DNA from: Candidatus Omnitrophota bacterium
GTDB lineage: Bacteria > Omnitrophota > Gorgyraeia > B26-G9
Assembly: GCA_043814605.1 (NCBI GenBank)
Contig: JBDRJV010000037.1
Span: 99,902 to 163,901, forward strand
Length of the DNA stretch: 64,000 nucleotides
Reading direction: 5' to 3'
Shown: positions 1 through 64,000 of the stretch, one piece after another
Position numbering within the stretch: position 1 is the first letter of the stretch
Layout: each line of letters starts with the position of its first letter
The notes under the pieces: model-generated
What the model was told of the DNA's origin: nothing
Seen by the model: only the letters and a program-made list of their open reading frames with translations
The model's database searches: none
Made by a program: the position numbers and the translations under genes

Positions 1-13
1 TGGGGGAGTAGGA

Positions 14-1351
14 ATGAGTGCTTTAGCGCAATTATTATTGGAACAGGGGTATTGGGTTAGTGGCTCGGACATAAAATCAAATGAATTAACAAAGCGTTTA
101 GAAACGCAAGGCGCATTGATATTTTTAGATCATAAAGCTGAAAATATCGATAACGTTGATATAATTGTGCGTTCATCCTGTATCAAAGATTTGAATCCGG
201 AAGTGATTTTAGCCCGTCAAAAAGGAATCAAACTTATTCACCGAGCTCAATTATTAGCTGCGCTGATGCAGGAAAAATCAGGGATTGCCGTAGCCGGAGC
301 TCACGGGAAAACAACAACTACGGCATTGATTTCCCTCATGTTACAAATTAACGGAATGAGCCCTACTTTTGCTATCGGTGCAGATGTGGGATCTTTAGGG
401 GGGAATGCACAGTACGGGTTAGGAAAATATTTTGTTGCGGAAGCAGATGAAAGCGATGGATCATTCCTTTATCTTAAACCTAATTATGCGGTAATTACAA
501 ATATTGATAAAGAACATTTGGATTATTATAAGGATTTAGAGCATATTAAAAAAACTTATACAAGTTTTATTAAAAACATTCAAAAAAACGGTCTGCTGAT
601 TTGCTGTGGGGAAGATAAAAATATTGCAGAAATCATTAAATCTTATTCAGGTAAAATAATAACCTATGGGTTTTCAAAGAATTGCGATATTTATGCGTTT
701 AATGTTAAAACTGTAGCTGGTGCGGTAACCTTTAAATGTATTTATAAAGGAGATCTTATTGGTGAATTTAGACTTAATATTCCGGGAATTCACAATGTTT
801 TAAATTCTTTGGCAGTTATTTGTTTAGGCGTTGAACTGGAAATTGATCGATATATTATTGAAGAAGCGTTAAATGTCTTTAGTGGGGCAAACCGCCGCTT
901 TCAAATTAAACAAAATAATTCTAAAATAATGATTGTAGATGATTATGCCCATCACCCCACAGAGATAGAAGCGACGTTAAAAGCGGCGAAAAGCTTGAAA
1001 AAAAGAAGAGTAATTGGTGTTTTTCAACCCCATCGTTATAGCCGGACAAAATTTTTAAAAAAAGAATTTGGGAAATGCTTTTCTGATGCGGATGAAATAG
1101 TAATAACAGATATTTATGCCGCAAGTGAAGCTCCGATTGATGGCATTGAGGCGCATACTATTTATAAGGAAGTTAAACAGAGTGGGCATAAAAATGTTTG
1201 CTTTTTACCAAGGGAAAAAGTTAGAGAGCATCTTATGTTGACTATAGAAAAAGGTGATTTATTAATGATGCTGGGAGCAGGGGATATCGGCAAACTGGCG
1301 GATGAAGTCGCCCGTGATTTTTCCCGGGAAAAAATTAAAATAAAGACATGA
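14..1351 (+). CDS. murC: UDP-N-acetylmuramate--L-alanine ligase
   Basis: Mur ligase Walker-type motif AGAHGKTTTTALISLML. The length and dcw-cluster context fit. Confidence 0.9.
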   Translation: MSALAQLLLEQGYWVSGSDIKSNELTKRLETQGALIFLDHKAENIDNVDIIVRSSCIKDLNPEVILARQKGIKLIHRAQLLAALMQEKSGIAVAGAHGKTTTTALISLMLQINGMSPTFAIGADVGSLGGNAQYGLGKYFVAEADESDGSFLYLKPNYAVITNIDKEHLDYYKDLEHIKKTYTSFIKNIQKNGLLICCGEDKNIAEIIKSYSGKIITYGFSKNCDIYAFNVKTVAGAVTFKCIYKGDLIGEFRLNIPGIHNVLNSLAVICLGVELEIDRYIIEEALNVFSGANRRFQIKQNNSKIMIVDDYAHHPTEIEATLKAAKSLKKRRVIGVFQPHRYSRTKFLKKEFGKCFSDADEIVITDIYAASEAPIDGIEAHTIYKEVKQSGHKNVCFLPREKVREHLMLTIEKGDLLMMLGAGDIGKLADEVARDFSREKIKIKT

Positions 1352-2298
1352 GTTTATTAGCAAAAGATGAAATAGAACAACAAATCAGGCAATTCTTTAA
1401 AGGTAAAATATTAAAACAAGAACCTTTATCCGCTCATACAACTATAAAAATTGGCGGTCCGGCACAAATTTTTCTTGAACCTTATGAACAGAATGATTTA
1501 GAAAAACTGATAAAATATCTTAATTCTCAAAACATACCTTTTTATCTGATTGGTAAGGGAAGTAATCTTCTTGTTACCGATAAAATTTTACAAGCTGTTG
1601 TGATCAGCTTAAGTTCTGAATTTTTTAAAAAAATTTTTATAAAAAACAATTTAGTATTTGCCGGCGCGGGAGTTGCTTTAGCCGAAATTGTAGAATTTTC
1701 CCGTAAAAATAGTTTTTCTGGACTGGAATTTCTCGCGGGTATCCCCGGAACAGTAGGAGGGGCTACCATTATGAATGCTGGATGCTGGGACGTAAATTTA
1801 GAAAAAACCCCGATAAAAAAGCATCTTTGTATTTCCGGAGTAATTGAAAAAATAGAATTGATGGATCAGCAAGGAAATATTTATTTACAAAAAAAAGAAG
1901 AATTAGAATTTGGTTACAGGATGAGTAATTTAAAGGATAAGATTGTTTTAGGCTGCTGGTTCAAACTTTATTCTTCGAGCCAAGCAGAGATTATTGAAAA
2001 AATTAATAAATTTTTAAAATATAAAAAATCTTCACAAGAATTAAAACTTCCTAATGCTGGATGTATTTTTAAAAATCCGAAAGATTATAATTTAAGCGCC
2101 GGGGCTTTGATTGAACAAGCCGCTTTAAAAGGGGAAATCATTGGCGGGGCACAGATCTCTAATTTACATGCTAACTTTATTGTGAATAATGGCCAAGCTC
2201 AGTTTCTGGATGTGATCAGACTTATGCAAAGAATCCAGAAAAAAATAAAAGAAGATTATTCGATTGATCTTGAACCAGAAATTCAAATTTGGGAATAA
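1348..2298 (+). CDS. murB: UDP-N-acetylenolpyruvoylglucosamine reductase
   Basis: FAD-binding MurB-like sequence. The start overlaps murC by 4 nt (ATGA) and it follows murC as in dcw clusters. Confidence 0.85.
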   Translation: MSLLAKDEIEQQIRQFFKGKILKQEPLSAHTTIKIGGPAQIFLEPYEQNDLEKLIKYLNSQNIPFYLIGKGSNLLVTDKILQAVVISLSSEFFKKIFIKNNLVFAGAGVALAEIVEFSRKNSFSGLEFLAGIPGTVGGATIMNAGCWDVNLEKTPIKKHLCISGVIEKIELMDQQGNIYLQKKEELEFGYRMSNLKDKIVLGCWFKLYSSSQAEIIEKINKFLKYKKSSQELKLPNAGCIFKNPKDYNLSAGALIEQAALKGEIIGGAQISNLHANFIVNNGQAQFLDVIRLMQRIQKKIKEDYSIDLEPEIQIWE

Positions 2299-2333
2299 AT
2301 GGTAAAGGGAAAAAAGTTGAAGGGAATAATTAA

Positions 2334-3284
2334 ATGGTTAACAGGGGCATTGAAAACATTGGGAAAATAGGAATTTTAATGGGCGGGATTTCCCGGGAGC
2401 GTGAAATTTCTTTAAAATCGGGAAATGCAGTTAAGGCGGCATTAGAGAATTTAAATTACGCAATTGCAGAGATTGATTTTTCGCATTCTGATGAGATGAT
2501 TGAAAAAATCAAAAAAAGCGATGTTGATTGTATTTTTAATGCTTTACACGGAAGTTTTGGTGAAGATGGTCAGGTGCAAAAAATTTTGGATGCATTAAAA
2601 ATACCGTATACCGGTTCCGGAGTAAATGCCAGCCGGTTAGCTATAGATAAAACTGTTTCGCATAAAATTTTTAAGGCTAATGGATTAGTTGTTCCGGACT
2701 ATCGTATTCCTAGTCAGTATGATAAAATTGATGATCAGTTCTATTCTGCTTTTCCTTTAGTGGTTAAGCCTGCCCGGGAAGGTTCAAGTATTGGGCTTTT
2801 TATTGTTGAGAATTTAGATTCCTTAGACTGGGCGATAAATGAAGCTGCAAAAATAGACAATAAGCTAATTGTCGAAAAATATATTAAAGGACGAGAGCTT
2901 ACCGTAGGAATTTTAGATGAACAGGCTTTGCCGGTGATTGAAGTTATTCCTAAAAATAAATTTTATGATTTTGAAGCGAAATATACTCAAGGAATGACGG
3001 AATATATAATTCCGGCCAATATTGGCAGAACTTTAACAGAGAAAATCCAAAATGTTGCACTTACAGCACACAAATTGATTGGATGCAGTTGTTTTTCACG
3101 AGTGGATATAATCTTAAATGAAGATAATGTGCCTGTAGTGCTGGAAATTAATACAATACCAGGGTTAACTGCAACAAGTTTACTGCCTAAGGCAGCAGCA
3201 TTTGCGGGTATAAATTTTTCTCAATTATGTTTGAAAATGATTGATTCGGCAATGCTTAAATATAAGGATAAAATTTTAACTTAA
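2334..3284 (+). CDS. ddl: D-alanine--D-alanine ligase
   Basis: ATP-grasp Ddl motifs (GGxSxEREIS, EINTIPG). The position in the dcw cluster fits. Confidence 0.85.
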   Translation: MVNRGIENIGKIGILMGGISREREISLKSGNAVKAALENLNYAIAEIDFSHSDEMIEKIKKSDVDCIFNALHGSFGEDGQVQKILDALKIPYTGSGVNASRLAIDKTVSHKIFKANGLVVPDYRIPSQYDKIDDQFYSAFPLVVKPAREGSSIGLFIVENLDSLDWAINEAAKIDNKLIVEKYIKGRELTVGILDEQALPVIEVIPKNKFYDFEAKYTQGMTEYIIPANIGRTLTEKIQNVALTAHKLIGCSCFSRVDIILNEDNVPVVLEINTIPGLTATSLLPKAAAFAGINFSQLCLKMIDSAMLKYKDKILT

Positions 3285-3305
3285 AAATTCTGGGAGTAAT
3301 ATTTT

Positions 3306-4136
3306 ATGATCAGGAAAATTCGCAGAAAAAGAAAAAAAAGAACATTTATTTTTAATGCTAAAACTGTAAAAGAAACAGTTAAAAAAAACCGGGGTAATAT
3401 AGTGTTAATTTTAGTGATTATTGGGCTATTAGTATTTTTAGGTTTTAGCCTGAATTCTTTTCTTTTTGCTTCGGAATATTTTAATATCAGTGAAATTGAA
3501 GTAATTGACCAAGATGCAGAGAAAATTGATTACCCGTTAGCTCGGATTAAAGATAATCCTAATATTTTTAAAGTGGATCTGGTGGAAATTGCCAAGGGTA
3601 TAGAGCGAGAACATGCGGATATCCAAAAAGCGATTGTAAAAAGAATTTTACCGAATAAATTGATTATTGAGGTACTCAGGCGCAGATCTATTGCCCAAGC
3701 TGCTGTAAAAATTAGTAAACAGGAAAATAGCGAGTATTATTTTTATTTGATTAATAATGATGGCTATATTTTGGCTAATATGGAAAAACGGCCGAAAAAA
3801 GATATTCCAATTATTATCGGTAGTGAACTAAATATTGATAATATTCAAATCGGACACCGTTATGAAACTCCGGCTTTAAAGTGGGCAATTTCTTTTATTG
3901 AAGAACTAAAAAAAATAAACTTTACGGATCAATATAAAGTAACTAAAGTTGATGTAACGCAACCTAGAAGTATGTCTTTTTATATTAAAAATAGGCTTGA
4001 AATCAGAATTGGTAACAGGGATTGGCGGAAAAAAATTGAAAATCTAGTGGGGATTATGCAAAATTTAGATATTGATTATTCAGAAGATTATTATATTGAT
4101 TTGCGGTTTAAAGATTTTGTTTTCGGAAAAAAATAA
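3306..4136 (+). CDS. ftsQ: cell division protein FtsQ/DivIB-like (N-terminal TM + POTRA)
   Basis: Basic N-terminus and a single TM helix. Sits between ddl and ftsA, the canonical ftsQ position. Confidence 0.65.
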   Translation: MIRKIRRKRKKRTFIFNAKTVKETVKKNRGNIVLILVIIGLLVFLGFSLNSFLFASEYFNISEIEVIDQDAEKIDYPLARIKDNPNIFKVDLVEIAKGIEREHADIQKAIVKRILPNKLIIEVLRRRSIAQAAVKISKQENSEYYFYLINNDGYILANMEKRPKKDIPIIIGSELNIDNIQIGHRYETPALKWAISFIEELKKINFTDQYKVTKVDVTQPRSMSFYIKNRLEIRIGNRDWRKKIENLVGIMQNLDIDYSEDYYIDLRFKDFVFGKK

Positions 4137-5425
4137 TGACGAAATATAACTTTCCAGTTACAGGATTAGATATTGGCAGCGCTAAGACTACAATTTGTGT
4201 GGGTAATTATGACCACTTAAATCAGGTAGAAATTTATGCTGCGGCCATGGTTAAAACACATGGTATGGATCGAGGCATAGTTACTAATCCCGGAGAAGTA
4301 GCTCGTTGTATAGAAGAGGTAGTTAAAAAAGTTGAACAAAAACTAAAAGTTAAGTTCTCCTCTGGGCCAAAATCTTATCAAGGAAAAAAAATCCTAAAAA
4401 TTAATGAGGTTTATACCACTGTAAACGGAGAACATATTTTAGGTAATAATAGTAAAGGCATGCTTAATTTATCAAATAGGCCAGTTGAAATAACCCGTAA
4501 AGATACTCAAATGGCGATTGATTCTGTAAAATTTTTGACAACCACAATTGACCGGGAAATATTACATGCTTTGGCTCAAGAATATATTATTGATGGATAC
4601 AAAAGAATAAAAGATCCCATTGGTAGTTATGGCTCAAGGTTAGGAGTTAACTTGCATATTCTCAGTGCTCAGACATCATTTATGAAGAGTGTGATTAAGG
4701 TTATAAATCGGGCGGGGTTAGATGTTGAAGACTGTGTTTTTTCCGGTTTAGCGACAAGTATGTCTACTTTAACAGAAAGCGATAAACAATTAGGGATAAT
4801 TTTAGTTGAAGTGGGGGCGGGCAGCATAAATATTCTTTTCTTTAAAGACGGCAGATTACAACATACCAGTGTAATTTCATTTGGTGGCAATGATATTACC
4901 GAAAAAATCATGGAGAAATTTAGCATTGATTTTGCACAGGCAGAGCAGCTAAAAATGCAATATAAGAGCAGTAATAACCATTGCTTAATTAAAGACGATC
5001 AATTGGATAAAATTATTATTAAGAAAAGTGCAACAGTTTATGAAAGTATAACCCATAAACAATTAACTTCAGTGATTGATCAGCAGATAGAAAAAATGCT
5101 AGAACTCTTAAAGAAAGATTTAGAATTAGGGGGAATTATTGCCCGGGCAAATTGTGGAATAGTAATTTGCGGGGGAATTTCCTTTATGGATGGGATAATT
5201 GAAAAAGTTGAAAACTATCTAGGAATACCGGTTAACTTAGGTATTTTAAGAGGTTTTGTGAGTAGTTTTTCTGGACTAAGCAACATGTTTTATGCTACAG
5301 GAATTGGTTTAGTCAAATATGCTTTAGAGCAGAACAGTCAACCTCTTGCCCACAATTCATTGGGTAATGGTTTTATGAATAGGCTGGTTTCCCGGGCAAA
5401 ATCCGTTTACGACGAATATTTTTAA
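4136..5425 (+). CDS. ftsA: cell division protein FtsA (actin-like ATPase)
   Basis: N-terminal GLDIGSAKT actin-fold phosphate-1 motif. 429 aa, immediately after ftsQ. Confidence 0.8.
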   Translation: MTKYNFPVTGLDIGSAKTTICVGNYDHLNQVEIYAAAMVKTHGMDRGIVTNPGEVARCIEEVVKKVEQKLKVKFSSGPKSYQGKKILKINEVYTTVNGEHILGNNSKGMLNLSNRPVEITRKDTQMAIDSVKFLTTTIDREILHALAQEYIIDGYKRIKDPIGSYGSRLGVNLHILSAQTSFMKSVIKVINRAGLDVEDCVFSGLATSMSTLTESDKQLGIILVEVGAGSINILFFKDGRLQHTSVISFGGNDITEKIMEKFSIDFAQAEQLKMQYKSSNNHCLIKDDQLDKIIIKKSATVYESITHKQLTSVIDQQIEKMLELLKKDLELGGIIARANCGIVICGGISFMDGIIEKVENYLGIPVNLGILRGFVSSFSGLSNMFYATGIGLVKYALEQNSQPLAHNSLGNGFMNRLVSRAKSVYDEYF

Positions 5426-5444
5426 AAATCAGGTTAATGACTAA

Positions 5445-6410
5445 ATGAAAGATAGTGTAAATATTCTGGTTATTGATGATGAAGTTAGTATTCTGGATTC
5501 ATTCTCGCAACTGTTTACACAAGAAGGGTATAAGATTGTTCGCGCTAAAAGCTGGTTTGAAGCAGCACAACTTCTAACGATGCAGAGCTTTAATATAGTT
5601 ATTGCTGATGTACGGTTGCCAGATATTGGGTATAAACAGATGCTGGAAAAAATTAGAGAAGAAAATAAATATTCATTTATTATTTCGACTGCGGGATTTT
5701 CAGATATTGAAATTGCAATGGAATCTGTTTCTCAAGGTGCGAATGATTATTTTAGTAAACCGTTTGATCCATCTGATATAAAGATAACAATTCGTAAAAT
5801 TATTGAAAAGCAGCGCTTACATGCAGATAATGTGCAATTATTTGATACAATAAAAATACTGGCTTTGGCATTAGATGCACGAGATCATTATACACACGGA
5901 CATTCAGAACAGGTGACTGAATATGCAGTATCTATAGCCCAGGAAATGGGTTTAAGTGTTCAGGAGATCGATCGGATTAGAGATGCAGGCATTTTACATG
6001 ATATTGGAAAAATTGGCATTCCGGATGCAGTTTTATTAAAACCCGGACCATTAAATGATGAAGAATATGCGTTAATTAAAAAACATCCTTCAATCGGGAG
6101 AAAAATCCTTGAACCGGTTAATTGTTTAGCAGATAAGGTGCCGCTTATTTATCATCATCATGAACATTTTGATGGCCAGGGATATCCGGAAGGATTGAAG
6201 GCAGAATCAATACCGGTTGGCGCAAGAATTTTGGCTATTGCTGATGCTTATCAGGCCATGACTTCAGATCGTCCTTACCGGAAGGCATTATCAATAGAAG
6301 TTGCTGTAGATGAGTTAATCAAAAATAAAAACAAACAATTTGATGGTCGTATCGTTGATGTTTTCCTGAATATATTAAAAAGAACAGGGAAATTAGATTT
6401 TCTAAAATAA
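5445..6410 (+). CDS. response regulator, REC + HD-GYP phosphodiesterase (RpfG-like)
   Basis: REC domain with DD...D...K pattern. C-terminal HD motif (HDIGKIGIP) and HHHEHFDGQGYPEG, an HD-GYP signature. Confidence 0.8.
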   Translation: MKDSVNILVIDDEVSILDSFSQLFTQEGYKIVRAKSWFEAAQLLTMQSFNIVIADVRLPDIGYKQMLEKIREENKYSFIISTAGFSDIEIAMESVSQGANDYFSKPFDPSDIKITIRKIIEKQRLHADNVQLFDTIKILALALDARDHYTHGHSEQVTEYAVSIAQEMGLSVQEIDRIRDAGILHDIGKIGIPDAVLLKPGPLNDEEYALIKKHPSIGRKILEPVNCLADKVPLIYHHHEHFDGQGYPEGLKAESIPVGARILAIADAYQAMTSDRPYRKALSIEVAVDELIKNKNKQFDGRIVDVFLNILKRTGKLDFLK

Positions 6411-6528
6411 AAAAAGGGATTGATCATATTAATTTATACTGACTTACACAGCTTACTAATCATTTGCAGATTAATCTGCGTAAGAAGTATTTAATCAATT
6501 TAATTGTATTTAAAAAAAAGGAGAAGAA

Positions 6529-7626
6529 ATGGAACTTGATATTATTGAAATACTAAGGACTATGGTTAAACTCGGCGCTTCGGATGCTCATTTTAAAGTA
6601 GGAAGGGCCCCTATATTCCGAATTAAAAAAGAACTGACCAGTTCATCTTTCCCAATTATGAATAATAAGGACATTGAAAAAATTGCCTACTTTATGATGC
6701 GGGAGCGTCACCGCAAAGAATTTGAAAAGAAAAATGAAATTGATTTTTCTTATCAATTGCCGGAAATCGGCAGATTCAGGGTTAATGTTTTCCGGCAACG
6801 GGGTGATATCGGTATGGTGATGCGGATTGTAAAAAATCAAGTCCCCAGTTTTGAAGCCTTAACTTTACCTCCGATATTTAAGAAAATCGCGATGTTTGAA
6901 CGAGGTATAGTTTTAATTACCGGGGCGAGTTCTCAAGGTAAATCAACAACGCTAGCGGCAATTATCGATTATATTAACAAAAATAAAAAGTGTCATATCA
7001 TGACGATAGAAGATCCCATAGAGTATATTCATGAAGACCAGCAGGCCTTAATTAATCAAAGAGAAGTTGGCTTAGATACAGAGTCTTTTCATTTAGCTTT
7101 GCGTTACGTAATTCGCCAGGATCCAGATATAATTTTAATCGGAGAAATGCGTGATGCAGAAACATTTCAGACTGCATTATCCGCAGCTGAAACCGGGCAT
7201 CTTGTTTTTGCTACATTACATGCTTCGGATACTTCGCAAGTAGTGGATAGAATATTAGATTTTTTCCCAACGGCACAACATGATATGATTAGAATGCAAT
7301 TAGCTTTTAATTTACGTGCGGTGAGTTCTCAACGTCTCATGCCACGAGTCGATGGGACAGGTGTGGTGCCGGCGATTGAAGTAATGATTATTAACCCCAC
7401 AATTATGAAGTTGATCCGGGAAAATAAAACGGACAGATTATCCAGCACTTTACAAGCCTTTACCAAAGAAGGTATGATCACATTTAATCAATCTTTAGTT
7501 AATCATGTCAAAGCTAATCTGGTGAGTTTAGAAACAGCTTTAGCCAATTCTAGTAATCCGGAAGCGTTGAAAATGAACCTTAAAGGTATTTATTTAGATG
7601 AGGATCGTAGAATTTTAGGTGAATAA
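6529..7626 (+). CDS. pilT: type IV pilus retraction ATPase PilT
   Basis: PilT N-terminal block and Walker A GASSQGKSTT. 365 aa. Confidence 0.85.
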   Translation: MELDIIEILRTMVKLGASDAHFKVGRAPIFRIKKELTSSSFPIMNNKDIEKIAYFMMRERHRKEFEKKNEIDFSYQLPEIGRFRVNVFRQRGDIGMVMRIVKNQVPSFEALTLPPIFKKIAMFERGIVLITGASSQGKSTTLAAIIDYINKNKKCHIMTIEDPIEYIHEDQQALINQREVGLDTESFHLALRYVIRQDPDIILIGEMRDAETFQTALSAAETGHLVFATLHASDTSQVVDRILDFFPTAQHDMIRMQLAFNLRAVSSQRLMPRVDGTGVVPAIEVMIINPTIMKLIRENKTDRLSSTLQAFTKEGMITFNQSLVNHVKANLVSLETALANSSNPEALKMNLKGIYLDEDRRILGE

Positions 7627-9025
7627 TTTTTCGTCAATCAATTCGAGTAAAGCATATCGAGAGATAAATACAATTCAGCGAAAAAAGAGTTCCCGTTTTC
7701 GGGTAGCTCTGATTTATCCAAACTCATATGAGTTAGGTATGAGTAATTTGGGTGTGCATACGATTTATGATTGTTTTAACAAAAGAACGGATACTCTTTG
7801 TGAACGATTTTTTTACGAATCAGAAAAATCTCCGTTATTGTCTATTGAAACCAAAAGTCCGCTTAAGTTCTTCGATATTTTAGCTTTTTCAATTTCCTAC
7901 GAATTAGATTATATTAATTTTTTTAAAATTCTAAAAAAAATCGGTTTATTGAATAAAGCTAATTTGCGTTCAGCCATGCCGCTGATTCTTGTGGGAGGAG
8001 TCGTGACTGCAAGCAATCATTTGCCGCTTTCTAAATTTAGTGATGTAATTTTTAAAGGGGAAGCAGAGGAATCTTTAGATTTTTTTATGGATAGATTGTC
8101 TGAGTTTACTTTAATAAATTCAAAGCAGAAAAAAATCCAGTTTTTTAATCAATTCCCGAAAACAAAAGGCGTGTATATTCCCAGCCAAAAACTCACTAGG
8201 GATATTCCGATAAGCTATTTAGAAGATGTAAATAAATTCCCGACAGCATCAAAAATCATTACCCCTGAGACTGAATTTTCAAATATTTTTTTAGTGGAAA
8301 TTTCCCGGGGGTGTCCGCAGGGTTGTAATTTTTGTGTAACCGGGGCTGTGTATGCTAAATTCCGCCCCAGGAGATTAGAGATTTTAAAAAACCAAATTGA
8401 ATTTGGTTTAAAGATAACAAAAAAGATCGGGCTTGTCGGTGCGGCGATAACAGAATATCCGCAGTTAAAACAACTTTTAAAATTTCTTAAAGAAAAAAAT
8501 ACAAAAATTTCTGTTTCTAGTCTGCGGGTTGAAAGTGTTATTCCAGAATTACTCACAGCATTAAGTGAGTCTGGGCAAAATGCAGTTACCTATGCTCCGG
8601 AAGCAGGTTCAGATAGATTAAGGCGATTTTTAAATAAAAAAATAACGAATAAACATATCATCGAAAAAATTAAATCAGCAAAAAAATGCGGTATAAAAAA
8701 ATTAAAGTTATATTTTATGATCGGCTTACCACAGGAAAAAGCAGAGGATATTGAGAAAATAGTAGAATTAGTGAGAAAAGCTGCTTTAATTATGCCGGTT
8801 CGGGTTAATGTCGGGATTTTTGTGCCCAAGCCGCAGACTAACTTTTCAACATATAAAGTAGAAAAAAAATTTTTATTACTGAGTAAACTAAAAATCCTCG
8901 AAAAACAATTTAGAAAGCTTAAAAATGTAATTTTTAATAAGCCAAGTATTAAAGAAGCAATTCATGAATTCGAATTTTCCCACGCGGATGAGAACTTTTT
9001 TGATAACTATTTGAAAAATTTATAG
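7619..9025 (+). CDS. B12-binding-domain radical SAM protein
   Basis: CPQGCNFC (Cx3Cx2C) radical-SAM cluster motif after an N-terminal B12-like domain. Confidence 0.7.
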   Translation: MNNFSSINSSKAYREINTIQRKKSSRFRVALIYPNSYELGMSNLGVHTIYDCFNKRTDTLCERFFYESEKSPLLSIETKSPLKFFDILAFSISYELDYINFFKILKKIGLLNKANLRSAMPLILVGGVVTASNHLPLSKFSDVIFKGEAEESLDFFMDRLSEFTLINSKQKKIQFFNQFPKTKGVYIPSQKLTRDIPISYLEDVNKFPTASKIITPETEFSNIFLVEISRGCPQGCNFCVTGAVYAKFRPRRLEILKNQIEFGLKITKKIGLVGAAITEYPQLKQLLKFLKEKNTKISVSSLRVESVIPELLTALSESGQNAVTYAPEAGSDRLRRFLNKKITNKHIIEKIKSAKKCGIKKLKLYFMIGLPQEKAEDIEKIVELVRKAALIMPVRVNVGIFVPKPQTNFSTYKVEKKFLLLSKLKILEKQFRKLKNVIFNKPSIKEAIHEFEFSHADENFFDNYLKNL

Positions 9026-9063
9026 TTATATCTTTTTTTTAATCTAAGTTAAGAATACCATTG

Positions 9064-9098
9064 TTGACAAAAGCCATAATTATATGGTAATATTTAAC
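9064..9098 (+). promoter_or_regulatory. sigma70-like promoter (TTGACA - 18 - TAATAT) upstream of the sensor kinase operon
   Basis: TTGACA at 9064, then an ~18 nt spacer and TAATAT. Lies in the 115-bp intergenic gap before 9141. Confidence 0.4.
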
Positions 9099-9140
9099 GT
9101 TACTTAACACATTATAAAACTTTATGTTAGAGGGCTAAAT

Positions 9141-10496
9141 ATGGGCAACAAATTGATTTTAGCTTTTGGAGTTTTAAGCCTGATTTTTTTAGTAATCATA
9201 ATTAGTTCTCATAGTATATTTCATTACAATCATACAGTACAAGATCAGAAGGAAAAAGCCTGGGTTTTAGGCAATACCCTGGCAAAATCCCTGGAATTGC
9301 CCATGCTTGAGGGAAAAATGAACACACTTCAAGAAATGCTGGTTACGGTGGGAGAACTAGAAAATTTTGAAAGAGTTCATTTAACCGATGATCAAGGGAT
9401 GATTCGTTATAGTTCAATTCCCGAAAGAATTAATACTCCGACAGGCTCAATAATCATTAAGCAAGCTTTAAAAGAAAGAAAATCTATTGGTAATTTTGAG
9501 CAGCGAGGTGATGATTATATTTTTAGCTTGGCTTTACCGATTTTAAATGAGCCGCGCTGTTATAACTGTCATGGTCAAAAAAAGGATATTTTGGGAGTTT
9601 TGCGTATCGGGATTGACTGGGCGCCAATGAAGAAAACACTTTCAAAGGTATTACAAAGAGATGTTTTTGTTTCCCTGATTTTTTATATCGTCATTATTTT
9701 ACTCTCTTTTCTTTTTCAACGCCTTTATACAAATGCACAGATTGCACTAAATAGTTTTAAACAAGCCCAGGAGCAGTTAATTAAAACAGAAAAAATGGCG
9801 GCAGTAGGACAAATGGCCGCCGCAATCAGCCATGATTTAAGAAATCCTTTAACCGGCATAAAAATGGCGACCTATTATTTGAACAGCAAAATTGACGAAA
9901 ATAATATTGAACAGCAGAATATTTTAAAGGATATTGAATTAGAAATTAATTATGCTAGTAATGTGGTAACTAATATTTTGACATATTCTCGGCCTACAGA
10001 TTTAATATTTTCGCGCAGTAATATTAATAAAATTATTGAAGAAACAATGAATTTTATTCATTTGCAAAATCGTGATGCATCTTTTGAAATTATTAAAAAT
10101 TACGACTTAAATTTACCGGAAATATTTATCGACAATAAACAAATAAAACAGGTAATTATTAATGTTATTTCGAATGCGATTCAAGCTATGCCGAAAGGTG
10201 GCCAGCTAAAAATAAGCACGCGGACAAATGGCAGTTTTATTGAAATTATTATTGAAGATTCAGGTGTGGGTATTCCCAAAAAAGTTTTAGAAAATATTTA
10301 TACGCCGTTTTTTACAACCCGGGCTCGAGGAGTGGGGTTAGGATTGTCAATTGTCAGTAACATTGTTAAAAAGCACGGTGGGCAAACTCAAATAAGCAGT
10401 ACTTTAGGCAAAGGAACAAAGTTTATAGTTAGATTGCCAATTTTTCAAGATATTGAAAATAAAAGGATGTTAGAACATGACAGTGAAGAAAGTTGA
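9141..10496 (+). CDS. membrane sensor histidine kinase with periplasmic CxxCH (heme c) motif
   Basis: Two TM segments flank a ~140-aa periplasmic domain containing CYNCHG. HisKA H-box ISHDLRNPL. HATPase_c motifs (G1/G2 boxes). Confidence 0.8.
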   Translation: MGNKLILAFGVLSLIFLVIIISSHSIFHYNHTVQDQKEKAWVLGNTLAKSLELPMLEGKMNTLQEMLVTVGELENFERVHLTDDQGMIRYSSIPERINTPTGSIIIKQALKERKSIGNFEQRGDDYIFSLALPILNEPRCYNCHGQKKDILGVLRIGIDWAPMKKTLSKVLQRDVFVSLIFYIVIILLSFLFQRLYTNAQIALNSFKQAQEQLIKTEKMAAVGQMAAAISHDLRNPLTGIKMATYYLNSKIDENNIEQQNILKDIELEINYASNVVTNILTYSRPTDLIFSRSNINKIIEETMNFIHLQNRDASFEIIKNYDLNLPEIFIDNKQIKQVIINVISNAIQAMPKGGQLKISTRTNGSFIEIIIEDSGVGIPKKVLENIYTPFFTTRARGVGLGLSIVSNIVKKHGGQTQISSTLGKGTKFIVRLPIFQDIENKRMLEHDSEES

Positions 10497-11337
10497 TAAA
10501 TTAATACAAACAGCAAAAAATCTGCAATCGTTATTAAAAGAGCTTATTTTCTGTATTGACGATATTAATGAAGTTCAGGCACAGGCGTTAGTGGCAGCCA
10601 TTGATGAAAAATTTAAAATATCAGATAATAATTGTGATATAAATAGTTCTTCTTTGCGGTCAATGCATTCAGAACGTTTAGCAGCTATGGGGCAAATGGC
10701 CGCAGCGATTAGCCATGAGTTACGTAATCCTCTAAGCGGTATCAAGGTAGCGGCAGAATATTTAATGCGAAAATTTGCTACTCAACAGGATGCTATGGAT
10801 ATTATTAATAACATCCATAATGAAGTTATTTTTGCGAATAATATTATTGCTAATCTCCTGCAACATGCCCGCATTGGTAAACCAGTGCGGGAACGAGTAA
10901 ATATAAAAAACTTGGTTGAAGAAGCAATTCTTGCAATTGCTCAGCAAGGGTCTTTTAATAACATAAAAATTAAAAGAAAGATTCAAGATAATTTGCCGCA
11001 GTTATTATTGGATCCGATGCAAATCAGGCAGGTTTTTATGAATCTTTTTATTAATTCTGCCGAAGCAATGATTGGCGGTGGAACATTAAACATTCGAATT
11101 GCAAAAAAAACGGATAAAGTTGTTATCCAAATAATTGATACAGGCTGCGGTATTGACCAGAACTGTTTAGATAAATTATTTGAGCCTTTTTTCTCAACAA
11201 AAATTAAAGGTATTGGGCTAGGGTTGGCGATTACGCGAGAAATTGTCGAAAATCATAATGGACAAATAAACGTTGATAGTAAAAAAGATAAGGGTACGAT
11301 GTTTACAATATCTTTTCCCGTAAATATTAAAAAATAA
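10477..11337 (+). CDS. cytoplasmic histidine kinase
   Basis: H-box ISHELRNPL and HATPase_c (DTGCGI, GLGL). No TM segment. Overlaps the upstream kinase. Confidence 0.75.
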   Translation: MTVKKVDKLIQTAKNLQSLLKELIFCIDDINEVQAQALVAAIDEKFKISDNNCDINSSSLRSMHSERLAAMGQMAAAISHELRNPLSGIKVAAEYLMRKFATQQDAMDIINNIHNEVIFANNIIANLLQHARIGKPVRERVNIKNLVEEAILAIAQQGSFNNIKIKRKIQDNLPQLLLDPMQIRQVFMNLFINSAEAMIGGGTLNIRIAKKTDKVVIQIIDTGCGIDQNCLDKLFEPFFSTKIKGIGLGLAITREIVENHNGQINVDSKKDKGTMFTISFPVNIKK

Positions 11338-11362
11338 AATAAACCTTAGGGAGAATACTGGT

Positions 11363-11740
11363 GTGGGTAAAAAAAAATCAAGGATACTAATTGTTGATGA
11401 TGAAGTTGTCATCAGAGAGACGATAAAAAAAATTCTGGTAGATGAAGGGTTTGAGGTTTTAAGTGCCGAAAATGGAATATCAGCGTTTTCGATTGTTGAA
11501 AATAATGAGATTGATATTGCATTGTTAGATATAAGAATGCCGGATATCAATGGAGTTGAGCTGTTAGAGAAGATTAAAGTTGTCAACCCGGGGATAAAAG
11601 CAATAATGATGACAGGATATGAGGTAGAAAGTTTGGTTAATGATGCTTTTAGTCAGGGGGCGCATGCTTGTTTACATAAACCTTTTGAAATTAATAAACT
11701 GTTAGAAATTTTTGAAGAATTAGGTCCGAAAAATGAATAA
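11363..11740 (+). CDS. single-domain response regulator (CheY-like REC)
   Basis: ILIVDDE...D...K REC signature. 125 aa. Confidence 0.8.
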   Translation: MGKKKSRILIVDDEVVIRETIKKILVDEGFEVLSAENGISAFSIVENNEIDIALLDIRMPDINGVELLEKIKVVNPGIKAIMMTGYEVESLVNDAFSQGAHACLHKPFEINKLLEIFEELGPKNE

Positions 11741-13160
11741 ACTAGAAAAAAAAGCAAAAATTCTGCTTGTTGATGATGAAGCTGTAATCAGAGAAACACT
11801 TTGTTCGATTTTAAAGGAAGATGGTTATGAAGTAATTACGGCAAAAAGTGGACATGAAGCAGTTAATTTAAGCGGCAAATCCCATTTGGATATCGCAATT
11901 ATTGATCTAAAATTACCGGATGTTGACGGAACTTTTGTTTTACACAATATAAAAAAGCACAATCCTAATATTTGCGCAATTTTAATTACGGCTTATCCCA
12001 CAACCGAATCGGCAATTCGAGCGGTTCAAGAAGAAGCTTATGAATATATCACAAAGCCGTTTGATATCGGACATGTAAAACTGGTGATCAAGCGGGGGTT
12101 AGAAGAAAAAAGATTGGAGCAGGAAAACAAAAAATTATTAGTTAGTTTAAAGAGTGAAAAGCAAAAACTTCAAACAATGCTTCAAATTGGCCATGCAATG
12201 AGTTCAATTTTAAACCTGGATGAATTAGTTGATTTCATTGTCAGAAAAATTGCGGATGTATTACAAGCGAAAATATGTTCTTTAATGCTTTTGGACGAAG
12301 AAGAATTTTTAGTAATCAAGGCGGCAGTGGGTTTAGACGAATTAATTATGAAAACAACCAGAATTAAACTGGGAAGTTCGATCAGCGGCTGGGTGGCTTT
12401 AAATGGCGAGCCGGTTTTAGTTACCGACATTGAAAATGATTTAAAATTCGGACGTACAAATTTGCCTAAATACCAAACAAAGTCTTTGCTTTGTATTCCG
12501 CTTAAAGTTAAGGATAATGTTTTAGGGGTAATTAATATTGCGGATAAAATAGTCCCTCACCAGGAAAATACATTTACGGAAGAAGATTTAAAATTTCTTG
12601 CGGTTGTGTGCAATTATGCGGCAATTGCAATTGAAAATGCACAGCTTTACGGCGAAGTTAAAAATTTAGCAATTACAGATGGATTAACAAGTTTATTTAA
12701 TCACCGCTATTTTCAAACCCATCTTGGTTCTGAAGTTAGCCGTGTACAGCGTTATCCGCATCCGTTATCTTTAATTATGTTTGATATTGATTCTTTTAAA
12801 CAATTTAACGATACTTATGGCCATCCGATGGGAGATGCGGTGTTAAGTCAAATCGCTAAGGTTATCAAAAGTAAAGTACGTAAAGTAGATATTCCTTGTC
12901 GTTACGGAGGAGAAGAATTTGCGATAATTCTTCCAGAGACTAAACTTTCAGAGGCAGTCATTGTTGCGGAGAAAATTAGAAAATCAGTCGAAGAATTAAG
13001 ATTTGATGTCGGCAAAGGTACTCAGAAAAAGAAAATGACACTAAGCGGTGGCGTTGCCGGGTTTAAATCCGGCATGAGTAAAGAAGAATTTGTGCAAAAT
13101 GCAGATGAATCACTTTATGAGGCTAAGGATAAAGGCAAAAACAGAATTTGTGTACATTAA
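11733..13160 (+). CDS. response regulator REC-GAF-GGDEF diguanylate cyclase
   Basis: N-terminal REC and a central GAF-like region. C-terminal GGDEF motif RYGGEEFAIILP. Confidence 0.8.
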   Translation: MNKLEKKAKILLVDDEAVIRETLCSILKEDGYEVITAKSGHEAVNLSGKSHLDIAIIDLKLPDVDGTFVLHNIKKHNPNICAILITAYPTTESAIRAVQEEAYEYITKPFDIGHVKLVIKRGLEEKRLEQENKKLLVSLKSEKQKLQTMLQIGHAMSSILNLDELVDFIVRKIADVLQAKICSLMLLDEEEFLVIKAAVGLDELIMKTTRIKLGSSISGWVALNGEPVLVTDIENDLKFGRTNLPKYQTKSLLCIPLKVKDNVLGVINIADKIVPHQENTFTEEDLKFLAVVCNYAAIAIENAQLYGEVKNLAITDGLTSLFNHRYFQTHLGSEVSRVQRYPHPLSLIMFDIDSFKQFNDTYGHPMGDAVLSQIAKVIKSKVRKVDIPCRYGGEEFAIILPETKLSEAVIVAEKIRKSVEELRFDVGKGTQKKKMTLSGGVAGFKSGMSKEEFVQNADESLYEAKDKGKNRICVH

Positions 13161-13180
13161 AAATAACTTAAATATTAAAA

Positions 13181-13891
13181 ATGGATGTTTTAGAACGTTT
13201 AGAAAATCTTAAGAGAAAAATTAGTGCTACGGCAGCTAAAGCAGGTAAAACAAGTGATAGTATTCAGCTTGTCTGTGTCATTAAGCAGGCGAAGATTTCG
13301 GACATTATAAAAGTTATTAGATCCGGTTATGTTAATCTTGCGGAAAATAAAGTCCAAAGTTTACAAGAAAAATATTCATTGCTTAAAGATAATTTAAGTC
13401 CGGATGAATTTTCTCAAATTATTTGGCATTTAATTGGGCATTTACAAACAAATAAAGTCAAACCTGCGCTAGATTTGGTAAGCATGATCCAGTCAGTTGA
13501 TAGCCTACACTTGGCTGAGCGGATCAGTAGGCAGGCACAAAAAATAAATAAAAAGATTGATATTCTGGTACAAGTTAATATATCTTGCGAAGAATCAAAA
13601 TTCGGGATTGAAATTAGTGACGTTACTGATTTTATTCTCAAAATCATTAACCTGCCGGGTATTAATATCAAAGGGCTAATGGGGATTGGTCCGTTTGTTG
13701 AAGATGCGGAACAAACGCGGGGGGGGTTCCGCAAATTAGCCGAAGTTTTCAAACAAACCAATAAAATCCTGGAAGCACGCGGTAATTTTTCTTTGACAGT
13801 TTTATCTCTAGGGATGAGTAATGATTATTTGGTAGCGATAGAAGAAGGTTCGAATATGTTAAGGATAGGAAGTGAAATTTTTAAAGATTAA
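13181..13891 (+). CDS. yggS: YggS-family PLP homeostasis protein
   Basis: Alanine-racemase N-terminal-like fold, ~230 aa. Adjacent to proC, the conserved pairing. Confidence 0.75.
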   Translation: MDVLERLENLKRKISATAAKAGKTSDSIQLVCVIKQAKISDIIKVIRSGYVNLAENKVQSLQEKYSLLKDNLSPDEFSQIIWHLIGHLQTNKVKPALDLVSMIQSVDSLHLAERISRQAQKINKKIDILVQVNISCEESKFGIEISDVTDFILKIINLPGINIKGLMGIGPFVEDAEQTRGGFRKLAEVFKQTNKILEARGNFSLTVLSLGMSNDYLVAIEEGSNMLRIGSEIFKD

Positions 13892-14717
13892 GTTAAGGGG
13901 GAATAATGTGAATAATAATAATGTAGGAATGATTGGGGCGGGGAATATGGGAGAAGCCTTAATTCGGGGTTTAAAAAAGCAAAATAAATTTAATATTTAT
14001 GTTACGGAAAGTAATTTGAACCGTTTAAAACAAATTGTTCAAAAATACAAAGTAAAAAAAATCGAATTAGAACAATTGACAAATCTTTGTAAAATCATTA
14101 TTATTTGTGTTAAACCACAGGACTTAGATTCGGTAATGAGTAAGTTAGAAAGTGAAGTGAACTCTCAGCAAACAGTGATTTCTATTGTTGCGGGTGTGAG
14201 CACTAAATTTATTGAAAAATCCTTAAAATCTAAGCCAGCTGTTATCCGGGTTATGCCGAATATGCCAGGAATGATCGGCGCAGGTATTAGCGGATATTGT
14301 TCAGGAAAGTATGTAAAAGCAAATACGGCAAAATTGGTGCATTCAATATTTTCAGGTTTAGGCAAGGTTGTTAAGGTTCAGGAAAGTAAAATGAATGCGA
14401 TTACTGCAGTTAGCGGTAGCGGACCGGGATTTTATGCTTATATTACGGATGCGATGATTGAGGCAGGCCAAAAGTCCGGACTGAGCAAAAATGAGGCAAA
14501 ATTATTTGCGGTAACCGCAATGGTTGGTACAGGCTCATTGTTAGCAATGGAGAGTGCGCTAACTCCATCAGAATATGTAAAAAAAGTGGCATCTAAAGGT
14601 GGCACTACAGAAGCAGGATTAAAAATTTTTAAGAAAACGAAACTTAAAGAAATAGTAAAAAAAGTGATTAAAGCGGCAACAAAAAAAGCAAAGGAGTTAA
14701 ATAGAGAGAAGCGATGA
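13872..14717 (+). CDS. proC: pyrroline-5-carboxylate reductase
   Basis: Rossmann motif GMIGAGNMG and the P5CR C-terminal dimerisation region. The true start may be the internal Met before GMIGAG. Confidence 0.8.
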   Translation: MKFLKIKLRGNNVNNNNVGMIGAGNMGEALIRGLKKQNKFNIYVTESNLNRLKQIVQKYKVKKIELEQLTNLCKIIIICVKPQDLDSVMSKLESEVNSQQTVISIVAGVSTKFIEKSLKSKPAVIRVMPNMPGMIGAGISGYCSGKYVKANTAKLVHSIFSGLGKVVKVQESKMNAITAVSGSGPGFYAYITDAMIEAGQKSGLSKNEAKLFAVTAMVGTGSLLAMESALTPSEYVKKVASKGGTTEAGLKIFKKTKLKEIVKKVIKAATKKAKELNREKR

Positions 14718-17557
14718 ATAAAGGACTCGATTACAAACCAACTATAAATCTACCGAAAACTGAGTTTTCCATGAAAGCTGATTTACCGAATAAAGAACCA
14801 AGCGTGATGGAAAAATGGCAAAAATTAGATATTTATGGCAGTATTATTAAAAAAACAAAATATTTCCCTAAATATATATTACATGACGGGCCGCCTTATG
14901 CTAACGGTAATATTCATATTGGACATGCGTTAAATAAAATTCTAAAGGATATTATTATTAAATACAAAATATTACAGGGGTTTTATTCGCCTTATGTTCC
15001 GGGATGGGATTGTCATGGTTTACCGGTGGAACATCAATTATTTAAAAAATTAGGTAAACGTAAAGATGAGATTCCGCAAGTGGAATTTAGGGAAAAAGCA
15101 CACGATTTTGCTGTAAAATACGTAGAAATTCAAAAAGAGGAATTTAAACGCCTGGGTGTTTTTGGTGACTGGGATAATCCCTATCTTACTTTATCCCATG
15201 AATATGAAGCAGCAATTATTCGGTCATTTGGGTCTTTAGTTGAGAAAGGTTATGTCTATAAAGGGACAAAACCGGTAAATTGGTGTTCAAGCTGTGAAAC
15301 TGCTTTAGCCGAGGCAGAAGTTGAATATGATCAGCATAGTTCGCCGTCAATTTTTGTGAAATTTCCGGTAATTAACCCGGAAGTTATCCCGGAATTTGTG
15401 TCGCGGCAAGAGGAAAAACTTTTTTTACTTATTTGGACAACAACACCCTGGACATTATTCGGGAATGTGGCTTGTGCAGTACATCCTGATTTTGATTATG
15501 TTTTAGTAAAAATTGAAAAAGAAATATTAGTAATTGAGAAAACTCTTTGTCCTTCAGTTTTAGAAAAAGCGGGGATAAGTAATTATAATATATTAGCCCA
15601 AATACGAGGGGCAAAGCTGGAAAAAATAAAATATAACCATCCCTTGGGGTTAAGGCAGGGCAGGGTTGTTTTTGCGGATTATGTTTCTTGCGAAGATGGT
15701 TCAGGAATTGTGCATACAGCACCGGGTTATGGAACAGAAGATTTTTTAACAGGGAAACGCGATAATCTTGATGTAATTATGCAAGTTGATGGTAAAGGAG
15801 TTTTTTTTAACGATACTCCTTTAGTTGGCGGGATGCATGTTTTAAAGGCAAGTAAAACGAGCATTGAAAAATTACAGGAATTAGGGATGCTTTTAACACA
15901 AGGAAATATCAGTCATTCTTATCCGCATTGCTGGCGTTGTAAAAAGCCGATTATTTTTAGAGCTACAGAACAATGGTTTTTAAATATTGATCACAAAAAT
16001 TTACGTAAAAATATTCTCAAAACAATAAAAAATATTAATTGGATTCCTGATTTTGGTGAAAACAGAATTGCCAGCATGGTTGAAAATCGTCCGGATTGGT
16101 GTCTTTCCCGGCAAAGACTCTGGGGAGTGCCGATCCCTGTTTTTTATTGTAAAAATTGCAATACCGCAGTCTTAGACAGCCAAGTGATTGAAAGTTTTGC
16201 TAAAATTGTGGAAAAAGAAGGAACAAATAGCTGGTTTAAGCGAGAAATAGGGGAGATTTTGCCGAAGGGATACACCTGCTTAAAATGCAAGGGAAACGAA
16301 TTTATAAAAGAAAATGATATTTTGGATGTTTGGTTTGATTCAGGGGTTAGCCATCAAGCTGTACTTAAATTGAAAGGATTAGGGTATCCGGCGAATTTAT
16401 ATTTAGAAGGCTCGGATCAACATCGAGGTTGGTTTCAGGCGGCGCTAATTACAGCCATGGCAATTGATGAATGTGCTCCTTTTAAAGAAGTCTTAACACA
16501 CGGGTTTACCGTAGATGGCCAAGGTAAAAAAATGTCTAAATCCCGGGGTAATGTGATTTCTCCGCAGCAAGTTATTAATAAGTTAGGAGCGGATGTTTTA
16601 CGCTTATGTATTGCTTCGAGTGATTATAACGATGATGTCAGAATGTCTGAGGAAATTTTAGCTCGCGTAAGCGAAAGTTATCGAAAAATTCGTAATACGC
16701 TTAAATTTACATTAGGCAATTTATTTGATTTTGATCCGGGCCAGCATAGTTTAAACTATGCTGATTTAATGGAAATCGACCAGTGGGCATTATCCTCTTT
16801 GCATACTTTGATAAAACAAGTTACTAATGCCTATGATAAGTTCGTTTTTCATCAAGCTGTAAAGTTAATTTATAATTTTTGTACTGTACAGATGAGTTCT
16901 TTTTATTTAGATGTTTTAAAAGACAGATTATATACTTTTGCCACTAATTCTAAACAAAGACGTTCAGGGCAAACAGTTCTTTATGAACTGCTTTTAACGA
17001 TTGCTAAGATTGTTGCTCCTGTATTATCATTTACAGCTGAGGAAGCATACAGTTTTATTCCCGGGGAAAAACAAGAAAGCATTTTTTTAACAGAATGGCC
17101 GCAGTTTCAAGAAAAGTTTGTAAATAAAGAGCTTAATAATGTTTGGAAATTTATTTTAGACTTACGTAATTGTGTTTTAAAATCACTGGAAGAGGCTAGG
17201 GCAGCAAAATTAATTGGTAATGGTTTAGAGGCAAAGGTGATAATCATTGCTTCCTCAGACAAAAAGCAGGTAACAAATGTCTTAAATAAATATTTAGGAC
17301 AATTAGCCAGTATTTTTATTGTTTCGCATGTTGAGCTGAATTTGGATATTGACAGGGAAGGTTTACCGGTATATAATGTGGACTTCTTTAAGGATAATAA
17401 GATTGCCGAGACAGCCTCAATAAAAGTTATTATTGAGAAGGCCCAAGGAAGAAAGTGTATTCGATGCTGGAATTATTCTCTAACAATTGGAAAAAATGCA
17501 CAACATCCAGATATTTGTAGCCGTTGTTGCGAGAACATTACCGGTTTTAAGTTTTAA
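14714..17557 (+). CDS. ileS: isoleucyl-tRNA synthetase
   Basis: HIGH (HIGHAL) and KMSKS motifs. C-terminal zinc ribbon CxxC...CxxC. 947 aa. Confidence 0.95.
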   Translation: MNKGLDYKPTINLPKTEFSMKADLPNKEPSVMEKWQKLDIYGSIIKKTKYFPKYILHDGPPYANGNIHIGHALNKILKDIIIKYKILQGFYSPYVPGWDCHGLPVEHQLFKKLGKRKDEIPQVEFREKAHDFAVKYVEIQKEEFKRLGVFGDWDNPYLTLSHEYEAAIIRSFGSLVEKGYVYKGTKPVNWCSSCETALAEAEVEYDQHSSPSIFVKFPVINPEVIPEFVSRQEEKLFLLIWTTTPWTLFGNVACAVHPDFDYVLVKIEKEILVIEKTLCPSVLEKAGISNYNILAQIRGAKLEKIKYNHPLGLRQGRVVFADYVSCEDGSGIVHTAPGYGTEDFLTGKRDNLDVIMQVDGKGVFFNDTPLVGGMHVLKASKTSIEKLQELGMLLTQGNISHSYPHCWRCKKPIIFRATEQWFLNIDHKNLRKNILKTIKNINWIPDFGENRIASMVENRPDWCLSRQRLWGVPIPVFYCKNCNTAVLDSQVIESFAKIVEKEGTNSWFKREIGEILPKGYTCLKCKGNEFIKENDILDVWFDSGVSHQAVLKLKGLGYPANLYLEGSDQHRGWFQAALITAMAIDECAPFKEVLTHGFTVDGQGKKMSKSRGNVISPQQVINKLGADVLRLCIASSDYNDDVRMSEEILARVSESYRKIRNTLKFTLGNLFDFDPGQHSLNYADLMEIDQWALSSLHTLIKQVTNAYDKFVFHQAVKLIYNFCTVQMSSFYLDVLKDRLYTFATNSKQRRSGQTVLYELLLTIAKIVAPVLSFTAEEAYSFIPGEKQESIFLTEWPQFQEKFVNKELNNVWKFILDLRNCVLKSLEEARAAKLIGNGLEAKVIIIASSDKKQVTNVLNKYLGQLASIFIVSHVELNLDIDREGLPVYNVDFFKDNKIAETASIKVIIEKAQGRKCIRCWNYSLTIGKNAQHPDICSRCCENITGFKF

Positions 17558-17622
17558 TTGTGCCAATTTTTTGTTATAATTTATACACTTGAATTACAGC
17601 CAGAGAAAGGAGCAGGAGAAAA

Positions 17623-18000
17623 GTGAACAAGAAGGAATCCAAAGAATTCAGAGAAATATTAGTTGAGCTGAGAGAAAAAATTACGGAAGAGATGAAACAA
17701 ATCGGGGGCGGAAGCCTGAAAAAATCACAACGTGATGCAAGTGGTGATTTATCTGCATATACTTTTCATATGGCTGATGTTGCTAGTGATAGTTTTGAAA
17801 GAGAGTTGTCTTGGGATCGCGCTAGTGTCGAACAAAAAGTCTTATTTCATATTGATGATGCGCTACAGAGAATTGAAGAAGGCATTTATGGCAAATGTGA
17901 AGCTTGCCAAAAAAAAATTGCTAAAGAAAGACTGAAGGCAATTCCTTACGCTACACTTTGCCGGCATTGTAAAGAAGAAATTGAAAAAAATAAATCTTGA
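17623..18000 (+). CDS. DksA/TraR-family C4 zinc-finger protein
   Basis: CEACQKKI...CRHC four-cysteine finger after a coiled-coil region. RBS AAGGAG. Confidence 0.7.
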   Translation: MNKKESKEFREILVELREKITEEMKQIGGGSLKKSQRDASGDLSAYTFHMADVASDSFERELSWDRASVEQKVLFHIDDALQRIEEGIYGKCEACQKKIAKERLKAIPYATLCRHCKEEIEKNKS

Positions 18001-18472
18001 CCCCGCAGCTTTTTTTATCGTAAACATTATATTAAGTGCTTCTTTTGTTTTCCTGGACCAAGTTTCTAAATTTGTAGCATTAAGATTGCTTAATCAAAAT
18101 CAGAGCATTCCGCTTATAAAAGATTTTCTTCACATAACTTTAGTTTATAATACTGGTTCTGCTTTTGGGTTGTTGCGTAATCAAAACTGGATTTTAACTT
18201 ATATTTCTATCCTGGCAATTATATTTATTCTTTGGCTTATGGTTCGGCAGCCTCAATTTAAATCCCGCATTTATTTACAATTTTGGCAATTTGCTTTACT
18301 TCTAATTTTAAGTGGTGCAACTGGAAACCTAATTGATCGTATATATCGGGGATTTGTTGTTGATTTTATTGATGTTAGAATTTGGCCAATTTTCAACCTG
18401 GCGGATACGATGATTACTTGCGGAGTATTTTTACTTATTTTAATATTGTTTAATAAAAAGGCGTTTGAATAA
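17981..18472 (+). CDS. lspA: lipoprotein signal peptidase II
   Basis: NTGSAFG and FNLAD motifs. Conserved ileS-lspA synteny. Confidence 0.85.
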   Translation: MKKINLDPAAFFIVNIILSASFVFLDQVSKFVALRLLNQNQSIPLIKDFLHITLVYNTGSAFGLLRNQNWILTYISILAIIFILWLMVRQPQFKSRIYLQFWQFALLLILSGATGNLIDRIYRGFVVDFIDVRIWPIFNLADTMITCGVFLLILILFNKKAFE

Positions 18473-18474
18473 TT

Positions 18475-19230
18475 ATGCATCCGATTTTATTTCAAATTGG
18501 GCCGTTTACAGTATATTCTTATGGGTTTATGGTTGCATTGGGGACCCTTATTGCTACTTTTTTAGCGGCCAGGCATGGGGCGCGTAATGGAATTGATTTT
18601 GATGATATTGTTGATTTAATATTCTGGGTTGTTGTCTGGGGGCTTATCGGGGGAAGATTACTATATGTTTTTTTAAATATGACAGATTATCGTGATAATT
18701 TTTTTGAAATTTTAAAAATTTATAAAGGCGGACTTGTTTTTCATGGCAGTTTAATTTTTGGCCTAATCAGTGCTCTGGTTTTTATTAAACAACATCAACT
18801 CTCATTTTTTAAGGTTATGGACCTGGTTATACTGTATGTGCCTCTGGCGCATGCTTTTGGCCGAATCGGCTGTTTTTTAAATGGCTGTTGTTTTGGCCGT
18901 CCGGCTGGTTTTGGCTGGGGAGTTATTTTTCCGCATCATTTTATCCGGGTGCATCCGACACAAATTTATTCAGCATTATTATTATTAGCTATATTCATAA
19001 TTTTGCTGGTAATTGATAGAAAAAAGAAGTTTAACGGAGAAATTTTTTGTGCTTATCTTATTCTTTATGGACTGATGCGGTTCTTTATCGAATTTTTAAG
19101 AGGTGATAATCCTGTTGTAATTAGTTTTTTGAGCCTTTTTCAATTTATAAGTATTTTTTTGTTTTTCTTAGGGGTAGGGCTTTATATATATCTGGCAAGA
19201 AAAAGTAAAAAAAGAAAAAATATTGAATAA
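18475..19230 (+). CDS. lgt: prolipoprotein diacylglyceryl transferase
   Basis: Multi-TM Lgt signature (GGRL, FGRIGCFLNGCC). Confidence 0.85.
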   Translation: MHPILFQIGPFTVYSYGFMVALGTLIATFLAARHGARNGIDFDDIVDLIFWVVVWGLIGGRLLYVFLNMTDYRDNFFEILKIYKGGLVFHGSLIFGLISALVFIKQHQLSFFKVMDLVILYVPLAHAFGRIGCFLNGCCFGRPAGFGWGVIFPHHFIRVHPTQIYSALLLLAIFIILLVIDRKKKFNGEIFCAYLILYGLMRFFIEFLRGDNPVVISFLSLFQFISIFLFFLGVGLYIYLARKSKKRKNIE

Positions 19231-20137
19231 AAATTATAAATTTAAAGTTGATTTAATCCATGCAAACCAAAGAATTGATAAATATTTAGGAGAATGTTTA
19301 TCACAGGATTTTTCGCGTTCTGAAATTAAAAAACTAATTTTACAAAAATGCGTTTTACTGAATAAAAACACGATAAAGCCGCACCAAAAAGTTAAACCTA
19401 CCGATATTATTGAAGTTATTGTTCAAGATAACTTATCTGAAAAAAATATTTTGCCGGTAAAAATTCCCGTAAATATTATTTATGAAGATGGTTATTTATT
19501 AATAATTAATAAACCTGCAGGTATGGTTGTGCACCCGGCAGCCGGACATTTTAATGATACATTAGTGAATGCTCTCCTTTATTATAATAAAAAATTATCT
19601 GATATTAACGGTAGTTTAAAATTAGGGATTGTCCACCGTATTGATAAGGACACATCCGGTTTATTGGTAATTGCTAAAGATAATAAAAGCCACAGATTTT
19701 TAGCGGATGAGTTTAAAACACATAAAGTTAAAAAGGTATATATCGCAATAGTGCACGGACTCGTAGAACATGATCAGGGGCAGATTAATGCACCAATTGC
19801 GCGTAGCTGTTTTAACCGAAAAAAAATGAGTGTACAATTTAGTTCGCCAAAGGAAGCTTTAACAGAATATCAGGTTCTAAAAAGATCAGAAGGTTTTAGT
19901 GTTGTTAAACTTTATCCTAAAACGGGAAGAACACATCAGATTCGGGTTCATATGGCTCATTTGGGGCATCCTTTAATTGGGGATGTTATTTATGGGGGAA
20001 AGATAATTAATGCTCAATTAAACCGGACGGCATTACATGCGCATATTTTAGGGTTTAGGCATCCGGAATCAAATAAATTTGTTGAATTTGAAGCCAGCCT
20101 GCCACAAGATATGGCACAATTTATTAGTAACATTTAA
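19223..20137 (+). CDS. rluD: 23S rRNA pseudouridine synthase, RluA/RluD family
   Basis: S4-like N-terminus. Catalytic HRIDKDTSGLL motif. Confidence 0.85.
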   Translation: MNKNYKFKVDLIHANQRIDKYLGECLSQDFSRSEIKKLILQKCVLLNKNTIKPHQKVKPTDIIEVIVQDNLSEKNILPVKIPVNIIYEDGYLLIINKPAGMVVHPAAGHFNDTLVNALLYYNKKLSDINGSLKLGIVHRIDKDTSGLLVIAKDNKSHRFLADEFKTHKVKKVYIAIVHGLVEHDQGQINAPIARSCFNRKKMSVQFSSPKEALTEYQVLKRSEGFSVVKLYPKTGRTHQIRVHMAHLGHPLIGDVIYGGKIINAQLNRTALHAHILGFRHPESNKFVEFEASLPQDMAQFISNI

Positions 20138-20249
20138 CCTTCATGCATTTTATTGATAAATGTGATTGCAGATGCTATAATTAATACTATAACTGATAGT
20201 AAAAGTGTAAGTTAAGTAAGTTTATATTTTTCAAAAAGGAAAATTAAAA

Positions 20250-21350
20250 ATGAAGGCACGCAATGTTATGGAAGATATTGTGAAAAAATATCTTAGTGAA
20301 ATGTGGGAAAGGCGTTTTGATATTTGTACCTGCGATATTTGCCGCCAGGATATTTTAGCTTATGTTTTATCGCGTTTGCCGGCTAGATATGTAACTACGG
20401 ATTCAGGGGCAATGCATGCGATTGTGGATCAAATTCAAGTTGAGGAATCATCACTGGTTTTAAAAGAAATTGTTGTGGCCATAAAATTAGTTAATGAAAG
20501 ACCGCGGCATGAAATAACACAAGACCGTGAAGAAGCTTATCGTCTATTGATTAATCAAATAAAAATTGACAGAGGAGTTGATTTTTCTCATTATCGAGAT
20601 AGAGTGTTAAAACGGAGAATAGCTTTACGGATGAGAGCAAGAAAAGTAAATTCTTATGCTGAGTATTTACAAGTACTGATGCATGTTCCTGATGAATATG
20701 AGAAACTCTTTGAGGTATTAACGATTAATGTTTCATCTTTTTTCCGGGATCAGGAAGTCTGGGACATGTTGCGGGAAAAAATTCTTCCGGATATTATCGC
20801 TAATAAAAAAAATGAGACTGGCTATAAGAAAATTAGAATTTGGAGCGCGGGGTGTGCGCACGGCGAAGAGCCCTATTCTTTGGCGATACTGCTTTATGAA
20901 TTATTAGAAAAAGAAAATGAAAAAATTAAAGTTGAAATTGTGGCAACGGATATAGATAAAGAAAGTTTAAAATTAGCAAATCAAGCCCAATATGAAAGAT
21001 ACAGTTTAAAAAATGTTAATGAACAATATTTACAAAGATTTTTTATTCCGGTTAAAGATAAATTTCAAGTTGTTCCGCACGTAAAAGAAATGGTTAAAAT
21101 AAAACAGGGCAATTTAATCCACGACCCAGGCATTGATGGCGTAGATATGGTTATTTGTCGTAATGTTTTTATTTATTTTAACCGTAGTTTACAAGAACAT
21201 TTAATTATGAAATATTACGATGCCCTTGTGAATCGCGGGTATTTTGTTATGGGTACTTCAGAGAATTTAATGGGAGAGGCCCGGGAAGTTTTTGATTCTG
21301 TTGATGCGATTTGCCGAATTTTTCAAAAAAAACAAGTAGTTGACTCATAG
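20250..21350 (+). CDS. ComFB-domain / CheR-type SAM methyltransferase fusion
   Basis: N-terminus NVMEDIVKKYL...CTCDICRQDILAYVLSRLPARYV matches the ComFB fold with 4 Cys. This is followed by the CheR all-alpha N-domain and a class I MTase domain. Confidence 0.75.
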   Translation: MKARNVMEDIVKKYLSEMWERRFDICTCDICRQDILAYVLSRLPARYVTTDSGAMHAIVDQIQVEESSLVLKEIVVAIKLVNERPRHEITQDREEAYRLLINQIKIDRGVDFSHYRDRVLKRRIALRMRARKVNSYAEYLQVLMHVPDEYEKLFEVLTINVSSFFRDQEVWDMLREKILPDIIANKKNETGYKKIRIWSAGCAHGEEPYSLAILLYELLEKENEKIKVEIVATDIDKESLKLANQAQYERYSLKNVNEQYLQRFFIPVKDKFQVVPHVKEMVKIKQGNLIHDPGIDGVDMVICRNVFIYFNRSLQEHLIMKYYDALVNRGYFVMGTSENLMGEAREVFDSVDAICRIFQKKQVVDS

Positions 21351-21406
21351 CCTGAGGTTTATTATAATTAAATAAAAGGCAATAATTAAATTAAGCGAGG
21401 TACTTA

Positions 21407-22108
21407 ATGTATAGCAATAAAAGAAAATTTGCCCGTTTTGATTCTGTGATTGATGGGACTTTTCACCTTAATGAGACTAATACATCTGGGCAAATGATCA
21501 TGACAAATTTTAGCCGGGATGGTTTTAAAGCGTCATTAAATATGCCGATTGTGCCGGGAAAAATAATCCAATTTGAGATGCGATTTCCGGGAAATTTAAT
21601 GCCGATTTTTACTCAGGGTAAGGTTGTTTGGCTGCGTAATAAAAATAAAGATATGACCTATGGTTTTGATGTGGGTATTAAGTTATTAGAAATTGATTCA
21701 TTGCAAGCACAGCAAATCATGGAAAATAGTTTTAAAAACTGGCAATTTAAACAAATTGCTGATTATGCTTTATACCGTGGGTATTATGCTAAAAAATTTC
21801 CTGAGCAATATTTTAAGCTTACCTTCTTAATGCCCAGTTTATTTTTGATTTACATTATCCTGGGAGCAATTGTTTCCCTTTTTAATCATCAAATAGCATT
21901 AATTTATTCTTTGAACTTAACAATTTATGCCTTAGCTATTTTTTTATCAACGATCAGCCAGTTAATCAGCACCAACAAAGTAAGATTATTTCTAGGTAAA
22001 ATCAGATTAATTTTTCCTATTTGCCTGGAAAAAGTAGCAATGCATATTAGCTATGGGTTTTTTTTCCTCATAGGTATATTTTCAAAAAATCTGCCTAAAA
22101 ATAACTGA
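21407..22108 (+). CDS. PilZ-domain protein with C-terminal 4-TM region
   Basis: N-terminal RxxxR-like (KRKFARFDS) and DGxF motifs of PilZ. C-terminal hydrophobic helices. Confidence 0.55.
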   Translation: MYSNKRKFARFDSVIDGTFHLNETNTSGQMIMTNFSRDGFKASLNMPIVPGKIIQFEMRFPGNLMPIFTQGKVVWLRNKNKDMTYGFDVGIKLLEIDSLQAQQIMENSFKNWQFKQIADYALYRGYYAKKFPEQYFKLTFLMPSLFLIYIILGAIVSLFNHQIALIYSLNLTIYALAIFLSTISQLISTNKVRLFLGKIRLIFPICLEKVAMHISYGFFFLIGIFSKNLPKNN

Positions 22109-22342
22109 CCGCCATTATTAATCCTTATCCTGAGCAGGGAAATACCAAAGACACAAGATACAGACTGCAGAACCTGCAATTACGCTGCCGGATACCTATT
22201 TTGTTGTTAACTTAAGATATACTTTCAACAGATGTTCAGAAAAATATACATTAAAATTTTAGGATAACTTATTTTGTATTTTTGCTATTTTTTTAACTAG
22301 TTGAATTATAATATGTTATGTTATTTTTAAAAAACAGACATT

Positions 22343-22358
22343 TTGGCACAGAATATGC
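22343..22358 (+). promoter_or_regulatory. putative sigma54 (-24/-12) promoter TGGCAC-N5-ATGCT
   Basis: GG and GC doublets sit at the canonical spacing for RpoN promoters. Located ~100 nt upstream of the small ORF at 22459. Confidence 0.3.
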
Positions 22359-22458
22359 TAAAAAATAATCACGTAGTATCCTATCTACTTAATTTAATTT
22401 TTAAATTAAGCTGTAGATATAGGGAATACTGATAATTTAGGGGAAGGGGTTATTTACT

Positions 22459-22659
22459 GTGATTGATTATAACCGATATAAAGAGGAAGTTATTTATGCA
22501 GGGACTGATGAGTATCCAGTGCGTGTGGATACTCTGACGAACAAAGTTATTGAAGCTTATGTCCGGGGTAAATGGATCAGCACAAAGTATTATTCGATTT
22601 GGCAAGAGTATTATGATGCTCAGAAAACTGTGCGGGAAGAAAGAACTAAGCTTTTTTAA
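22459..22659 (+). CDS. small hypothetical protein (GTG start, strong GGGGAAGGGG RBS)
   Basis: The ORF is preceded by a purine-rich RBS and followed by a strong terminator. Confidence 0.35.
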   Translation: MIDYNRYKEEVIYAGTDEYPVRVDTLTNKVIEAYVRGKWISTKYYSIWQEYYDAQKTVREERTKLF

Positions 22660-22705
22660 TGAATTTTAATTTTAGGTATTATATACACATAAAATTGTGT
22701 ATTTT

Positions 22706-22746
22706 GGGATAGCGCGGTTACTCCGCAGAAGCTATCCTTTTTTTGT
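22706..22746 (+). terminator. rho-independent terminator (GGATAGC...GCTATCC + T-run)
   Basis: Perfect 7-bp stem with a nested GCGG/CCGC stem, followed by TTTTTTTT. Confidence 0.55.
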
Positions 22747-22793
22747 TTATTAAATAATAGAAAAATTTTAATAATTTTGCTATAATTTTATCA

Positions 22794-25748
22794 ATGAAAA
22801 AATGTGTTGCTTATACTGATATTAAATTAGTAAAATTTTTTTTGTTTTTTGACTTAATAGTTTTTATATTTATATTTAGTTCTAATATTTTTGCTCAAGA
22901 AACTTCTCCGGTTAAATTCACAATTTCGGACAAGATTTTAGGAGGAGGGGATTGGCAGGCAACGTGCCTTTTAAATAAATTAAAATTTAATGTTAACGAT
23001 GATTTAACGTTAACTATAAATCTCACCATAAATTCTCGCGAATTTTTAAAATATAGGGATAATTTAAAAGAATTAAAGCTTATTCTTTCGGCGGAACGGA
23101 TTTTTGATTCTCAAGGAAGGCCGCATTTAATAAATAATAATTTTATGTCTACGGTTCTAACGCCAAGCGGCATGCCAATAGAATCATTTTCTTGGACTGG
23201 GGCCGGGACTAAACAAACTATTTTTCCGAAAAGACATAACTTTACGGATATATGTTTATCGAAGTTAAAACACGAAATTGATTTTTCAAAAAATATTATA
23301 ACCCTGAAGTATGAAGTTAAGAAAAAAATCCCTTTCGATTTACCAGAAGGCTATTATCGGTTTCAATTAGATATTCGGGCTGCTTATGCTCAGGAAAATG
23401 ATCAGACAGTAGAAGATAGGTTAACATTGATTGGCCGATTGCGGCTTAAGCCTGAACAATATACACATATTCCTTTTCATGATCAATTGCCATTTTCTCA
23501 AAAAGCATACACATTACCGGTTTTTAGAGTAGGCAATCCAAAAGCGCCTAAAATGATTTGGTCTTTGTTTACGGATCAAATTTTTATGGGAACACAGGGG
23601 ATCATAGCTGAAGAAGATAAACTTTATTTTAAAATCAGCCCACGTCATAGTATTTCGGATCGTTTTATTATTCCTTTAAACAAAACACTAAATTTAGAAC
23701 CAGATTTTCCCACATTGTTTCTGGATCGCGCGCAAGTTTCTTTTGTTGAGCCGATTCTGCCTTTTTGTGTGCCGATACCTTTGGATTATAAAAGCGGTGA
23801 ATTTTCTGTTAAAATCTTGACCCCAAAGGGAAAACAGGAAGATTTAGGAAAAAGTTTTTTTAAACAAGAATCTTTGACCGGAGCAAGTTCGGGGACAGAC
23901 AAATACCAGTACTGTTTTAATCAATATGGTAAATATGAAATAGAGTTAACCGGTGGGATTAACGATATCTGGGGTAATAAATATCAAGGCGGAGGTAAGT
24001 ATTTTCTCTGGGTTGCGAACCGATTGAGTTTTGCCACGAGTGTGAAGCCCGGCGCACCTTTTGAAGTCGGAGATTCTTACCCTAGTTCTGTTTTTATTCA
24101 TCCCCCAGTTCCCGCTCAAGTTAAAATTGATTTAAGTCAATATATAAACTCAAATAAAGAAAATGTTGAAAATTGGCAACTAAAAGGACAAGCTAATCGT
24201 TTTGGATATTTTTGCACTAAGGAAAAAATAACTTTTAAAAATCCCGGAGAGTATTTTGTCCGGATAAGTGCGGATTATACAGACAGTCACGGAACTTTGT
24301 GGATTGGTAATCAGGTGGGCGCTTGTGTAATTGCTCCGATTAATTCAAAATTAATTGTACACGGTAAAAAATTTAAACGCCCTTTTGATTCTTTTAGTGT
24401 ACCTAAAGCTAGGTTTAATTTGCAGGATGAAGGCCGTTTTTATCAAGATGAACAGCTTGAACCGGAAACAATAGATCACACAAATTGTATTAATTTACCA
24501 TTACCTTATTACAGCGGAGACGTAATGTTTATTGCCAGCACTCCGGATAGTGCTAATGCTATTGATGCTACTCTTACTGCAGAGGTATCCGGAGAGGATT
24601 TAAAAACTCTTTTTGAAAATAATGCTTATAACTATGATTTTCCGGAAAAGATAAAACAGCAGTCATATTTTTTTGCCTCAGCGATTCGTCCCGGTATAGT
24701 AACCCGTACTTTTATTGCGGATTCGACGATGATTTTTCGAGACTCCTATTGGCCGACTTCTCCGGCTTTTAATACTTTTGGCAATCAATTTAACACTAGT
24801 TTATATGGTGATTATCCCCAGGATATATATCGTTTTATGGGAGGATTTGTTTATAAAAATTTAGAAGAAAATATTATAGATTATGGTATTTATGCCTCAA
24901 TGGCAATTATTCTGCCAAAAGGTTCTTATGCAAATCGCATAGTTGCTCCGTTAAGTGAGCCGTTAATTGAGGTTAATGGCCGGGAATTTTCTATTTTTGA
25001 AGCCGGAGCTCCGTCTCAAGGAGTAATTTATGAGACCGGGGATTTTTTGGGTATCGGAGGTATGGTCTTCCCCCCCATTGCGGATATAAATTGCACAAAA
25101 AAGATTATATATCCGGATGGCCAAGAAAAAATTTCACAAGGAATTAGTAATAAAATCGGAATTTTGAAAATGACTCCATCGGTTTTGGTTGCAGATCAGC
25201 CGGGAATTTATAAGATTCAGCAAAAATGCTGGCATAATGATAAAACCGGTGATGTGTTAGGAACTAGTGATGGAACCTATAATATTTATGTAGATGATCG
25301 AAACACAAAAAAATATTTTCATTTTAAAAATCCCCGGTATTTTTATTTTGATGCCAAAACAGGATTAGATATTAAAGCTGCAGTTTCGCGTGAGATCCAA
25401 AACCCTAAAATTACTTATAGCATTATAATGCCGGGATGTGTGATGGATGAAGGGACACTGCCGGTTGAAAATTATGCGTTTGGTTATAAATTTATGCCGC
25501 AGGAATTTAATATTCAATTTCCTAATTATGATTTTTATGATTTTCCAGATAAAAATACCCCGAGTTATGTAAGATTACCGGATCTTGATAAATTTAATCC
25601 CGAAAATATTAAACTTGTTGACTTAGTAATGATGACCTTTTTTTTAGAAGGTACGGATAAAAATACGCAGGAAAATATATATGATGTTTCAACAATAATG
25701 CTCAGAGGCAATAAAGTTTTTATTAAGGCATACAATAATGATTATTAA
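22794..25748 (+). CDS. large secreted hypothetical protein (984 aa, signal peptide)
   Basis: Hydrophobic N-terminus ending AQE. No recognisable catalytic motifs. Preceded by an extended -10 TGCTATAAT. Confidence 0.55.
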   Translation: MKKCVAYTDIKLVKFFLFFDLIVFIFIFSSNIFAQETSPVKFTISDKILGGGDWQATCLLNKLKFNVNDDLTLTINLTINSREFLKYRDNLKELKLILSAERIFDSQGRPHLINNNFMSTVLTPSGMPIESFSWTGAGTKQTIFPKRHNFTDICLSKLKHEIDFSKNIITLKYEVKKKIPFDLPEGYYRFQLDIRAAYAQENDQTVEDRLTLIGRLRLKPEQYTHIPFHDQLPFSQKAYTLPVFRVGNPKAPKMIWSLFTDQIFMGTQGIIAEEDKLYFKISPRHSISDRFIIPLNKTLNLEPDFPTLFLDRAQVSFVEPILPFCVPIPLDYKSGEFSVKILTPKGKQEDLGKSFFKQESLTGASSGTDKYQYCFNQYGKYEIELTGGINDIWGNKYQGGGKYFLWVANRLSFATSVKPGAPFEVGDSYPSSVFIHPPVPAQVKIDLSQYINSNKENVENWQLKGQANRFGYFCTKEKITFKNPGEYFVRISADYTDSHGTLWIGNQVGACVIAPINSKLIVHGKKFKRPFDSFSVPKARFNLQDEGRFYQDEQLEPETIDHTNCINLPLPYYSGDVMFIASTPDSANAIDATLTAEVSGEDLKTLFENNAYNYDFPEKIKQQSYFFASAIRPGIVTRTFIADSTMIFRDSYWPTSPAFNTFGNQFNTSLYGDYPQDIYRFMGGFVYKNLEENIIDYGIYASMAIILPKGSYANRIVAPLSEPLIEVNGREFSIFEAGAPSQGVIYETGDFLGIGGMVFPPIADINCTKKIIYPDGQEKISQGISNKIGILKMTPSVLVADQPGIYKIQQKCWHNDKTGDVLGTSDGTYNIYVDDRNTKKYFHFKNPRYFYFDAKTGLDIKAAVSREIQNPKITYSIIMPGCVMDEGTLPVENYAFGYKFMPQEFNIQFPNYDFYDFPDKNTPSYVRLPDLDKFNPENIKLVDLVMMTFFLEGTDKNTQENIYDVSTIMLRGNKVFIKAYNNDY

Positions 25749-26478
25749 TATTTTAAAATTTTTATATAAAATTATATTTACTTTTCATATGGCGTTGATT
25801 TTGTTTATTATTTTAGTTGTTTTGCTTGTTCCTAAAATGAAGTTTCAGTTTTCATTCTCATCAAATCATGATTTTATTAAACAAAATTGTTACAGTTGTC
25901 ATGATTTAAAGCGAATTTTTTACTTTCAAAAAACTAAAGAGCAATGGCATAATACTGTAAAAAGGATGCGGGATAAAACTGCCGCAGAAATACCTGAAGA
26001 GAAGCTTAAAAAAATAACAGAGTTATTAGCTGATAATTACGGAGTTGATCGAGAAAAATTATTTAAGCAATTGTGCATTAAATGCCATTCTCAGATTAAT
26101 AAAAAGGAACTTTTATATGTTAAGCAAACAAAAGAGGATTGGAAAAATGCAATAGAAAGAATGCGCTGGCGATTTAATTTTCTGATTGGAGCAGATCAGG
26201 CAAAAGAGATTTACAAATATTGGACGGATCTAAAAAATAATGCCAATTTAGAATTAGATGATAAAAATCAAGACCAAAACAAAATTGTTTTTGAAAAGAA
26301 GTGTCTGCGTTGTCATACATACAGGTTTATTAAAAATCCGCCGCGTTTAAAACAAGAGTGGGAAGGTATTTTCAGCCGGATGCGGCTTAAATATAGCAGT
26401 TGGATAACGCAAGAGGATAATCAAAGCATAAAAAGTTATATTTATAATAAAAAGAACAAATTTTTAATACAAAATTAA
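25738..26478 (+). CDS. membrane-anchored tri-heme c-type cytochrome (three tandem CxxCH repeats)
   Basis: CYSCHD, CIKCHS and CLRCHT each start a ~65-aa repeat with a conserved W...RMR pattern. N-terminal TM anchor. Overlaps the upstream ORF by 11 nt. Confidence 0.7.
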   Translation: MIINILKFLYKIIFTFHMALILFIILVVLLVPKMKFQFSFSSNHDFIKQNCYSCHDLKRIFYFQKTKEQWHNTVKRMRDKTAAEIPEEKLKKITELLADNYGVDREKLFKQLCIKCHSQINKKELLYVKQTKEDWKNAIERMRWRFNFLIGADQAKEIYKYWTDLKNNANLELDDKNQDQNKIVFEKKCLRCHTYRFIKNPPRLKQEWEGIFSRMRLKYSSWITQEDNQSIKSYIYNKKNKFLIQN

Positions 26479-26680
26479 AACTTTTCTAAATCAACCAGGG
26501 CAATCAAAAGGAAAACAGAGCCATGCCCAGAGAACGCATTACGCGAAGGCAGAAAAACTTACCTCGTTTATTAAGAGAGAAAAAACAAACTCAAAAAGAT
26601 AAAATAAAAAATTTAAAAATTAAATAATAAACTGATAACTAAAAATTTTTATAGATTAGGATTAAAAGTGAGAAAAATTA

Positions 26681-27373
26681 ATGAAACTTTCTATAATTGT
26701 ACCTGTATATAATGAAGGGCAAACTTTAAGAATATTATTGGATAATATAAAAAATATTGATTTAGGCGAAGTAGAAAAAGAAATAATTGTGATTGATGAT
26801 TGTTCTGAAGATAGTTCGCAAAAAATATTGTTAGAGGAAAATTCAAAACAGGTAACCAAATTTTTTCATTCTCACAATCAAGGCAAGGGGTTTGCCATAA
26901 GGCAGGGGATAAAGATTGCTAGAGGCGATTATGTTTTGTTTCAGGATGCCGATTTAGAATATAATCCGCAGGACTATATAAAGTTGATTCAGCCCATAAT
27001 TGATCAAAAAGCAAAAATTGTTTATGGATCGAGATTAAGTACCCAAAAAACAAAATTTAAACTGTTATATTTATTTGCTAATAAATTTCTTACTTTTTTA
27101 ACAAATTTAATCTATAAAAGTTCTCTGACCGATATGGAGACATGTTATAAACTTGTGCCTTTAAAAATACTCAGGGAAATAAATTTAAATGCAAATGGAT
27201 TTGAAATAGAAGCAGAAATTACCGCTAAAATATTGCGGCGGGGTTATGAGATAGTGGAAGTTCCCATCAACTATACTGCGCGCTCAAGGCGCCAGGGCAA
27301 AAAAATTAATTTTTTTGATGGGATAAAGACAATCCATATGCTGGTGAAGAGTAAATTTAAAAATATATCATGA
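26681..27373 (+). CDS. family 2 glycosyltransferase (polyprenol-phosphate sugar synthase-like)
   Basis: SIIVPVYNE...DDCSED...QDAD GT2 signature. Confidence 0.8.
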   Translation: MKLSIIVPVYNEGQTLRILLDNIKNIDLGEVEKEIIVIDDCSEDSSQKILLEENSKQVTKFFHSHNQGKGFAIRQGIKIARGDYVLFQDADLEYNPQDYIKLIQPIIDQKAKIVYGSRLSTQKTKFKLLYLFANKFLTFLTNLIYKSSLTDMETCYKLVPLKILREINLNANGFEIEAEITAKILRRGYEIVEVPINYTARSRRQGKKINFFDGIKTIHMLVKSKFKNIS

Positions 27374-27408
27374 AATTTTTGGGTAATTTGAAATATTTAG
27401 TAGAAAAA

Positions 27409-27438
27409 AATAAGAAACTAATAGTTTTCTTATTTTTT
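27409..27438 (+). terminator. rho-independent terminator downstream of GT2 gene
   Basis: TAAGAAAC / GTTTTCTTA stem followed by TTTTTTG. Confidence 0.4.
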
Positions 27439-27608
27439 GTGATATTTTTTTAATGAGTTTGAATATTTCGCAAGACTATAGCATTCCTTTGAAGTAATTC
27501 ATTAAAGCTATGCCAGGTAAAATTAAAAGCGGCATGAAATAAAAATAGAAAAAGTAGAAGATATAAGAATTTTTTTTTACTTTGAAAAATCATATAGACG
27601 CATATGTT

Positions 27609-28445
27609 TTACTCTGAGATATTCCTGTCCAGACTACGGTATTGGATTGCCTCGGATATATGATCGGGGGAAATATTTTCCATGCCGGACAAATCAGCAA
27701 TAGTCCTGGCCACCTTTAAAATCTTATCATATGCTCTGGCGGATAACCCCAGCTCATCAATGGCCATTTTTAAAAGGTTTTTTGATTCGTTATCAATATT
27801 ACAATACTTTTTAATTTGCTTATGAGACATATAAGCATTGGCAAAAATGTCGTCTTTTTTAAAACGCTTAAACTGAATCGTTCGTGTTTGATTAACACGT
27901 TTTCTGATTTGTTCTGAAGATTCAGTTATTGGCTCATCAATGAGTTGTTTATAATTGATCGGGGGCACTTCGATATGAATGTCAATCCTGTCTAATAATG
28001 GCCCGGATATTTTCGCACGGTATTGCTCAATACGGTAGGGCGTACACCGGCAAACTTTTGTCGGATGAGTAAAAAACCCGCACGGACAAGGATTCATAGC
28101 ACAAACCAGCATAAAACGGGCTGGAAAACTAACCGTTCGCGCGGCACGGGAAACAGTAACAAATCCGTCTTCCAATGGCTGCCTTAAGGCTTCCAGTACA
28201 TTACGGTTAAACTCAGGCAGTTCATCTAAAAAAAGAATTCCATGATGTGCTAAACTAACTTCTCCGGGCCGAGGATTTGAGCCGCCGCCAACTAACGCAA
28301 TATCACTGGTTGTATGGTGCGGAGCACGAAAAGGCCGGGTTCCGATTAGAGCCTGATTGGCTTTAAGTAATCCGTTAATACTATAAATTTTTGTGGTTTC
28401 CAGTGATTCATCCAAACTAAGCGCAGGAATAACTGTTGGGATTCT
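27609..28445 (-). pseudogene. comM: comM/yifB Mg-chelatase-like competence protein, C-terminal fragment (gene disrupted by insertion)
   Basis: Homology to ComM resumes at RIPTVIPALSLDE...HHTTSD. The fragment carries no Walker A. The N-terminal half lies 8 kb away at 36446-37146. Confidence 0.8.
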
Positions 28446-30058
28446 TTGTTTAACTCGTAATGATTTGATGATTCTATTTCTTTCTGATATTCTGCTAAAC
28501 ATAGTAAATCAAAATCTCCCTTTAGTTCTATGTCCCAACCTGTTGTTTCATTATAACCTAACACGATTTCATTGACAATAAGTCTTATGAGCTTATCTTT
28601 TTCCTCTTTAGAATTGAAATTATCTAAATTCTTACTCATTGCAATCAGTATCTTTTCTAATTCTTTAATTTTCAAAGAGAAATGTTGTTTATCTGATAGT
28701 CTAGTTTTTAAAATTTTAGTTTGCTTTTCAAATTCTAATTTCTTAACCCTATGTTCCTCTGAAAGTTCGTCTAACATTTTTTCACTAAATTTTCCAGAAG
28801 CATATTGGGTAAGTAGTCTTTTGATAGCATTATCACAAAAATTAATTTCCTTTTCCAATGATAAAATTTTGGTTTCTATTTCTAATTTATTAACAAAGCT
28901 GTTGTTTTCATGATGTGAAATAGCTGATTTGAGAGTATCTTTAGACTTCATCAATTGGCAAATAACAAACCAAACCTTATTAAATAGTAAATCCGCATTT
29001 ATTGGGGGTAAATCACATTTTTTGTTATCAGGGTGGTATTTAAACTCTTTTCTAATATATCGGTTATAACAAGCATAGCTTTTATGCCAATAGGATTTCT
29101 CGCCATATTTTTTCCTGTCAATCCAAGATATTCTGCCAATAACATGCTTACCACATCTGGAACATGTTAAAAGATTTTTTAATGGTATGAACTTATTGGG
29201 GATACTTCTTCTGTGTGTTGCTCTTCTGTTTTCTTTAAGCTTTCTCAAAAGTAAGTCCCTTTTTTGTTTTGTGATTAAAGAGGGAATAGAGACACCTGTA
29301 ATGCCATTTTTATCGTTATCTTTGCCAAGGTAGAAGGGATTATGGAATATTCCTAAAAGTGTATGGTTTTGCCAATGTAATATTCGTTTTCTTTGGAAAT
29401 TTTGACCCTCTCTAGCTGTGGGGATTCCTATCCTGTTTAGCTCCAAACAAATATCTCTTGCAGATTTACCTTCTAAATACCAATCAACCATTTTGTGATA
29501 TATTTTTGCCTTTTCCTCGTCTATCTCAAAACATCTACGTTTTCCTTTAGTAACTGTTTTATATCCATAAGGTAACATATGTCCTGTGAAATAGCCTTCT
29601 TTTTTGAGATTTCGCTTTGCTTTTACTCTTCTTTCAATATCCTCAGAAGTTTGTTTGCCTGTGACTGTTGAGTATATCCCTAACATCATTTTGTCGCTAC
29701 CATTTTCTAAATCATAAATTTTATTGCCAACAATTAGCTGGGTTATCTTTTTACCATAAAGCAAATGTTGAATAAATTCACCTCTTACAAATTCATTCCT
29801 ACTTAATCTTTCCATATTCCAATACGCTGGAATATCTCCCTCTTGTAGAGAGTCTAAAATATCAAGTAAATCAGGTCTATCTTTTAAAAATTTGGGCTCT
29901 GTGCTGGATTGAGTATATTTTTTGATAACAATTTCATAATTCCTAAAAGCTGGGATACTTTTTGCAAAGCTTATGATGTCATTCTCTTGAACTTCTATCC
30001 CTTGACCTTGTTCTTGTGGTTTGCTACTTATTCTAGTAACAGCAAATATTTTAGCCAT
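28346..30058 (-). CDS. large serine recombinase (integrase)
   Basis: N-terminal resolvase-type catalytic domain, then a recombinase domain, a zinc ribbon (CSRCGKHV) and a coiled coil. 570 aa. Strong RBS AAGGAGG. The last 33 codons lie left of the junction, in comM-derived DNA. Confidence 0.85.
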   Translation of the reverse strand: MAKIFAVTRISSKPQEQGQGIEVQENDIISFAKSIPAFRNYEIVIKKYTQSSTEPKFLKDRPDLLDILDSLQEGDIPAYWNMERLSRNEFVRGEFIQHLLYGKKITQLIVGNKIYDLENGSDKMMLGIYSTVTGKQTSEDIERRVKAKRNLKKEGYFTGHMLPYGYKTVTKGKRRCFEIDEEKAKIYHKMVDWYLEGKSARDICLELNRIGIPTAREGQNFQRKRILHWQNHTLLGIFHNPFYLGKDNDKNGITGVSIPSLITKQKRDLLLRKLKENRRATHRRSIPNKFIPLKNLLTCSRCGKHVIGRISWIDRKKYGEKSYWHKSYACYNRYIRKEFKYHPDNKKCDLPPINADLLFNKVWFVICQLMKSKDTLKSAISHHENNSFVNKLEIETKILSLEKEINFCDNAIKRLLTQYASGKFSEKMLDELSEEHRVKKLEFEKQTKILKTRLSDKQHFSLKIKELEKILIAMSKNLDNFNSKEEKDKLIRLIVNEIVLGYNETTGWDIELKGDFDLLCLAEYQKEIESSNHYELNKESQQLFLRLVWMNHWKPQKFIVLTDYLKPIRL

Positions 30059-30297
30059 TTAATACCTCCTTTTTAAACATAATGCTGAGAGGGGAGAGAT
30101 AAAGAGAGGGGAGAGTGACAAAGAATAATCGATTATATATCCGATGATAATATCCCACATAGTGATATCCTCTTACATCAGGTTACTAATACTTGATAAT
30201 CAGCCATTAGAGCTATGTTATTCAAATAGATAGGACAAAGTATATCCTTAAAACTAAAAACGCGATACTACCTTGATACAGCTTTAATTCTAGTAAT

Positions 30298-30705
30298 TTA
30301 ATCTTTATCTGTTGACTGTTTTGAATTAGATTTGAAAAATAGGCTTAAAAAGTCATGCATTCTAGACTTCCAACCATTTTTATTTAATGTGTTCACATCT
30401 TCAGCGGAATATTTATATAAACTATCTTCAGATGAGTATGCGGATATTAACCTCTGAGAATTATATTTACCCTTATACAGAGCCAAAAACGGAAACTCGT
30501 GTAACCATTTCAATGTTTTAGCAGATTGAGCAGTCTGGATATGAGTTTTGCTGAAGCTTTCTTCATTTAAATACCACTCTAGGACATCTTTAACATTCAA
30601 AAGTTTCTCTCTTTTTTTTTGTAAGGGTATAACACGCTTTAATTGCTCATCAATCTCGAAGATTTCCTGTTCTAATTTAACCAAAGATATGTTATTCAAA
30701 AGCAT
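30298..30705 (-). CDS. hypothetical protein (135 aa)
   Basis: ORF in an operon with two upstream small ORFs. No recognisable motifs. Confidence 0.4.
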   Translation of the reverse strand: MLLNNISLVKLEQEIFEIDEQLKRVIPLQKKREKLLNVKDVLEWYLNEESFSKTHIQTAQSAKTLKWLHEFPFLALYKGKYNSQRLISAYSSEDSLYKYSAEDVNTLNKNGWKSRMHDFLSLFFKSNSKQSTDKD

Positions 30706-30707
30706 AG

Positions 30708-31094
30708 TTACATCTCCATTTTTTCTATTTTTTTAATCGCAATTAACGATTTGTGATAATCTTTAATGCCTTTACGTTCATAACGTAGATGATTAGGTAA
30801 TGCTGAATCATCCATTTGAGCCACCATACGATTTACTTTATCGGTGTATTGATTGAGGTCGTTTTTTTGTCTCTCATAAGTTTTCTTATGATACTCTTTG
30901 CCTGTTTGGTCTTCGGTTTCAATATCCTTGATTGCACGAGCTTCCTCATTGACTACTGAAATTCTAATATCTTTGCCAAATTTATTCTCAAGCATTTCCT
31001 TAATCTTACTTTCAAAGTTACTATCAAGAACTTTCCTATCAGAAGTTTGCATGCCTAGAGTTACTATAAACTGAACTTCTTTTACTGGAATCAT
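30708..31094 (-). CDS. hypothetical protein (128 aa), highly charged
   Basis: ORF with an ATGA overlap to the upstream 59-aa ORF. No recognisable motifs. Confidence 0.4.
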   Translation of the reverse strand: MIPVKEVQFIVTLGMQTSDRKVLDSNFESKIKEMLENKFGKDIRISVVNEEARAIKDIETEDQTGKEYHKKTYERQKNDLNQYTDKVNRMVAQMDDSALPNHLRYERKGIKDYHKSLIAIKKIEKMEM

Positions 31095-31270
31095 TTTGTA
31101 TTTTCACCCCCTTTTATGTGTTTTTCCAACCACTTAACATAACTTACCCACTCATAAGCAAGAAGCTTCTCATATTCTTTTTTTCTGTAAAATTCTCTTG
31201 CTTCCGTAAATGAGGGAAGTTTTTTATAAAATTCTCTTTCAAGTTTATTTTTTAATTTTAACTTTCTCAT
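31091..31270 (-). CDS. small ORF (59 aa) missing from the ORF track, first gene of a 3-gene operon
   Basis: Hand translation gives MRKLKLKNKLEREFYKKLPSFTEAREFYRKKEYEKLLAYEWVSYVKWLEKHIKGGENTK. Its stop overlaps the next ATG. Confidence 0.3.
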   Translation of the reverse strand: MRKLKLKNKLEREFYKKLPSFTEAREFYRKKEYEKLLAYEWVSYVKWLEKHIKGGENTK

Positions 31271-31293
31271 TTATTATCTTTCCATTTTATGTT

Positions 31294-31417
31294 GGATAGT
31301 ATAGAAGTAGTCCTGGGGAGGACAGAGTCAAGTGTTAGAACTCTGAAGTTTCATAACCTCTATACTATCCATGGTGAGGATTAATCGGGTGAAAAGCCCG
31401 ACAATCGCAGTGTCCTC
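31294..31417 (-). ncRNA. structured non-coding region (nested inverted repeats). Candidate ncRNA or recombination/origin site
   Basis: A 12-13-bp perfect inverted repeat GGATAGTATAGA(A)G / CTCTATACTATCC encloses two hairpins (TCCT-GGGG-AGGA and CAGAGT...ACTCTG). A second domain TGAGGA...TCCTCA encloses CGGG-TGAAAAG-CCCG. The strand is not determined. Confidence 0.3.
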
Positions 31418-31641
31418 AGTATATATCAAAAAATTTTTATGCTTTACTTTTAACATTTATTCCTCTGAAAACTAAAAACGTATTTATCTCAATGCTTACT
31501 GTATGCTTTGGTGGACTAGACTACAAAAAAGGTTAGTACCCCCCTATATTAATCAACATACAACCTCTGACAAAAAAATGGTCGATTGTTTCAATGCCAT
31601 ACTTTTTCTCATTTACTTTCATTACTCATTTACTCCTCAAG

Positions 31642-32220
31642 TCAGCAGACTGGGGAAATACTAGACAACTCCAAGCTACCTTTTTTCTCAGCTCTTTTAA
31701 GAGCATGGTATTGGAGATAGGGAAGAGGGGAGCGTTTCTTTATATCTTTCTTTCCCTTTGGTCTTCCTAACTTTTTTCCATTTAACTTAGCTCGTTTAAT
31801 GCCGTCCTTTGTTCTTTCTACTATAAGGTCTCTTTCAAATTGAGCCATAGCTCCGAGTATATGGAAAAACAACTTTCCATTAGCTGAACCAGTATCAATG
31901 TTTTCTCGTAAAGTGATAAGCTCTACTTTGTATTTATCGAAAAGCTCTAACAGACCAATAAGCTGTTTTAGACTTCGTGCTAATCGAGATAGTCTTTTTA
32001 TGACAACTTTTTCTATTTGACCTAATCTGATTCGTTCTATTAAATCGTGTAGTACAGGTCTTTTAGTGATGAATCCACTAGCAGTTTCTAAAAACATTCT
32101 GCACTTATTATGTGGGATTTGATGAGATTCTATATAGTCACGAAATATTAATTGCTGGTTTTCATTAGTTTGCTCGTCAGTAGAAACTCTGCTATAAAAT
32201 GCGATAAATTTATTATCCAT
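31642..32220 (-). CDS. small serine recombinase (resolvase/invertase family)
   Basis: Catalytic motif FYSRVSTDEQ, a conserved RLSRLARS block and a C-terminal GRPKGKK basic tail. Confidence 0.85.
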   Translation of the reverse strand: MDNKFIAFYSRVSTDEQTNENQQLIFRDYIESHQIPHNKCRMFLETASGFITKRPVLHDLIERIRLGQIEKVVIKRLSRLARSLKQLIGLLELFDKYKVELITLRENIDTGSANGKLFFHILGAMAQFERDLIVERTKDGIKRAKLNGKKLGRPKGKKDIKKRSPLPYLQYHALKRAEKKGSLELSSISPVC

Positions 32221-32303
32221 GTCTTAACCCTCCTTTTAATTTTAAAATATGATTTTTCCTAATCCAAGTAAAGAACTTTGTCTTACTGAAGGCAAAAAAG
32301 TTT

Positions 32304-32819
32304 TTAATTGTAGAGGGAAATCTGGGATTCATGTTTTTTCTTGTTTTTCCTCGGAAATCTATTTGTTCTTTGTGCTTTGATATACTTAAAGTAATTCTTT
32401 GAACGAGGTCTGCCAATTACTTTAGTTGTTTTCGATAATCCTATTATTGTTCTGTTTGCTGAAATATCATGCCTACAAATGTCTAAGCACTTAGCTATTT
32501 TCACTACTGAATATTCCTTTAATGTGTCTATATCATCATCAATAGAAATCAATCTAGCTTTGTACTTTGAAACCAAAATTAAAAATCTTGTTAAATTCTT
32601 AATCGGAAAACCCAATACTGAAAGTCGGGGAACTACTACAATTTTTATTTCCCCAGTCCTGATGCTACTGAATATTTCGTTTAATGTTTTATGGTCAGCA
32701 GGGGAGGCTTCTGAATAAAACACACATTGGGATATTGTAATCTGTTTTTCGGATAGGAACCTCTCCAATGATGAATTGCCCTTGTCATAGCAATAGCAAG
32801 CAACATTTTGCACTAACAT
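32304..32819 (-). CDS. resolvase-like paralog with degenerate catalytic motif (likely inactive)
   Basis: Aligns with the neighbouring resolvase (IKIVVVPRLSVLGF vs IEKVVIKRLSRLAR; IGRPRSK vs LGRPKGKK). The nucleophile region reads CYCYDKGNSS instead of YSRVSTDEQ. Confidence 0.55.
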   Translation of the reverse strand: MLVQNVACYCYDKGNSSLERFLSEKQITISQCVFYSEASPADHKTLNEIFSSIRTGEIKIVVVPRLSVLGFPIKNLTRFLILVSKYKARLISIDDDIDTLKEYSVVKIAKCLDICRHDISANRTIIGLSKTTKVIGRPRSKNYFKYIKAQRTNRFPRKNKKKHESQISLYN

Positions 32820-33249
32820 TACTTTGACACCTTCTTTCTTCCATTGGTCTTTGATTTATATATAAAATTACTCAGAGTTGACATCATAGCCTTTTATTAG
32901 TCCTCAATATTGGTTTTCTCTTTGCAAATGGGGGAAAGGTTACGAACTAACCAATTCGCAATATCTATCTGCCTCTTTTGCCTGTCATCAAGAGGGAGAT
33001 TCTTTAATCTTACATTTATTTCAGTATCATTTTTTCTTTTCATCATTACCAACAACAATATATATAATAATCCCTACTATTACGGTTTTTAAAGTTCCCT
33101 CAGTTAAGATAATATATCTACTAATGCTAAAATTAAGGTTTTTTTAAAACTTTTTTAAAATTTTCTCTGTTCACTATAAATAACGCCTATTAGAGCTTAA
33201 CCCTAATAAAATTTAAGGGTAAAGTTTAGTTTTTTGTTTTGTGTTATAA

Positions 33250-33831
33250 TTAAATACTCTTTGGAACAAATACACCTAAATCTGTTAACTCTTTAATTAT
33301 CTCGAACTCGGATTTAAATGTCTTATCGCTTAATTTTCTTCTCTGTTCAGAACTATACATATCCCTTAGGCATCTATTTACTATTGCCCAATAGGAACTA
33401 TTGAGGAGGGGATTAGCCCGTTTCTCATATACAATCTGATTTATTTCAACATCTTCAATTTTTACATTACATAGTTTAAGGATTAGTTTCTGATAACTTT
33501 TTTTCCAATGATAATAAGCCCAACGCTTAAGCTTTTTGGGATGAACGTAAAAATACTTTGGACAGCTTTGTATAACAACTCTACTGCGAGGAACTTTTCC
33601 AGTGAGTGTTTTATTACGTCTAATGCAATCTAACTCTTTCCAAAGCTGTTCTATACGAATATCTGAATCTTTTAGTGTAATCAGAGAAACTACTCTGGAT
33701 TTCTTCTTTGCATAGCGTTTGTGATATCCCAATGTGTTTCTCACTCTGCCATTACTCTTAGCATTTTGATTGCCAAAGTAATTGGCATTTTTCCTTTTAA
33801 CTGAATCCTTTTTTCCCTTTGGTCGTCCCAT
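33250..33831 (-). CDS. hypothetical basic protein (193 aa) beginning MGRPKGKKD...
   Basis: The N-terminus nearly duplicates the GRPKGKKDIKKR tail of the adjacent resolvase. No other motifs. Confidence 0.45.
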   Translation of the reverse strand: MGRPKGKKDSVKRKNANYFGNQNAKSNGRVRNTLGYHKRYAKKKSRVVSLITLKDSDIRIEQLWKELDCIRRNKTLTGKVPRSRVVIQSCPKYFYVHPKKLKRWAYYHWKKSYQKLILKLCNVKIEDVEINQIVYEKRANPLLNSSYWAIVNRCLRDMYSSEQRRKLSDKTFKSEFEIIKELTDLGVFVPKSI

Positions 33832-34062
33832 GGTTCCTCCTTATTATGCTCTTACCTATATTAACTATTTAAGTCGCTTATTTTGAACTTTTTTTTCCTA
33901 TTATGTTTCAATGGGTTACAGAAATTATTAAAAATAAAAAAATGGCTAAAATGCTATTTTTCCTATAAGTCTTTATTTTGCAGTAATTTATAGTTTTTAA
34001 AAATCAATAAAGTTGTTTCTTGTTGTTTAACAAGAAGTTACGTAAATAAATGATAATTTACA

Positions 34063-34100
34063 CAAAAAAAACCCCTCGGCTCTTTTGAACCGAAGGATTA
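34063..34100 (-). terminator. rho-independent terminator (minus strand) after the 190-aa gene
   Basis: Minus strand reads CCTTCGG-loop-CCGAGGG followed by TTTTTTTT. Confidence 0.4.
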
Positions 34101-34198
34101 AACCGTCAGTAGACGCTTGCCCTCAACAGCAATATCTTATCTTTAAATAAAGTTCACCTTGAAGAAAGCATAAAGTTAAATTTGTTGCATTTAACGTT

Positions 34199-34771
34199 TT
34201 AACTTTTAAGTTGTTTAAAATAATTATAAAAACCGGAACAGATATCGGGAAATATGAAAAATATAAAATAAATAATCACCAATAATCCTATAAAGGCAAG
34301 ACCATAAAGTATCCTTGTTACCCACTTATTAGGAGGAGTATAGAGCCGTAGTGGCAATTCTTTAGCAATTCCTTGGTCGTAAGTAATTGCAGTATATATT
34401 TGCTTGGGGATATAACTGATTTTATTTTCTAAATAAGCGATAGTAATGAATTCTTCGGGAGCGATTGAATTTATTTTTATTATTTTGTTAGGTGTATCAA
34501 TGGTAATTTTATTGGCAATATGTGGGGAGTAGTTAATTTGTAATGGAAAAAAGTTATGACAAATATTTATATTAGTAGCTTGAGTTTTCCCCCGATTAAC
34601 TAGATGTAAGCTATGTTGCCAAAGATTAACTGATTGATTAGGCGCTGGAAGTTGAACATTGAATCCCCGAATTTCTTCAATGTTAAATAATACTTTTGGT
34701 CTGGTATGTGAATATTTCTCATAAAAGAATCTAATTGCGTATCCAAAAACAACCAGTATAAAATCTTTCAT
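34199..34771 (-). CDS. hypothetical protein with C-terminal TM helix (190 aa)
   Basis: ORF with a C-terminal hydrophobic segment LAFIGLLVIIYFIFFIF. Confidence 0.4.
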   Translation of the reverse strand: MKDFILVVFGYAIRFFYEKYSHTRPKVLFNIEEIRGFNVQLPAPNQSVNLWQHSLHLVNRGKTQATNINICHNFFPLQINYSPHIANKITIDTPNKIIKINSIAPEEFITIAYLENKISYIPKQIYTAITYDQGIAKELPLRLYTPPNKWVTRILYGLAFIGLLVIIYFIFFIFPDICSGFYNYFKQLKS

Positions 34772-34977
34772 TAGAATAGCTCCTTCCTTACATTAGCCAC
34801 GCTAAGACCGCAATCATAGCAAAAGTTATAATAACACATATAATCTCCCATTTGCCAAGAGGTTTCTCTTCTCAGGAGGGGGTAGGTGCATAGAATAAGT
34901 TTACAAGTATGTTTACTATTTTTATTGCTCTTCTTTTTTCCTCAGAGTTTTAATTGCCTAATTTATAAACCTAAGGA

Positions 34978-35493
34978 TTAACTGTCAGGATATATTTTAT
35001 GTTTAAGTATTTCTATTGTAACTTCATTAAGTATTTTTTTAACTTCTTTAAGGTTTTCTTTAAACTTTTTAGATGCTTCTATTCGAGTTGTTGTCTCAAA
35101 TTGTCCTGAATTTTCTACCTTTTCTAACACTAAGTCTATATTAAACTTTATGTTGCCATTTTGTTTTTCTGATATTTTTATTGATGAGGGGTTAAACATA
35201 TAATTATGGGCAAAAGCGTTTCGTATTCGAGCAATTTCAAAAAATTTATGCCTTGTTTTCGCATTAATTCCATAACTTATATTTGAACATATATTAAAAA
35301 AAACCTTTATCTTATCCGCTAAACTTACTATTGACGAATTTAATACTATATCTCTAACAAATTTTCCTTTGCCTTTTTGGGGAGTAATATAGTGAGTAAT
35401 AATTTGTTTTATATTAGCATCTATAAGATTAGTTTGGTCAATAACAAATGCTAGGTCATTATAGTCTTTTTGAAAAGAACTTTTGTTTTTCAC
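34978..35493 (-). CDS. HEPN-domain protein (R-N-x3-H motif), candidate RNase toxin / abortive-infection effector
   Basis: EIARIRNAFAHN contains the canonical HEPN Rx4-6H motif. The surrounding residues are predicted all-alpha. Overlaps the upstream small membrane ORF by 4 nt. Confidence 0.6.
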   Translation of the reverse strand: MKNKSSFQKDYNDLAFVIDQTNLIDANIKQIITHYITPQKGKGKFVRDIVLNSSIVSLADKIKVFFNICSNISYGINAKTRHKFFEIARIRNAFAHNYMFNPSSIKISEKQNGNIKFNIDLVLEKVENSGQFETTTRIEASKKFKENLKEVKKILNEVTIEILKHKIYPDS

Positions 35494-35777
35494 TTCTTAT
35501 CCATTCTATCCTCGAGTTCAGAGACTTCATTTTCGAGTTCGCTTACTTTGTGTTTTAGCACATTTATTTCACCTCGAAGACTTCCATCTTTGTTTTGAAA
35601 TTCTTCCTGACTTTCTTCAATCTTTTGTATAATCCATTTTTTTATGCCTTCCCATATAGCCACAATGAATATTCCTATTAAACAGTAAAACCAAAATTCT
35701 CGTACCCAGTGAGGCAAGTTAAATATAAAGTCCAATACATACAATATTAGTATACCTATTATAAAAGCTCCAAACAT
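35490..35777 (-). CDS. small membrane protein (2 TM) with C-terminal coiled coil
   Basis: Hydrophobic N-terminal half. The C-terminus is heptad-like (VSELENEVSELEDRMDKK). RBS GGAGGTT. Confidence 0.5.
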   Translation of the reverse strand: MFGAFIIGILILYVLDFIFNLPHWVREFWFYCLIGIFIVAIWEGIKKWIIQKIEESQEEFQNKDGSLRGEINVLKHKVSELENEVSELEDRMDKK

Positions 35778-35789
35778 TATAAAACCTCC

Positions 35790-35871
35790 GAAATTTACAT
35801 GGCTTTATTATATGCTACTAAAAAGTATAAAGTCAATTTTATCTACAATGTTGTATTGAGAGAATAAAAGG
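35790..35871 (-). promoter_or_regulatory. promoter/5'UTR cassette copy A (TTGACT-18-TATAAT plus conserved upstream box)
   Basis: Near-identical to the cassette at 36360-36447. Shared blocks are TATTATATGCTACTA, ATAAAG.CAATTTT and AATGTTGT.TTG.G.GAATAAAAGG. Confidence 0.45.
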
Positions 35872-35891
35872 CATAGTTAAGTTGTTATGGG

Positions 35892-36359
35892 TTATATTTT
35901 TTTCCAAATACACTCAGAAGATTCAATTTTTTGAGTATCTCTGTCAAACCAAGTAGCTTGACCTTTCATGCTCAATCTATCAGGGGTAACCATTAATTGA
36001 ATCATTCCAGTTCCACAAATATTTCCTTGTTCACCTTTTTTAATATATGAACCATTTACCATATCATGTTCTATTTTACAAGTATAAGTAAAAATTCTAT
36101 GGTCGTCCTGAGTTTCCCCAGTGCCCTTAACTGTGTCTGCAAACTGTTTTAATTGAACAATCTCCAGTGTCTCGTTCCATTTAGAGGGGTCTAAATCTGA
36201 AGGCTCTTTGAAGGTATGTTCCCATTTGCCAGTAAGATTAAATTTATTTGGATTTAGCAAGTGGAATAATGTAGCAATTGTAGAATCCATAAAATTTCTG
36301 AAAGGTGGGAAAATATAGTTTGTTAATAACCCTAACAGCAATCCTAAAGCAAAATTCAT
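35892..36359 (-). CDS. hypothetical protein with N-terminal TM helix (155 aa)
   Basis: MNFALGLLLGLLTNYIF hydrophobic start, then a Cys-containing soluble domain. RBS GGAGGTT. Confidence 0.45.
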   Translation of the reverse strand: MNFALGLLLGLLTNYIFPPFRNFMDSTIATLFHLLNPNKFNLTGKWEHTFKEPSDLDPSKWNETLEIVQLKQFADTVKGTGETQDDHRIFTYTCKIEHDMVNGSYIKKGEQGNICGTGMIQLMVTPDRLSMKGQATWFDRDTQKIESSECIWKKI

Positions 36360-36447
36360 ATTAACCTCCTAACTTACTCAATATTATATGCTACTATTAT
36401 GAATAAAGCCAATTTTTTCCATAATGTTGTGTTGGGTGAATAAAAGG
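36360..36447 (-). promoter_or_regulatory. promoter/5'UTR cassette copy B, ending at the element's right boundary
   Basis: TTGGCT-18-TATAAT. The upstream box CCTTTTATTCACCCAACACAACATT abuts the GGGATTCT core. Confidence 0.45.
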
Positions 36448-37146
36448 GATTCTACGTGCGAGCATTGTTTTGCCTGAACCTGGAGGGCCGATGAGTAAAA
36501 TATTATGATTCCCTGCAACCGCGACCTCTAAGGCACGTTTGGCAAATTCCTGGCCCTTGACATCAGACATATCTGTTGTATAGTGAGCAAATTTCTTTAA
36601 TTCAATATCAGGATTTGCTTTTTGTGGGGCGATATCAATTTCCTGATTGAGAAAAGCCACTGCCTGGGTTAAAGAATCAATGGGATATACAGAAGAATTA
36701 CTCACAACAGCAGCTTCTTGAGCATTTTCACTGGCAACTAAAATATTTTTATGCTGGTCTCTGATTCCTAAGACCATAGAGAGAATACCTTTAATTGGCT
36801 TGATTGTCCCATCTAAAGATAATTCTCCCATAATCAAAAAATCATTTAACCGGCTTTTATTCAATATGGAGCTTGCCGCAAGAATTCCTAAAGCAATCGG
36901 TAAATCATAAGCAGATCCCTGCTTCTTCGTATCTGCCGGGGCCAGATTTATAGTTATTTTTTTTACCGGAAAATTAAATCCAGAGTTTTTTATAGCTGAA
37001 CGGACTCTATCTTTAGATTCTTTTACCGCGTTATCCGGCAATCCTACAACGGATATTTGCGGTAAGCCGCGTCCAATATCCACTTCAATTTCCAGTAAAT
37101 GACCTTGGATTCCGGAAACAAAAGCGCTGAAAATTTTTGCTAACAT
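36446..37146 (-). pseudogene. comM: comM/yifB N-terminal fragment (Walker A GPPGSGKT), truncated by the insertion
   Basis: [24 protein letters not shown]...[15 protein letters not shown], then homology ends at the core. After the core the frame reads [15 protein letters not shown] and stops at 36397. Confidence 0.8.
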
Positions 37147-37248
37147 TATATAAAATTTAAGGTTAAGTAATATTAAATTATTACATGTTTTTATTATTAT
37201 AGAATTATCTAAATTTTAAGTCAATAAAAAATTGATTTTTTAGGTTAA

Positions 37249-37755
37249 TTGTATTATAATTATGGCATTATGCAATTACAAGATACCAATTTTTTTGAAG
37301 AAGTGATGAGAAATAGAATTATTTGGGCTTCGTTTTTTTCCTGGGGAGCAGCTCAATTAATAAAAATTTTTTCCGGAGTTATCAAGGAAAAGAGGTTTGA
37401 TTTTAGATGGCTTTTAGGTACTGGCGGTATGCCTAGTGCTCATTCTGCAGGAGTTAGTGCATTAGCAACTGCTGTGGGATTATATTCAGGATTTTATTCT
37501 ATTACTTTTGCAATTACGGCAATTTTTGCTTTAATAATTATGTTTGATGCTCAAGGATTAAGAAGAATGGCCGGACGTCAGGCGGTTGTGCTTAATCAAT
37601 TAATGGAAGATATTTATGTTAAGCATGAAGTAAAACAAGAGCGCTTAATTGAGTTGATTGGGGCATACTCCCGTGGAGGTTTTTATGGGAGCAATTCTGG
37701 GGATTCTGATCGCAATTTATATTGTTTCTTTATAGAAGTATCAAAGGGGGTACTA
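37249..37755 (+). CDS. DUF212 (divergent PAP2 / acid phosphatase-vanadium haloperoxidase-related) membrane protein, in-frame with downstream ORF
   Basis: GMPSAHSAGVSALATAVG block typical of DUF212. Promoter TTGATT-17-TATAAT at 37227-37255. No stop codon before the next gene. Confidence 0.55.
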
Positions 37756-38667
37756 ATGCGAAAATATATGATATTTAGTTTGATTGTTATTATAATTCTG
37801 ATAATTGTTTTTTCTCAATTTAAACCAAATAAAAAAGTAGTTGTCAGCCAGCCAACTATTCAATCAGATGTCTTATTTAAACAAGCACAAGCGTTGAAAC
37901 TGCAGAATCCGGAAATGGCAGTAAAAGAATTTGAAAAAATAATTTCTCAGTTTTCCCAGGAAAAAGTTGCCGAAAAATCCTTACTAGAAATAGCGGATAT
38001 ATATAAATCTCAAAAAAATAAAAATTTAGAAGAACAAACTTTAGCTGCTTTTATTAGAAATTATCCGGGTAATGAACTATTCCCTGATATTCAAAAAAGA
38101 TTATGGCAGGTTAATATGGACATTCTTTTTTCTCCTCTGGTAACTGAACATAGTTTTCTTTATGAAGTCCAACCCGGGGATTCATTATATAAAATTGCTA
38201 AAAATCATAATACAACTGTTGATTTAATTATGAAAAGTAATAACCTTAAAGATTCTTTAATCAATCCGGGAATGAAATTAAAAATTGAAAAATCAGTTTT
38301 TTCCATTGAAGTTATTAAATCTGAGGTTAAATTAGTATTAAAAGCTAACGGAGAAGCTTTAAAAGTTTATCCGATTGGTATTGGCGCAAATAATTCTACA
38401 CCCGTGGGAGAATTTAAGATTACAAATCGTATTATTGATCCGGTCTGGTATAAAACAGGAGCAATTGTTCCCGCAGGTTCTGAGGATAATATTTTAGGTA
38501 CCCGCTGGTTAGGAATATCTGAACCGGGTTATGGGATACACGGGACTGTAGATAAACAACCAATAACCCAGCAGCAAACGCAAGGTTGTGTGCGGATGAT
38601 TAATGAAGATGTGGAGGAATTGTTTATTATAATTCCGGTAGGCACACAACTGGTAATCAGAAATTAA
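37756..38667 (+). CDS. LysM-domain L,D-transpeptidase (YkuD family) with N-terminal membrane anchor
   Basis: Internal ATG with an AAGGGGG RBS. LysM (YEVQPGDSLYKIAKNHN). YkuD catalytic HGT...GCVRM. Confidence 0.7.
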   Translation: MRKYMIFSLIVIIILIIVFSQFKPNKKVVVSQPTIQSDVLFKQAQALKLQNPEMAVKEFEKIISQFSQEKVAEKSLLEIADIYKSQKNKNLEEQTLAAFIRNYPGNELFPDIQKRLWQVNMDILFSPLVTEHSFLYEVQPGDSLYKIAKNHNTTVDLIMKSNNLKDSLINPGMKLKIEKSVFSIEVIKSEVKLVLKANGEALKVYPIGIGANNSTPVGEFKITNRIIDPVWYKTGAIVPAGSEDNILGTRWLGISEPGYGIHGTVDKQPITQQQTQGCVRMINEDVEELFIIIPVGTQLVIRN

Positions 38668-38682
38668 AAGAAAGAGAAAAAA

Positions 38683-39708
38683 ATGATCAGAACAGGCTTA
38701 GATTTTGAAAAACCTATTTTAGAGCTTGAACAGAAAATATCTGAGCTAAAAAGTTTTTCCGAAGAGAGAAAAATTGATTTAACCGGTGAAATTAGAAAAG
38801 TTGAGGAAAAGCTGGAAAAACTTATGCACGAAATTTTTGATAATTTAACCCCTTGGCAAAAAGTTCAAATTGCCAGGCATCCGAAGCGGCCGTATACTTT
38901 AGATTACATTGGTTTAATTGCCAGAGGTTTTATTGAATTACATGGAGATCGTTTATTTAAAGATGATCCAGCGATAATTTGCGGTTTTGCGCGTATTGAA
39001 GAGCAAAAAGTCCTCATTGTTGGACATCAAAAGGGCAGAGATACAAAAGAAAATTTATACCGCAGTTTTGGCAGTGCTCATCCTGAAGGGTATCGAAAGG
39101 CAATTAGATTAATGCGTTTGGCGGAGCGATTTAATGTACCGATTATTACTTTGATCGATACTCCGGGGGCTTATCCCGGAGTTGATGCGGAAGAAAGAGG
39201 ACAAGCCGAAGCAATTGCGTTTAATTTAAGGGAAATGTCACAGCTTAAAGTACCGATAATAATTGTGGTTATTGGTGAAGGTGGTTCCGGGGGTGCTTTA
39301 GGTATTGGCGTGGGAGATCGTGTATGTATGCTTGAGAATGCATATTATTCAGTGATATCTCCGGAAGGATGTGCGGCAATCCTCTGGCGTAACCGTGTTA
39401 ACGCACCAGAAGCTGCCAGTGCTTTAAAAATAACTGCGCAAGATTTATTAAAACTAGGTATTATTGATGAGATTATCGCAGAGCCAATCGGTGGTGCGCA
39501 CCGTGATTATAATATCACAGCCGCGGCTTTAAAAACATCGATAGTCAATAATCTTAATCAGCTTAAAAAAATTTCGGCTAAAGAATTAGTTAAACGCAGA
39601 TATGATAAATTTAGAAAAATTGGTAAATGGGAAGAATTAACATTAAATGATGAAAATTTAAGTGAGAAAAATGAAATTAAAAAAAATAATGAAAAAACAG
39701 ATAAATAA
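38683..39708 (+). CDS. accA: acetyl-CoA carboxylase carboxyltransferase alpha subunit
   Basis: [19 protein letters not shown] and [10 protein letters not shown] motifs. Confidence 0.9.
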
Positions 39709-39726
39709 TTAGTCAAGGAGGAAAAG

Positions 39727-40326
39727 ATGCAAAATGTGTTAAGGCATTATATTTTTGAAAAGGAAATCATAAAGAGTGTATTATTTATAAGAATTATAGG
39801 AATTCTAACTTTTTTATTTTTAATCAGTTTAGGTGCGTTTATCTATTTTCCGTTACCATTTACTCCGGTGCCGATTACAATGCAAACATTATTTGTTTTA
39901 CTTTGCGGCGCTTTTTTGAACAAAAAAGATGGAGTTATGGCACAAACTATATATTTAGGCCTAGGCGCAGCCGGCGTGCCAATTTTTAGTTTGGCTCAGG
40001 GAGGATTATTAAAACTATTTGGTCCAACCGGGGGCTATCTGATTGGGTTTGTTTTAGCCACAATTGTTATTGCTAATAGCATGAAATTCTTTGAAGAAAA
40101 GGGAGAGTTATCTTTTGTTCACGTTTTATTTGTGATGAGCTTAGGTATTTTAAGTATTTATTTTTGCGGTGCATTGTGGCTGGGATTATTTTTAAAGTTT
40201 TCATTAAAAAATGTATTTATACTGGGAATTTTACCATTTATTCCGGGCGCAATTTTTAAATTAGTGCTGGCAACTGTAATTTATAAAAAAGCAAATGACC
40301 GAGTTCGTAGTATTTTTAAATCATAA
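39727..40326 (+). CDS. bioY: biotin transporter BioY
   Basis: ~200 aa with 5-6 TM helices and a BioY-like pattern. The position adjacent to accA fits. Confidence 0.75.
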   Translation: MQNVLRHYIFEKEIIKSVLFIRIIGILTFLFLISLGAFIYFPLPFTPVPITMQTLFVLLCGAFLNKKDGVMAQTIYLGLGAAGVPIFSLAQGGLLKLFGPTGGYLIGFVLATIVIANSMKFFEEKGELSFVHVLFVMSLGILSIYFCGALWLGLFLKFSLKNVFILGILPFIPGAIFKLVLATVIYKKANDRVRSIFKS

Positions 40327-40355
40327 AAAATTACTAAAATTACAAGACAAAATTT

Positions 40356-40390
40356 AAAGCGGATATAAACCTTAATATCCGCTTTTTTTA
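40356..40390 (+). terminator. rho-independent terminator after bioY
   Basis: AAAGCGGATAT-loop-ATATCCGCTTT followed by TTTTT. Confidence 0.6.
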
Positions 40391-40422
40391 ATTAATAACC
40401 CAGAAACAAAAAAAGGTAAAAT

Positions 40423-41095
40423 ATGGAACAAATAGTTACCGTAAATCATATGAAAAAAATAGATCTGATTGCGCAAAGCAAATATTTGATCCCGGGAATA
40501 ATATTAATGGAAAATGCCGGATTGAGAGCTGCGGATATTATTCTGGATTTACTAAAACTAAAAAAAAATAAGAAAAAAACAGTGTCTATATTTTGCGGCC
40601 CGGGTAATAATGGCGGTGATGGTTTTGTTCTCGCCCGGCATTTATTGAATAATAATACAAAAGTAAAAATTTATATTTTAACCTCAATAAATAAAATTTG
40701 TGCCGATGCATTAATCAATTTTAAAATATTAAAAAAAAATGCAAGCGGATATTCGGGTGATTGCAAAGGCATCAGATTTGAAAAAAATTAAAACAAAAAT
40801 AAAAAATAGCATATTAATTGTTGATGCAATTTTCGGGATCGGTTTAAATAAAAAAATTAGCGGTATTTATAAAGAGACAATTAATTTAATTAATGATTCT
40901 AAAGTGCCGGTAGTATCTTTAGATATTCCTTCCGGGTTATCGGCAGACAGCGGAGATGTTTTCAGAGTTTGTGTCCGGGCTTTTCAAACAATTACTTTTG
41001 GGTTTAGAAAAAAGGGATTTACTAAACAAGAAAGTGCAAAATTAACTGGAAAGATAACGGTTGTGGATATCAGCTTGCCCCAATTATTAAAATAA
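40423..41095 (+). pseudogene. NAD(P)H-hydrate epimerase (YjeF N-terminal domain) split by a frameshift at an A9 homopolymer
   Basis: Two overlapping ORFs (40423-40791, 40739-41095) both match YjeF_N (GPGNNGGDG; IVDAIFGIG...DIPSGL). They are shifted at the poly-A run near 40732-40740. Confidence 0.6.
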
Positions 41096-41272
41096 GGTAT
41101 AAATAAACGGTACCGCAGCCGGGGTATTAGCGGTAAAAATTATTAATATGCCGATTAATAATAAAACCATAATTATGGGCATCATCCACCACATTTTATA
41201 TTCCCACATAAATTCTAGTAATTCTTTTACAGTTTTTAGTCGGTTATTAATAAAATTAAATATTCTTTTCAT
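41087..41272 (-). CDS. small membrane protein (61 aa) co-located with carbamoyltransferase
   Basis: Single TM helix (MWWMMPIIMVLLLIGILIIF). Overlaps the upstream gene. Confidence 0.4.
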   Translation of the reverse strand: MKRIFNFINNRLKTVKELLEFMWEYKMWWMMPIIMVLLLIGILIIFTANTPAAVPFIYTLF

Positions 41273-41275
41273 TTT

Positions 41276-43072
41276 TTAATCACTTTTTTTGTTTAAATCT
41301 GCTTTTCTAATCATATAATTGCCTAAGACTAAAATATCCAATCCGCTGTTTATAAAAGTATTATACGCATTTTGCGGGGAATTGACAATAGGTTCGTTTT
41401 TTAAATTAAAAGAAGTATTAAGTAAAATTGGGATGTTGGTTTTTCTTTTAAATTCGGCAATTAAATCGTAGTAAAGCGGATTCCATTCACGGCGTATTGT
41501 CTGCACGCGGCCTGTGCCTTGATGATTGACAGCCGGGATAAGGGCATTTTTATCCGGTTTAATATTTAGCACCATAAGCATAAAACGCAGCGGATATTCT
41601 TGGGGATTTTTTATTTGGAAATAATTTTCCAGTTCTTCTTCTAAGATTACAGGAGCAAAAGGGCGGAAAGGTTCTCTAAATTTTATCTTTAAATTAACGA
41701 TATCTTTCATTTTTTTATTACGGGGATCAGCTAATATCGAACGGTTACCTAATGCACGCGGTCCCCATTCAAAACGCCCCTGAAACCAGCCAATAACTTT
41801 GCCGTTTATAATTTCAGCACAGGTGTTTTGAATCAATTCTAATTTATTTTCGAAAGAGGAAAAAGGTATTTTATTTGATTTTAAGAAAGTATAAATTTCA
41901 TCAGAGGAATATTCCTTGCCCCAAAAAGCGTGTTCCAGGATAAAATTGCGTTTATTTTTCAAAATGCTGTGATATACATAAAAAGCAGCTCCCATTGCGG
42001 CGCCGGAATCACCAGATGCCGGGGGGATAAATATTTTATCAAAGGGGCCTTCTTGCCAAAGCCGGGCATTAACCACGGAATTTAACCCTACGCCGCCGGC
42101 AAGACATAATTGCTTTAAGCCGGTCAATTCATATAAACTGTTTGCTTGCTTTAAGATGATTTTTTCAGTTACTTTTTGGATACTTGCTGCAATATCTGCA
42201 TAATATTGGTTTTGCTGAGCGAGCTGGGCATAATTATCCGGTTTTTTGCCAAAATGACTGGGGTATTCGAACTTGTCTGTAAAAAAATTCTCATCCCGCT
42301 GGCGCGGAGTGCCGAATAATTTTTCAAATTTTTTATTATAACTTTTTTTTGTAGAGTAATGATAAGAAAAATAATCTAAATTAAGCAGGAAAGACCCGTC
42401 ACTTTTTAATTGTACAAGATTATTAAAAATTTTATCAGCATAAATAGGCCTGCCGTAAGCTGCCATTCCCATGACTTTGTATTCGCCTTCGTTGATTTTA
42501 AATCCCAGGTACGCGGTAAAAACACTGTAGAGCAGGCCTAAAGAGTGCGGGAAGGGGATATATTTTAAAATTTGAATATCATTGTCTTTGCCGATGCCTT
42601 GGGTATTTGTGGCCCATTCGCCGACACCGTCAATAGTTAAAATTGCCGCTTCCTTAAAAGGGCAAAGCAAAAAGGCGCTAGCCGCATGCGCGAGGTGATG
42701 ATTGGTAAAAAGAATTTTATCATAACTAATATTAAAATATTCTCTAATAATACTTTTGATCCAAAGTTTTTCCGATAGCCAGTTTTGCATGGCTTGATTA
42801 AATACACTGCATGATTTTGGATAAGTATTGATTACAGTTTTTAAAATTCTTTCAAATTTGCGAAAAGGTTTTTCATGAAAAACTATAAAAGATAACTCTG
42901 AGGCCTTAATATTTGCAAATTCAAGGCAGGAATCTATAGCTTGTTTAGGAAAACCAAAATCGTGTTTTATGCGGCTTAAGCGTTCCTCTTCAATCGCACA
43001 AATTAACTTTCCATCCTTAATCAGCACAACTGCGGCATCATGATAAAAACAGGAAATTCCCATAATATACAT
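41276..43072 (-). CDS. carbamoyltransferase (NodU/CmcH family)
   Basis: N-terminal GISCFYHDAAVVL...EEERLSRIKHD and the C-terminal carbamoyltransferase domain. 598 aa. Confidence 0.85.
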   Translation of the reverse strand: MYIMGISCFYHDAAVVLIKDGKLICAIEEERLSRIKHDFGFPKQAIDSCLEFANIKASELSFIVFHEKPFRKFERILKTVINTYPKSCSVFNQAMQNWLSEKLWIKSIIREYFNISYDKILFTNHHLAHAASAFLLCPFKEAAILTIDGVGEWATNTQGIGKDNDIQILKYIPFPHSLGLLYSVFTAYLGFKINEGEYKVMGMAAYGRPIYADKIFNNLVQLKSDGSFLLNLDYFSYHYSTKKSYNKKFEKLFGTPRQRDENFFTDKFEYPSHFGKKPDNYAQLAQQNQYYADIAASIQKVTEKIILKQANSLYELTGLKQLCLAGGVGLNSVVNARLWQEGPFDKIFIPPASGDSGAAMGAAFYVYHSILKNKRNFILEHAFWGKEYSSDEIYTFLKSNKIPFSSFENKLELIQNTCAEIINGKVIGWFQGRFEWGPRALGNRSILADPRNKKMKDIVNLKIKFREPFRPFAPVILEEELENYFQIKNPQEYPLRFMLMVLNIKPDKNALIPAVNHQGTGRVQTIRREWNPLYYDLIAEFKRKTNIPILLNTSFNLKNEPIVNSPQNAYNTFINSGLDILVLGNYMIRKADLNKKSD

Positions 43073-43290
43073 TAAAATTGTCTCCGTAATGTATTTATTG
43101 TTTCATTTTGTTTTGGCAAGGAAATCCAAGCAGAGTACAGAGAGGGATTACTTTTTTTAATGCTGAAAATTAAAAAAATGACTTTATAAGGCAGAATAAC
43201 AATAAAATAAATAATGCTGAGTATTAATTTTATTTGGAAATCAGCTAATTTTCTCCCGAATTTTTTCCACTTTTCAAAGATAATTTTCAT
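43072..43290 (-). CDS. small membrane protein (72 aa) upstream of carbamoyltransferase
   Basis: One TM helix (ILSIIYFIVILPYKVIFLIF). Start/stop overlap with the next gene. Confidence 0.35.
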   Translation of the reverse strand: MKIIFEKWKKFGRKLADFQIKLILSIIYFIVILPYKVIFLIFSIKKSNPSLYSAWISLPKQNETINTLRRQF

Positions 43291-43555
43291 AATTTTAGTA
43301 CATTATTTTTTTATCCCAGACCTAAATAAAACAGAAACTACAACTATTATTAAAAAATTAGCAGCGGAAAAGATTTTTCTTTACCGGGCGCACCGATATG
43401 AAATCTTCCAAAGCCGAGCTAACGCCGACATTTCCGCTGCTTGATTATATGATAACATAATTAATAATTTTTGCAACTATTTACTTAACTTTACTAATTA
43501 TTATGGCTTTTGGCCGGAGATTGACAATATAATTATTATGTGATAATTTGAAAAT

Positions 43556-43891
43556 ATGAAGTTTTTTCCCCTGATCCTGATGTTTTTTTTAATATCGAGT
43601 ATTCTTTCTGGATGTGTATCTAAATTTACCAGCCGCTATGATTCCATAACAAAACAGAACGAATATGTGAGTATGAAATTTAATATGAGCGAACAAAAGT
43701 TTATTGATAAAAATAAGCACGAAATTATAGAAATATTGGGAAATCCCGAGCGTAAAGTTCAAAAAGAAGAAAACGGAACATTAAAAGAAACTTGGGTTTA
43801 TTATCCAAAAGAGACAAATAATTTTATTGCGATGTTTATTATGTTTGAAAAAGAAAAAGTAGTGAGTGCTACCTATGAATCAGTAATGTAA
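43556..43891 (+). CDS. hypothetical lipoprotein (LSGC lipobox)
   Basis: Signal peptide plus cysteine lipobox ILSGC. Confidence 0.45.
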   Translation: MKFFPLILMFFLISSILSGCVSKFTSRYDSITKQNEYVSMKFNMSEQKFIDKNKHEIIEILGNPERKVQKEENGTLKETWVYYPKETNNFIAMFIMFEKEKVVSATYESVM

Positions 43892-46800
43892 TTATTTAAA
43901 TAGCTTTTCTAGTAATTCTTGACTTTTTTCTTTGATTAATTCATTAGCCTTACTTTTGGCTTTGTCTTTTAAAAAATCATCTAAATTAGCTTGGGGTGAT
44001 GTTAATGTGCCCTTTAAATTTATTTTGGTATAATATTGGTCATCTTTTAATATAAAAAATTTATCCAGAATTCCTCCATAAGTTTGATTTGCCGCAGATT
44101 CACTCAGAGTTAATGTTGTAACGAGCTTGATATTTTGGTCAAAGCCTATTTGTCCAGCGATGAATAAATTTGCGTCTGGTCCATTGCAAACCAAATCCTC
44201 TGTAAAAACAGTAGCGTTATTAATTTTTAAAGTTCCGGTAGATTGATTAACCTCAAAGTTCTTTAAAAAATCTACTCCCAGTAAATTTCCTATAGAATGA
44301 AGTATTTCTAAGCCGGATAATTGAGCTTGGGTTAGTTCGATTTTTGCTTGTCCGTTTAAGGTATTAATATCTTGTCCTTGGCCTTTTATTTGAGAATTAA
44401 TAAATAAAATCCCTTTATGCGGTTGAGGGATAATTTTTGATTCTTTAATTAAATTCCCGATATTAATTTCACGGATTTCTGTATCTGCGCGGTAATTAAA
44501 ACTTTCAGCTGTAAAATCAGCTTTAATATCTGAGGAGATACTGCCTCCATAAGCTGCGGCTTTTAAAGTAGAGCTGAGTACTTGTTCGCTTAAATTTGTG
44601 TTAATATTTAAATTTTCAATAATAACCCCATTTATCCTGAGTTTTTCAGATGAAAAGATGTGCTCAGTTTTTAGTTGAGTCCAATCAAAAGTGTTTGGTG
44701 AATCAGCTGATCTTGTAAGAGAGGGGATCGGTCCATTAATTTTTGCATTTAAATTAACTTTTCCGGATAAATCTAAATTTTTTAACTTATTCATTCCGGG
44801 AAGTGATAACCGGTTTAAATCAGCGAGTTCAAGATATGCAGTTGTATCTAATTCTACAGCTGTATTTTTAAATAAAGAATTTAGTGCACCTTGAGCGGAT
44901 AATTTAAAATCATTATAGGCAAGAAGAATATTTTTGATAAGTAGGGTTTCATTAGTATAAGCAGCAGCAATATTTAAAAAAACATTATTTAATTCTAATT
45001 CATTAATTTTTGCATTTTCAATATTTGTTTTTATGTTTAATTCCGCTTGAATGTTTTTCTGATTTAACCCCTTGCCTTTAAGAGATATTTCAGAGATGAG
45101 AGTGCCTTGAACCGGAACGGAAGGAAGAAAATTTATTTGCTTCTTGAATGTAGCTAAATTTAAATCACTTAAATGACTGCTTAATTCAAAAGTCGGCATT
45201 TTAGGATCAATTAAATCTAAAGAAGCATTTGCTGTAATTTCTCCATCAAGTGTTTTTAGCACAAATGTAGATATTTTAAAACCCGTATCCTGGAATTGGC
45301 CTTTTAATTCAATATTATCAAAATTTAATTGATTCACCCTAAGTTTAGGGGCACTTAGTTGAAAAGGGATATTAAGCTGTTTTAGATTATTTAATGGCCC
45401 ATTAATAGTCAGATTTAAAATCGGCTCGCCGCTTAAAGTTAAGTTTTCCGGAATAGATAACGCCGGGTATTGGGTTAGTTTCTCTAATGGACACATCAGA
45501 GTGAATTCTAATTGAGCCTGGGGATCAAGGACATTTGATATTTTCCCTGTAATCTTTGCTTTGCTGATAGCATCATTAACAATTAATTCACGAATTAAAA
45601 TATTTTTAAAATTTTTTAGATTTCCTTGCAAGTTTAAATCAATTCTCGGTGGCAAAGGGAATTTATCATAAACAGCCATTTCCACACTGCTTTTTCCTGC
45701 AATGCTGACATCGCTTAGATCTTGGGCATTGCCGCTAACGGATATTTGCGTATTTAACACACCGGATATTGTAGGAGTATTCTTGATAAAGTCTTTAATG
45801 CTTTCTAAGTTAAAATCATTTGAATAAATTTGAGCAGAATAAGGTAGATTTTTATCAAGTAAGTTAATGTTGACTTTTGCTTTGATGATATTTTGCATTA
45901 ATTCAATTGAAAAATCATTTACATCTAAAACGCTGTCTTTTAAATTTAAATTTAAGGCAATATTTTCTAAAGTATATTCGGAGATAGTAATTTTCTCGGA
46001 ATGAAGATCTAATTGTGCCTCTAGAGTTTGAGGATTATTCAGGAGGCCTTGTATATTTAGATTTGTTTGCACATACCCAGTAGGTTTAATGTCAGAAAAC
46101 AGCTGCTGTGTTTCCAGGGGCAGCTGGGCTAAGTCTTCAAGGTTAATTTCTAAATTTGCTGTAGCTTGAATATGCGGATTTTTCTGAAAGTCTGTAATTG
46201 CGCCTGCTAAGCTTGCTTTGATCTGATTGTAGGAAGCGAGCAATTGATTAATTTGCAGGCAATCATCTTTTAATGCACATTCAATATTAAACGTTAAAGG
46301 GGATAATTCTCCTGAGAGATTAATCTCCGGATTTTTAAAATTTTCGAGTTTAAAATTTAGATTTGCTTTTGCATTATTAATATCCCCGGAAATATCAGAA
46401 CTGGTGATTAAATCATTCTTAATATTAATTATGCCGTTTAAATTTTTAATCACTCCTAAAACAGGAATATTTTCCGCCTTAAATTGAGATAACTGGAGAT
46501 TACCTTGATAAATTAACTTTTCCGGTGATTTTAAATCAATATTTAGTATGAATTCTGATTCTATTTGCCCGCTGATTTTTATCGGAGGAATTTCAAAAAC
46601 AATATCTTTGAGGATAATTTTTAGAGGAATTTCTAGATGCTGATTGTTCTTTTGCCAGGATTTGAGTATAATTTCGTAGGATGGGCTAAGAATACAGGAA
46701 TTAACTTTAGCTAAAACAGATATGTTATCTTTAGCAAAAAATTTTACGTTACCAATTATAATATTACCTCTAGGGCTCAGATGAATACGTTCAATAAAAA

Positions 46801-47053
46801 ATTTTTGTCCGCTTTGATTAAGGATTTGGTTCTCTATTTGCGGGATTAGTTTTTTGGGGAAAAAGAATTGATTGCACCAGAAATAACCTCCGATTACAAC
46901 TAAAAGCAAAGAGAAGATAAAGCCGGCTGAAAATAATAATATTTTTTTCATAATTATGTATATTATATAAATCTTAAAATTATTGCAAGTACATATTTTT
47001 AAAAGTATTAGATAATTATAACAAAGCAGAAAAGAAAATTTTTGATAAAGCAA
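43892..47053 (-). CDS. AsmA/TamB-like large envelope protein (N-terminal TM, 1053 aa)
   Basis: N-terminal anchor, then a long repetitive low-complexity beta-rich sequence typical of the AsmA-like family. Confidence 0.55.
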   Translation of the reverse strand: MLYQKFSFLLCYNYLILLKICTCNNFKIYIIYIIMKKILLFSAGFIFSLLLVVIGGYFWCNQFFFPKKLIPQIENQILNQSGQKFFIERIHLSPRGNIIIGNVKFFAKDNISVLAKVNSCILSPSYEIILKSWQKNNQHLEIPLKIILKDIVFEIPPIKISGQIESEFILNIDLKSPEKLIYQGNLQLSQFKAENIPVLGVIKNLNGIINIKNDLITSSDISGDINNAKANLNFKLENFKNPEINLSGELSPLTFNIECALKDDCLQINQLLASYNQIKASLAGAITDFQKNPHIQATANLEINLEDLAQLPLETQQLFSDIKPTGYVQTNLNIQGLLNNPQTLEAQLDLHSEKITISEYTLENIALNLNLKDSVLDVNDFSIELMQNIIKAKVNINLLDKNLPYSAQIYSNDFNLESIKDFIKNTPTISGVLNTQISVSGNAQDLSDVSIAGKSSVEMAVYDKFPLPPRIDLNLQGNLKNFKNILIRELIVNDAISKAKITGKISNVLDPQAQLEFTLMCPLEKLTQYPALSIPENLTLSGEPILNLTINGPLNNLKQLNIPFQLSAPKLRVNQLNFDNIELKGQFQDTGFKISTFVLKTLDGEITANASLDLIDPKMPTFELSSHLSDLNLATFKKQINFLPSVPVQGTLISEISLKGKGLNQKNIQAELNIKTNIENAKINELELNNVFLNIAAAYTNETLLIKNILLAYNDFKLSAQGALNSLFKNTAVELDTTAYLELADLNRLSLPGMNKLKNLDLSGKVNLNAKINGPIPSLTRSADSPNTFDWTQLKTEHIFSSEKLRINGVIIENLNINTNLSEQVLSSTLKAAAYGGSISSDIKADFTAESFNYRADTEIREINIGNLIKESKIIPQPHKGILFINSQIKGQGQDINTLNGQAKIELTQAQLSGLEILHSIGNLLGVDFLKNFEVNQSTGTLKINNATVFTEDLVCNGPDANLFIAGQIGFDQNIKLVTTLTLSESAANQTYGGILDKFFILKDDQYYTKINLKGTLTSPQANLDDFLKDKAKSKANELIKEKSQELLEKLFK

Positions 47054-47154
47054 ATATTAGTATGGAATTATTATGCTTGACAGAAAATTTTATCAAGCAT
47101 AAAATAATATTCAAAGCTGAATGAAATTGTGTGTTGGTAAAAGGAGATTGCGGC

Positions 47155-47517
47155 ATGTTTGCAGGTGAAAGTACCTGGGATCGTCGTCAATACGTACGTG
47201 TTAATTCTGATTTTCCCGTGCAGATTAATCAAATACCGCGTAATAACCCTGTTCAATTGCAAAATTCTATTTCTATCGATATGAGTGAAGGCGGATTACA
47301 ACTTTCCTCTTTTTATTTTTATCCTGTAAATAGCCGTATTATGGTAGAAATTTTTCATTCTCAAAATAAAGAGCCAATGAAAAGTATGGCGCGAATTGTC
47401 TGGATGCGTCAACTCCCCTATCAGGACAGGTATAAAGTTGGGATTGAATTTACGGATCTTAGTCAAGATAACCGCTATAGAATCAAAGAGCTTATCCAGA
47501 ACAGTTTAAATGCTTAA
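47155..47517 (+). CDS. single-domain PilZ c-di-GMP receptor
   Basis: RRQYVRV (RxxxR) and DMSEGGLQL (DxSxxG) motifs. AAGGAG RBS 7 nt upstream of this internal ATG. Confidence 0.7.
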   Translation: MFAGESTWDRRQYVRVNSDFPVQINQIPRNNPVQLQNSISIDMSEGGLQLSSFYFYPVNSRIMVEIFHSQNKEPMKSMARIVWMRQLPYQDRYKVGIEFTDLSQDNRYRIKELIQNSLNA

Positions 47518-47609
47518 GGCTTTCCGCATAGTTTTCCTATCTTCAATATTAACTTAAAGTTAACGCTTTTTTATGTGTTTAAAGTTATTTTACGTGTAAT
47601 TGACATTAC

Positions 47610-47644
47610 TCCTGGCTTATGATATAGTTATACGCACAAAAGAA
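47610..47644 (+). promoter_or_regulatory. sigma70-like promoter TTGACA-17-TATAGT upstream of bamD
   Basis: Consensus -35, 17-nt spacer and a near-consensus -10, ~20 nt before the AGGAG RBS. Confidence 0.45.
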
Positions 47645-47660
47645 GGAGAAACTTAAAATT

Positions 47661-48572
47661 ATGAAAAAAATTATTTTTATTTTAGCTTTTTTGCTTTTAA
47701 CTACAACTGTAGATTGCTATGGATTTTGGGTTTGGTCTGCGAAAACAGGTAACTGGGTAAATCCAGTCTATAGAATATTTGATACTGCTCAGGAGCAATT
47801 TGATTGGGCCAAACAGTATTTTGACGATGCGGATTATCGTAAAGCAATTTTTGAATTCAAAAAAGTTATAAAAAAATTTCGTAAATCAAAACATGCTGCG
47901 GAAGCAAAATTTTATATCGCACTTAGTTACGAAAAACTAGGTAAGTTCCAGCGGGCGTTTAAGGGATATGAAGAAGTGATTAAACTCTATCCATTAAATG
48001 AACGTTTGGAGGAGATTGCGGAGAGAGAATACATGATTGGGGAAAAGTTCTTTGAACAAAGAAAATATGATTTATCGATGAAGATTTTTAAGCAGTCCTT
48101 AACTAATGTCCCTTACGGAAAGGTCTCTGACGTTGTCCAATATAAAATTGGATTATGTCTTTTAAAGTTAGGCGATTATGATGAAGCTTATGATGAATTT
48201 AAAAAAATGGCTGAAAATTATGGGTTTAGTACTTATGTTGATGATGCTTTTTATTCCCTGGGGTTATGTTCATTTAAAATATCGCTGAGGGTCAAGGATT
48301 ATGATCAGGGGCTTGTGGATCGTGCAGTGGAAGATTTAGAGTTTTTTTTAAGGAGATATCAAACTAGTGATTATGTGCCGGAAGCCCAAAGTTTACTCGA
48401 TAAGCTAATCCATAAGAAAGCGAAGAGGTTATATATTGTGGCTCAGTTTTATGAGAAACAAAAAAAACAGTATGCAGCGATAAAATATTATGAAGAATTA
48501 ATTTATTCCTATGCAAAAACCAGTTGGGCTAAAAAAGCCAGGCCTAAGTTAGAAAGGTTAAGAAAGAATTAA
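47661..48572 (+). CDS. bamD: outer-membrane assembly lipoprotein BamD (TPR)
   Basis: Signal peptide with lipobox (TVDC) and TPR-like repeats. ~300 aa. Confidence 0.65.
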   Translation: MKKIIFILAFLLLTTTVDCYGFWVWSAKTGNWVNPVYRIFDTAQEQFDWAKQYFDDADYRKAIFEFKKVIKKFRKSKHAAEAKFYIALSYEKLGKFQRAFKGYEEVIKLYPLNERLEEIAEREYMIGEKFFEQRKYDLSMKIFKQSLTNVPYGKVSDVVQYKIGLCLLKLGDYDEAYDEFKKMAENYGFSTYVDDAFYSLGLCSFKISLRVKDYDQGLVDRAVEDLEFFLRRYQTSDYVPEAQSLLDKLIHKKAKRLYIVAQFYEKQKKQYAAIKYYEELIYSYAKTSWAKKARPKLERLRKN

Positions 48573-48583
48573 GGAAATCAAAA

Positions 48584-49081
48584 ATGAAAATAAAAATGAT
48601 AATTCTGTTATTATTGATGTTTATTCTTTGCGGCTGTGGTTATACAACGCGGGTATATAATCTGCCGGGTCATTTAAAAAGTGTTTACATTGAGACATTC
48701 AAGAATTATACAGATGAGCCTAATATTGAAAATGATCTGAGAACAAAGATTATCGCGGCTTTTCAAAATGACGGAAATTTAAATATTGCTACAAATGAGG
48801 AAGCGGATGCAGTTTTAAAGGGGAGTTTAGTTGGTTATTCCCGGCATGGTTTGCGCTATGATAGTAATCAGGGAGTCCAGGAATATCGATTAGTAATCTC
48901 CGTAAATTTTGAATTTATTGATAAAAGTACAAATACCGTAATTATAGATGCGGTTAATTTCTCAGGGGATACCTCTTTTTATTTGACCGGCTCTCAGGCT
49001 CTTTCTGAAAAAACAGCCCGGAGCCAGGCCCTGGATGATTTATCGCATCGGATTCTAAATAAAATCATCACATTATGGTAA
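48584..49081 (+). CDS. LptE-like LPS-assembly lipoprotein
   Basis: Lipobox LCGCGY. Size and position between bamD and holA resemble the lptE-holA arrangement. Confidence 0.45.
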   Translation: MKIKMIILLLLMFILCGCGYTTRVYNLPGHLKSVYIETFKNYTDEPNIENDLRTKIIAAFQNDGNLNIATNEEADAVLKGSLVGYSRHGLRYDSNQGVQEYRLVISVNFEFIDKSTNTVIIDAVNFSGDTSFYLTGSQALSEKTARSQALDDLSHRILNKIITLW

Positions 49082-50079
49082 AAGCCTTAACTTATTGGGA
49101 TCTCGAATCTCAAATAAAAAATTCAAATATAAGTCCGGTATATTTATTTGCTGGAGAGGAAATTTTTTTAAAACGCTTGAGTATTGAAAAAATAAAAGAT
49201 TATCTGTTTGGCAAATCTCAAACTGCTTTAAATTGCGATATTTTTTATGCAGAAGAATCTAACTTCGACACGGTGTTAGAGACACTTTGCACCCTCCCTT
49301 TTCTGGGAACTTACCGATTAGTTATTTTAAAGAATGTAGAAAAATTTTCCGGCTGTGAAAAGAGTTTTATTTCTTATTTAAAAAAACATTCAAATAAAAC
49401 TATTTTGATCATGGAAACCCAAAAAAAAATCACGGATAAGTTTATCAAAAAAATTATTACAATTTCACATACAGTAATATTTGATCCGTTAAAAGGAGAT
49501 GAGTTAAATAAATGGGTGATAGATTTTTTAAAAAATAAACACAAAAAAATCAGCCGGAATGCGATTGACGTATTAACGGAAAAGATAGGCAATGAATTAG
49601 AGGCATTAATAAATGCTTTAAATAAATTATGTTTATATACAGGTGATTCTGAAATGATTAAAGAAACGGATATCGAAAAGCTGATTAAGAAAACACGTCA
49701 AGATACACGTTTTATGTTTCTTAATGCTTTGATGAATAAAAAAACCTCCCAGGCTTTATTGATGGCTAATGAATTATCCCGCGATGGGAAAGATGCAACA
49801 GATATTATCGGGTTAATAAACTGGCAGTTTAAACGCCTGGAAAATTTTAAGGCCTTATTGCAAAAAGGTAATTCGCAACATCAGATTAAAGAAGAACTTA
49901 AACTAACGCCTTTTGTGTTTAACATCCTGAGTAAACAAGCAGCGAATTTTAGCAGCCAAGAGTTAAGCGCGGGGTTTGAATTACTGCTGGATTCTGATGT
50001 GGCCATTAAACAGGGGCTGAGCAGCCCCGGATTAGCTTTAGAAACGCTGATTGTGCGTTTATGTTTAGCAGGGTCTTAA
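49075..50079 (+). CDS. holA: DNA polymerase III delta subunit
   Basis: N-terminal VYLFAGEE motif. 334 aa. Confidence 0.7.
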   Translation: MVKALTYWDLESQIKNSNISPVYLFAGEEIFLKRLSIEKIKDYLFGKSQTALNCDIFYAEESNFDTVLETLCTLPFLGTYRLVILKNVEKFSGCEKSFISYLKKHSNKTILIMETQKKITDKFIKKIITISHTVIFDPLKGDELNKWVIDFLKNKHKKISRNAIDVLTEKIGNELEALINALNKLCLYTGDSEMIKETDIEKLIKKTRQDTRFMFLNALMNKKTSQALLMANELSRDGKDATDIIGLINWQFKRLENFKALLQKGNSQHQIKEELKLTPFVFNILSKQAANFSSQELSAGFELLLDSDVAIKQGLSSPGLALETLIVRLCLAGS

Positions 50080-50082
50080 GGA

Positions 50083-50355
50083 TTATTTAGATTTAATGAG
50101 TTTATGGACCTTTTTTAGAACTTGTGATTTTTTTCGGGATGCTTTATTTTTATGAATTAATTTTTGGATGACTGCACGGTCAATCTTAGAGACATAATCT
50201 TTTAGATTAGTTTTTAATTTTTCAATTTCATTATTTGTGATTAGGGAAGCAATTTTCTTCTCTTCCTTTTTTAACATTTTTTTTAAATTTAAATTGTGTT
50301 CTTGTCTTTTTTTAGATTTTTTAAGTTCTTTAATCGCCGATTTCTTTGAAGGCAT
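50083..50355 (-). CDS. rpsT: 30S ribosomal protein S20
   Basis: MPSKKSAIKELKKSKKR, a basic S20 N-terminus. 90 aa. Confidence 0.9.
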   Translation of the reverse strand: MPSKKSAIKELKKSKKRQEHNLNLKKMLKKEEKKIASLITNNEIEKLKTNLKDYVSKIDRAVIQKLIHKNKASRKKSQVLKKVHKLIKSK

Positions 50356-50474
50356 AAAATTTCTCCTTTCTTAAAATTTGTAAAAATATACCATACTGAG
50401 ATTTATATGTCAAGATTTTTTAAAAGATATCGATGAACGGTATTTGTTACTATGAATAGTTATCATTTTAAAAA

Positions 50475-52028
50475 TTGAAGGATAAGATGAGCAAAAACAG
50501 GGAATTATTCAAATCAACGGGAATTGTCAGTTTTTTTACTCTGGTTAGCCGGATTCTGGGATTAGTCAGAGATAGAGTTATTGCTTATTTATTTGGTACC
50601 AGCTGGATTTCAGAGGCTTTTGTGGTGGCATTTCGGATCCCGAATACGTTAAGGCATCTTATCGGAGAGGGAGCAACGAATGCCGCAGTAATCCCTGTTT
50701 TAAGTGAATATTTATATAAAGATTCGGATAAGGAGTTTTGGCGCATCAGCAATATACTACTTAATTTCTTTTCTATTATTTTACTGGGTATATCAATAAT
50801 CGGAGTCCTTTTATCACCCTTTATTGTGCGAATTATTGCCATTGGTTTTATTGACAACCCGGAAAAGCTTGCGCTGACCATTAAATTAACCAAAATAATG
50901 TTTTCATTTATTTTTTTTATTGGAATTTTTGCTTATGTAATGGGCGTACTCAATACGTTAAAGCATTTTGCTTTTCCGGCGGCCGGATCCTGTTTTTTAA
51001 ATTTAACGTTAATAGTTTTTGGCATATGGCTGGCGCCGCAATATAAAGAACCGGTTGTGGGTATGGCCATTGCGGTGTTAATCGGAGGATTTTTACAGCT
51101 ACTTGTGCAGATCCCAATTTTAATCAAAAAAGGGTTTAAATTTAAATTTATTTTTGAGTTTAAACATCCGGTGGTAGCTAAAATCACAAAATTAATGGCT
51201 CCGAGAATTATCGGCTCAAGCATATATCAGTTGAACATATTTGTGGATACAATATTCGGCAGTTTTTCCGCTATTGTCGGTAGTGGGGCAATTGCGGCTC
51301 TTTATTTTGCGAATCGGCTGATACAGTTTCCTACGGCAATTTTTGGTAATTCTTTGGCTACGGCGTCCTTGCCGACAATGTCTGAATATGTTGTTACCGA
51401 TGATATGGCGGGGTTAAAACATCTTTTATTTTTAAGCTTGAAAAGTTCTTTGATCCTGCTTATTCCGTCTTCATTCGGGTTAATGTTTTTGGCTCATCCG
51501 ATAATCCAAATTTTGTTTGAAACCGGACAATTTACCAGCTACTCCACAAATATTACTGCGCTGGCTTTGATTTTTTATTGTTTAGGACTGTTTGCTTATA
51601 GCGGCACGCAAGTGTTGACAATATGTTTTTATGCTTTAAAAGATACGAGTACTCCGGTTAAAATAACTTTTATCAGCTTGATCGCAAATGCGGTGTTTAA
51701 TCTGGTGTTTATGTATCCGCTTAAGATCGGGGGATTGGCTCTGGCCACATCAATTTCGTCGACATTAAATTTGTTTTTATTGGTGTATTATTTACGAAAA
51801 AAAATCGGCAATCTTGGGCTGATTAATTTAATCAATACTTTCAAAACTTTATTAATAGTTTCTTTAGTGATGGGTGTGATCAGCCGTTTGTCTTATGTGT
51901 TTTGCTTAAATTTTATGCATAATGTTTTGAGTTTAATTGCGGCAATTGTTTCCGGTACGGCTGTGTTTTTTGCTTGCAGTTGGAAATTGGGTTTATTTAA
52001 AAATTTAAAAATCAATCTATTTAAATAA
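50475..52028 (+). CDS. murJ: lipid II flippase MurJ
   Basis: 14-TM MOP-family protein with the MurJ N-terminal pattern (LVRDRVIAYLFG). Confidence 0.85.
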   Translation: MKDKMSKNRELFKSTGIVSFFTLVSRILGLVRDRVIAYLFGTSWISEAFVVAFRIPNTLRHLIGEGATNAAVIPVLSEYLYKDSDKEFWRISNILLNFFSIILLGISIIGVLLSPFIVRIIAIGFIDNPEKLALTIKLTKIMFSFIFFIGIFAYVMGVLNTLKHFAFPAAGSCFLNLTLIVFGIWLAPQYKEPVVGMAIAVLIGGFLQLLVQIPILIKKGFKFKFIFEFKHPVVAKITKLMAPRIIGSSIYQLNIFVDTIFGSFSAIVGSGAIAALYFANRLIQFPTAIFGNSLATASLPTMSEYVVTDDMAGLKHLLFLSLKSSLILLIPSSFGLMFLAHPIIQILFETGQFTSYSTNITALALIFYCLGLFAYSGTQVLTICFYALKDTSTPVKITFISLIANAVFNLVFMYPLKIGGLALATSISSTLNLFLLVYYLRKKIGNLGLINLINTFKTLLIVSLVMGVISRLSYVFCLNFMHNVLSLIAAIVSGTAVFFACSWKLGLFKNLKINLFK

Positions 52029-53455
52029 TGGAAATAAATAAGAAAATCAATGCTTTGCCAGACACCCCGGGTGTGTATTTAATGAAAGATGCTGCCGGTA
52101 CGATAATTTATGTGGGCAAGGCAGCTTCTTTAAAAAAAAGAGTCAGCTCTTATTTTACGAAAGCGCAAAAACCGCTTAAACAAAAAGTGCTGGTAAGTAA
52201 AATTAGAGATATTGATTTTGTCAGCACTTTTTCAGAAGCAGAAGCGCTGATTTTAGAAGCAGCATTAATTAAAGAATATAATCCCAAATATAATAGTACA
52301 ATTAAAGATGATAAGGCTTATCCTTTTTTGAAATTAACAATCCGGGAAAAATATCCTCGTTTGTGTATTGTCCGCAGTAAGAAAAAAGACAAAGCAGTTT
52401 ATTTCGGGCCATATACTTCTGCGGCTTTATTGAAACAGGCACTTAATTTTATGCGCCGGATTTTTCCTTTACGTACTTGTAATGTAATGCCGAAAACTTT
52501 TTGCTTGAATTTTCATCTTAATCAATGCCTGGGCCCGTGTGTTCAGAAAAATATTGATTCAGAATATAAACAGGTTGTGCATAATTTATTGTTATTTTTA
52601 AGGGGGAAAAAATCAGATTTGATTAAAAATCTTAAAGCCGAAATGACGCAAACTGCAAACATCCAAAATTTTGAAAAAGCGATAAAATTAAGGGATAAAA
52701 TTGAATATTTAAGTGCTATTCCGATTACCGAGAAAAGATATAATATTGTTGACCAAATACAGGATTTGCAGGCTGAGCTGAGATTGAAGGATAAGCCGCT
52801 AATTATTGAAGGCTTTGATATTTCAAATATCCAAGGTAGTAATGCGGTTGGGTCAATGGTCCGTTTTTTACAAGGTTATCCCGTGCAGAAAGAATACCGG
52901 CGTTTTAAAATTAAATTTATAACCAGCATTAATGATTATGCAATGATTCAGGAAGTATTAAAACGGCGTTTTTCCGGAAACTTAAAGGATACGTTAACTT
53001 TTCCTAACTTAATCCTAATTGATGGCGGATACGGTCATTTACAAGCAGCGGTTAAAACATTACGTGTTCTGAATATTAAGATACCAATCATTAGTATTGC
53101 TAAAAAATTTGAGCATATTTATGTTACTTGGCAAAATAAACCGGTTGCGCTGAGAATACAATCTAAGGCATTGCGCTTGCTTATGCGAATCCGTGATGAA
53201 TCGCATCGTTTTGCCTTAGCCTATCACCGTAATTTGCGTAAAAAACAAATGTTATTATCAGAACTTGATCAGATACCAGGTATTGGTCCAAAACGCCGGC
53301 AATTATTACAGAATGCCTTAACTTCAAAAGAGGTAAAAACTGCTAAAAGCTCAAATTTAGGTTTAAAACAAATGAGTCTAAAGAAATTAAAAGAAATTAA
53401 AGGCATAGATGAAAAAACCGCAAAAAATATCATTGAACATTGGAAAAAGTATTGA
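52028..53455 (+). CDS. uvrC: excinuclease ABC subunit C
   Basis: GIY-YIG (GVYLMKDAAGTIIYVGKA), the UvrC Cys cluster, a UVR domain, an RNaseH-like nuclease domain and a C-terminal HhH. Confidence 0.8.
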   Translation: MEINKKINALPDTPGVYLMKDAAGTIIYVGKAASLKKRVSSYFTKAQKPLKQKVLVSKIRDIDFVSTFSEAEALILEAALIKEYNPKYNSTIKDDKAYPFLKLTIREKYPRLCIVRSKKKDKAVYFGPYTSAALLKQALNFMRRIFPLRTCNVMPKTFCLNFHLNQCLGPCVQKNIDSEYKQVVHNLLLFLRGKKSDLIKNLKAEMTQTANIQNFEKAIKLRDKIEYLSAIPITEKRYNIVDQIQDLQAELRLKDKPLIIEGFDISNIQGSNAVGSMVRFLQGYPVQKEYRRFKIKFITSINDYAMIQEVLKRRFSGNLKDTLTFPNLILIDGGYGHLQAAVKTLRVLNIKIPIISIAKKFEHIYVTWQNKPVALRIQSKALRLLMRIRDESHRFALAYHRNLRKKQMLLSELDQIPGIGPKRRQLLQNALTSKEVKTAKSSNLGLKQMSLKKLKEIKGIDEKTAKNIIEHWKKY

Positions 53456-53471
53456 TATTATATTAAAAGAC

Positions 53472-53867
53472 ATGACGGCTTTTGAGAGGGCAGTGCTAAA
53501 GGTAACATGTTCTATTTTACCAGGACAGGTACGAACTTATAAATGGGTTGCGAGAAAAATTGGTTGTCCGAATGCTCAACGTGCTGTAGGCCAAGCACTT
53601 AAGAAAAATCCCTTGCCCCTGTTAATTCCTTGTCATCGGGTAATTTCTGCATCCGGAAAGATAGGCGGTTATGCTTATGGCAAAGAAACGAAGAAAATTC
53701 TTTTAGATTTTGAGCAGGGCTTAATTACGAATAGAAAAAAAGATTGTAAAAAATTATCTAAAAAAATAAGGAGTGTTTATGAAAGGAATAATTCTAGCTG
53801 CCGGCCGGGCTACACGCTTGTATCCAATTACAAAAGGTGTATCAAAACAATTACTGCCTGTTTATGA
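53472..53867 (+). CDS. methylated-DNA-protein-cysteine methyltransferase (MGMT) C-terminal-domain-only protein
   Basis: PCHRVI active-site motif. The start is taken at the internal Met after the uvrC stop. Confidence 0.6.
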
Positions 53868-54657
53868 TAAACCCATGATTTATTATCCGTTGTCAGTTTT
53901 ATTACTGGCGGGAATCAGAGAGGTATTAATTATTACCACTGAAGAAGCCTTGCCGCAGTTTAAAGCGCTTTTGGGTAATGGCAGTGATTTTGGGATAACT
54001 ATTGAATACGCGATACAAGAGACCCCCCGGGGAATTGCCGAAGCATTTATTATTGCCGAGGATTTTATTAAAGGCGACAGGGTTTGCTTAATATTAGGCG
54101 ATAATATCTTTTTTGGCGCCGGTCTTTCCGAAGAGCTGAAAAAAGCTATTGACCAAAAAGATACAGCCTGTGTATTTGGTTATTATGTAAAAGATCCGCA
54201 GCGTTATGGAGTGATTGAATTTAATAAAAATTTGGAGGTTATATCTATTGAGGAGAAACCGGCAAAACCAAAATCACATTGGGCAGTTACCGGCCTTTAT
54301 TTCTATGATCACCGGGTTGTGGATATTGCTAAAGCCATAAAACCCTCAGCCCGCGGAGAACTGGAAATAACGGATTTAAATAATGTTTACTTAAAAGATA
54401 AAAAATTGAAAGTTGTTTTGTTAAAGCGGGGATATGCCTGGCTGGATACGGGAACTTATGATTCTTTAATTGATGCATCTATGTATATTAAAACAATTGA
54501 AGACAGACAAGGGCTAAAAATTGGCTGCCTGGAAGAGATCGCGTTTGAAAAAGGATATATTTCAAAGCCGGATTTACTTAAAATAGCTGCGAAAATAAAC
54601 ACCAGTTATGGCACTTATTTAAGGAAAATTGCTGAGGAGAGTGGTTATGGCTTTTAA
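53779..54657 (+). CDS. rfbA: glucose-1-phosphate thymidylyltransferase
   Basis: [16 protein letters not shown]...[25 protein letters not shown]. Confidence 0.9.
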
Positions 54658-55183
54658 ATTTATAAAAACTAAAATTCCAGAAGTGGTTCTAATTCAACCC
54701 CAGGTTTACAAAGATAATCGGGGATCATTTTTGGAAACTTTTAAACAATCAGAGTTTAAGTTTCATGGGTTGAATTTAAATTTTGTACAGACAAATCATT
54801 CCTATTCAGCTAAAAATGTTTTAAGAGGATTACATTATCAAACTGATCCTAAGGCTCAGGGAAAATTGATCTCTGTAGTTCAAGGAGAAATATTTGATGT
54901 CGCGGTGGATATACGCCGGCAATCAGCAACTTATGGGCAGTGGGTAGCTGAGATTTTGTCCCAGGCCAATGGAAACATGCTTTATCTTCCGCAAGGGTTT
55001 GCACACGGGTTTTGTGTGCTTTCAGGCTCAGCATATGTTATTTATCAATGCACAAATGAATATTCTCCTGAAAATGATGCTGGTATTCTCTGGTGCGATC
55101 CTACAATTGATATATCCTGGCCGGTTAAAAAACCCATACTTTCTGCAAAAGATGCTAATCTGCCTTTATTTGGCGAGGTGTAA
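54647..55183 (+). CDS. rfbC: dTDP-4-dehydrorhamnose 3,5-epimerase
   Basis: RmlC cupin motifs ([16 protein letters not shown]). The start is taken at the internal ATG with a GAGGAG RBS. Confidence 0.9.
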
Positions 55184-55191
55184 AAAAACGA

Positions 55192-55536
55192 TCAGTACCG
55201 GTTATAGCGGGTCCTTAATTGCCAAATTGTAAGAAATCGTTTATCTTTTTTCTTAAACTCTTCAATTTTTGAATCTTCTAAGATAGATTTTGTGCCGGCA
55301 ACTTCCGGTATGATATTCCAATAATTTTGTTCAGTTTCTTTGGACTGTGCGATAGTTTCTTCAAATATTGAATTGTCTTCTAAATCAAGATTTATGGGAG
55401 AATCTTCATCTTTTACAATTAAATTTTCTTCTTCAGTTAAAGGAAATTGCTGTGCGTGGATGGCTTTATTTATGATAAAAAATATGCTAAAAAAAGAAGA
55501 AAAAACTATAATTAAAAAATAAGTATAATATTTCAT
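55192..55536 (-). CDS. hypothetical secreted acidic protein
   Basis: N-terminal signal/TM segment, then a Glu/Asp-rich sequence. Confidence 0.35.
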   Translation of the reverse strand: MKYYTYFLIIVFSSFFSIFFIINKAIHAQQFPLTEEENLIVKDEDSPINLDLEDNSIFEETIAQSKETEQNYWNIIPEVAGTKSILEDSKIEEFKKKDKRFLTIWQLRTRYNRY

Positions 55537-55744
55537 AGGTAGATTTTATATTTTTTTTGAAAAAATTGCAATAAAAATTGGTTAGCTGATTTTTTAAGAT
55601 TTTAAATAATAGGTTAGAATCTCAGGTTAACTTTCTAACTTTAACTAACACAATATCATAGGAAAAACAAAAAAAATCTAAAATTTGCAAAATTAAAGGT
55701 TTTATGGTACAATTTGCTCAATTAAATTAATATAATTATGTATA

Positions 55745-56539
55745 TTGAATTTTATGAAAAAATATATAGTCATCCCTACTTATAATGAATCAGAAAATAT
55801 TCAGAGAATTATTGAAGCAATATTCGCATTGCACCCGGATTTTCATATTATTGTCGTTGATGATAATTCCCCGGATAAAACCGGGGATATTACGGATGCA
55901 TTAAGCCGAAAAGATTCCCGGATTCTGGTTTTGCATCGACCGGAAAAAGCAGGATTAGGCACAGCTTATGTTGAAGGGTTTAAATCAGCGCTTGAGCAGG
56001 GGGCAGAATTAATCTTTGAAATGGATGCAGACTTTTCTCATGACCCAATTTATTTAAAGGACTTTATCAAAGCTGCTGAAAAATTTGACGTTGTGCTGGG
56101 AAGCCGTTATCTAAACGGTGTGCGGGTAGAAGGGTGGAGGTTCCGGCGTCTTTTATTAAGCAAGTTTGCGAATATTTTCGTTTCTTATCTTATGGTTAAG
56201 CCGATATGGGATTTTACCGGTGGATTTCGCTGCTATCATAGAAAAGTTCTAGAAGCTTTAGATCTTGACCTCATCCATTCCGATGGGTATGCATTTCAGA
56301 TTGAAATGCTGTATTTAGCTTTTAAACATAAATTTCGAGTATGTGAGGTGCCGATTATTTTTAAAGAAAGGCATAAAGGATATTCAAAAATTTCAAAAAA
56401 TGTGATTTGGGAAGCTTTCCGGTTAACTTTTAAATTTCGTGCTCCGTTAAAAAAAATATTTAAACATTCATCATTTTTATTTAAAGATTACAATGAATTT
56501 GTGGAAGGGTATTACCAAGATTTAGAAAATCATGAATAA
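55745..56539 (+). CDS. GT2 polyprenol-phosphate sugar synthase (Dpm1/ArnC-like)
   Basis: VIPTYNE...VDDNSPD...DAD motifs. Confidence 0.8.
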   Translation: MNFMKKYIVIPTYNESENIQRIIEAIFALHPDFHIIVVDDNSPDKTGDITDALSRKDSRILVLHRPEKAGLGTAYVEGFKSALEQGAELIFEMDADFSHDPIYLKDFIKAAEKFDVVLGSRYLNGVRVEGWRFRRLLLSKFANIFVSYLMVKPIWDFTGGFRCYHRKVLEALDLDLIHSDGYAFQIEMLYLAFKHKFRVCEVPIIFKERHKGYSKISKNVIWEAFRLTFKFRAPLKKIFKHSSFLFKDYNEFVEGYYQDLENHE

Positions 56540-57419
56540 TATTTCTTTGGGGATAATGGCCTATAATGAAGCAGGTAATATTGGTCGCCTGCTTCAATCT
56601 ATTTTAGAGCAAAAATTTACTTCTGGTAAACTGGTTGAGATTATTGTGGTTGCTTCCGGGTGTACGGATAATACAGAAGATATTTTAAAATTTTTTAAAG
56701 AAAAAGATAAGCGGATTATTTTAATCTCTCAAGCTAAAAGAGAAGGGAAGGCGAGTGCGATTAATCAGTTTTTAGCTAAAGCTACGAGTGAGGTTTTAAT
56801 AATGGAAAGTGCGGATACTATTCCGGATAAAGATACATTGGAAAAATTAGTTGCTCCTTTTAGTGATCCGCAAGTGGGCATGAGCGGTGCGCATCCTGTG
56901 CCCATTAATTCTCCGGACACATTCTTAGGTTTTGCCGCGCATTTTATTTGGGCTAAGCATCATCAGATTGCTCTGATTAGCCCGAAAATGGGAGAATTAG
57001 TAGCGTTTCGTAATTTTGTCAAAAAAATTCCGATGAATACGGCGGTTGATGAAGCGAGTATTGAGGCAATTGTTGCGGAAGCCGGGTTTAAGATTATCTA
57101 TGTTCCGGAGGCAATTGTGCAGAATAAGGGCTCAGAAACAATTGCTGATTTTATCAAACAGCGCCGGAGAATTTTTGCCGGCCATAAATATTTAATGAAA
57201 ACACAAAAATATAAAGTAAGCACACATAATCCGACAAAGATTATGCTTAAAATGGCATTAGAGAAAAAAAATTGGTGGAACATTAAAAAAAATATTTGGA
57301 TTTGTGCGGTAATTTTATTGGAGTTATTCTGCAGATTTCTGGGGTACTATGATTTTTTAATTGGGAAAGATGATCATAGTGTCTGGGAAATAGCGGCTTC
57401 GACAAAAAAATGGGATTGA
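56532..57419 (+). CDS. family 2 glycosyltransferase
   Basis: GT2 N-terminal fold (AYNEAGNI...VASGCTD...ESAD). Confidence 0.7.
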   Translation: MNNISLGIMAYNEAGNIGRLLQSILEQKFTSGKLVEIIVVASGCTDNTEDILKFFKEKDKRIILISQAKREGKASAINQFLAKATSEVLIMESADTIPDKDTLEKLVAPFSDPQVGMSGAHPVPINSPDTFLGFAAHFIWAKHHQIALISPKMGELVAFRNFVKKIPMNTAVDEASIEAIVAEAGFKIIYVPEAIVQNKGSETIADFIKQRRRIFAGHKYLMKTQKYKVSTHNPTKIMLKMALEKKNWWNIKKNIWICAVILLELFCRFLGYYDFLIGKDDHSVWEIAASTKKWD

Positions 57420-57422
57420 AAA

Positions 57423-58499
57423 ATGCTGCCACTTATTTTGAAACTGCCGTTTTATTATCTAGCGCGAAAAACTAATAAAATCTCAAAGCTTCCCTTTAAT
57501 TTAACCTTAAGTGTTACCTATCGGTGTAATTCACGCTGTAAAACATGTAATGTTTATGAAAAAGATTGCGAGGAATTGTCATTGCCGCAATGGAAGCAAA
57601 TCTTTAAGAAGTTTGGAAAAAATTTACTCTGGGCAACAATCAGCGGGGGTGAACCATTTTTACGTACAGATTTAGCAGAGATTGTGTATGCGCTTTATGA
57701 TTATTGCCGGCCGCAGATTATAAATATCCCGACTAACGGAATCTTAACAAAGACAATTGTTGAACAAATTAAAAAGATTACTGCTTATTGTCAAAACTCA
57801 CAGATAATTGTTAATGTTTCTATTGATGATATTGGCCAGAAACATGATGGTATTAGAGGCATAGACGGCAATTATGATAAAACAATTTTAACATTCAATG
57901 CTTTAAAAGGCCTTAGATTGGATAACCTCTCCGTAGGTATTCACACCGTAATTTCTAAATTTAATGTTAAAAGAATTCCGGATATTTATGCTGAACTAAT
58001 AAAATTAGCGCCGGATTCTTACATTACCGAAATTGCCGAGGAGCGTGAAGAACTGGGGACAATCGACAGTGGAATCGGGCCCGGATACAATGATTTTGTA
58101 AACGCCATAGATTTCTTGCTGGATAAAATAAAGCAGGACAATTTTAACCGTGTGGGCCGGTTAACCCGGGCGTTTCGTATTGAATATTATAAAATAGTTA
58201 AACAGGTATTAAAGGAAAAGAAGCAAATAATTCCTTGTTATGCCGGATTTGCTTCTGCGCAAGTTTCTCCGGAAGGCAATGTGTGGATGTGCTGTATTAA
58301 AGCTCAAGTCTGCGGAAATCTTAAGGCAGTTGATTATGATTTTAAGAAAATCTGGGATTCTGAACTAACCAGAAATTTAAGAAAAAGTATTATTGCTCAA
58401 GAATGCTATTGTCCCTTAGCCAATGCTAGCTACACAAATATGTTATTTAGCATAAAAACTTTATTTAAAATTTTAAAAAACTTAATCAGATTGAAATAG
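57423..58499 (+). CDS. radical SAM protein with C-terminal SPASM-like Cys cluster
   Basis: CNSRCKTC (Cx3Cx2C) motif. C-terminal Cys-rich region (CYAGFAS...CCIKAQVCGN...CYC). Confidence 0.75.
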   Translation: MLPLILKLPFYYLARKTNKISKLPFNLTLSVTYRCNSRCKTCNVYEKDCEELSLPQWKQIFKKFGKNLLWATISGGEPFLRTDLAEIVYALYDYCRPQIINIPTNGILTKTIVEQIKKITAYCQNSQIIVNVSIDDIGQKHDGIRGIDGNYDKTILTFNALKGLRLDNLSVGIHTVISKFNVKRIPDIYAELIKLAPDSYITEIAEEREELGTIDSGIGPGYNDFVNAIDFLLDKIKQDNFNRVGRLTRAFRIEYYKIVKQVLKEKKQIIPCYAGFASAQVSPEGNVWMCCIKAQVCGNLKAVDYDFKKIWDSELTRNLRKSIIAQECYCPLANASYTNMLFSIKTLFKILKNLIRLK

Positions 58500-58500
58500 C

Positions 58501-59475
58501 ATGCACAAAAAAAATATTTTAATTACCGGAGCCACCGGTTTTATTGGGTCAAATCTAGTCAAAGTATTAGCCCGGGATGATCAATATAATATTATTGCGA
58601 TTGTTAGACCGGAAAGTAATCGCAATAAAATAGAAAACCTGAAAAAACTCAATGTTCGGTTAGCCCCGGGGAATTTTTACGATAATGATTTTCTTAGGAA
58701 TCTTTTTAAATCATTATCTATTGATTGTATAATACATTGTGCAGCATTAACCGGCGCAGGATTGGGCAGCGAGCAAGAGTACAAAAAAATAAATGTTTTA
58801 GGCACAGAATTTTTACTAAAAAATGCTTTTGAGCATAAGGTAAAAAAGTTTATTTTTTGCAGTTCTGTGGGTGTTTGGGGAACGATTCCTAAACAAGTAC
58901 CCGCAACATTACAAACTCCTTTAAACCCGGATGGCTATTATCATCAATCAAAAGCCAATGCCGAAGGTAAAGTATTAGAATATGCTGCCAAAGGATTAAA
59001 TGCGTTTATTGTCCGCCCCACGATAGTGTACGGGCCGCAGGATAAAGGTTTCGCCGAAAAATTAGCAAAAATGGTAGAACAAAAAAAATTATTTTTCAAA
59101 AAAAATGTACGCATTCATTTAGTTAATATTGATAAACTTATCGAGATTTTTTGCCAAATTATTAATTTAGACATAAATGCGAAAAAGATATTCATTGCGG
59201 TTGATAAAACTGGTGTGGGTTTAGAAGAAATAGTTAATTTATTATCAATGTATTATCATGGGAAAAATTATCCGGAATATTTTATGCTGCCGGGGTGGGT
59301 ATTTAAATTTATAAAATTATGTTTTCAATTAATGAAAAATGATAAATGGCTGACCAGAATTCGCCTTTTATCTGAGGATTGGTTTTATGATAATTCAGAT
59401 GCTGAGGAAATTCTCAACGTAACGCCTGTGTTGACCAAAGATTATTTTTTGCGCCAGGTTTTAAATATCCCCTAA
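58501..59475 (+). CDS. NAD-dependent epimerase/dehydratase (SDR)
   Basis: GATGFIGSNL Rossmann motif and the YxxxK catalytic pair (YHQSK). Confidence 0.8.
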   Translation: MHKKNILITGATGFIGSNLVKVLARDDQYNIIAIVRPESNRNKIENLKKLNVRLAPGNFYDNDFLRNLFKSLSIDCIIHCAALTGAGLGSEQEYKKINVLGTEFLLKNAFEHKVKKFIFCSSVGVWGTIPKQVPATLQTPLNPDGYYHQSKANAEGKVLEYAAKGLNAFIVRPTIVYGPQDKGFAEKLAKMVEQKKLFFKKNVRIHLVNIDKLIEIFCQIINLDINAKKIFIAVDKTGVGLEEIVNLLSMYYHGKNYPEYFMLPGWVFKFIKLCFQLMKNDKWLTRIRLLSEDWFYDNSDAEEILNVTPVLTKDYFLRQVLNIP

Positions 59476-59505
59476 TTACTGATAGGATGCTAAATTTATA
59501 CTTTT

Positions 59506-61089
59506 ATGAATAATTTTCAAAATGAAAAATCAGAAAAAATTAAATCACTTTTTTGGAGCTGGCTAATTTTTAGTGTTTGCTACTGGATTTGTGCGGTATT
59601 TAAGCCTTTTCATGTGGATGAATTCTTTTCCTGGATTTATGCAAAAGGCTACACTTTTTCAGATATAATTAAATTACGCAATTTCGGCATAGGCCATCCA
59701 CCGCTATACCATTTACTGCAAAAAATAGTTCAAATTATTGCCGGGACCGATAATCATCTTAATGTAAGAATTGTGAATTATTTTTTTGGTGCTGGGTTTG
59801 CCATGATTTTTGTAAATTATTTACAGCAGGAAAAGAAATCAACATTATTTTCTTATGCTATTGTTTGTTCGGCTGCGGTATTGGATGCTTTTGTATTTAG
59901 CCGGATGTATGGGCTTGTGCTTTTTATGGCGAGTTTATTATTAATTATCGGTGAGCAAGCAGGGATATATGAAAACATTAAATGTAAGATTATTTTTAGT
60001 TTGGTTTTTTTAATCGGGCTTTATGCGGATTACAGTTTTTTTATTTTATTGCCTTATTTTTGCCTAACCTTCTTCAGCCGGCAAACTAAAAGTAAGACTG
60101 TGGTTTTAATCAGTTTTTTTATTTTAGCAGTTCTTTGGTTTTTAACCGAATATCTGCATGTGCGGAAAATAGATGAAGGTATTTTATTTTGGTTATTTAG
60201 TTTGGTTTATAACTTCTCCTGGATAAGTTATGAGTTTGTAAATTTGATATTCAGATTCTGGTTTCAGGAGACTTTATTAGTTGCGGTACTTATTTATTTA
60301 ATTGCTTTATGGAAAGATGCAAAAACTGAGTCTCAAGATAATAATAAAAAAATACCGTCTTATTTTGCCGCCGGGTTTTTTATTTTATTTATTTGTTTTC
60401 AGTTGAATATTTTTAGAGTGAGATCAGGGGCAGTAATTTTTGCTTTTTTAATTATTATGGCTTTAAGGTTCTTTTTAAAGCCTGGTTTTGATTTTTCAGA
60501 TAAGCAGGTGAAAATAATTGTTTCAATTTTTTTAGGGTTACTAATAGTTTTAACAATTAGTCCTGTTTTATGGCGAGAACTCACGCATTATAGATACTTG
60601 ACAGCGTTTTTGCCTTTAATTTTTTATTATATGAACATAACTTTACCCAAACGAGCACTTAATGTTACGGCAATCATACTGATTTTATCAGGTGTATTTT
60701 ATTTAAATTCTAAAGGAATTTCCGCTGAATATCCAGCTCCATTTTTAAAGAATAAAGCTCCGGTGGTATTTGAAAATGTACATGCATTTGCAACCCAATA
60801 TATTATGGGCAGTCGTTTAAAAGAACCCTTAATCGCGGATATGAGTGGATTTGATAAATTTTTTAAAATCGGAAACAGGAAAGCACCAGAACTGAATCTA
60901 AAAGAATTTGAAAGATTTTGGGTCATTGGAGACGCCAGTGCAGAAACATTTAAGTTTGTTCCTGAGGGTTATATCCTAAAAAATAAAGCAGTTAATTTAA
61001 GTTGGTGGGATCAGCAGTGCTTTAAAATTTTGACCCCCATCAATAAGAATTATTACGCAGTTTTTGAATACACAAGGAACGGAGAATAA
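59506..61089 (+). CDS. polytopic membrane protein, GT-C (ArnT/PMT-like) candidate
   Basis: Many TM helices. An Asp-Glu pair (HVDEFFS) in the first extracytoplasmic loop. Confidence 0.5.
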   Translation: MNNFQNEKSEKIKSLFWSWLIFSVCYWICAVFKPFHVDEFFSWIYAKGYTFSDIIKLRNFGIGHPPLYHLLQKIVQIIAGTDNHLNVRIVNYFFGAGFAMIFVNYLQQEKKSTLFSYAIVCSAAVLDAFVFSRMYGLVLFMASLLLIIGEQAGIYENIKCKIIFSLVFLIGLYADYSFFILLPYFCLTFFSRQTKSKTVVLISFFILAVLWFLTEYLHVRKIDEGILFWLFSLVYNFSWISYEFVNLIFRFWFQETLLVAVLIYLIALWKDAKTESQDNNKKIPSYFAAGFFILFICFQLNIFRVRSGAVIFAFLIIMALRFFLKPGFDFSDKQVKIIVSIFLGLLIVLTISPVLWRELTHYRYLTAFLPLIFYYMNITLPKRALNVTAIILILSGVFYLNSKGISAEYPAPFLKNKAPVVFENVHAFATQYIMGSRLKEPLIADMSGFDKFFKIGNRKAPELNLKEFERFWVIGDASAETFKFVPEGYILKNKAVNLSWWDQQCFKILTPINKNYYAVFEYTRNGE

Positions 61090-61092
61090 AAA

Positions 61093-61923
61093 GTGTTATT
61101 TATCCAAGAAAGATGGGAAGAATATTTTAGATACAGACATGAAGGGTTAGGCACAACCTATGAACGTTTTATCCTGCATCGCTATTTTGAAAAATTAAGG
61201 CAAGATTTTGATGTGCAAAATGTCCTGGAGGTTCCCAGTTTTGGTATGACCGGGATATCCGGGATAAACAGTATGTGGTGGGCTGATCAAGGGATAAATG
61301 TTAGTGTTGTTGATGATAATCTGCAAAGGCTTAAAAAGATTAAACAAGTCTGGCAGGAAATTTCCTTACAAGCTGAGTTTATTTATCATCAGGGTTATGC
61401 TCAGCTGCCTTTTAAAAATAAATCATTTGATTTAAGCTGGAATTTTGCCGGGTTATGGTTTGTAACGGATTTAGATGTTTTTTTCTCAGAATTAGTTCGC
61501 GTGACAAAAAAGACGATTTTTCTTTGTGTTCCGAATACATCAAATATATTTTGTGCCCAAAGAATCCATGCAGAACGTAAAGATTTAAATTTACATCTAG
61601 ATAATATAAACCCAGGAACTATTAAAGAAATAATGAAAAAACTTGGTTGGCAACTAAAAGATTCTGGTTATTTTGATGTACCGCCCTGGCCGGATATTGC
61701 GATGAATAAGGAGGAAATTTTAAAAAAAATTGGGTTAAGAAAAATAAATAAAGAAATCGAAATTAGAGAAAAGATTTGCATTTTAGATTATTTTAATAAA
61801 AAAAATCTAAACATGGAGAAAGAAATATTAAAATACGGATTTTTGGAAAATTCTTTTTTATTATTTAAAAAACTATGGGCGCATCATCGGTATTTTATAT
61901 TTAAACCAGGAGAAAATAAATAA
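61093..61923 (+). CDS. putative class I SAM-dependent methyltransferase
   Basis: VLEVPSFGMTG glycine-rich motif. 276 aa. Confidence 0.45.
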   Translation: MLFIQERWEEYFRYRHEGLGTTYERFILHRYFEKLRQDFDVQNVLEVPSFGMTGISGINSMWWADQGINVSVVDDNLQRLKKIKQVWQEISLQAEFIYHQGYAQLPFKNKSFDLSWNFAGLWFVTDLDVFFSELVRVTKKTIFLCVPNTSNIFCAQRIHAERKDLNLHLDNINPGTIKEIMKKLGWQLKDSGYFDVPPWPDIAMNKEEILKKIGLRKINKEIEIREKICILDYFNKKNLNMEKEILKYGFLENSFLLFKKLWAHHRYFIFKPGENK

Positions 61924-62807
61924 TGATTTCTGTGGTTATTCCATCTTATAACTCACAAGATACAATCGCTAAATGCTTAGATTCCTTAAAACAACAGTCT
62001 TATCAGGGAGAATATGAGATAATTCTGGTGGACAGCTCCATAGATAAAACCCCGGAAATTGTGCGAAATAATTATCCGGAAATAAAATTTACACATTTAG
62101 ATAAAAAAACTGATCCAGGCCAGGCGCGAAATTTAGGCATAAATCAGACTAAGGGGGAAATTATTGCGTTTATTGATTCTGATTGTATTGCCGATCGCGA
62201 TTGGCTCAAATACATGGAAATAGGGCATACTCAGGGGTATAATATTATCGGGGGAGCCGTAGATATTGCTAATCAGGAAAATGATTCCTTTGGCTGGGCA
62301 GGGTATATGGCTGAATTTCGTGAATTTCTTCCGGAATTGCCAAAGCATGAAGTAGGACATATTCCTACCTGCAATATATCATACAAGAAAGATATTTTCA
62401 CTAAATATGGTTTATTCAATGGCGAATACTATCCTCAGGAAGACTTGGTGTTTAATTATATGCTCAGACAAAAAGGAGAAAAAATTACATTTGATCCCCG
62501 AATTAAAGTGTTTCATCATCATCGCTCTGCATGGAAAAACTTCTTTATGCATCAAGCCAGGATTGGATTTATTACGGCAAGAGTATTAAGAGTGACTCAG
62601 GCAGAAGGATCTTTTATTGTTAAAAATCGGGCGCTAGCATGGTTATTACTTCCATTATTACCCTTAGTAAAATTTTTTAGAACTCTTTTTGTTTTTCTCA
62701 GATACCGGCCCAGGATTTTATGGAAGCAGCCGATAGCGATCCTTATTTTTGCCATAGGGCTTATTTTTTGGATTTGGGGTATGTTCAAAGGCATTTATCG
62801 TAAGTAA
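61923..62807 (+). CDS. family 2 glycosyltransferase with C-terminal TM helices
   Basis: SVVIPSYN...VDSS...DSDC GT2 signature. Confidence 0.8.
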   Translation: MISVVIPSYNSQDTIAKCLDSLKQQSYQGEYEIILVDSSIDKTPEIVRNNYPEIKFTHLDKKTDPGQARNLGINQTKGEIIAFIDSDCIADRDWLKYMEIGHTQGYNIIGGAVDIANQENDSFGWAGYMAEFREFLPELPKHEVGHIPTCNISYKKDIFTKYGLFNGEYYPQEDLVFNYMLRQKGEKITFDPRIKVFHHHRSAWKNFFMHQARIGFITARVLRVTQAEGSFIVKNRALAWLLLPLLPLVKFFRTLFVFLRYRPRILWKQPIAILIFAIGLIFWIWGMFKGIYRK

Positions 62808-62853
62808 TTATAAATAGAAGAAATATTAATCCTATTCAGCTTAAAAAAATAAA

Positions 62854-64000
62854 ATGAATTATTCTAACTTAAGACAAAAGATGGATTTCAGTATTATCGC
62901 AGCGTTTATCTGCTTGCTGGGTTTTAGCCTGCGGATTTTTATGATTTCACGCCAGAGTATTTGGTTTGATGAAGCCGCAAGCTTAGTCAGTGCAATCCAA
63001 CCATCGCTGACTGCGGTAATAAAAACTACAATTATAACTGAGAGAATACCGCCGCTTTATCCTGTTTTTTTACACTTTTGGATAAAGGAATTTGGATTTT
63101 CTGAAGCTAGCATTAGATTCCCGTCGGTAATTTTTGGAACCCTCACGGTGCCGCTTTTGTATTTATTTGTTAAAAAATTTATTAATTTCAAAATTGCGGT
63201 TATTTCTAGCTTACTGCTAGCTGTTTCACCTATCCATATATATTTCTCTCAGGAAGCACGTTATGTTTGCGTATTTATTTTTCTTAATTTATTTTCAACG
63301 ATCTTGTTTTATGGAATGCTGAAAAAGGAAAGTAAAATTAAATTCCGGGATTCCTGTTTCTATGTTTTTATAACTTGTTTGGCAATGTATACAAATTACC
63401 TGATGGTTTTGAGCCTTTTCGGGCAAAATATTATATATTTGCTGCATAACCGAATAAATAAAGTAAAAATGGGAATTTGGATAAAAGGACAATTTGCGAT
63501 ATTTCTATTGTGTTTTTTACCCTTAACATTTTTTTTAACAAGTCAAGTTATTAGCGTTAGCCAGGAAAATTCTCAAGACAGAGAAAAAATAAACCTAAAT
63601 CTAAATTATTCTCAAACGACAGAACCAGAAAAGGCTATGAATAAGGAAGATAATTTTAGCAACTCAAAGGTCAATGCTCTGTTAGGGATAGTTAGGAGTA
63701 GAATCAAATTTCAGTTTTTATCAACACTGAAGATGGGTTTTTTTCATGCCCCCTTTTTTTTAGGCTCAGGCATACGCTATTTGAATCGCGTCCCTTATGA
63801 TTGGAGCCCTATTTTTCTCAACATTGTTATAATACCCAGCACATTGCTTTTTCTCGCATTATTTTTGTTAGGGTGGTTAGTCTGTATTAAGAAGAATGAA
63901 TTGTATATTGTCCTGTTATTTTTCATGCCATTTACCTTTATTTTATTAATTAAACTATTAGGGCTGCGTCCGATAGGAGTGCGGCACATAGCTTTTTTAT
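62854..64000 (+). CDS. GT-C glycosyltransferase (ArnT / PMT family 39/83-like), partial; runs off window end
   Basis: Hand-translated continuous ORF from ATG 62854 with no stop before 64000. N-terminal block LRIFMISRQSIWFDEAASLV with a DE motif and multiple TM helices. Absent from the ORF track because it has no stop codon. Confidence 0.6.
   Translation, partial: MNYSNLRQKMDFSIIAAFICLLGFSLRIFMISRQSIWFDEAASLVSAIQPSLTAVIKTTIITERIPPLYPVFLHFWIKEFGFSEASIRFPSVIFGTLTVPLLYLFVKKFINFKIAVISSLLLAVSPIHIYFSQEARYVCVFIFLNLFSTILFYGMLKKESKIKFRDSCFYVFITCLAMYTNYLMVLSLFGQNIIYLLHNRINKVKMGIWIKGQFAIFLLCFLPLTFFLTSQVISVSQENSQDREKINLNLNYSQTTEPEKAMNKEDNFSNSKVNALLGIVRSRIKFQFLSTLKMGFFHAPFFLGSGIRYLNRVPYDWSPIFLNIVIIPSTLLFLALFLLGWLVCIKKNELYIVLLFFMPFTFILLIKLLGLRPIGVRHIAFL

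What the first reader, a model, noticed from the sequence alone, without database searches (positions are those of the whole stretch)
9141..10496. Sensor histidine kinase with a periplasmic c-type heme (CxxCH) binding motif
Between the two TM helices, the ~140-aa extracytoplasmic domain carries a single CYNCH motif at nt 9558-9572. This is the signature of covalent heme c attachment, as in Geobacter-type heme-PAS periplasmic sensors. A tri-heme cytochrome c is encoded 15 kb downstream, so cytochrome c maturation is presumably available. Together with the adjacent second kinase, CheY-like REC and REC-GAF-GGDEF, this looks like a redox-to-c-di-GMP signalling relay.
Basis: partly seen in the sequence, partly recalled or inferred. 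Interest (0 to 1): 0.55.

Follow-up and report, generated by a model that had tools for sequence, protein, structure and literature searches.

The report
Periplasmic heme-c sensor kinase, Omnitrophota
This gene encodes a membrane sensor kinase whose outward-facing domain belongs to a known family that carries a covalently bound heme and senses redox state or gases such as NO; it is a new, previously unlabelled member of that family in a poorly known phylum.

Summary
ORF 9141-10496 encodes a 451-aa histidine kinase. Two membrane helices flank a roughly 150-aa outside domain, and that domain holds a single CYNCH motif at nt 9558-9572. These are the only two cysteines in the protein.

The motif is not chance. 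An exhaustive search found 218 related cluster representatives. The CxxCH is invariant in about 186-188 of 188 aligned domains, together with one methionine (Met55).

A profile of the family matches the Geobacter heme-c sensor domains GSU0935 (E=1e-16) and GSU0582 (E=3.6e-14). Met55, Cys140, Cys143 and His144 align with the GSU0935 heme ligands and attachment sites Met60, Cys140, Cys143 and His144. The AlphaFold model (pLDDT 93.5) is a single Cache fold, with the CxxCH on a short helix between two strands. GSU0935 is the top structural match.

This is the published heme-PAS / "sCache_heme" family (Pfam PF21563). The host is a Candidatus Omnitrophota MAG, where NCBI calls the protein only "ATP-binding protein".

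The gene order heme kinase, soluble paralogous kinase, (REC), REC-GAF-GGDEF is conserved in seven other Omnitrophota species, so a c-di-GMP output is likely but inferred. I could not check for a cytochrome c maturation system.

Verdict: real, well supported, a new member of a known kind.

The parts
9064..9093 (+). Promoter-like site (TTGACA, 18 nt, TG-TAATAT) in the 115-nt gap upstream of the kinase
   Evidence: Best consensus match in the region, 10 of 12 positions with an extended-10 TG. The total number of such sites in the region does not exceed the shuffles, so this is only suggestive.
9141..10496 (+). Sensor histidine kinase HK1 (451 aa): TM1, heme-c sCache domain, TM2, HisKA, HATPase_c. 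No HAMP domain.
   Evidence: Identical to NCBI MFH1460467.1, 'ATP-binding protein', from a Candidatus Omnitrophota MAG.
9153..9212 (+). TM1 / signal anchor (about residues 5-24)
   Evidence: Kyte-Doolittle peak of 2.87. It is part of one continuous helix, residues 2-56, in the model.
9213..9665 (+). Extracytoplasmic sCache_heme sensor domain (residues 25-175)
   Evidence: AF2 pLDDT 93.5. Foldseek top hit is 3b42_B, followed by the WalK, KinD, CitA and DcuS Cache domains. The family profile matches 3b42 at E=1e-16 and 3b47 at E=3.6e-14. PF21563 scores 25.1 bits, just under the 27-bit cut-off.
9303..9305 (+). Met55 codon, the predicted distal axial heme ligand
   Evidence: Met in 184 of 186 aligned family domains. 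It aligns with chain residue 26 of 3b42, which is Met60 of GSU0935 (numbering from PMC8396549). It sits at the end of the helix that is continuous with TM1.
9558..9572 (+). CYNCH heme-c attachment motif (Cys140, Cys143, His144)
   Evidence: Across family domains: C 188/188, C 186/187, H 186/187. It lies on the short helix 138-144 between two beta strands. It aligns with Cys140, Cys143 and His144 of GSU0935.
9666..9728 (+). TM2 (about residues 176-196)
   Evidence: Kyte-Doolittle peak of 2.66. It is part of one continuous helix, residues 161-250, that runs into the DHp domain.
9804..9995 (+). HisKA / DHp domain. The phospho-acceptor His231 codon is at 9831-9833.
   Evidence: PF00512 at 48.4 bits. 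H-box SHDLRNP, His at residue 231.
10131..10442 (+). HATPase_c catalytic domain
   Evidence: PF02518 at 92.3 bits.
10477..11337 (+). HK2: soluble 286-aa histidine kinase with no recognisable sensor domain. It is a paralogue of the HK1 kinase core and overlaps the end of HK1 by 20 nt.
   Evidence: 39% identity to HK1 over 221 aa, with a near-identical H-box helix. Conserved next to HK1 in six of seven relatives; the seventh contig ends before it.
11363..11740 (+). Stand-alone CheY-like receiver (125 aa)
   Evidence: PF00072 at 102.5 bits. Present in four relatives and absent in L005 and L006.
11733..13160 (+). REC-GAF-GGDEF diguanylate cyclase (GGEEF active site, RxxD I-site). The likely output of the system.
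   Evidence: Motifs RKVD....GGEEF. 74-76% identical and syntenic in six relatives. It overlaps the end of the REC gene by 8 nt.
5445..9025 (+). Conserved upstream neighbours: REC-HD-GYP (5445-6410), PilT ATPase (6529-7626) and a radical-SAM protein (7619-9025)
   Evidence: HHEHFDGQGYP. Same order in all seven Omnitrophota relatives. A functional link to HK1 is inferred only.
25738..26478 (+). Membrane-anchored tri-heme cytochrome c. Indirect evidence that the organism matures c-type cytochromes.
   Evidence: Three CxxCH motifs. PF09098 at 52.9 bits against a cut-off of 25.2.

Best explanation
HK1 is a two-pass membrane histidine kinase. Its periplasmic domain is a single Cache domain of the GSU0935/GSU0582 type (Pfam PF21563, part of the 'sCache_heme' family). 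This domain would carry one c-type heme, bound through Cys140 and Cys143, with His144 as the proximal iron ligand and Met55 as a detachable distal ligand.

By analogy with the Geobacter domains, Met55 would bind the reduced iron (low spin). It would be released on oxidation, or displaced by NO (either redox state) or by CO (reduced state).

Met55 sits at the end of a helix that runs without a break into TM1. The C-terminal helix of the sensor runs without a break through TM2 into the His231-bearing DHp helix, and there is no HAMP domain in between. Ligand switching at the heme could therefore shift the two transmembrane helices relative to each other and set the kinase/phosphatase balance directly.

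The phosphoryl group would then pass to the co-transcribed receivers: the stand-alone REC and, above all, the REC-GAF-GGDEF cyclase. This would convert periplasmic redox or NO status into a c-di-GMP level. The soluble paralogue HK2 would feed a second, cytoplasmic input into the same receivers.

Shown here: the motif, the topology, the fold, family membership by homology, alignment of the ligand residues, intact catalytic and receiver motifs, and conserved synteny.
Inferred: actual heme attachment, the nature of the signal, the direction of regulation, and the phosphotransfer partners.
For: Motif and chance:
- These are the only two Cys in the protein. Chance expectation is 0.0012 per protein.

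Family conservation:
- 218 cluster representatives at E<=1e-3. Of the 151 proteins held, 146 have CxxCH at the aligned site.
- Over 191 domains: C140 188/188, C143 186/187, H144 186/187, M55 184/186, and also P133, N136, G152.

Homology to solved heme-c sensors:
- Single sequence versus 3b42, E=0.024 with the CxxCH aligned.
- Family profile versus 3b42, E=1e-16, and versus 3b47, E=3.6e-14, both over the whole domain.
- All 49 aligned members hit PF21563.

Fold:
- AF2 pLDDT 93.5 with the CxxCH helix between strands.
- Foldseek top hit 3b42_B, followed by sCache sensors.

Topology and wiring:
- Two hydrophobic segments.
- Continuous helices 2-56 and 161-250.

Ligand roles and behaviour of the reference proteins:
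- PMC8396549: His144/Met60 ligation; high-spin ferric, low-spin ferrous; NO and CO displace Met60; potentials of -156 and -251 mV.
- PMC12889525: sCache_heme domains fused to signalling modules behave as NO sensors.

Operon:
- Overlaps or gaps of 20, 25 and 8 nt between the four genes.
- Synteny in seven Omnitrophota species at 62-70% identity, with M55 and CxxCH invariant.
- GGEEF, RxxD and the H-box are intact.

Periplasm and cytochrome c:
- Outer-membrane biogenesis genes (BamD, LptE, AsmA) are present in the window.
- A tri-heme cytochrome c is in the window.
- A 4xCxxCH ORF lies in a relative's genome, L078.
Against: - The domain itself scores 25.1 bits against PF21563, below Pfam's 27-bit gathering threshold. 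The single-sequence match to 3b42 is only E=0.024. Membership therefore rests on the family profile.
- No cytochrome c maturation or heme biosynthesis gene is in the 64-kb window or in any fetched locus.
- Heme biosynthesis is reported in fewer than 75% of Omnitrophota genomes (PMC10066038).
- 71 of 78 relatives have a HAMP domain and this protein has none, so signal transmission may differ from that in characterised members.
- The pairing with a GGDEF protein is not seen in the Desulfobacterota relatives, so it cannot be generalised from the family.
- No experiment of any kind exists for this protein.
Confidence: 0.78

Rival explanations
1. Same heme-c Cache kinase, but the physiological signal is nitric oxide (or CO) rather than ambient redox potential. 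NO would displace Met55 and switch the kinase, as in H-NOX/HnoK or NosP/NahK circuits that control c-di-GMP.
For: GSU0582 and GSU0935 bind NO in both redox states and CO when reduced, and both gases displace Met60 (PMC8396549). sCache_heme domains fused to signalling modules show NO-sensor kinetics and no stable O2 complex (PMC12889525). The output here is a c-di-GMP enzyme, as in known NO circuits.
Against: The NO-sensing protein characterised in PMC12889525 lacks a protein distal ligand, and water was proposed in that position. This subfamily keeps an almost invariant Met. The Geobacter literature favours a redox-linked Met on/off switch. No denitrification or NO-related gene lies in the window.
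Confidence: 0.35
2. The domain has the Cache fold and the CxxCH motif but is not heme-loaded in this organism, for example because no maturation system is present. It would act as an apo or metal/thiol-based sensor, or as a relic.
For: No ccm/ccs genes were seen in the 64 kb or in the loci. Heme biosynthesis and cytochromes are patchy across Omnitrophota (PMC10066038).
Against: CxxCH and Met55 are invariant in eight Omnitrophota orthologues that are only 62-70% identical overall, which indicates selection on the heme site. A tri-heme cytochrome c with a Pfam-supported heme-binding domain is on the same contig. A tetra-CxxCH ORF lies in a relative. The absence of maturation genes from 64 kb of a genome says little.
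Confidence: 0.08
3. An ordinary small-molecule-binding Cache sensor (such as the carboxylate sensors CitA and DcuS) in which the CxxCH is incidental.
For: The fold also matches the WalK, KinD, CitA and DcuS Cache domains.
Against: The CxxCH is invariant in about 188 homologous domains, including each repeat of the proteins with three tandem domains. The closest solved structures are the two heme-c domains. The chance expectation for the motif is 0.0012.
Confidence: 0.02

Closest known systems
Periplasmic heme-c sensor domains of the Geobacter sulfurreducens chemoreceptors GSU0935 and GSU0582 (PDB 3B42, 3B47; Pfam PF21563 Mcp40H-20_sensor)
   Same: Same domain family by profile search (E=1e-16 and 3.6e-14) and by fold. 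Both lie in the periplasm between two TM helices. Both have the P-x-x-N-E-x-x-C-x-x-C-H signature. Met55, Cys140, Cys143 and His144 align with Met60, Cys140, Cys143 and His144.
   Different: The output here is a HisKA/HATPase_c kinase, not an MCP signalling domain. There is no HAMP domain. Sequence identity is only about 20-22%. The host is Omnitrophota rather than Desulfobacterota/Geobacter. The window's domain falls 2 bits short of the Pfam cut-off.
sCache_heme family (DUF3365/Tll0287-like, PF11845; Deshpande, Xing, Gumerov, Crane and Zhulin, bioRxiv 2026, PMC12889525)
   Same: An extracytoplasmic single Cache fold with a short inserted helix that carries an invariant CxxCH. The family is often fused to histidine kinases, MCPs and cyclic-nucleotide enzymes. 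That paper counts GSU0582 and GSU0935 as members.
   Different: The window's domain matches the Tll0287 profile only weakly (17.7 bits against a cut-off of 24.1). Tll0287-type members use Cys/His ligation or lack a protein distal ligand, whereas this subfamily has a conserved Met. Omnitrophota is not mentioned in that paper.
H-NOX/HnoK and NosP/NahK nitric-oxide circuits that control c-di-GMP (Shewanella, Vibrio, Pseudomonas; recalled from general knowledge, not tested here)
   Same: It works like these systems. A heme sensor controls a histidine kinase, which phosphorylates receiver domains fused to c-di-GMP enzymes. REC-HD-GYP and REC-GGDEF are both present here.
   Different: Those sensors are separate cytoplasmic heme-b proteins. 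Here the heme would be covalent (heme c), periplasmic and part of the kinase polypeptide. There is no sequence relationship.
DcrA of Desulfovibrio vulgaris, an MCP with a periplasmic c-type heme (recalled from general knowledge, not tested here)
   Same: A transmembrane signal transducer with a periplasmic CxxCH heme-c site, proposed to sense redox state or oxygen.
   Different: It has a chemoreceptor output. Its homology to this domain was not examined.

Membership tests
GSU0935/GSU0582-type heme-c sensor domain (Pfam PF21563; sCache_heme) | A canonical CxxCH motif at the family's conserved position | tested here: met
   CYNCH at residues 140-144. It aligns with the invariant family column and with the RCQSCH of 3b42.
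GSU0935/GSU0582-type heme-c sensor domain (Pfam PF21563; sCache_heme) | Significant sequence homology to the founding, structurally solved members | tested here: met
   The profile of 49 relatives, with the window sequence first, matches 3b42_A at E=1e-16 and 3b47_A at E=3.6e-14 across profile positions 7-138.
GSU0935/GSU0582-type heme-c sensor domain (Pfam PF21563; sCache_heme) | A score above Pfam's curated gathering threshold for PF21563 (27 bits) | tested here: not met
   22.6-25.1 bits depending on the fragment. All 49 relatives hit the model at E<0.01, the best at 7.4e-11. A 62%-identical homologue carries a precomputed PF21563 hit. This is a near miss of a formal cut-off, not evidence against homology.
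GSU0935/GSU0582-type heme-c sensor domain (Pfam PF21563; sCache_heme) | A single Cache fold with the CxxCH on a short helix inserted between two late beta strands | tested here: met
   AF2 pLDDT 93.5. In domain numbering: helix 114-120 between strands 101-111 and 126-135. Foldseek returns 3b42_B first, then the WalK, KinD, CitA and DcuS Cache domains.
GSU0935/GSU0582-type heme-c sensor domain (Pfam PF21563; sCache_heme) | A distal methionine ligand equivalent to Met60 of GSU0935 | tested here: met
   Met55 is conserved in 184/186 domains. It aligns with 3b42 chain residue 26, which is Met60 when the +34 offset fixed by Cys140 is applied (PMC8396549).
GSU0935/GSU0582-type heme-c sensor domain (Pfam PF21563; sCache_heme) | Extracytoplasmic location, as required for heme-c attachment | tested here: met
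   Two hydrophobic helices flank the domain. Outer-membrane biogenesis genes are in the window. No dedicated topology predictor was available.
GSU0935/GSU0582-type heme-c sensor domain (Pfam PF21563; sCache_heme) | Covalently bound heme c actually present | not testable with these tools
   This needs expression, heme staining and a pyridine hemochrome assay.
GSU0935/GSU0582-type heme-c sensor domain (Pfam PF21563; sCache_heme) | The host genome encodes a cytochrome c maturation system (Ccm or Ccs) | not testable with these tools
   Only 64 kb of a 229,859-bp contig is available. No W-rich CcmC/CcmF/CcsA motif and no relevant Pfam family occurs in the window or in the 79 loci. Indirect support comes from the tri-heme cytochrome c in the window.
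Class I (HisKA) two-component sensor histidine kinase | A HisKA domain with a phospho-acceptor His, plus a HATPase_c domain | tested here: met
   PF00512 at 48.4 bits, PF02518 at 92.3 bits. His231 lies in SHDLRNP.
Class I (HisKA) two-component sensor histidine kinase | A cognate receiver-domain partner | tested here: inconclusive
   REC and REC-GAF-GGDEF are co-oriented, overlapping or nearly so, and syntenic in the relatives.

The most novel reading that the evidence does not exclude
In this Omnitrophota lineage the heme-c Cache sensor has been rewired into a lineage-specific, HAMP-less module: heme kinase, soluble paralogous kinase, REC-GAF-GGDEF. The module sits in a fixed block with a REC-HD-GYP phosphodiesterase and the pilus-retraction ATPase PilT, directly after the cell-division (dcw) genes.

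The module could let these ultra-small, possibly host-dependent bacteria read external redox state, or NO coming from a partner cell. Through c-di-GMP they would then switch type IV pilus-driven attachment or motility.
Probability: 0.15. Interest if true: 0.55.

Novelty: new member of a known kind. Interest (0 to 1): 0.3.

Why it matters
The finding gives a specific, testable function to a gene that public annotation calls only "ATP-binding protein". The gene sits in a candidate phylum with no cultured representatives and few known environmental sensors.

It extends the heme-c Cache sensor family to Omnitrophota. It also shows a compact variant without a HAMP domain, in which the distal-ligand helix and the kinase helix are each predicted to be continuous with a transmembrane helix. 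That makes it a simple model for how a heme ligand switch is transmitted across a membrane.

The conserved pairing with c-di-GMP enzymes and PilT suggests how these organisms might couple redox or NO cues to surface behaviour.

The sensor family, its heme chemistry and its fusion to kinases are already published, so the finding adds to what is known rather than overturning it.

Tried and rejected
- Exact look-up of the kinase in the contig index found nothing. The organism was identified instead through the cluster look-up.
- The word-indexed homology search returned only two fragments. The exhaustive HMMER search was needed.
- The 49-sequence alignment was too diverse for the search for related loci. 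A 10-sequence alignment worked.
- I searched for cytochrome c maturation genes with the W-rich motif W[GAS]xx[WFY]xW[DE]. This covered the six-frame ORFs of the window and all 79 loci. I also ran Pfam on nearly all window ORFs of 100 aa or more. Nothing was found.
- The Pfam scan of 121 full-length relatives exceeded the size limit. I repeated it with 78.
I used the database relatives instead.
- The Rfam gathering scan and the tRNA scan of the window found nothing.
- The promoter scan gives one good site upstream of HK1, but the number of sites in the region does not exceed the shuffles.
- Chance occurrence of the CxxCH: rejected.
- An ordinary ligand-binding Cache domain: rejected.
- Membership of the Tll0287 (Cys/His) branch: rejected, because the match is weak and a Met is conserved at the distal-ligand position.
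Full report
**1. The observation**

The ORF at 9141..10496 on the + strand is real and encodes 451 aa. The codons TGT TAT AAC TGT CAT lie at nt 9558-9572 and give C140-Y-N-C143-H144.

Kyte-Doolittle analysis finds two strongly hydrophobic stretches, about residues 5-24 and 176-196, bracketing residues 25-175. Pfam finds HisKA (222-285) and HATPase_c (331-434) after the second stretch. The H-box histidine is His231.

Cys140 and Cys143 are the only cysteines in the protein. With the amino-acid composition of the window's ORFs (C 1.25%, H 1.8%), a CxxCH is expected 0.0012 times in a protein of this size and 0.05 times in all about 19,100 codons. Four are seen, and the other three lie in one ORF.

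That ORF, 25738..26478, has CYSCH, CIKCH and CLRCH, an N-terminal hydrophobic anchor and a PF09098 heme-binding match of 52.9 bits.

The neighbours are also as described:
- a 286-aa kinase at 10477..11337
- a 125-aa receiver at 11363..11740
- a REC-GAF-GGDEF protein at 11733..13160

**2. The motif is a family signature, not an accident**

The word-indexed search found only two fragments. An exhaustive HMMER search with residues 30-170 found 218 cluster representatives at E<=1e-3.

Of the 151 proteins held, 146 carry CxxCH at the aligned place. Two of the five exceptions are truncated before that position, and two show a C-x4-CH variant. Nineteen proteins contain three tandem copies of the domain, each with its own CxxCH.

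Over 191 aligned domains:
- C140 is conserved in 188/188
- C143 in 186/187
- H144 in 186/187
- M55 in 184/186
- P133, N136 and G152 are also nearly invariant

The signature is P-I-x-N-E-x-x-C-x-x-C-H-G.

**3. Which family**

Alone, the domain gives sub-threshold hits to PF21563 (25.1 bits, cut-off 27) and PF11845 Tll0287-like (17.7 bits, cut-off 24.1). It also gives a weak PDB hit to 3b42 (E=0.024) with the CxxCH aligned.

A profile of 49 family members settles the matter. It matches 3b42_A (GSU0935) at E=1e-16 and 3b47_A (GSU0582) at E=3.6e-14 over the whole domain, followed by the Cache domains of WalK, DcuS and CitA. All 49 members hit PF21563.

In that alignment the family's invariant Met pairs with chain residue 26 of 3b42, and the first Cys pairs with chain residue 106. 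Since that Cys is Cys140 in the published numbering, residue 26 is Met60. Met60 is the experimentally established distal ligand of GSU0935, and His144 is the proximal ligand (PMC8396549).

So Met55, Cys140, Cys143 and His144 of the window's protein correspond one-to-one to the heme site of GSU0935.

**4. Fold and topology**

AlphaFold2 on the domain gives pLDDT 93.5 and pTM 0.86. The model has a long N-terminal helix, a second helix, a five-stranded sheet, and a short helix that carries the CxxCH between the last two pairs of strands. This is the arrangement described for sCache_heme domains (PMC12889525).

Foldseek against the PDB returns 3b42_B first (E=1.3e-6). The large rmsd is expected, because the crystal form is a domain-swapped dimer. 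The WalK, KinD, CitA and DcuS Cache sensors follow.

The full-length model (pLDDT 91.9) shows one unbroken helix from residue 2 to 56. This covers TM1 and the sensor's first helix and ends at Met55. A second unbroken helix runs from residue 161 to 250. It covers the sensor's last helix, TM2, a linker, and DHp helix 1 with His231.

There is no HAMP domain, whereas 71 of 78 relatives have one.

The window also encodes BamD, LptE and AsmA homologues, so the organism has an outer membrane and a periplasm.

**5. Organism and conservation of the locus**

The protein is identical to NCBI MFH1460467.1, [quoted passage not shown], on a 229,859-bp contig.

A scan of species-representative genomes found orthologues of the sensor domain at 62-70% identity in seven other MAGs. 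Six are labelled Omnitrophota and one is labelled Planctomycetia. The next relatives, at 28-41% identity, are almost all labelled Desulfobacterota, Deltaproteobacteria or Proteobacteria.

All seven close relatives share the gene order murC-murB-ddl-ftsQ-ftsA-REC-HD-GYP-pilT-radical SAM-HK1. Where the contig continues (six of the seven), it runs on as HK2-(REC)-REC-GAF-GGDEF, and the five longest loci continue to yggS-proC-ileS. The stand-alone REC is missing in two of them.

Met55 and the CxxCH are invariant in all eight sequences. The association with GGDEF, PilT and radical SAM is not found next to the Desulfobacterota relatives, so the wiring is lineage-specific.

**6. The signalling module**

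- HK1 and HK2 overlap by 20 nt.
- HK2 and REC are 25 nt apart.
- REC and REC-GAF-GGDEF overlap by 8 nt.
- One good sigma-70-like site lies in the 115-nt gap upstream of HK1, although such sites are not enriched in the region.
- HK2 has no sensor domain. It is 39% identical to the HK1 kinase core, with a nearly identical H-box helix.
- The cyclase has GGEEF and an RxxD I-site. The upstream REC-HD-GYP has HHExxDGxGYP.

Two PilZ proteins, PilT and a ComFB-CheR fusion are nearby.

**7. Mechanism**

For GSU0582 and GSU0935, the literature (PMC8396549) reports:
- high-spin ferric and low-spin ferrous heme
- Met60 bound in the reduced state and released on oxidation
- NO binding in both redox states, and CO binding when reduced, both displacing Met60
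- midpoint potentials of -156 and -251 mV

For sCache_heme domains fused to signalling modules, NO-sensor kinetics have been reported (PMC12889525).

I therefore propose that a Met55 on/off switch at a covalently bound heme moves the TM1 helix relative to TM2. This would set the activity of HK1 directly, and the REC-GAF-GGDEF cyclase would be the main output. Redox state and NO remain competing signals.

**8. What is not established**

No cytochrome c maturation or heme biosynthesis gene is in the 64 kb or in any fetched locus. The rest of the genome could not be read.

Heme biosynthesis and cytochromes are patchy in Omnitrophota (PMC10066038). Indirect support comes from three things:
- the tri-heme cytochrome in the window
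- a tetra-CxxCH ORF beside a paralogous heme kinase in a relative's genome (L078)
- purifying selection on the heme site across eight species

**9. Comparison and verdict**

This is a member, by homology and by every testable structural feature, of the GSU0935/GSU0582 heme-c sensor family. That family is now grouped under sCache_heme. The window's domain misses only Pfam's formal score cut-off, by 2 bits.

Fusion of this domain to histidine kinases is already described. The new points are the host phylum, the HAMP-less direct-helix architecture, the tandem soluble paralogous kinase, and the conserved placement next to c-di-GMP enzymes and PilT.

I rate it a new member of a known kind, of modest interest (0.3).

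Noticed in passing
window 27609-37146 (minus strand): The comM/yifB gene (Mg-chelatase-like) is split. Its N-terminal part (ChlI domain plus Mg_chelatase profile positions 1-49) is at 36397..37146. Its C-terminal part (profile positions 39-206 plus Mg_chelatase_C) is at 27609..28502. About 7.9 kb lies between them, holding a large serine recombinase (28346..30058) and a run of small minus-strand ORFs. This looks like an integrative element inserted into comM.
   Followed up: partly
window 14-6410; L001-L007: The cell-division cluster murC-murB-ddl-ftsQ-ftsA is followed directly by a REC-HD-GYP gene, not by ftsZ. The same holds in the six Omnitrophota relatives whose locus covers the whole cluster; in L006, which begins within ddl, the visible part (ddl-ftsQ-ftsA-REC-HD-GYP) agrees. 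Whether ftsZ lies elsewhere in the genome was not checked.
   Followed up: no
window 22794-26478: A 984-aa ORF with an N-terminal hydrophobic segment and no Pfam match overlaps the start of the tri-heme cytochrome c gene by 11 nt. This suggests a co-translated pair of unknown function.
   Followed up: no
window 5445-7626, 20250-22108, 47131-47517: The window has an unusual density of c-di-GMP and pilus signalling genes: REC-HD-GYP, PilT, a ComFB-CheR fusion, a PilZ domain fused to a membrane region, and a second small PilZ protein.
   Followed up: partly
window 7619-9025: A radical-SAM protein with the Radical_SAM_N2 N-terminal domain overlaps the end of pilT by 8 nt. It is syntenic in all seven relatives. 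Its function is unknown.
   Followed up: no
L077 430-2175; L078 7231-7914 and 9740-11596: Two of the related MAGs carry a second, longer paralogue of the heme-c sensor kinase (582 and 619 aa). In L078, an ORF with four CxxCH motifs lies about 1.8 kb upstream of it.
   Followed up: no
proteins P0019, P0026, P0032 and 16 others: Nineteen family members have three tandem copies of the heme-c Cache domain, each with its own CxxCH. Two members replace CxxCH with a C-x4-CH variant (CSTAACH, CSGAACH).
   Followed up: partly
window 1-64000: No tRNA gene and no Rfam family at gathering score occurs in the whole 64 kb. G+C is 33.3%, against 37-41% in the related loci.
   Followed up: no

What the first reader, a model, noticed from the sequence alone, without database searches (positions are those of the whole stretch)
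28346..28500. Recombinase ORF crosses the attachment site: C-terminal tail is host-encoded and switches with integration state
The large serine recombinase reading frame continues 33 codons past the GGGATTCT core into comM-derived DNA (tail ESQQLFLRLVWMNHWKPQKFIVLTDYLKPIRL). Joining the element ends as in an excised circle gives a different 22-aa tail ([22 protein letters not shown]) and then a stop. The enzyme's C-terminus, and what is transcribed downstream of it, would therefore differ between integrated and excised forms. This is a possible built-in directionality switch.
Basis: inference. Interest (0 to 1): 0.65.

Follow-up and report, generated by a model that had tools for sequence, protein, structure and literature searches.

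The report
Recombinase gene that spans its attachment site
An 8-kb mobile element sits inside the comM gene of an Omnitrophota bacterium, and its integrase gene runs across the insertion junction, so the enzyme's last 20-30 amino acids change when the element enters or leaves; relatives share this layout, but the swapped tails are not conserved and are probably a harmless by-product, not a switch.

Summary
A 570-aa large serine recombinase (LSR; 30058->28346, minus strand) reads through the 8-bp direct repeat GGGATTCT (28438-28445; second copy 36446-36453). Deleting 28446-36453 restores an intact 509-aa comM. The integrated tail is 30 residues of frame-shifted comM DNA. The reconstructed circle gives a different 20-residue tail.

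The layout is a trait of a small LSR clade. Two more elements could be resolved completely: L014 in comM and L017 in the 3' end of a DUF819 gene. Three others were resolved partly (L001, L004, L015). In all of them the ORF crosses the crossover block. Comparing the identity blocks of the window and L014 narrows the crossover to AGAAT (28441-28445).

The switch interpretation is not supported. The tails differ in length and sequence in both states. Their lengths are within chance for 33% GC DNA. AlphaFold2 gives pLDDT below 50 for residues 533-570. More distant LSRs end right after the last conserved beta-hairpin.

The best reading is a compact int-attP module whose disordered C-terminal appendage is swapped neutrally. 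A regulatory effect like that of Mx8 IntP/IntX is not excluded. Insertion of LSR elements into comM is already well known.

The parts
28346..30058 (-). Large serine recombinase ORF as it exists in the integrated state (570 aa)
   Evidence: ORF list. Pfam Resolvase, Recombinase and Zn_ribbon_recom. Foldseek top hits are the SPbeta, Bxb1, PhiC31 and LI serine integrases. R9, S11 and four Cys are conserved.
28438..28445 (.). Core copy 1 (GGGATTCT; AGAATCCC on the LSR strand), at the junction between the element and the comM 3' fragment; lies in codons K538-Q541
36446..36453 (.). Core copy 2, at the junction between the element and the comM 5' fragment
28441..28445 (.). Inferred crossover window (AGAAT on the LSR strand): the overlap of the identity blocks of the window (AGAATCCC) and of the L014 element (AAAAGAAT), whose attP cores share AAAGAATCCCT
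   Evidence: This is an inference that assumes both enzymes cut at the homologous attP position.
28446..36445 (-). Body of the integrative element (8,000 bp; 8,008 bp with one core copy); its listed ORFs of 90 aa or more are all on the minus strand except one overlapping reading frame; no phage structural genes recognised
   Evidence: ORF lists. Pfam and PHROGs. Synteny with the L004 element.
28346..28438 (-). Host-encoded tail of the integrated LSR (30 codons plus stop); it reads comM DNA in the -1 frame
36384..36445 (-). Element right end that would encode the alternative 20-residue tail ([20 protein letters not shown]) in the excised circle. It also holds the presumed P' arm of attP and a promoter-like TTGGCT-18-TATAAT (36412-36383) whose -10 box contains the stop codon
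27609..28437 (-). comM 3' fragment (Mg_chelatase and Mg_chelatase_C)
36454..37146 (-). comM 5' fragment (ChlI domain and Walker A GPPGSGKT)
31642..32220 (-). Small serine recombinase (192 aa, Resolvase domain). A counterpart is present in every related element
   Evidence: Pfam, PHROGs, tblastn, gene tables.

Best explanation
This is a small (8.0 kb) integrative element of a Candidatus Omnitrophota bacterium. It is inserted in comM by its own large serine recombinase.

In this LSR clade the phage-type site attP overlaps the last codons of the recombinase gene. The P arm is coding sequence, the crossover lies in codons 538-540, and the P' arm lies at the other end of the element. Every integration or excision therefore exchanges whatever follows the crossover. 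Here 20 element-encoded residues are replaced by 30 residues of frame-shifted comM.

The exchanged segment lies beyond the last conserved structural element of the zinc-ribbon domain (beta-hairpin 497-513 and a short helix). It is most likely a disordered, dispensable appendage. On this reading the swap is a neutral consequence of a compact int-attP module, not a regulatory device, and directionality is presumably set as in other LSRs by the coiled-coil and a directionality factor.

Shown by tool results or directly by the sequence: the junctions, the restored comM, both tails, recurrence in relatives, and non-conservation of the tails. Inferred: the position of the crossover dinucleotide, the dispensability of the tail, and that the element is still mobile.
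For: - Junctions and restored comM.
- LSR identity.
- L014 (LSR P0130): a 6,315-bp element in comM with direct repeat AAAAGAAT. Restored comM is 512 aa. Tails are KE|YLLLCLI* (integrated) and KE|SLSNSLSNTPYFDKLSFEVKGNLAEFCG* (excised).
- L017 (P0132): a 9,150-bp element in the DUF819 3' end with direct repeat GTTCCAACGA at LSR residue 539. Tails are ...SSND|IP* and ...SSNE|QLPNYDFGGLEIEIVETCSL*.
- L001 (P0002): the ORF runs at least 12 codons into comM, in the same relative frame as in the window.
- L004 (P0003): the ORF overlaps DUF819 by about 130 nt.
- L015 (P0131): putative core ACCAC, with tails of 6 and 10 residues.
- The attP core AAAGAATCCCT is shared by the window and L014.
- Tails are hypervariable after the conserved hairpin and helix, and distant LSRs P0004 and P0005 end at the hairpin.
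- pLDDT is below 50 for residues 533-570.
- Run-on lengths are within chance.
- The excised-form tail reads through a promoter-like element.
- Mg-chelatase (comM-type) genes are targeted by 12.4% of predicted site-specific LSRs (PMC10083194).
Against: - No circular junction, empty site or excised-form protein was found. The attP 32-mer is absent from IMG/VR. The restored ComM and the excised LSR are absent from the 15-billion-protein collection. Current mobility and the excised protein are therefore inferred.
- The arrangement has persisted across LSRs as little as about 24% identical to the window enzyme, which could reflect selection rather than inertia.
- In other LSRs the extreme C-terminus can matter. 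Abe et al. 2021 on SprA is known to me by title only (cited in PMC11722253). PhiC31 residues D590-D592 contact the RDF (bioRxiv 10.1101/2025.05.02.651858).
- Disorder prediction from an 8-sequence alignment is weak evidence.
Confidence: 0.7

Rival explanations
1. State-dependent C-terminus as a regulatory device. The circle-encoded form would be the integration-proficient enzyme. The chimeric prophage form would have altered activity, RDF response or stability, which would stabilise the integrated state or bias direction.
For: - The swap is real and is conserved as an architecture in every clade member examined.
- Precedent in a tyrosine integrase: Mx8 attP lies inside int, and integration creates a new 3' end and changes integrase properties (PMC6070905; PMC4383910).
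- LSR C-termini can take part in directionality control: the SprA paper title (cited in PMC11722253) and the PhiC31 acidic C-terminus contacting gp3.
Against: - There is no conservation of length, charge or sequence of either tail among family members, and no consistent direction of change: 30 vs 20, 7 vs 28, 3 vs 21 and 6 vs 10 residues.
- No C-terminal degron-like motif is apparent by eye (my own reading of the tail sequences).
- Tail lengths are within chance.
- pLDDT is low.
- Distant LSRs lack any tail.
- In L017 and L004 the tail region is dictated by antisense DUF819 coding sequence.
Confidence: 0.17
2. Autoregulation through DNA binding rather than through the protein tail. The junction site attL/attR overlaps the 3' end of the LSR gene. 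LSR bound there could act as a transcriptional roadblock or otherwise couple its own expression, and read-through into comM', to site occupancy.
For: - The P arm lies in codons of about 530-540.
- The element genes and comM are co-oriented, so transcripts cross the site.
- Integrase binding to an att site overlapping its own gene's control region is known for KplE1 IntS (PMC2951348, seen in the listing; the mechanism is from my own knowledge).
Against: This is purely inferential. Promoter- and terminator-like counts in the region are at chance, and there are no expression data.
Confidence: 0.06
3. A decayed, immobile remnant: the ORF extension is an accident in a dead element, for example through loss of an original stop codon.
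For: - No excised form was detected.
- The L001 junction lacks the AAAGAAT core seen in its 55%-identical relative, with a 15-nt gap in the alignment. That copy may be damaged.
Against: - The 8-bp repeats are perfect and comM is restorable without frameshift or stop.
- The LSR ORF is intact with catalytic R9 and S11 and four Cys.
- The same arrangement occurs in three independent complete elements with perfect repeats.
Confidence: 0.05

Closest known systems
Large serine recombinase integrative elements that target comM / Mg-chelatase-like genes (Durrant et al. 2022, PMC10083194)
   Same: LSR with Resolvase, Recombinase and zinc-ribbon/coiled-coil domains. Short identity block (8 bp). Insertion inside the comM coding sequence, which splits the gene without duplicating it. 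That paper reports Mg-chelatase/ATP-dependent protease genes as targets of 12.4% of predicted site-specific LSRs.
   Different: The LSR belongs to a very small, divergent clade. A word-indexed search of 5.8 billion proteins found three members. A full HMMER scan found about eight clearly related representatives. In this clade attP overlaps the 3' end of the LSR ORF. I found no description of that for LSRs in four literature searches.
Myxophage Mx8 IntP/IntX (tyrosine integrase with attP inside int)
   Same: The attachment site lies within the 3' part of the integrase coding sequence. Integration generates a recombinant gene with a new 3' end and an altered C-terminus (PMC6070905; PMC4383910).
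   Different: Mx8 uses a tyrosine recombinase, and the altered protein was shown experimentally to have changed properties. Here the enzyme is a serine recombinase. The swapped part lies beyond the conserved fold, is not conserved among relatives, and has no functional data.
SSV-type 'suicidal' archaeal integrases
   Same: The att site is carried inside the integrase ORF, giving a compact int-att module (PMC8371274; PMC7253208, abstract).
   Different: SSV-type integration splits the gene into two parts and inactivates it. Here all catalytic and DNA-binding domains stay intact and only a 20-30 residue tail changes.
SPbeta SprA and PhiC31 Int: role of the extreme C-terminus
   Same: Same enzyme class. 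C-terminal residues are disordered in cryo-EM maps (28 residues in SPbeta; residues 590-605 in PhiC31), yet they are implicated in directionality or RDF contact.
   Different: In those phages the C-terminus is fixed and element-encoded. No integration-dependent change is described in the papers read.
Target-restoring islands (tRNA-gene islands; phage 21/e14 in icd, the latter from my own knowledge)
   Same: In the DUF819-targeting relatives (L017, probably L004) the element carries a diverged copy of the last ~17 codons of the target gene. The gene therefore stays intact after insertion.
   Different: The recombinase is an LSR, and the replacement gene end is encoded antisense within the LSR's own 3' end. 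This does not apply to the window element, which simply disrupts comM.

Membership tests
Large serine recombinase (LSR / serine integrase) | N-terminal resolvase-type catalytic domain with a nucleophilic serine | tested here: met
   Pfam PF00239, E=2.6e-8, residues 7-155. R9 and S11 are invariant in the 8-sequence alignment and nearly invariant among 24 sequences.
Large serine recombinase (LSR / serine integrase) | Recombinase domain (PF07508) following the catalytic domain | tested here: met
   PF07508, E=4.3e-13, 49.8 bits against a cut-off of 21.1.
Large serine recombinase (LSR / serine integrase) | Zinc-ribbon domain with four Cys and an inserted coiled-coil | tested here: met
   PF13408 scores 20.5 bits, below the cut-off of 25.3. 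However, C299, C302 and C348 are invariant and C330 nearly invariant. The AlphaFold2 model has long helices at 373-420 and 426-480 flanked by beta-strands.
Large serine recombinase (LSR / serine integrase) | Overall fold matches solved serine integrases | tested here: met
   Foldseek hits: serine-integrase complexes 9y66 and 9dxh (E about 1e-20), which I take to be the SPbeta integrase structures of PMC11722253; Bxb1 9iu2 (1.5e-14); PhiC31 9rah (1.9e-12); LI integrase 4kis (3.7e-11). A sequence-only PDB search found nothing relevant.
Large serine recombinase (LSR / serine integrase) | Short att sites sharing only a small identity block that contains a 2-bp crossover | tested here: inconclusive
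   The 8-bp identity block is shown and is narrowed to AGAAT by comparison with L014. Dyad symmetry is weak, at most 10 of 22 positions. The dinucleotide itself is not determined.
Large serine recombinase (LSR / serine integrase) | Catalyses attP x attB recombination; excision needs an RDF | not testable with these tools
   No biochemical data. No RDF was identified among the element ORFs.
comM-targeting LSR elements | Insertion inside comM (YifB/Mg-chelatase-like AAA+), with precise restoration of the ORF on removal | tested here: met
   Restored 509-aa ComM with Pfam domain continuity. The same codon position (after Walker A...RIP|T...) is used in L014 and L001.
Integrases whose ORF spans attP with a C-terminal change on integration (Mx8 IntP/IntX type) | Crossover inside the integrase ORF, so that integration creates a different 3' end | tested here: met
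   for the window. for relatives.
Integrases whose ORF spans attP with a C-terminal change on integration (Mx8 IntP/IntX type) | Tyrosine recombinase chemistry | tested here: not met
   The enzyme is a serine recombinase. The resemblance is one of architecture, not homology.
Integrases whose ORF spans attP with a C-terminal change on integration (Mx8 IntP/IntX type) | The altered protein has measurably different activity | not testable with these tools
   Indirect evidence argues against a specific role: the tails are non-conserved.
SSV-type suicidal integrases | Integration splits the integrase gene and inactivates it | tested here: not met
   All LSR domains (residues 1 to about 525) remain contiguous in the integrated state.

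The most novel reading that the evidence does not exclude
In this LSR clade, placing attP inside the 3' end of the recombinase gene would be a selected state sensor. The enzyme made from the circle and the enzyme made from the prophage would differ at the C-terminus. That difference (loss of an element-encoded tail, gain of an arbitrary host-encoded one), or LSR binding to a site inside its own gene, would change RDF responsiveness, stability or expression, and so bias integration versus excision. This would be a serine-recombinase counterpart of Mx8 IntP/IntX.
Probability: 0.13. Interest if true: 0.7.

Novelty: new variant of a known kind. Interest (0 to 1): 0.36.

Why it matters
There are three reasons, in decreasing order of certainty.

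1. Practical. LSR sequences mined from integrated elements for genome engineering can carry host-derived C-termini. The 'native' integration-proficient enzyme is the circle-encoded form. For this clade the annotated proteins are chimeras over their last 3-30 residues. Examples are MFH1460485.1, P0002, P0003 and P0130-P0132.

2. Mapping. The layout helps to locate the crossover. Comparing two elements with the same attP core but different host identity blocks narrows it to 5 bp.

3. Biological. If the swap did affect activity, it would be a directionality or stability input for serine integrases that does not depend on a separate factor. The present evidence makes this unlikely.

The DUF819-targeting relatives also show an unusually compact arrangement. 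The replacement end of the target gene is encoded antisense within the recombinase's own 3' end.

Tried and rejected
- Dyad-symmetry scan of the reconstructed attP and attB to find the central dinucleotide. The signal was weak (best 10 of 22) and not decisive.
- Search for the excised form. The attP 32-mer is not in IMG/VR. The excised-form LSR and the restored ComM are not in the 15-billion-protein collection.
- Scans for relatives. Genome, viral and metagenome scans with the first 3-sequence profile added nothing new. The second word-indexed protein search added only distant LSRs. The full HMMER scan was what yielded usable relatives.
- My first placement of the L004 junction. I first put it at the DUF819 stop codon, because DUF819 looked intact. 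I revised this after L017 showed that the element supplies a replacement DUF819 end, which puts the crossover at the GTTCC of ...NI(E/V)GT....
- An apparent 'AH.RS' motif shared by the P0002 and P0003 tails. I do not treat it as a protein motif. It lies in DNA adjoining the junction, next to comM in one and within the DUF819 end in the other, so it may reflect similar att sequence or chance; I did not test this.
- Promoter and terminator scan. Counts are at chance (46 vs 42.6; 7 vs 4.9), so no weight was placed on individual sites.
- Literature. My recollection that Streptomyces phage R4 sre has attP within its ORF could not be checked, because the paper is not held. The Mx8 primary papers are not held either. 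Four searches found no description of an LSR ORF spanning attP. That is absence from this library, not proof of novelty.
- Sequence-only PDB search gave only a spurious hit.
- Contigs for P0134 and P0135 were unavailable or too short to be informative.
Full report
**What is at the coordinates.**
The window carries a 570-aa ORF on the minus strand, 30058->28346. It has Resolvase, Recombinase and zinc-ribbon Pfam domains. Its AlphaFold2 model matches the solved SPbeta, Bxb1, PhiC31 and Listeria serine integrases. NCBI names it a recombinase family protein of a Candidatus Omnitrophota MAG.

Immediately downstream on the same strand lies the 3' part of comM, with Mg_chelatase and Mg_chelatase_C domains. 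The 5' part of comM (ChlI domain and the Walker A motif) lies 8 kb away at 36397-37146.

The octamer GGGATTCT occurs at 28438-28445 and at 36446-36453. Removing 28446-36453 fuses the two comM parts in frame into an intact 509-aa ORF...[28 protein letters not shown].... The octamer is not rare (4 copies against 1.85 expected). The restoration of comM is what proves the junctions. No identity extends beyond the 8 bp, so the crossover must lie inside it.

**The observation.**
On the LSR strand the core reads AGAATCCC and overlaps codons K538, E539 and S540. After S540 the integrated ORF continues for 30 codons in the -1 frame of comM, giving QQLFLRLVWMNHWKPQKFIVLTDYLKPIRL*. Joining the element ends through one core copy gives a 560-aa protein with a different 20-residue tail, [20 protein letters not shown].

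Its '33 codons' includes E, S and the stop. The tail lengths carry no information in themselves. In this 33% GC window a random frame runs 31 codons or more in 16-23% of cases and 20 codons or more in 27-33%.

**Relatives.**
The LSR belongs to a small, divergent clade. A word-indexed search of 5.8 billion proteins found only P0002 (40% identity) and P0003 (33%). Scans of genome, metagenome and viral contigs added nothing. A full HMMER scan of 1.84 billion representatives added P0130-P0135 and more distant members. Genomic context could be fetched for several of these.

| Locus (LSR) | Target | Element size | Identity block (LSR strand) | Residues after block, integrated / excised | Status |
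|---|---|---|---|---|---|
| window | comM | 8,008 bp | AGAATCCC | 30 / 20 | complete |
| L014 (P0130) | comM | 6,315 bp | AAAAGAAT | 7 / 28 | complete; restored comM 512 aa |
| L017 (P0132) | DUF819 3' end | 9,150 bp | GTTCCAACGA, at LSR residue 539 | about 3 / 21 | complete |
| L015 (P0131) | intergenic, between flavodoxin and CutA1 | about 6.2 kb | ACCAC (putative) | 6 / 10 | inferred, no empty site |
| L001 (P0002) | comM | other end missing | not resolved | at least 12 host codons / unknown | partial |
| L004 (P0003) | DUF819 3' end | other end missing | GTTCC (by analogy with L017) | about 26 / unknown | partial |

Further details on individual loci:
- L014. The tails are KE|YLLLCLI* (integrated) and KE|SLSNSLSNTPYFDKLSFEVKGNLAEFCG* (excised).
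- L017. The tails are ...SSND|IP* and ...SSNE|QLPNYDFGGLEIEIVETCSL*. The 60 nt on the element side of the right-hand repeat copy are 58% identical to the displaced host DUF819 end. On the other side the figure is 23%. The element therefore supplies a replacement for the last ~17 DUF819 codons, encoded antisense within the LSR's own 3' end. DUF819 is 390 aa in both the occupied and the reconstructed empty state.
- L001. The ORF enters comM at the same comM codon and in the same relative frame as in the window.
- L004. The ORF overlaps DUF819 by about 130 nt. By analogy with L017, the crossover is at the GTTCC of ...NIEGT... . This fits the fact that its DUF819 diverges from its closest homologues exactly after NIEGT.
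- L015. The P and P' arms resemble those of the window.

All these elements share a small resolvase-like gene. Where tested by tblastn (against L004), they also share other ORFs in the same order. An attP that overlaps the 3' end of the LSR gene is thus a trait of the family, across three different targets.

**Position of the crossover.**
The reconstructed attP sites of the window and of L014 share the core AAAGAATCCCT. The identity blocks with their respective comM genes differ, however: AGAATCCC against AAAAGAAT. If both enzymes cut at the homologous position, the crossover lies in AGAAT, which is window 28441-28445. The putative L015 site is compatible with GAAT. Dyad symmetry is too weak to choose a dinucleotide.

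**Does the tail matter?**
The evidence points to no specific role.
- In the 24-sequence alignment, conservation ends at a beta-hairpin (I.IDY...I.I) and a short helix, window residues about 497-525. After that, lengths and sequences are hypervariable.
- More distant LSRs such as P0004 and P0005 stop right at the hairpin.
- AlphaFold2 gives pLDDT below 50 for residues 533-570.
- The tails of the six elements share nothing in either state, and no direction of change is consistent.
- In the window, the circle tail reads through a promoter-like TTGGCT-18-TATAAT, whose -10 box contains the stop codon.
- In L017 and L004 the tail region is the antisense of DUF819 coding sequence.

Non-conservation is shown here. 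Dispensability is inferred.

**Why a function cannot be excluded.**
- The arrangement is retained among LSRs as little as about 24% identical to the window enzyme.
- For a tyrosine integrase the same architecture is regulatory. Mx8 attP lies inside int, and integration creates a new 3' end and alters integrase behaviour (PMC6070905). Integrases that extend across attP are also noted for Mx8 and SSV in PMC4383910.
- For LSRs, the extreme C-terminus of SprA has been proposed as part of a directionality toggle (Abe et al. 2021, which I know by title only, as cited in PMC11722253).
- An acidic patch at the PhiC31 C-terminus contacts the RDF (bioRxiv 10.1101/2025.05.02.651858). In both cryo-EM studies the last residues are otherwise disordered.
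- No circle junction, empty site or excised-form protein exists in the collections I could query. Present-day mobility is therefore inferred from the perfect repeats and the intact ORFs.

**Comparison with what is known.**
Insertion of LSR elements into comM/Mg-chelatase genes is common: 12.4% of predicted site-specific LSRs target them (PMC10083194). The element is therefore a new member of a known kind. What is less familiar is that the LSR ORF itself spans the crossover. Four literature searches returned no description of this for serine integrases. My recollection of such a case in phage R4 could not be checked. The feature is architecturally like Mx8 IntP/IntX and unlike the SSV 'suicidal' integrases, because here all domains stay intact.

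**Verdict.**
- The interpretation as a directionality switch is not supported.
- The most likely explanation is a neutral by-product of a compact int-attP module (confidence about 0.7).
- The main practical consequence is that LSR proteins annotated from prophage-state sequences of this clade have chimeric C-termini.

Noticed in passing
L017:466-475 and 9616-9625 (also L004:~6744-6800): DUF819-targeting relatives carry a diverged replacement of the last ~17 codons of the target gene, encoded antisense inside the LSR's own 3' end. DUF819 therefore stays 390 aa before and after insertion. The 60 nt on one side of the 10-bp repeat are 58% identical between the two copies, against 23% on the other side.
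   Followed up: partly
L014:1606-3581: The comM-inserted relative carries a putative type II restriction-modification pair as cargo: an N6_N4_Mtase (420 aa) and an MvaI_BcnI endonuclease (238 aa).
   Followed up: no
window 31642-32220 and 32304-32819 (minus strand): There is a 192-aa small serine recombinase (PHROG 'DNA invertase', E=6e-45). Next to it is a degenerate resolvase-like ORF (171 aa, PF00239 below cut-off). A ~183-203 aa resolvase gene is present in every related element (L004, L014, L015, L017). Its role beside the LSR is unknown.
   Followed up: partly
window 28502 and 28578-28550 (minus strand): An ATG inside the LSR 3' end is in frame with the comM 3' fragment (ORF 28502->27609, 297 aa, MFSRISERNRIIKSLRVKQ|RIPTV...). 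It is preceded by a promoter-like TTGTCA-17-TATAAT. The product would lack the Walker A motif. Promoter-like counts in the region are at chance.
   Followed up: no
L001:11996-12434: A second comM 3' fragment lies 9 kb from the first on the same contig. It is 85% identical in protein to residues 115-253 of the first fragment and begins at the NPCPCG motif. It may be a trace of another comM-targeting insertion.
   Followed up: no
L011 / L012: A distant LSR (P0004) sits on a 7,036-bp contig recovered from two samples. The two loci show the same genes in rotated order, which suggests a circular element. It has a D5_N primase and a 62-aa Maf fragment directly after the LSR stop.
   Followed up: no
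window 34099-34070 (minus strand): This is the strongest terminator-like hairpin in the element (13 pairs, 6 GC, T-run). It lies between ORFs 34199-34771 and 33250-33831 and suggests at least two transcription units in the element.
   Followed up: no
L001:2380-2400 vs L014:7575-7600: The L001 junction lacks the AAAGAAT core present in its 55%-identical relative, with a 15-nt gap in the alignment. That copy may have a junction deletion or may use a shifted crossover.
   Followed up: partly

What the first reader, a model, noticed from the sequence alone, without database searches (positions are those of the whole stretch)
31294..31417. Densely structured non-coding segment with nested inverted repeats between resolvase and small-ORF operon
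A perfect 12-13-bp inverted repeat (GGATAGTATAGAAG ... CTCTATACTATCC) encloses two internal hairpins. It is immediately followed by a second stem (TGAGGA...TCCTCA) containing a CGGG/CCCG hairpin. The ~550-bp gap around it is otherwise ORF-free. It could be a structured ncRNA, a res/inversion site for the adjacent small serine recombinase, or an oriT/sso-like origin. No reverse transcriptase is nearby, so a retron is unlikely.
Basis: seen in the sequence. Interest (0 to 1): 0.6.

Follow-up and report, generated by a model that had tools for sequence, protein, structure and literature searches.

The report
Structured RNA-like element in recombinase island
A 125-base stretch that folds into an unusually stable branched hairpin sits inside a small mobile island of an Omnitrophota genome, and three distant relatives of the island carry a differently spelled but similarly shaped element at the same place, so it is probably an undescribed structured RNA of unknown role.

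Summary
Window 31293-31418 holds a 79-nt three-way junction and an adjacent 44-nt hairpin. The junction is closed by a 16-bp helix, of which 13 bp are perfect. Fold z is -5.4 on the minus strand, which is the gene-sense strand, and -3.7 on the plus strand. The element shares the highest G+C value (45%) of a 31% G+C island.

The island is about 8 kb. It is inserted in comM by a large serine recombinase, in a Candidatus Omnitrophota MAG. No Rfam family matches. No second copy was found in the viral or metagenome scans. The one genome-collection scan was protein-based and does not hold this MAG.

Three distant syntenic islands (L004, L008, L010; proteins 25-38% identical) each carry a strongly structured multi-branch element with a long closing helix. 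Fold z is -4.0 to -5.6. Each lies in the same interval, between the small resolvase and the p128-like/p135-like/LSR block. The gene-sense strand is the more stable one in 4 of 4 islands. Four similar resolvases outside the family have nothing comparable downstream.

Best reading (confidence 0.45): a sense-strand structured RNA domain in the leader of the p59-p128-p135 operon, acting in cis or as a processed stable RNA. The res/inversion-site, oriT/sso, retron and terminator readings are not supported. Covariation could not be tested, and the function is inferred.

The parts
31293..31371 (-). 79-nt three-way junction. It consists of closing helix P1 (16 bp), an 11-nt junction, hairpin A, hairpin B, 1 nt, and P1'.
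   Evidence: MFE -30.5 kcal/mol with centroid equal to MFE. z is -5.38 on the minus strand and -3.70 on the plus strand. Searches give the same structure.
31356..31371 (-). P1 5' arm (minus-strand RNA UGGAUAGUAUAGAGGU)
   Evidence: Inverted repeat I2, 16 nt, 94% complementary. 13 bp are perfect. Position 13 is G.U on the minus strand and A-C on the plus strand.
31293..31308 (-). P1 3' arm (ACUUCUAUACUAUCCA). It ends 23 nt before the p59 start codon.
31345..31355 (-). Unpaired junction UAUGAAACUUC
   Evidence: Structure
31324..31344 (-). Hairpin A (AGAGU.C / G.ACUCU, 8-nt loop)
31310..31323 (-). Hairpin B (GUCCU-CCCC-AGGAC), which carries a C-rich CCUCC-containing loop
31375..31418 (-). Hairpin 1. 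The outer stem is UGAGGA/UCCUCA, followed by an internal loop. The inner stem is GUCGGG/CCCGAU, with a G.U pair at its base on the minus strand.
   Evidence: In one search, the 43-nt core 31375-31417 gives z -2.7 (minus) and -2.9 (plus).
31546..31573 (-). Predicted sigma-70-like promoter TTGTCA-16-TAATAT upstream of the element. Its -10 region lies in the 10-mer TTAATATAGG, which is shared with the p193 leader.
   Evidence: In one search the 10-mer occurs only twice in 64 kb, at 31543-31552 and 33855-33864, both on the minus strand. This is inference, not a mapped promoter.
31563..31594 (-). Conserved junction downstream of the resolvase (TTGAAACAATCGACCATTTTTTTGTCAGAGGT). It is homologous to L004 2337-2369 and L010 3133-3152.
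   Evidence: No shuffle reached the observed score for L010 (0 of 300) and 1 of 300 did for L004.
31091..31270 (-). p59, the first ORF of the p59-p128-p135 operon. Its SD GGAAAG is at 31278-31283.
   Evidence: Its stop overlaps the p128 start (ATGA).
30708..31094 (-). p128, a conserved island protein. Relatives are in L008, L010 and L004.
30298..30705 (-). p135, a conserved island protein placed just upstream of the LSR in all four islands
31642..32220 (-). Small serine recombinase (192 aa). It has the catalytic domain only and no recognisable HTH.
   Evidence: Pfam PF00239 at 4.6e-38 is the only hit.
28346..30058 (-). Large serine recombinase at the island end, overlapping the comM C-terminal part

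Best explanation
The element is a structured RNA domain made on the minus strand, which is the gene-sense strand. It consists of a 44-nt hairpin (31418-31375) followed by a 79-nt three-way junction (31371-31293). The junction's 16-bp closing helix ends 23 nt before the start codon of p59.

It lies in the untranslated leader, or intercistronic stretch, between the small resolvase gene and the p59-p128-p135 operon. That operon precedes the large serine recombinase of an 8-kb island inserted in comM.

The proposed mechanism is post-transcriptional. The very stable closing helix makes a compact, nuclease-defined module. It would either be cut out as a stable small RNA or act in cis as a processing and stability determinant that sets expression of the downstream mobility genes.

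Shown:
- the fold and its statistical excess;
- the strand bias;
- the position;
- the recurrence of an analogous fold at the syntenic position in three distant relatives.

Inferred:
- that it is transcribed;
- the promoter;
- any processing;
- the regulatory effect.
For: 1. The fold is well defined and far more stable than shuffles. It shares the highest G+C value of the island and is among the most over-structured windows of the 64 kb.

2. The sense strand is favoured. Two helices are extended by G.U pairs that would be A-C mismatches on the other strand.

3. The three known relatives of the island each have one strongly over-structured multi-branch element with a long closing helix. In each it lies between the small resolvase and the p128-like/p135-like/LSR block.
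- L004 2864-2949: z -5.55
- L008 5222-5336: z -4.04
- L010 3344-3474: z -5.15

The sense strand is more stable in 4 of 4 islands. In L004 the difference is 12.6 kcal/mol.

4. In L010, as in the window, the closing helix ends 23 nt before the next small ORF, which precedes the p128-like gene.

5. Negative control: four similar HTH-less resolvases outside the family (L007, L017, L018, L019) have no window with z below -2.3 within about 800 nt downstream.

6. A promoter-like site lies 125 nt upstream on the same strand. It shares a 10-mer with the p193 leader that occurs nowhere else in 64 kb.

7. No U-tract follows any helix, so it is not a terminator.
Against: - No alignable homologue exists, so no covariation test was possible. 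The four elements share architecture and position, not sequence. The local alignment of the window element to L010 has P=0.15, and to L004 and L008 P is above 0.9. A single-sequence covariance model finds nothing.
- There are only four islands, so positional recurrence has limited power.
- The junction topology differs between islands. The long junction strand is on the 5' side in the window and the 3' side in L004, and L010 has a four-way junction.
- In L004, L008 and L010, gene callers place ORFs over the elements. Their coding scores are the lowest and they have no homologues. However, the L008 ORF start overlaps the resolvase stop, and the L004 ORF starts MGRTKK, like the basic N-terminus of p193. 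Coding is therefore not excluded.
- There are no transcription data.
- The Shine-Dalgarno of p59 is at most marginally occluded, so no simple switch is evident.
Confidence: 0.45

Rival explanations
1. It is an immunity or antisense RNA of the phage P4 CI / P1 C4 type. A stable RNA of about 80 nt would be cut from the leader of the island's own operon. Its loops would pair with sequences in the same transcript, for example ribosome-binding sites, to keep the mobility genes silent while the island is integrated.
For: - The size (79 nt) and the shape (closing stem plus two hairpins) resemble CI and C4. This comparison rests on my own knowledge.
- It lies in an operon leader of a possible phage satellite. 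L004 carries a head-maturation-protease-like gene, PHROG 976 at 4e-28.
- Rapid sequence divergence with a retained architecture is what element-specific immunity would produce.
- The hairpin-1 loop UUUUCACCC (31395-31387) is perfectly complementary over 9 nt to the Shine-Dalgarno region of p128 (31109-31101).
- The P4 mechanism is summarised in PMC4825925.
Against: - No match to Rfam C4 or any other family, even at E up to 10 on 151 nt.
- Complementarity between loops and flanks is not better than for shuffled loops in any of the four islands, with all P at or above 0.1.
- The 9-nt match to the p128 SD has a shuffle P of about 0.05 and is not repeated in the relatives.
Confidence: 0.12
2. It is a DNA site, either a res-like or inversion site, or a cruciform-forming accessory site. 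It would be recognised by the adjacent small serine recombinase, or by the p193 protein that shares the recombinase's basic arm motif.
For: - It sits near the small resolvase in all four islands.
- It has a perfect 13-bp inverted repeat.
- The resolvase lacks an HTH, so its site recognition is unusual.
- As single-stranded DNA the region also folds well, with z -4.5.
Against: - It lies about 225 bp downstream of the resolvase gene, not upstream, and does not overlap the gene's promoter.
- The arms are 47 nt apart and enclose hairpins, which does not fit a dimer-binding subsite.
- A 47-53-bp segment is far shorter than any segment known to be inverted by serine invertases. This point rests on my own knowledge.
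- The arm motif has no other copy in the island.
- The arm sequences are not conserved among islands whose resolvases are 36-39% identical.
- The helices depend on G.U pairs on the sense strand in 4 of 4 islands, which DNA duplex recognition would not select for.
- A better candidate for a conserved DNA site exists elsewhere, namely the ACACAAAA(A)GTAT motif.
Confidence: 0.1
3. It has no function. It would be a relic palindrome, a MITE-like insertion, or a by-product of gene loss in the gap downstream of the resolvase. The structures in the relatives would be unrelated coincidences or lie within real coding sequences.
For: - The element is an orphan with no second copy anywhere that was searched.
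- The window gap looks like the product of gene loss. Its 5' part is homologous to the short junction that in L004 directly precedes the next gene, and here only 8 codons follow the equivalent start.
- The arms start with TG and end with CA, like some transposon ends.
- A perfect 13-bp inverted repeat alone is at chance level.
- ORFs are called over the elements in the relatives.
Against: - Fold z is -5.4 with nested G+C-rich helices in a 31% G+C island.
- There is no target-site duplication and no other copy in 64 kb.
- Equally extreme structures recur at the syntenic position in 3 of 3 relatives and are absent downstream of 4 of 4 control resolvases.
- The strand bias is consistent across the islands.
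Confidence: 0.15
4. It is a small RNA gene on the plus strand, antisense to the p59 leader.
For: - The plus strand also folds well, with z -3.6 to -3.7.
- On the plus strand the order of P1, 1 nt, hairpin, hairpin, long junction matches the sense-strand topology of L004.
Against: - No promoter-like site and no terminator were found on the plus strand.
- The plus strand is the less stable one here, and the antisense strand is the less stable one in all three relatives.
Confidence: 0.05
5. It is an origin-type DNA hairpin (oriT, single-strand origin or primosome site) used when the island is mobilised or replicated.
For: It has nested hairpins that also fold as ssDNA, and it lies in a mobile element.
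Against: - No relaxase, Rep, primase or other replication or transfer protein was recognised in the island.
- There are no iterons or an adjacent nick-site-like repeat.
- The G.U-dependent strand bias points to RNA.
Confidence: 0.04

Closest known systems
Phage P4 CI RNA / P1-P7 C4 antisense RNA (Rfam C4 family)
   Same: It is about 80 nt long, with a closing stem around two hairpins. It is encoded in the leader of an operon of a mobile element, on the sense strand. Its sequence is expected to diverge quickly while its shape is kept.
   Different: There is no covariance-model match. No significant complementarity between loops and flanking transcript was found in any of the four islands. Processing has not been shown.
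RNase III-processed intercistronic or leader stem-loops of phage and mobile-element operons (T7 early region, lambda N leader and sib)
   Same: It is a long, near-perfect helix of 16 bp, extendable to 19 bp. It sits between cistrons without a U-tract, in an operon that ends in a recombinase gene.
   Different: Known RNase III sites are mostly single irregular hairpins rather than three- or four-way junctions. Cleavage cannot be tested here. This comparison rests on my own knowledge.
Tn3/gamma-delta res sites and Hin/Gin/Mpi inversion sites of small serine recombinases
   Same: It is next to a small serine recombinase gene and contains an inverted repeat.
   Different: The position is wrong, since it lies downstream of the gene. 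The geometry is wrong, with arms 47 nt apart and hairpins nested between them. There are no repeated half-sites. The arm sequence is not conserved in related islands, and the helices need G.U pairs.
Recombinase-associated structured RNAs (IS110 bridge RNA, IS1111 seekRNA)
   Same: It is a structured non-coding RNA encoded next to a recombinase gene in a mobile element. The fold is conserved while the sequence varies.
   Different: Those RNAs serve DEDD-type recombinases, not serine recombinases. Here no complementarity to the att sites was found, and nothing shows binding.

Membership tests
Any Rfam 15 family | Covariance-model score at or above the family's gathering threshold | tested here: not met
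   There are 0 matches in the 64 kb at gathering thresholds. There is nothing on the element at E up to 10 in 801 nt. In 151 nt the only hit is a chance mir-3170 match of 12.7 bits against a threshold of 98.
P4 CI / P1 C4 antisense RNA | Match to the C4 model | tested here: not met
P4 CI / P1 C4 antisense RNA | Loops complementary to target sequences in the same transcript | tested here: inconclusive
   There is one 9-nt perfect match to the p128 SD, with shuffle P about 0.05. No loop in any of the four islands is better than shuffled controls.
P4 CI / P1 C4 antisense RNA | Processing to a discrete stable RNA (RNase P dependent) | not testable with these tools
   No transcript data are available.
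Retron msr-msd | Adjacent reverse transcriptase gene | tested here: not met
   No RT domain was found in the island proteins scanned against Pfam, PHROGs, PADLOC or NCBIfam, which is all except the shortest ORFs.
Resolvase res site (Tn3/gamma-delta type) | Located upstream of, and overlapping the promoter of, the resolvase gene. It has several subsites, each made of two short inverted half-sites at dimer spacing. | tested here: not met
   It lies about 225 bp downstream of the gene. It has a single pair of arms 47 nt apart. No further copy of the arm motif exists within 2 mismatches, apart from chance matches.
Invertible DNA segment (Hin/Gin/Mpi type) | Inverted repeats flanking a segment that carries a promoter or gene part, with both orientations found in a population | tested here: inconclusive
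   Inverted repeats are present, but the segment is only 47-53 bp and has no sigma-70-like promoter. Population reads are not available, so orientation could not be examined.
Riboswitch | Match to a known aptamer class, and an expression platform (terminator or SD-sequestering helix) that competes with P1 | tested here: not met
   There is no Rfam match. There is no U-tract terminator. P1 is 16 bp, and the SD is at most marginally paired.
Intrinsic terminator | G+C-rich hairpin immediately followed by a U-tract | tested here: not met
   There are 0 terminator-like sites in 30900-32400 on either strand.
MITE / insertion-sequence derivative | Terminal inverted repeats, a target-site duplication, and multiple copies in the genome | tested here: inconclusive
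   The arms are TG...CA-type and 16 bp long. There is no flanking duplication and no other copy in 64 kb. The rest of the MAG could not be fetched.
oriT / single-strand origin | A cognate relaxase or Rep protein in the element, and a nick site next to the inverted repeat | tested here: not met
   No such protein was recognised.

The most novel reading that the evidence does not exclude
The element and its three positional counterparts could be a new class of structured RNA that works with serine recombinases. The small resolvases of this island family have only the catalytic domain and a basic tail, with no HTH. The RNA could be a cofactor that supplies site recognition, scaffolding or directionality control for the resolvase or for the large serine recombinase. 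That would be an RNA-assisted serine recombinase system, by loose analogy with the bridge RNAs of IS110.
Probability: 0.05. Interest if true: 0.9.

Novelty: new variant of a known kind. Interest (0 to 1): 0.45.

Why it matters
If the reading is right, a small and almost unsampled family of serine-recombinase islands in Omnitrophota carries a conserved-by-shape RNA module that no RNA database describes. It sits exactly between the two recombinase genes.

At the least, this would add a new leader or processed RNA that controls the mobility genes of an integrative element in a phylum with no genetics. At the most, it would connect structured RNA to serine recombinases, for which no RNA partner is known.

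The practical points are:
- Gene callers appear to have annotated ORFs over these elements in the related contigs.
- The island family itself is a compact, undescribed mobile-element type. It combines an LSR, an HTH-less resolvase, the p193 'arm' protein, and the p128 and p135 proteins.

Tried and rejected
**Rfam.** Three searches, including permissive ones, gave nothing.

**tRNA/tmRNA and tandem repeats.** ARAGORN found nothing. TRF found only A+T-rich low-complexity arrays in the gap and none over the element.

**Searches for a second copy**
- Arm pattern, hairpin pattern and a loop pattern that tolerates stem changes in viral contigs: nothing.
- Loop pattern in metagenome contigs: nothing.
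- blastn against phages and plasmids: only A+T-rich chance hits outside the element.
- blastn and nhmmer against all fetched loci: nothing.
- Single-sequence covariance model R1 against all fetched loci: only itself, plus a chance hit inside a coding ORF of L007.

**Protein routes to relatives**
- p128 has no relative by word search.
- The LSR has two relatives, at 33-40% identity.
- The resolvase has none above 48% identity.
- A full HMMER search with p193 found two relatives.
- Locus scans with the p193 alignment in the genome, metagenome and viral collections added no further usable island.

**Other attempts**
- The window's own MAG is not in the gene-position index, so the rest of the genome could not be searched for copies.
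- AlphaFold models of p135 and p128 had pLDDT of 45 and 53, too poor for fold search.
- Loop-to-transcript complementarity was not significant.
- There was no similarity or complementarity to attL or attR.
- A global alignment of the window gap to L010 suggested about 56-60% identity over the element. A local-alignment shuffle test gave P=0.15, and the aligned bases pair differently, so homology of the element itself was rejected.
- The other intergenic regions of the island and of the relatives do not fold better than shuffles.
- Literature searches found no description of RNA-associated serine recombinases or of these islands.

Full report
**1. What is there**

Window 31293-31418 contains two adjacent structures.

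- The first is a 79-nt unit at 31293-31371. It is closed by an inverted repeat of 16 positions. Thirteen of these are perfect (TGGATAGTATAGA / TCTATACTATCCA), and two more pairs follow one odd position.
- Inside the closing helix are an 11-nt unpaired stretch, a 6-bp hairpin with an 8-nt loop (31324-31344) and a 5-bp hairpin with a four-base loop (31310-31323). That loop reads CCCC on the minus strand and GGGG on the plus strand.
- Three bases away lies a 44-nt hairpin at 31375-31418. Its outer stem is TGAGGA/TCCTCA and its inner stem is CGGG/CCCG.

**2. Is it more than chance**

- A perfect 13-bp inverted repeat within 100 nt is not remarkable in this A+T-rich window. Three are observed, 0.87 are expected, and 44% of shuffles have at least one.
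- The complete fold is remarkable. Fold z is -4.9 (minus strand) and -3.6 (plus) for 170 nt, and -5.4 and -3.7 for the 79-nt unit. None of 200 dinucleotide shuffles is as stable, and the centroid equals the MFE.
- In a scan of all 130-nt windows of the 64 kb, corrected for G+C, the element ranks 2nd on the plus strand. On the minus strand it is the third distinct locus.
- It shares the highest G+C value of its island: 45% against a mean of 31%, SD 4.5%.

**3. Context**

All neighbouring genes are on the minus strand.

- The comM/yifB gene is split. Its N-terminal part is 36397-37146 and its C-terminal part is 27609-28502.
- Between the two parts lies an 8-kb island. The island is bounded by the 8-bp core AGAATCCC at 36446-36453 and 28438-28445.
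- A 570-aa large serine recombinase (LSR, 28346-30058) sits at one end.
- The order on the minus strand is as follows. Four cargo ORFs come first, two of them membrane proteins. An intrinsic terminator at about 34060-34095 follows. Then come p193, a degenerate resolvase (p171, 32304-32819) and an intact small serine recombinase of 192 aa with only the catalytic domain (31642-32220). A 371-bp gap holding the element is next. Then come p59, p128 and p135, which are translationally coupled or abutting, a 239-bp gap, and the LSR.
- The only database hit of p128 names the source as a Candidatus Omnitrophota MAG.

**4. Known families**

- Rfam gives nothing at gathering thresholds in the whole window. 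It also gives nothing on the element at E up to 10 in two narrower searches.
- There is no tRNA or tmRNA and no terminator-like site.
- There is no reverse transcriptase, relaxase or Rep among the island proteins.

**5. Search for homologues**

- The island proteins are almost orphans. p128 has none by word search. The LSR has two relatives at 33-40% identity. The resolvase has none above 48%. p193 has two in a full HMMER search of 1.8 billion representatives.
- Their contigs gave three related islands. They are L004 (identical to L006, another Omnitrophota MAG), L008 and L010.
- Synteny is clear. The order is p193-like, small ORFs, an HTH-less small resolvase, a variable stretch, p128-like, p135-like and the LSR.
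- No sequence or covariance-model match to the window element exists in these or any other fetched locus. Pattern scans of the viral and metagenome collections found none either, nor did blastn against the phage and plasmid collections.
- The 5' part of the window gap (31563-31594) is homologous to the short junction downstream of the resolvase in L004 and L010. The element itself is not alignable, with P=0.15.

**6. The comparative result that matters**

Sliding-window folding of the three relatives put the most over-structured sense-strand windows in the same interval, between the resolvase and the p128-like gene. These windows rank first in L004 and L010 and third in L008, after two sites next to the p193-like gene. 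Folded on their own, each is a multi-branch structure with a long closing helix:

| Element | Length | Shape | Sense strand | Antisense strand |
|---|---|---|---|---|
| Window 31293-31371 | 79 nt | three-way junction, 16-bp closing helix | -30.5 kcal/mol, z -5.38 | -28.2 kcal/mol, z -3.70 |
| L004 2864-2949 | 86 nt | three-way junction, 6+13-bp closing helix | -36.9 kcal/mol, z -5.55 | -24.3 kcal/mol, z -2.92 |
| L008 5222-5336 | 115 nt | three-way junction, 9-bp closing helix (11 bp on the antisense strand) | -46.2 kcal/mol, z -4.04 | -42.4 kcal/mol, z -3.82 |
| L010 3344-3474 | 131 nt | four-way junction, about 13-bp closing helix | -53.4 kcal/mol, z -5.15 | -48.3 kcal/mol, z -4.89 |

- All four islands have an element of the same kind at the same place.
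- In all four the gene-sense strand is the more stable one. This is what G.U pairs in an RNA produce and what a double-stranded DNA site would not select.
- In L010, as in the window, the closing helix ends 23 nt before the start of the small ORF that precedes the p128-like gene.
- As a control, four similar HTH-less resolvases outside this island family (L007, L017, L018, L019) have no window with z below -2.3 within about 800 nt downstream.

Caveats:
- There are only four islands.
- The topologies are not identical.
- The structures were found by folding, so their pairing is not an independent test.
- Gene callers placed ORFs of 160, 155 and 104 aa over the elements in the relatives. These ORFs have no Pfam hit and no similarity to each other, and they have the lowest coding log-odds of their loci. 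They cannot be excluded as genes. The L008 ORF start overlaps the resolvase stop, and part of the L010 ORF resembles the HEPN-like p171 (34978-35493) of the window.

**7. Mechanism**

The element is not a terminator, because no U-tract follows it. It is not a recognisable riboswitch, because it has no known aptamer, P1 is 16 bp, and the Shine-Dalgarno of p59 is at most marginally paired.

A promoter-like site (TTGTCA-16-TAATAT, 31573-31546) lies 125 nt upstream on the same strand. Its -10 region is part of a 10-mer that occurs only twice in the 64 kb. The other copy sits just upstream of the p193 start.

The most economical reading is a sense-strand RNA module in the leader of the p59-p128-p135 operon. 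It would be either a processing and stability determinant or a stable RNA cut out of the leader.

The P4 CI / P1 C4 model is attractive for three reasons: the size, the shape, and the fast sequence divergence that element-specific immunity would produce. The P4 mechanism is summarised in PMC4825925. I tested its key prediction, loops complementary to the same transcript:
- There is one 9-nt perfect match between the hairpin-1 loop and the p128 Shine-Dalgarno region, with shuffle P about 0.05.
- No loop in any of the four islands does better than shuffled controls.

There is also no similarity or complementarity to the attachment sites. This gives no support to a guide-RNA idea.

**8. DNA-site readings**

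A res or inversion site for the small recombinase is unlikely, for these reasons:
- The element lies downstream of the gene.
- It has one pair of arms 47 nt apart with hairpins between them.
- The arm motif occurs nowhere else.
- The arm sequences are not conserved among islands whose resolvases are clearly orthologous.
- The helices rely on sense-strand G.U pairs.

A better candidate for a conserved DNA site in these islands is the motif TTTAAnTAnA-ACACAAAA(A)GTAT. It follows the stop codon of every p193-like gene. Full or partial second copies lie near the structured element or before the LSR.

An oriT or single-strand origin lacks any cognate protein in the island.

**9. Verdict**

The support comes from the fold statistics, the strand bias, and the recurrence of an analogous element at the syntenic position in three distant relatives.

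Function is inferred, not shown. No known family fits. The element is best described as a new, island-specific structured RNA candidate. Its role in serine-recombinase islands needs transcript mapping and a larger family for covariation analysis.

Noticed in passing
window 28438-36453: An 8-kb island is inserted in comM/yifB. The gene is split into 36397-37146 and 27609-28502. An 8-bp core AGAATCCC lies at both junctions (36446-36453 and 28438-28445), and the large serine recombinase gene overlaps the comM C-terminal part.
   Followed up: partly
L004 (=L006) 498-6875; L008 2901-8839; L010 817-4362: A rare island family is seen here only in Omnitrophota MAGs and unassigned metagenome contigs. 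Its conserved order is p193-like, an HTH-less small resolvase, a structured element, p128-like, p135-like and the LSR. Proteins are 25-38% identical to those of the window. The cargo differs: L008 has an Imm_superinfect protein and an RnlA-toxin-like protein.
   Followed up: partly
window 33250-33831(-), 31642-32220(-), 32304-32819(-): The N-terminus of p193 (MGRPKGKKD..KRK...GY.KR) resembles the basic C-terminal tail of the HTH-less small resolvases. tblastn matches it to resolvase ends in L007, L010 and L017-L019. A degenerate resolvase without the catalytic Ser motif (p171, 32304-32819) sits between p193 and the intact resolvase. p193 may be a detached 'arm plus DNA-binding' partner.
   Followed up: partly
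window ~33200-33249(-) and 31597-31607(-); L004 ~1035-1065 and ~4968-5000; L008 ~3475-3495 and ~5345-5365; L010 ~1540-1560 and 3302-3317: The motif TTTAAnTAnA-ACACAAAA(A)GTAT follows the stop codon of every p193-like gene. A second, sometimes partial, direct copy lies near the structured element or before the LSR. The two copies flank the resolvase gene. It is a candidate recombinase or regulator binding site.
   Followed up: partly
window 31543-31552(-) and 33855-33864(-): The 10-mer TTAATATAGG occurs exactly twice in 64 kb, against 0.54 expected. Both copies are on the minus strand in island leader regions, and each contains a TAATAT -10-like hexamer. This suggests a shared promoter or operator.
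   Followed up: partly
window 31387-31395 vs 31101-31109: In the minus-strand RNA, the hairpin-1 loop and 3' stem (UUUUCACCC) are perfectly complementary over 9 nt to the Shine-Dalgarno region of p128 (GGGUGAAAA). The shuffle P is about 0.05.
   Followed up: yes
window 31328-31456(-): A 42-aa ORF with a GAGG Shine-Dalgarno runs through hairpin 1 and half of the three-way junction and stops inside hairpin A. Its coding score is neutral, and it has no family match in NCBIfam or PHROGs.
   Followed up: partly
window 34978-35493(-); L010 3118-3432: The cargo protein p171 carries an RNAFAH (Rx4H, HEPN-like) motif. It resembles the 104-aa ORF that precedes the structured element in L010 (tblastn E 0.002). 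It is possibly an Abi-type RNase.
   Followed up: no
L004 3287-3964: A 225-aa ORF matches phage head-maturation protease families (PHROG 976, 4e-28). The island family may therefore be phage satellites.
   Followed up: no
window ~34060-34095(-): A strong intrinsic terminator (CCTTCGGTTCAAAAGAGCCGAGGGG followed by T8) follows the 190-aa membrane-protein gene. It separates the cargo module from the p193-resolvase-LSR module.
   Followed up: no
window 36726-36880(-): This is the most over-structured 130-nt window on the minus strand of the 64 kb (G+C-corrected z about -4.2). It lies inside the comM N-terminal coding part.
   Followed up: no
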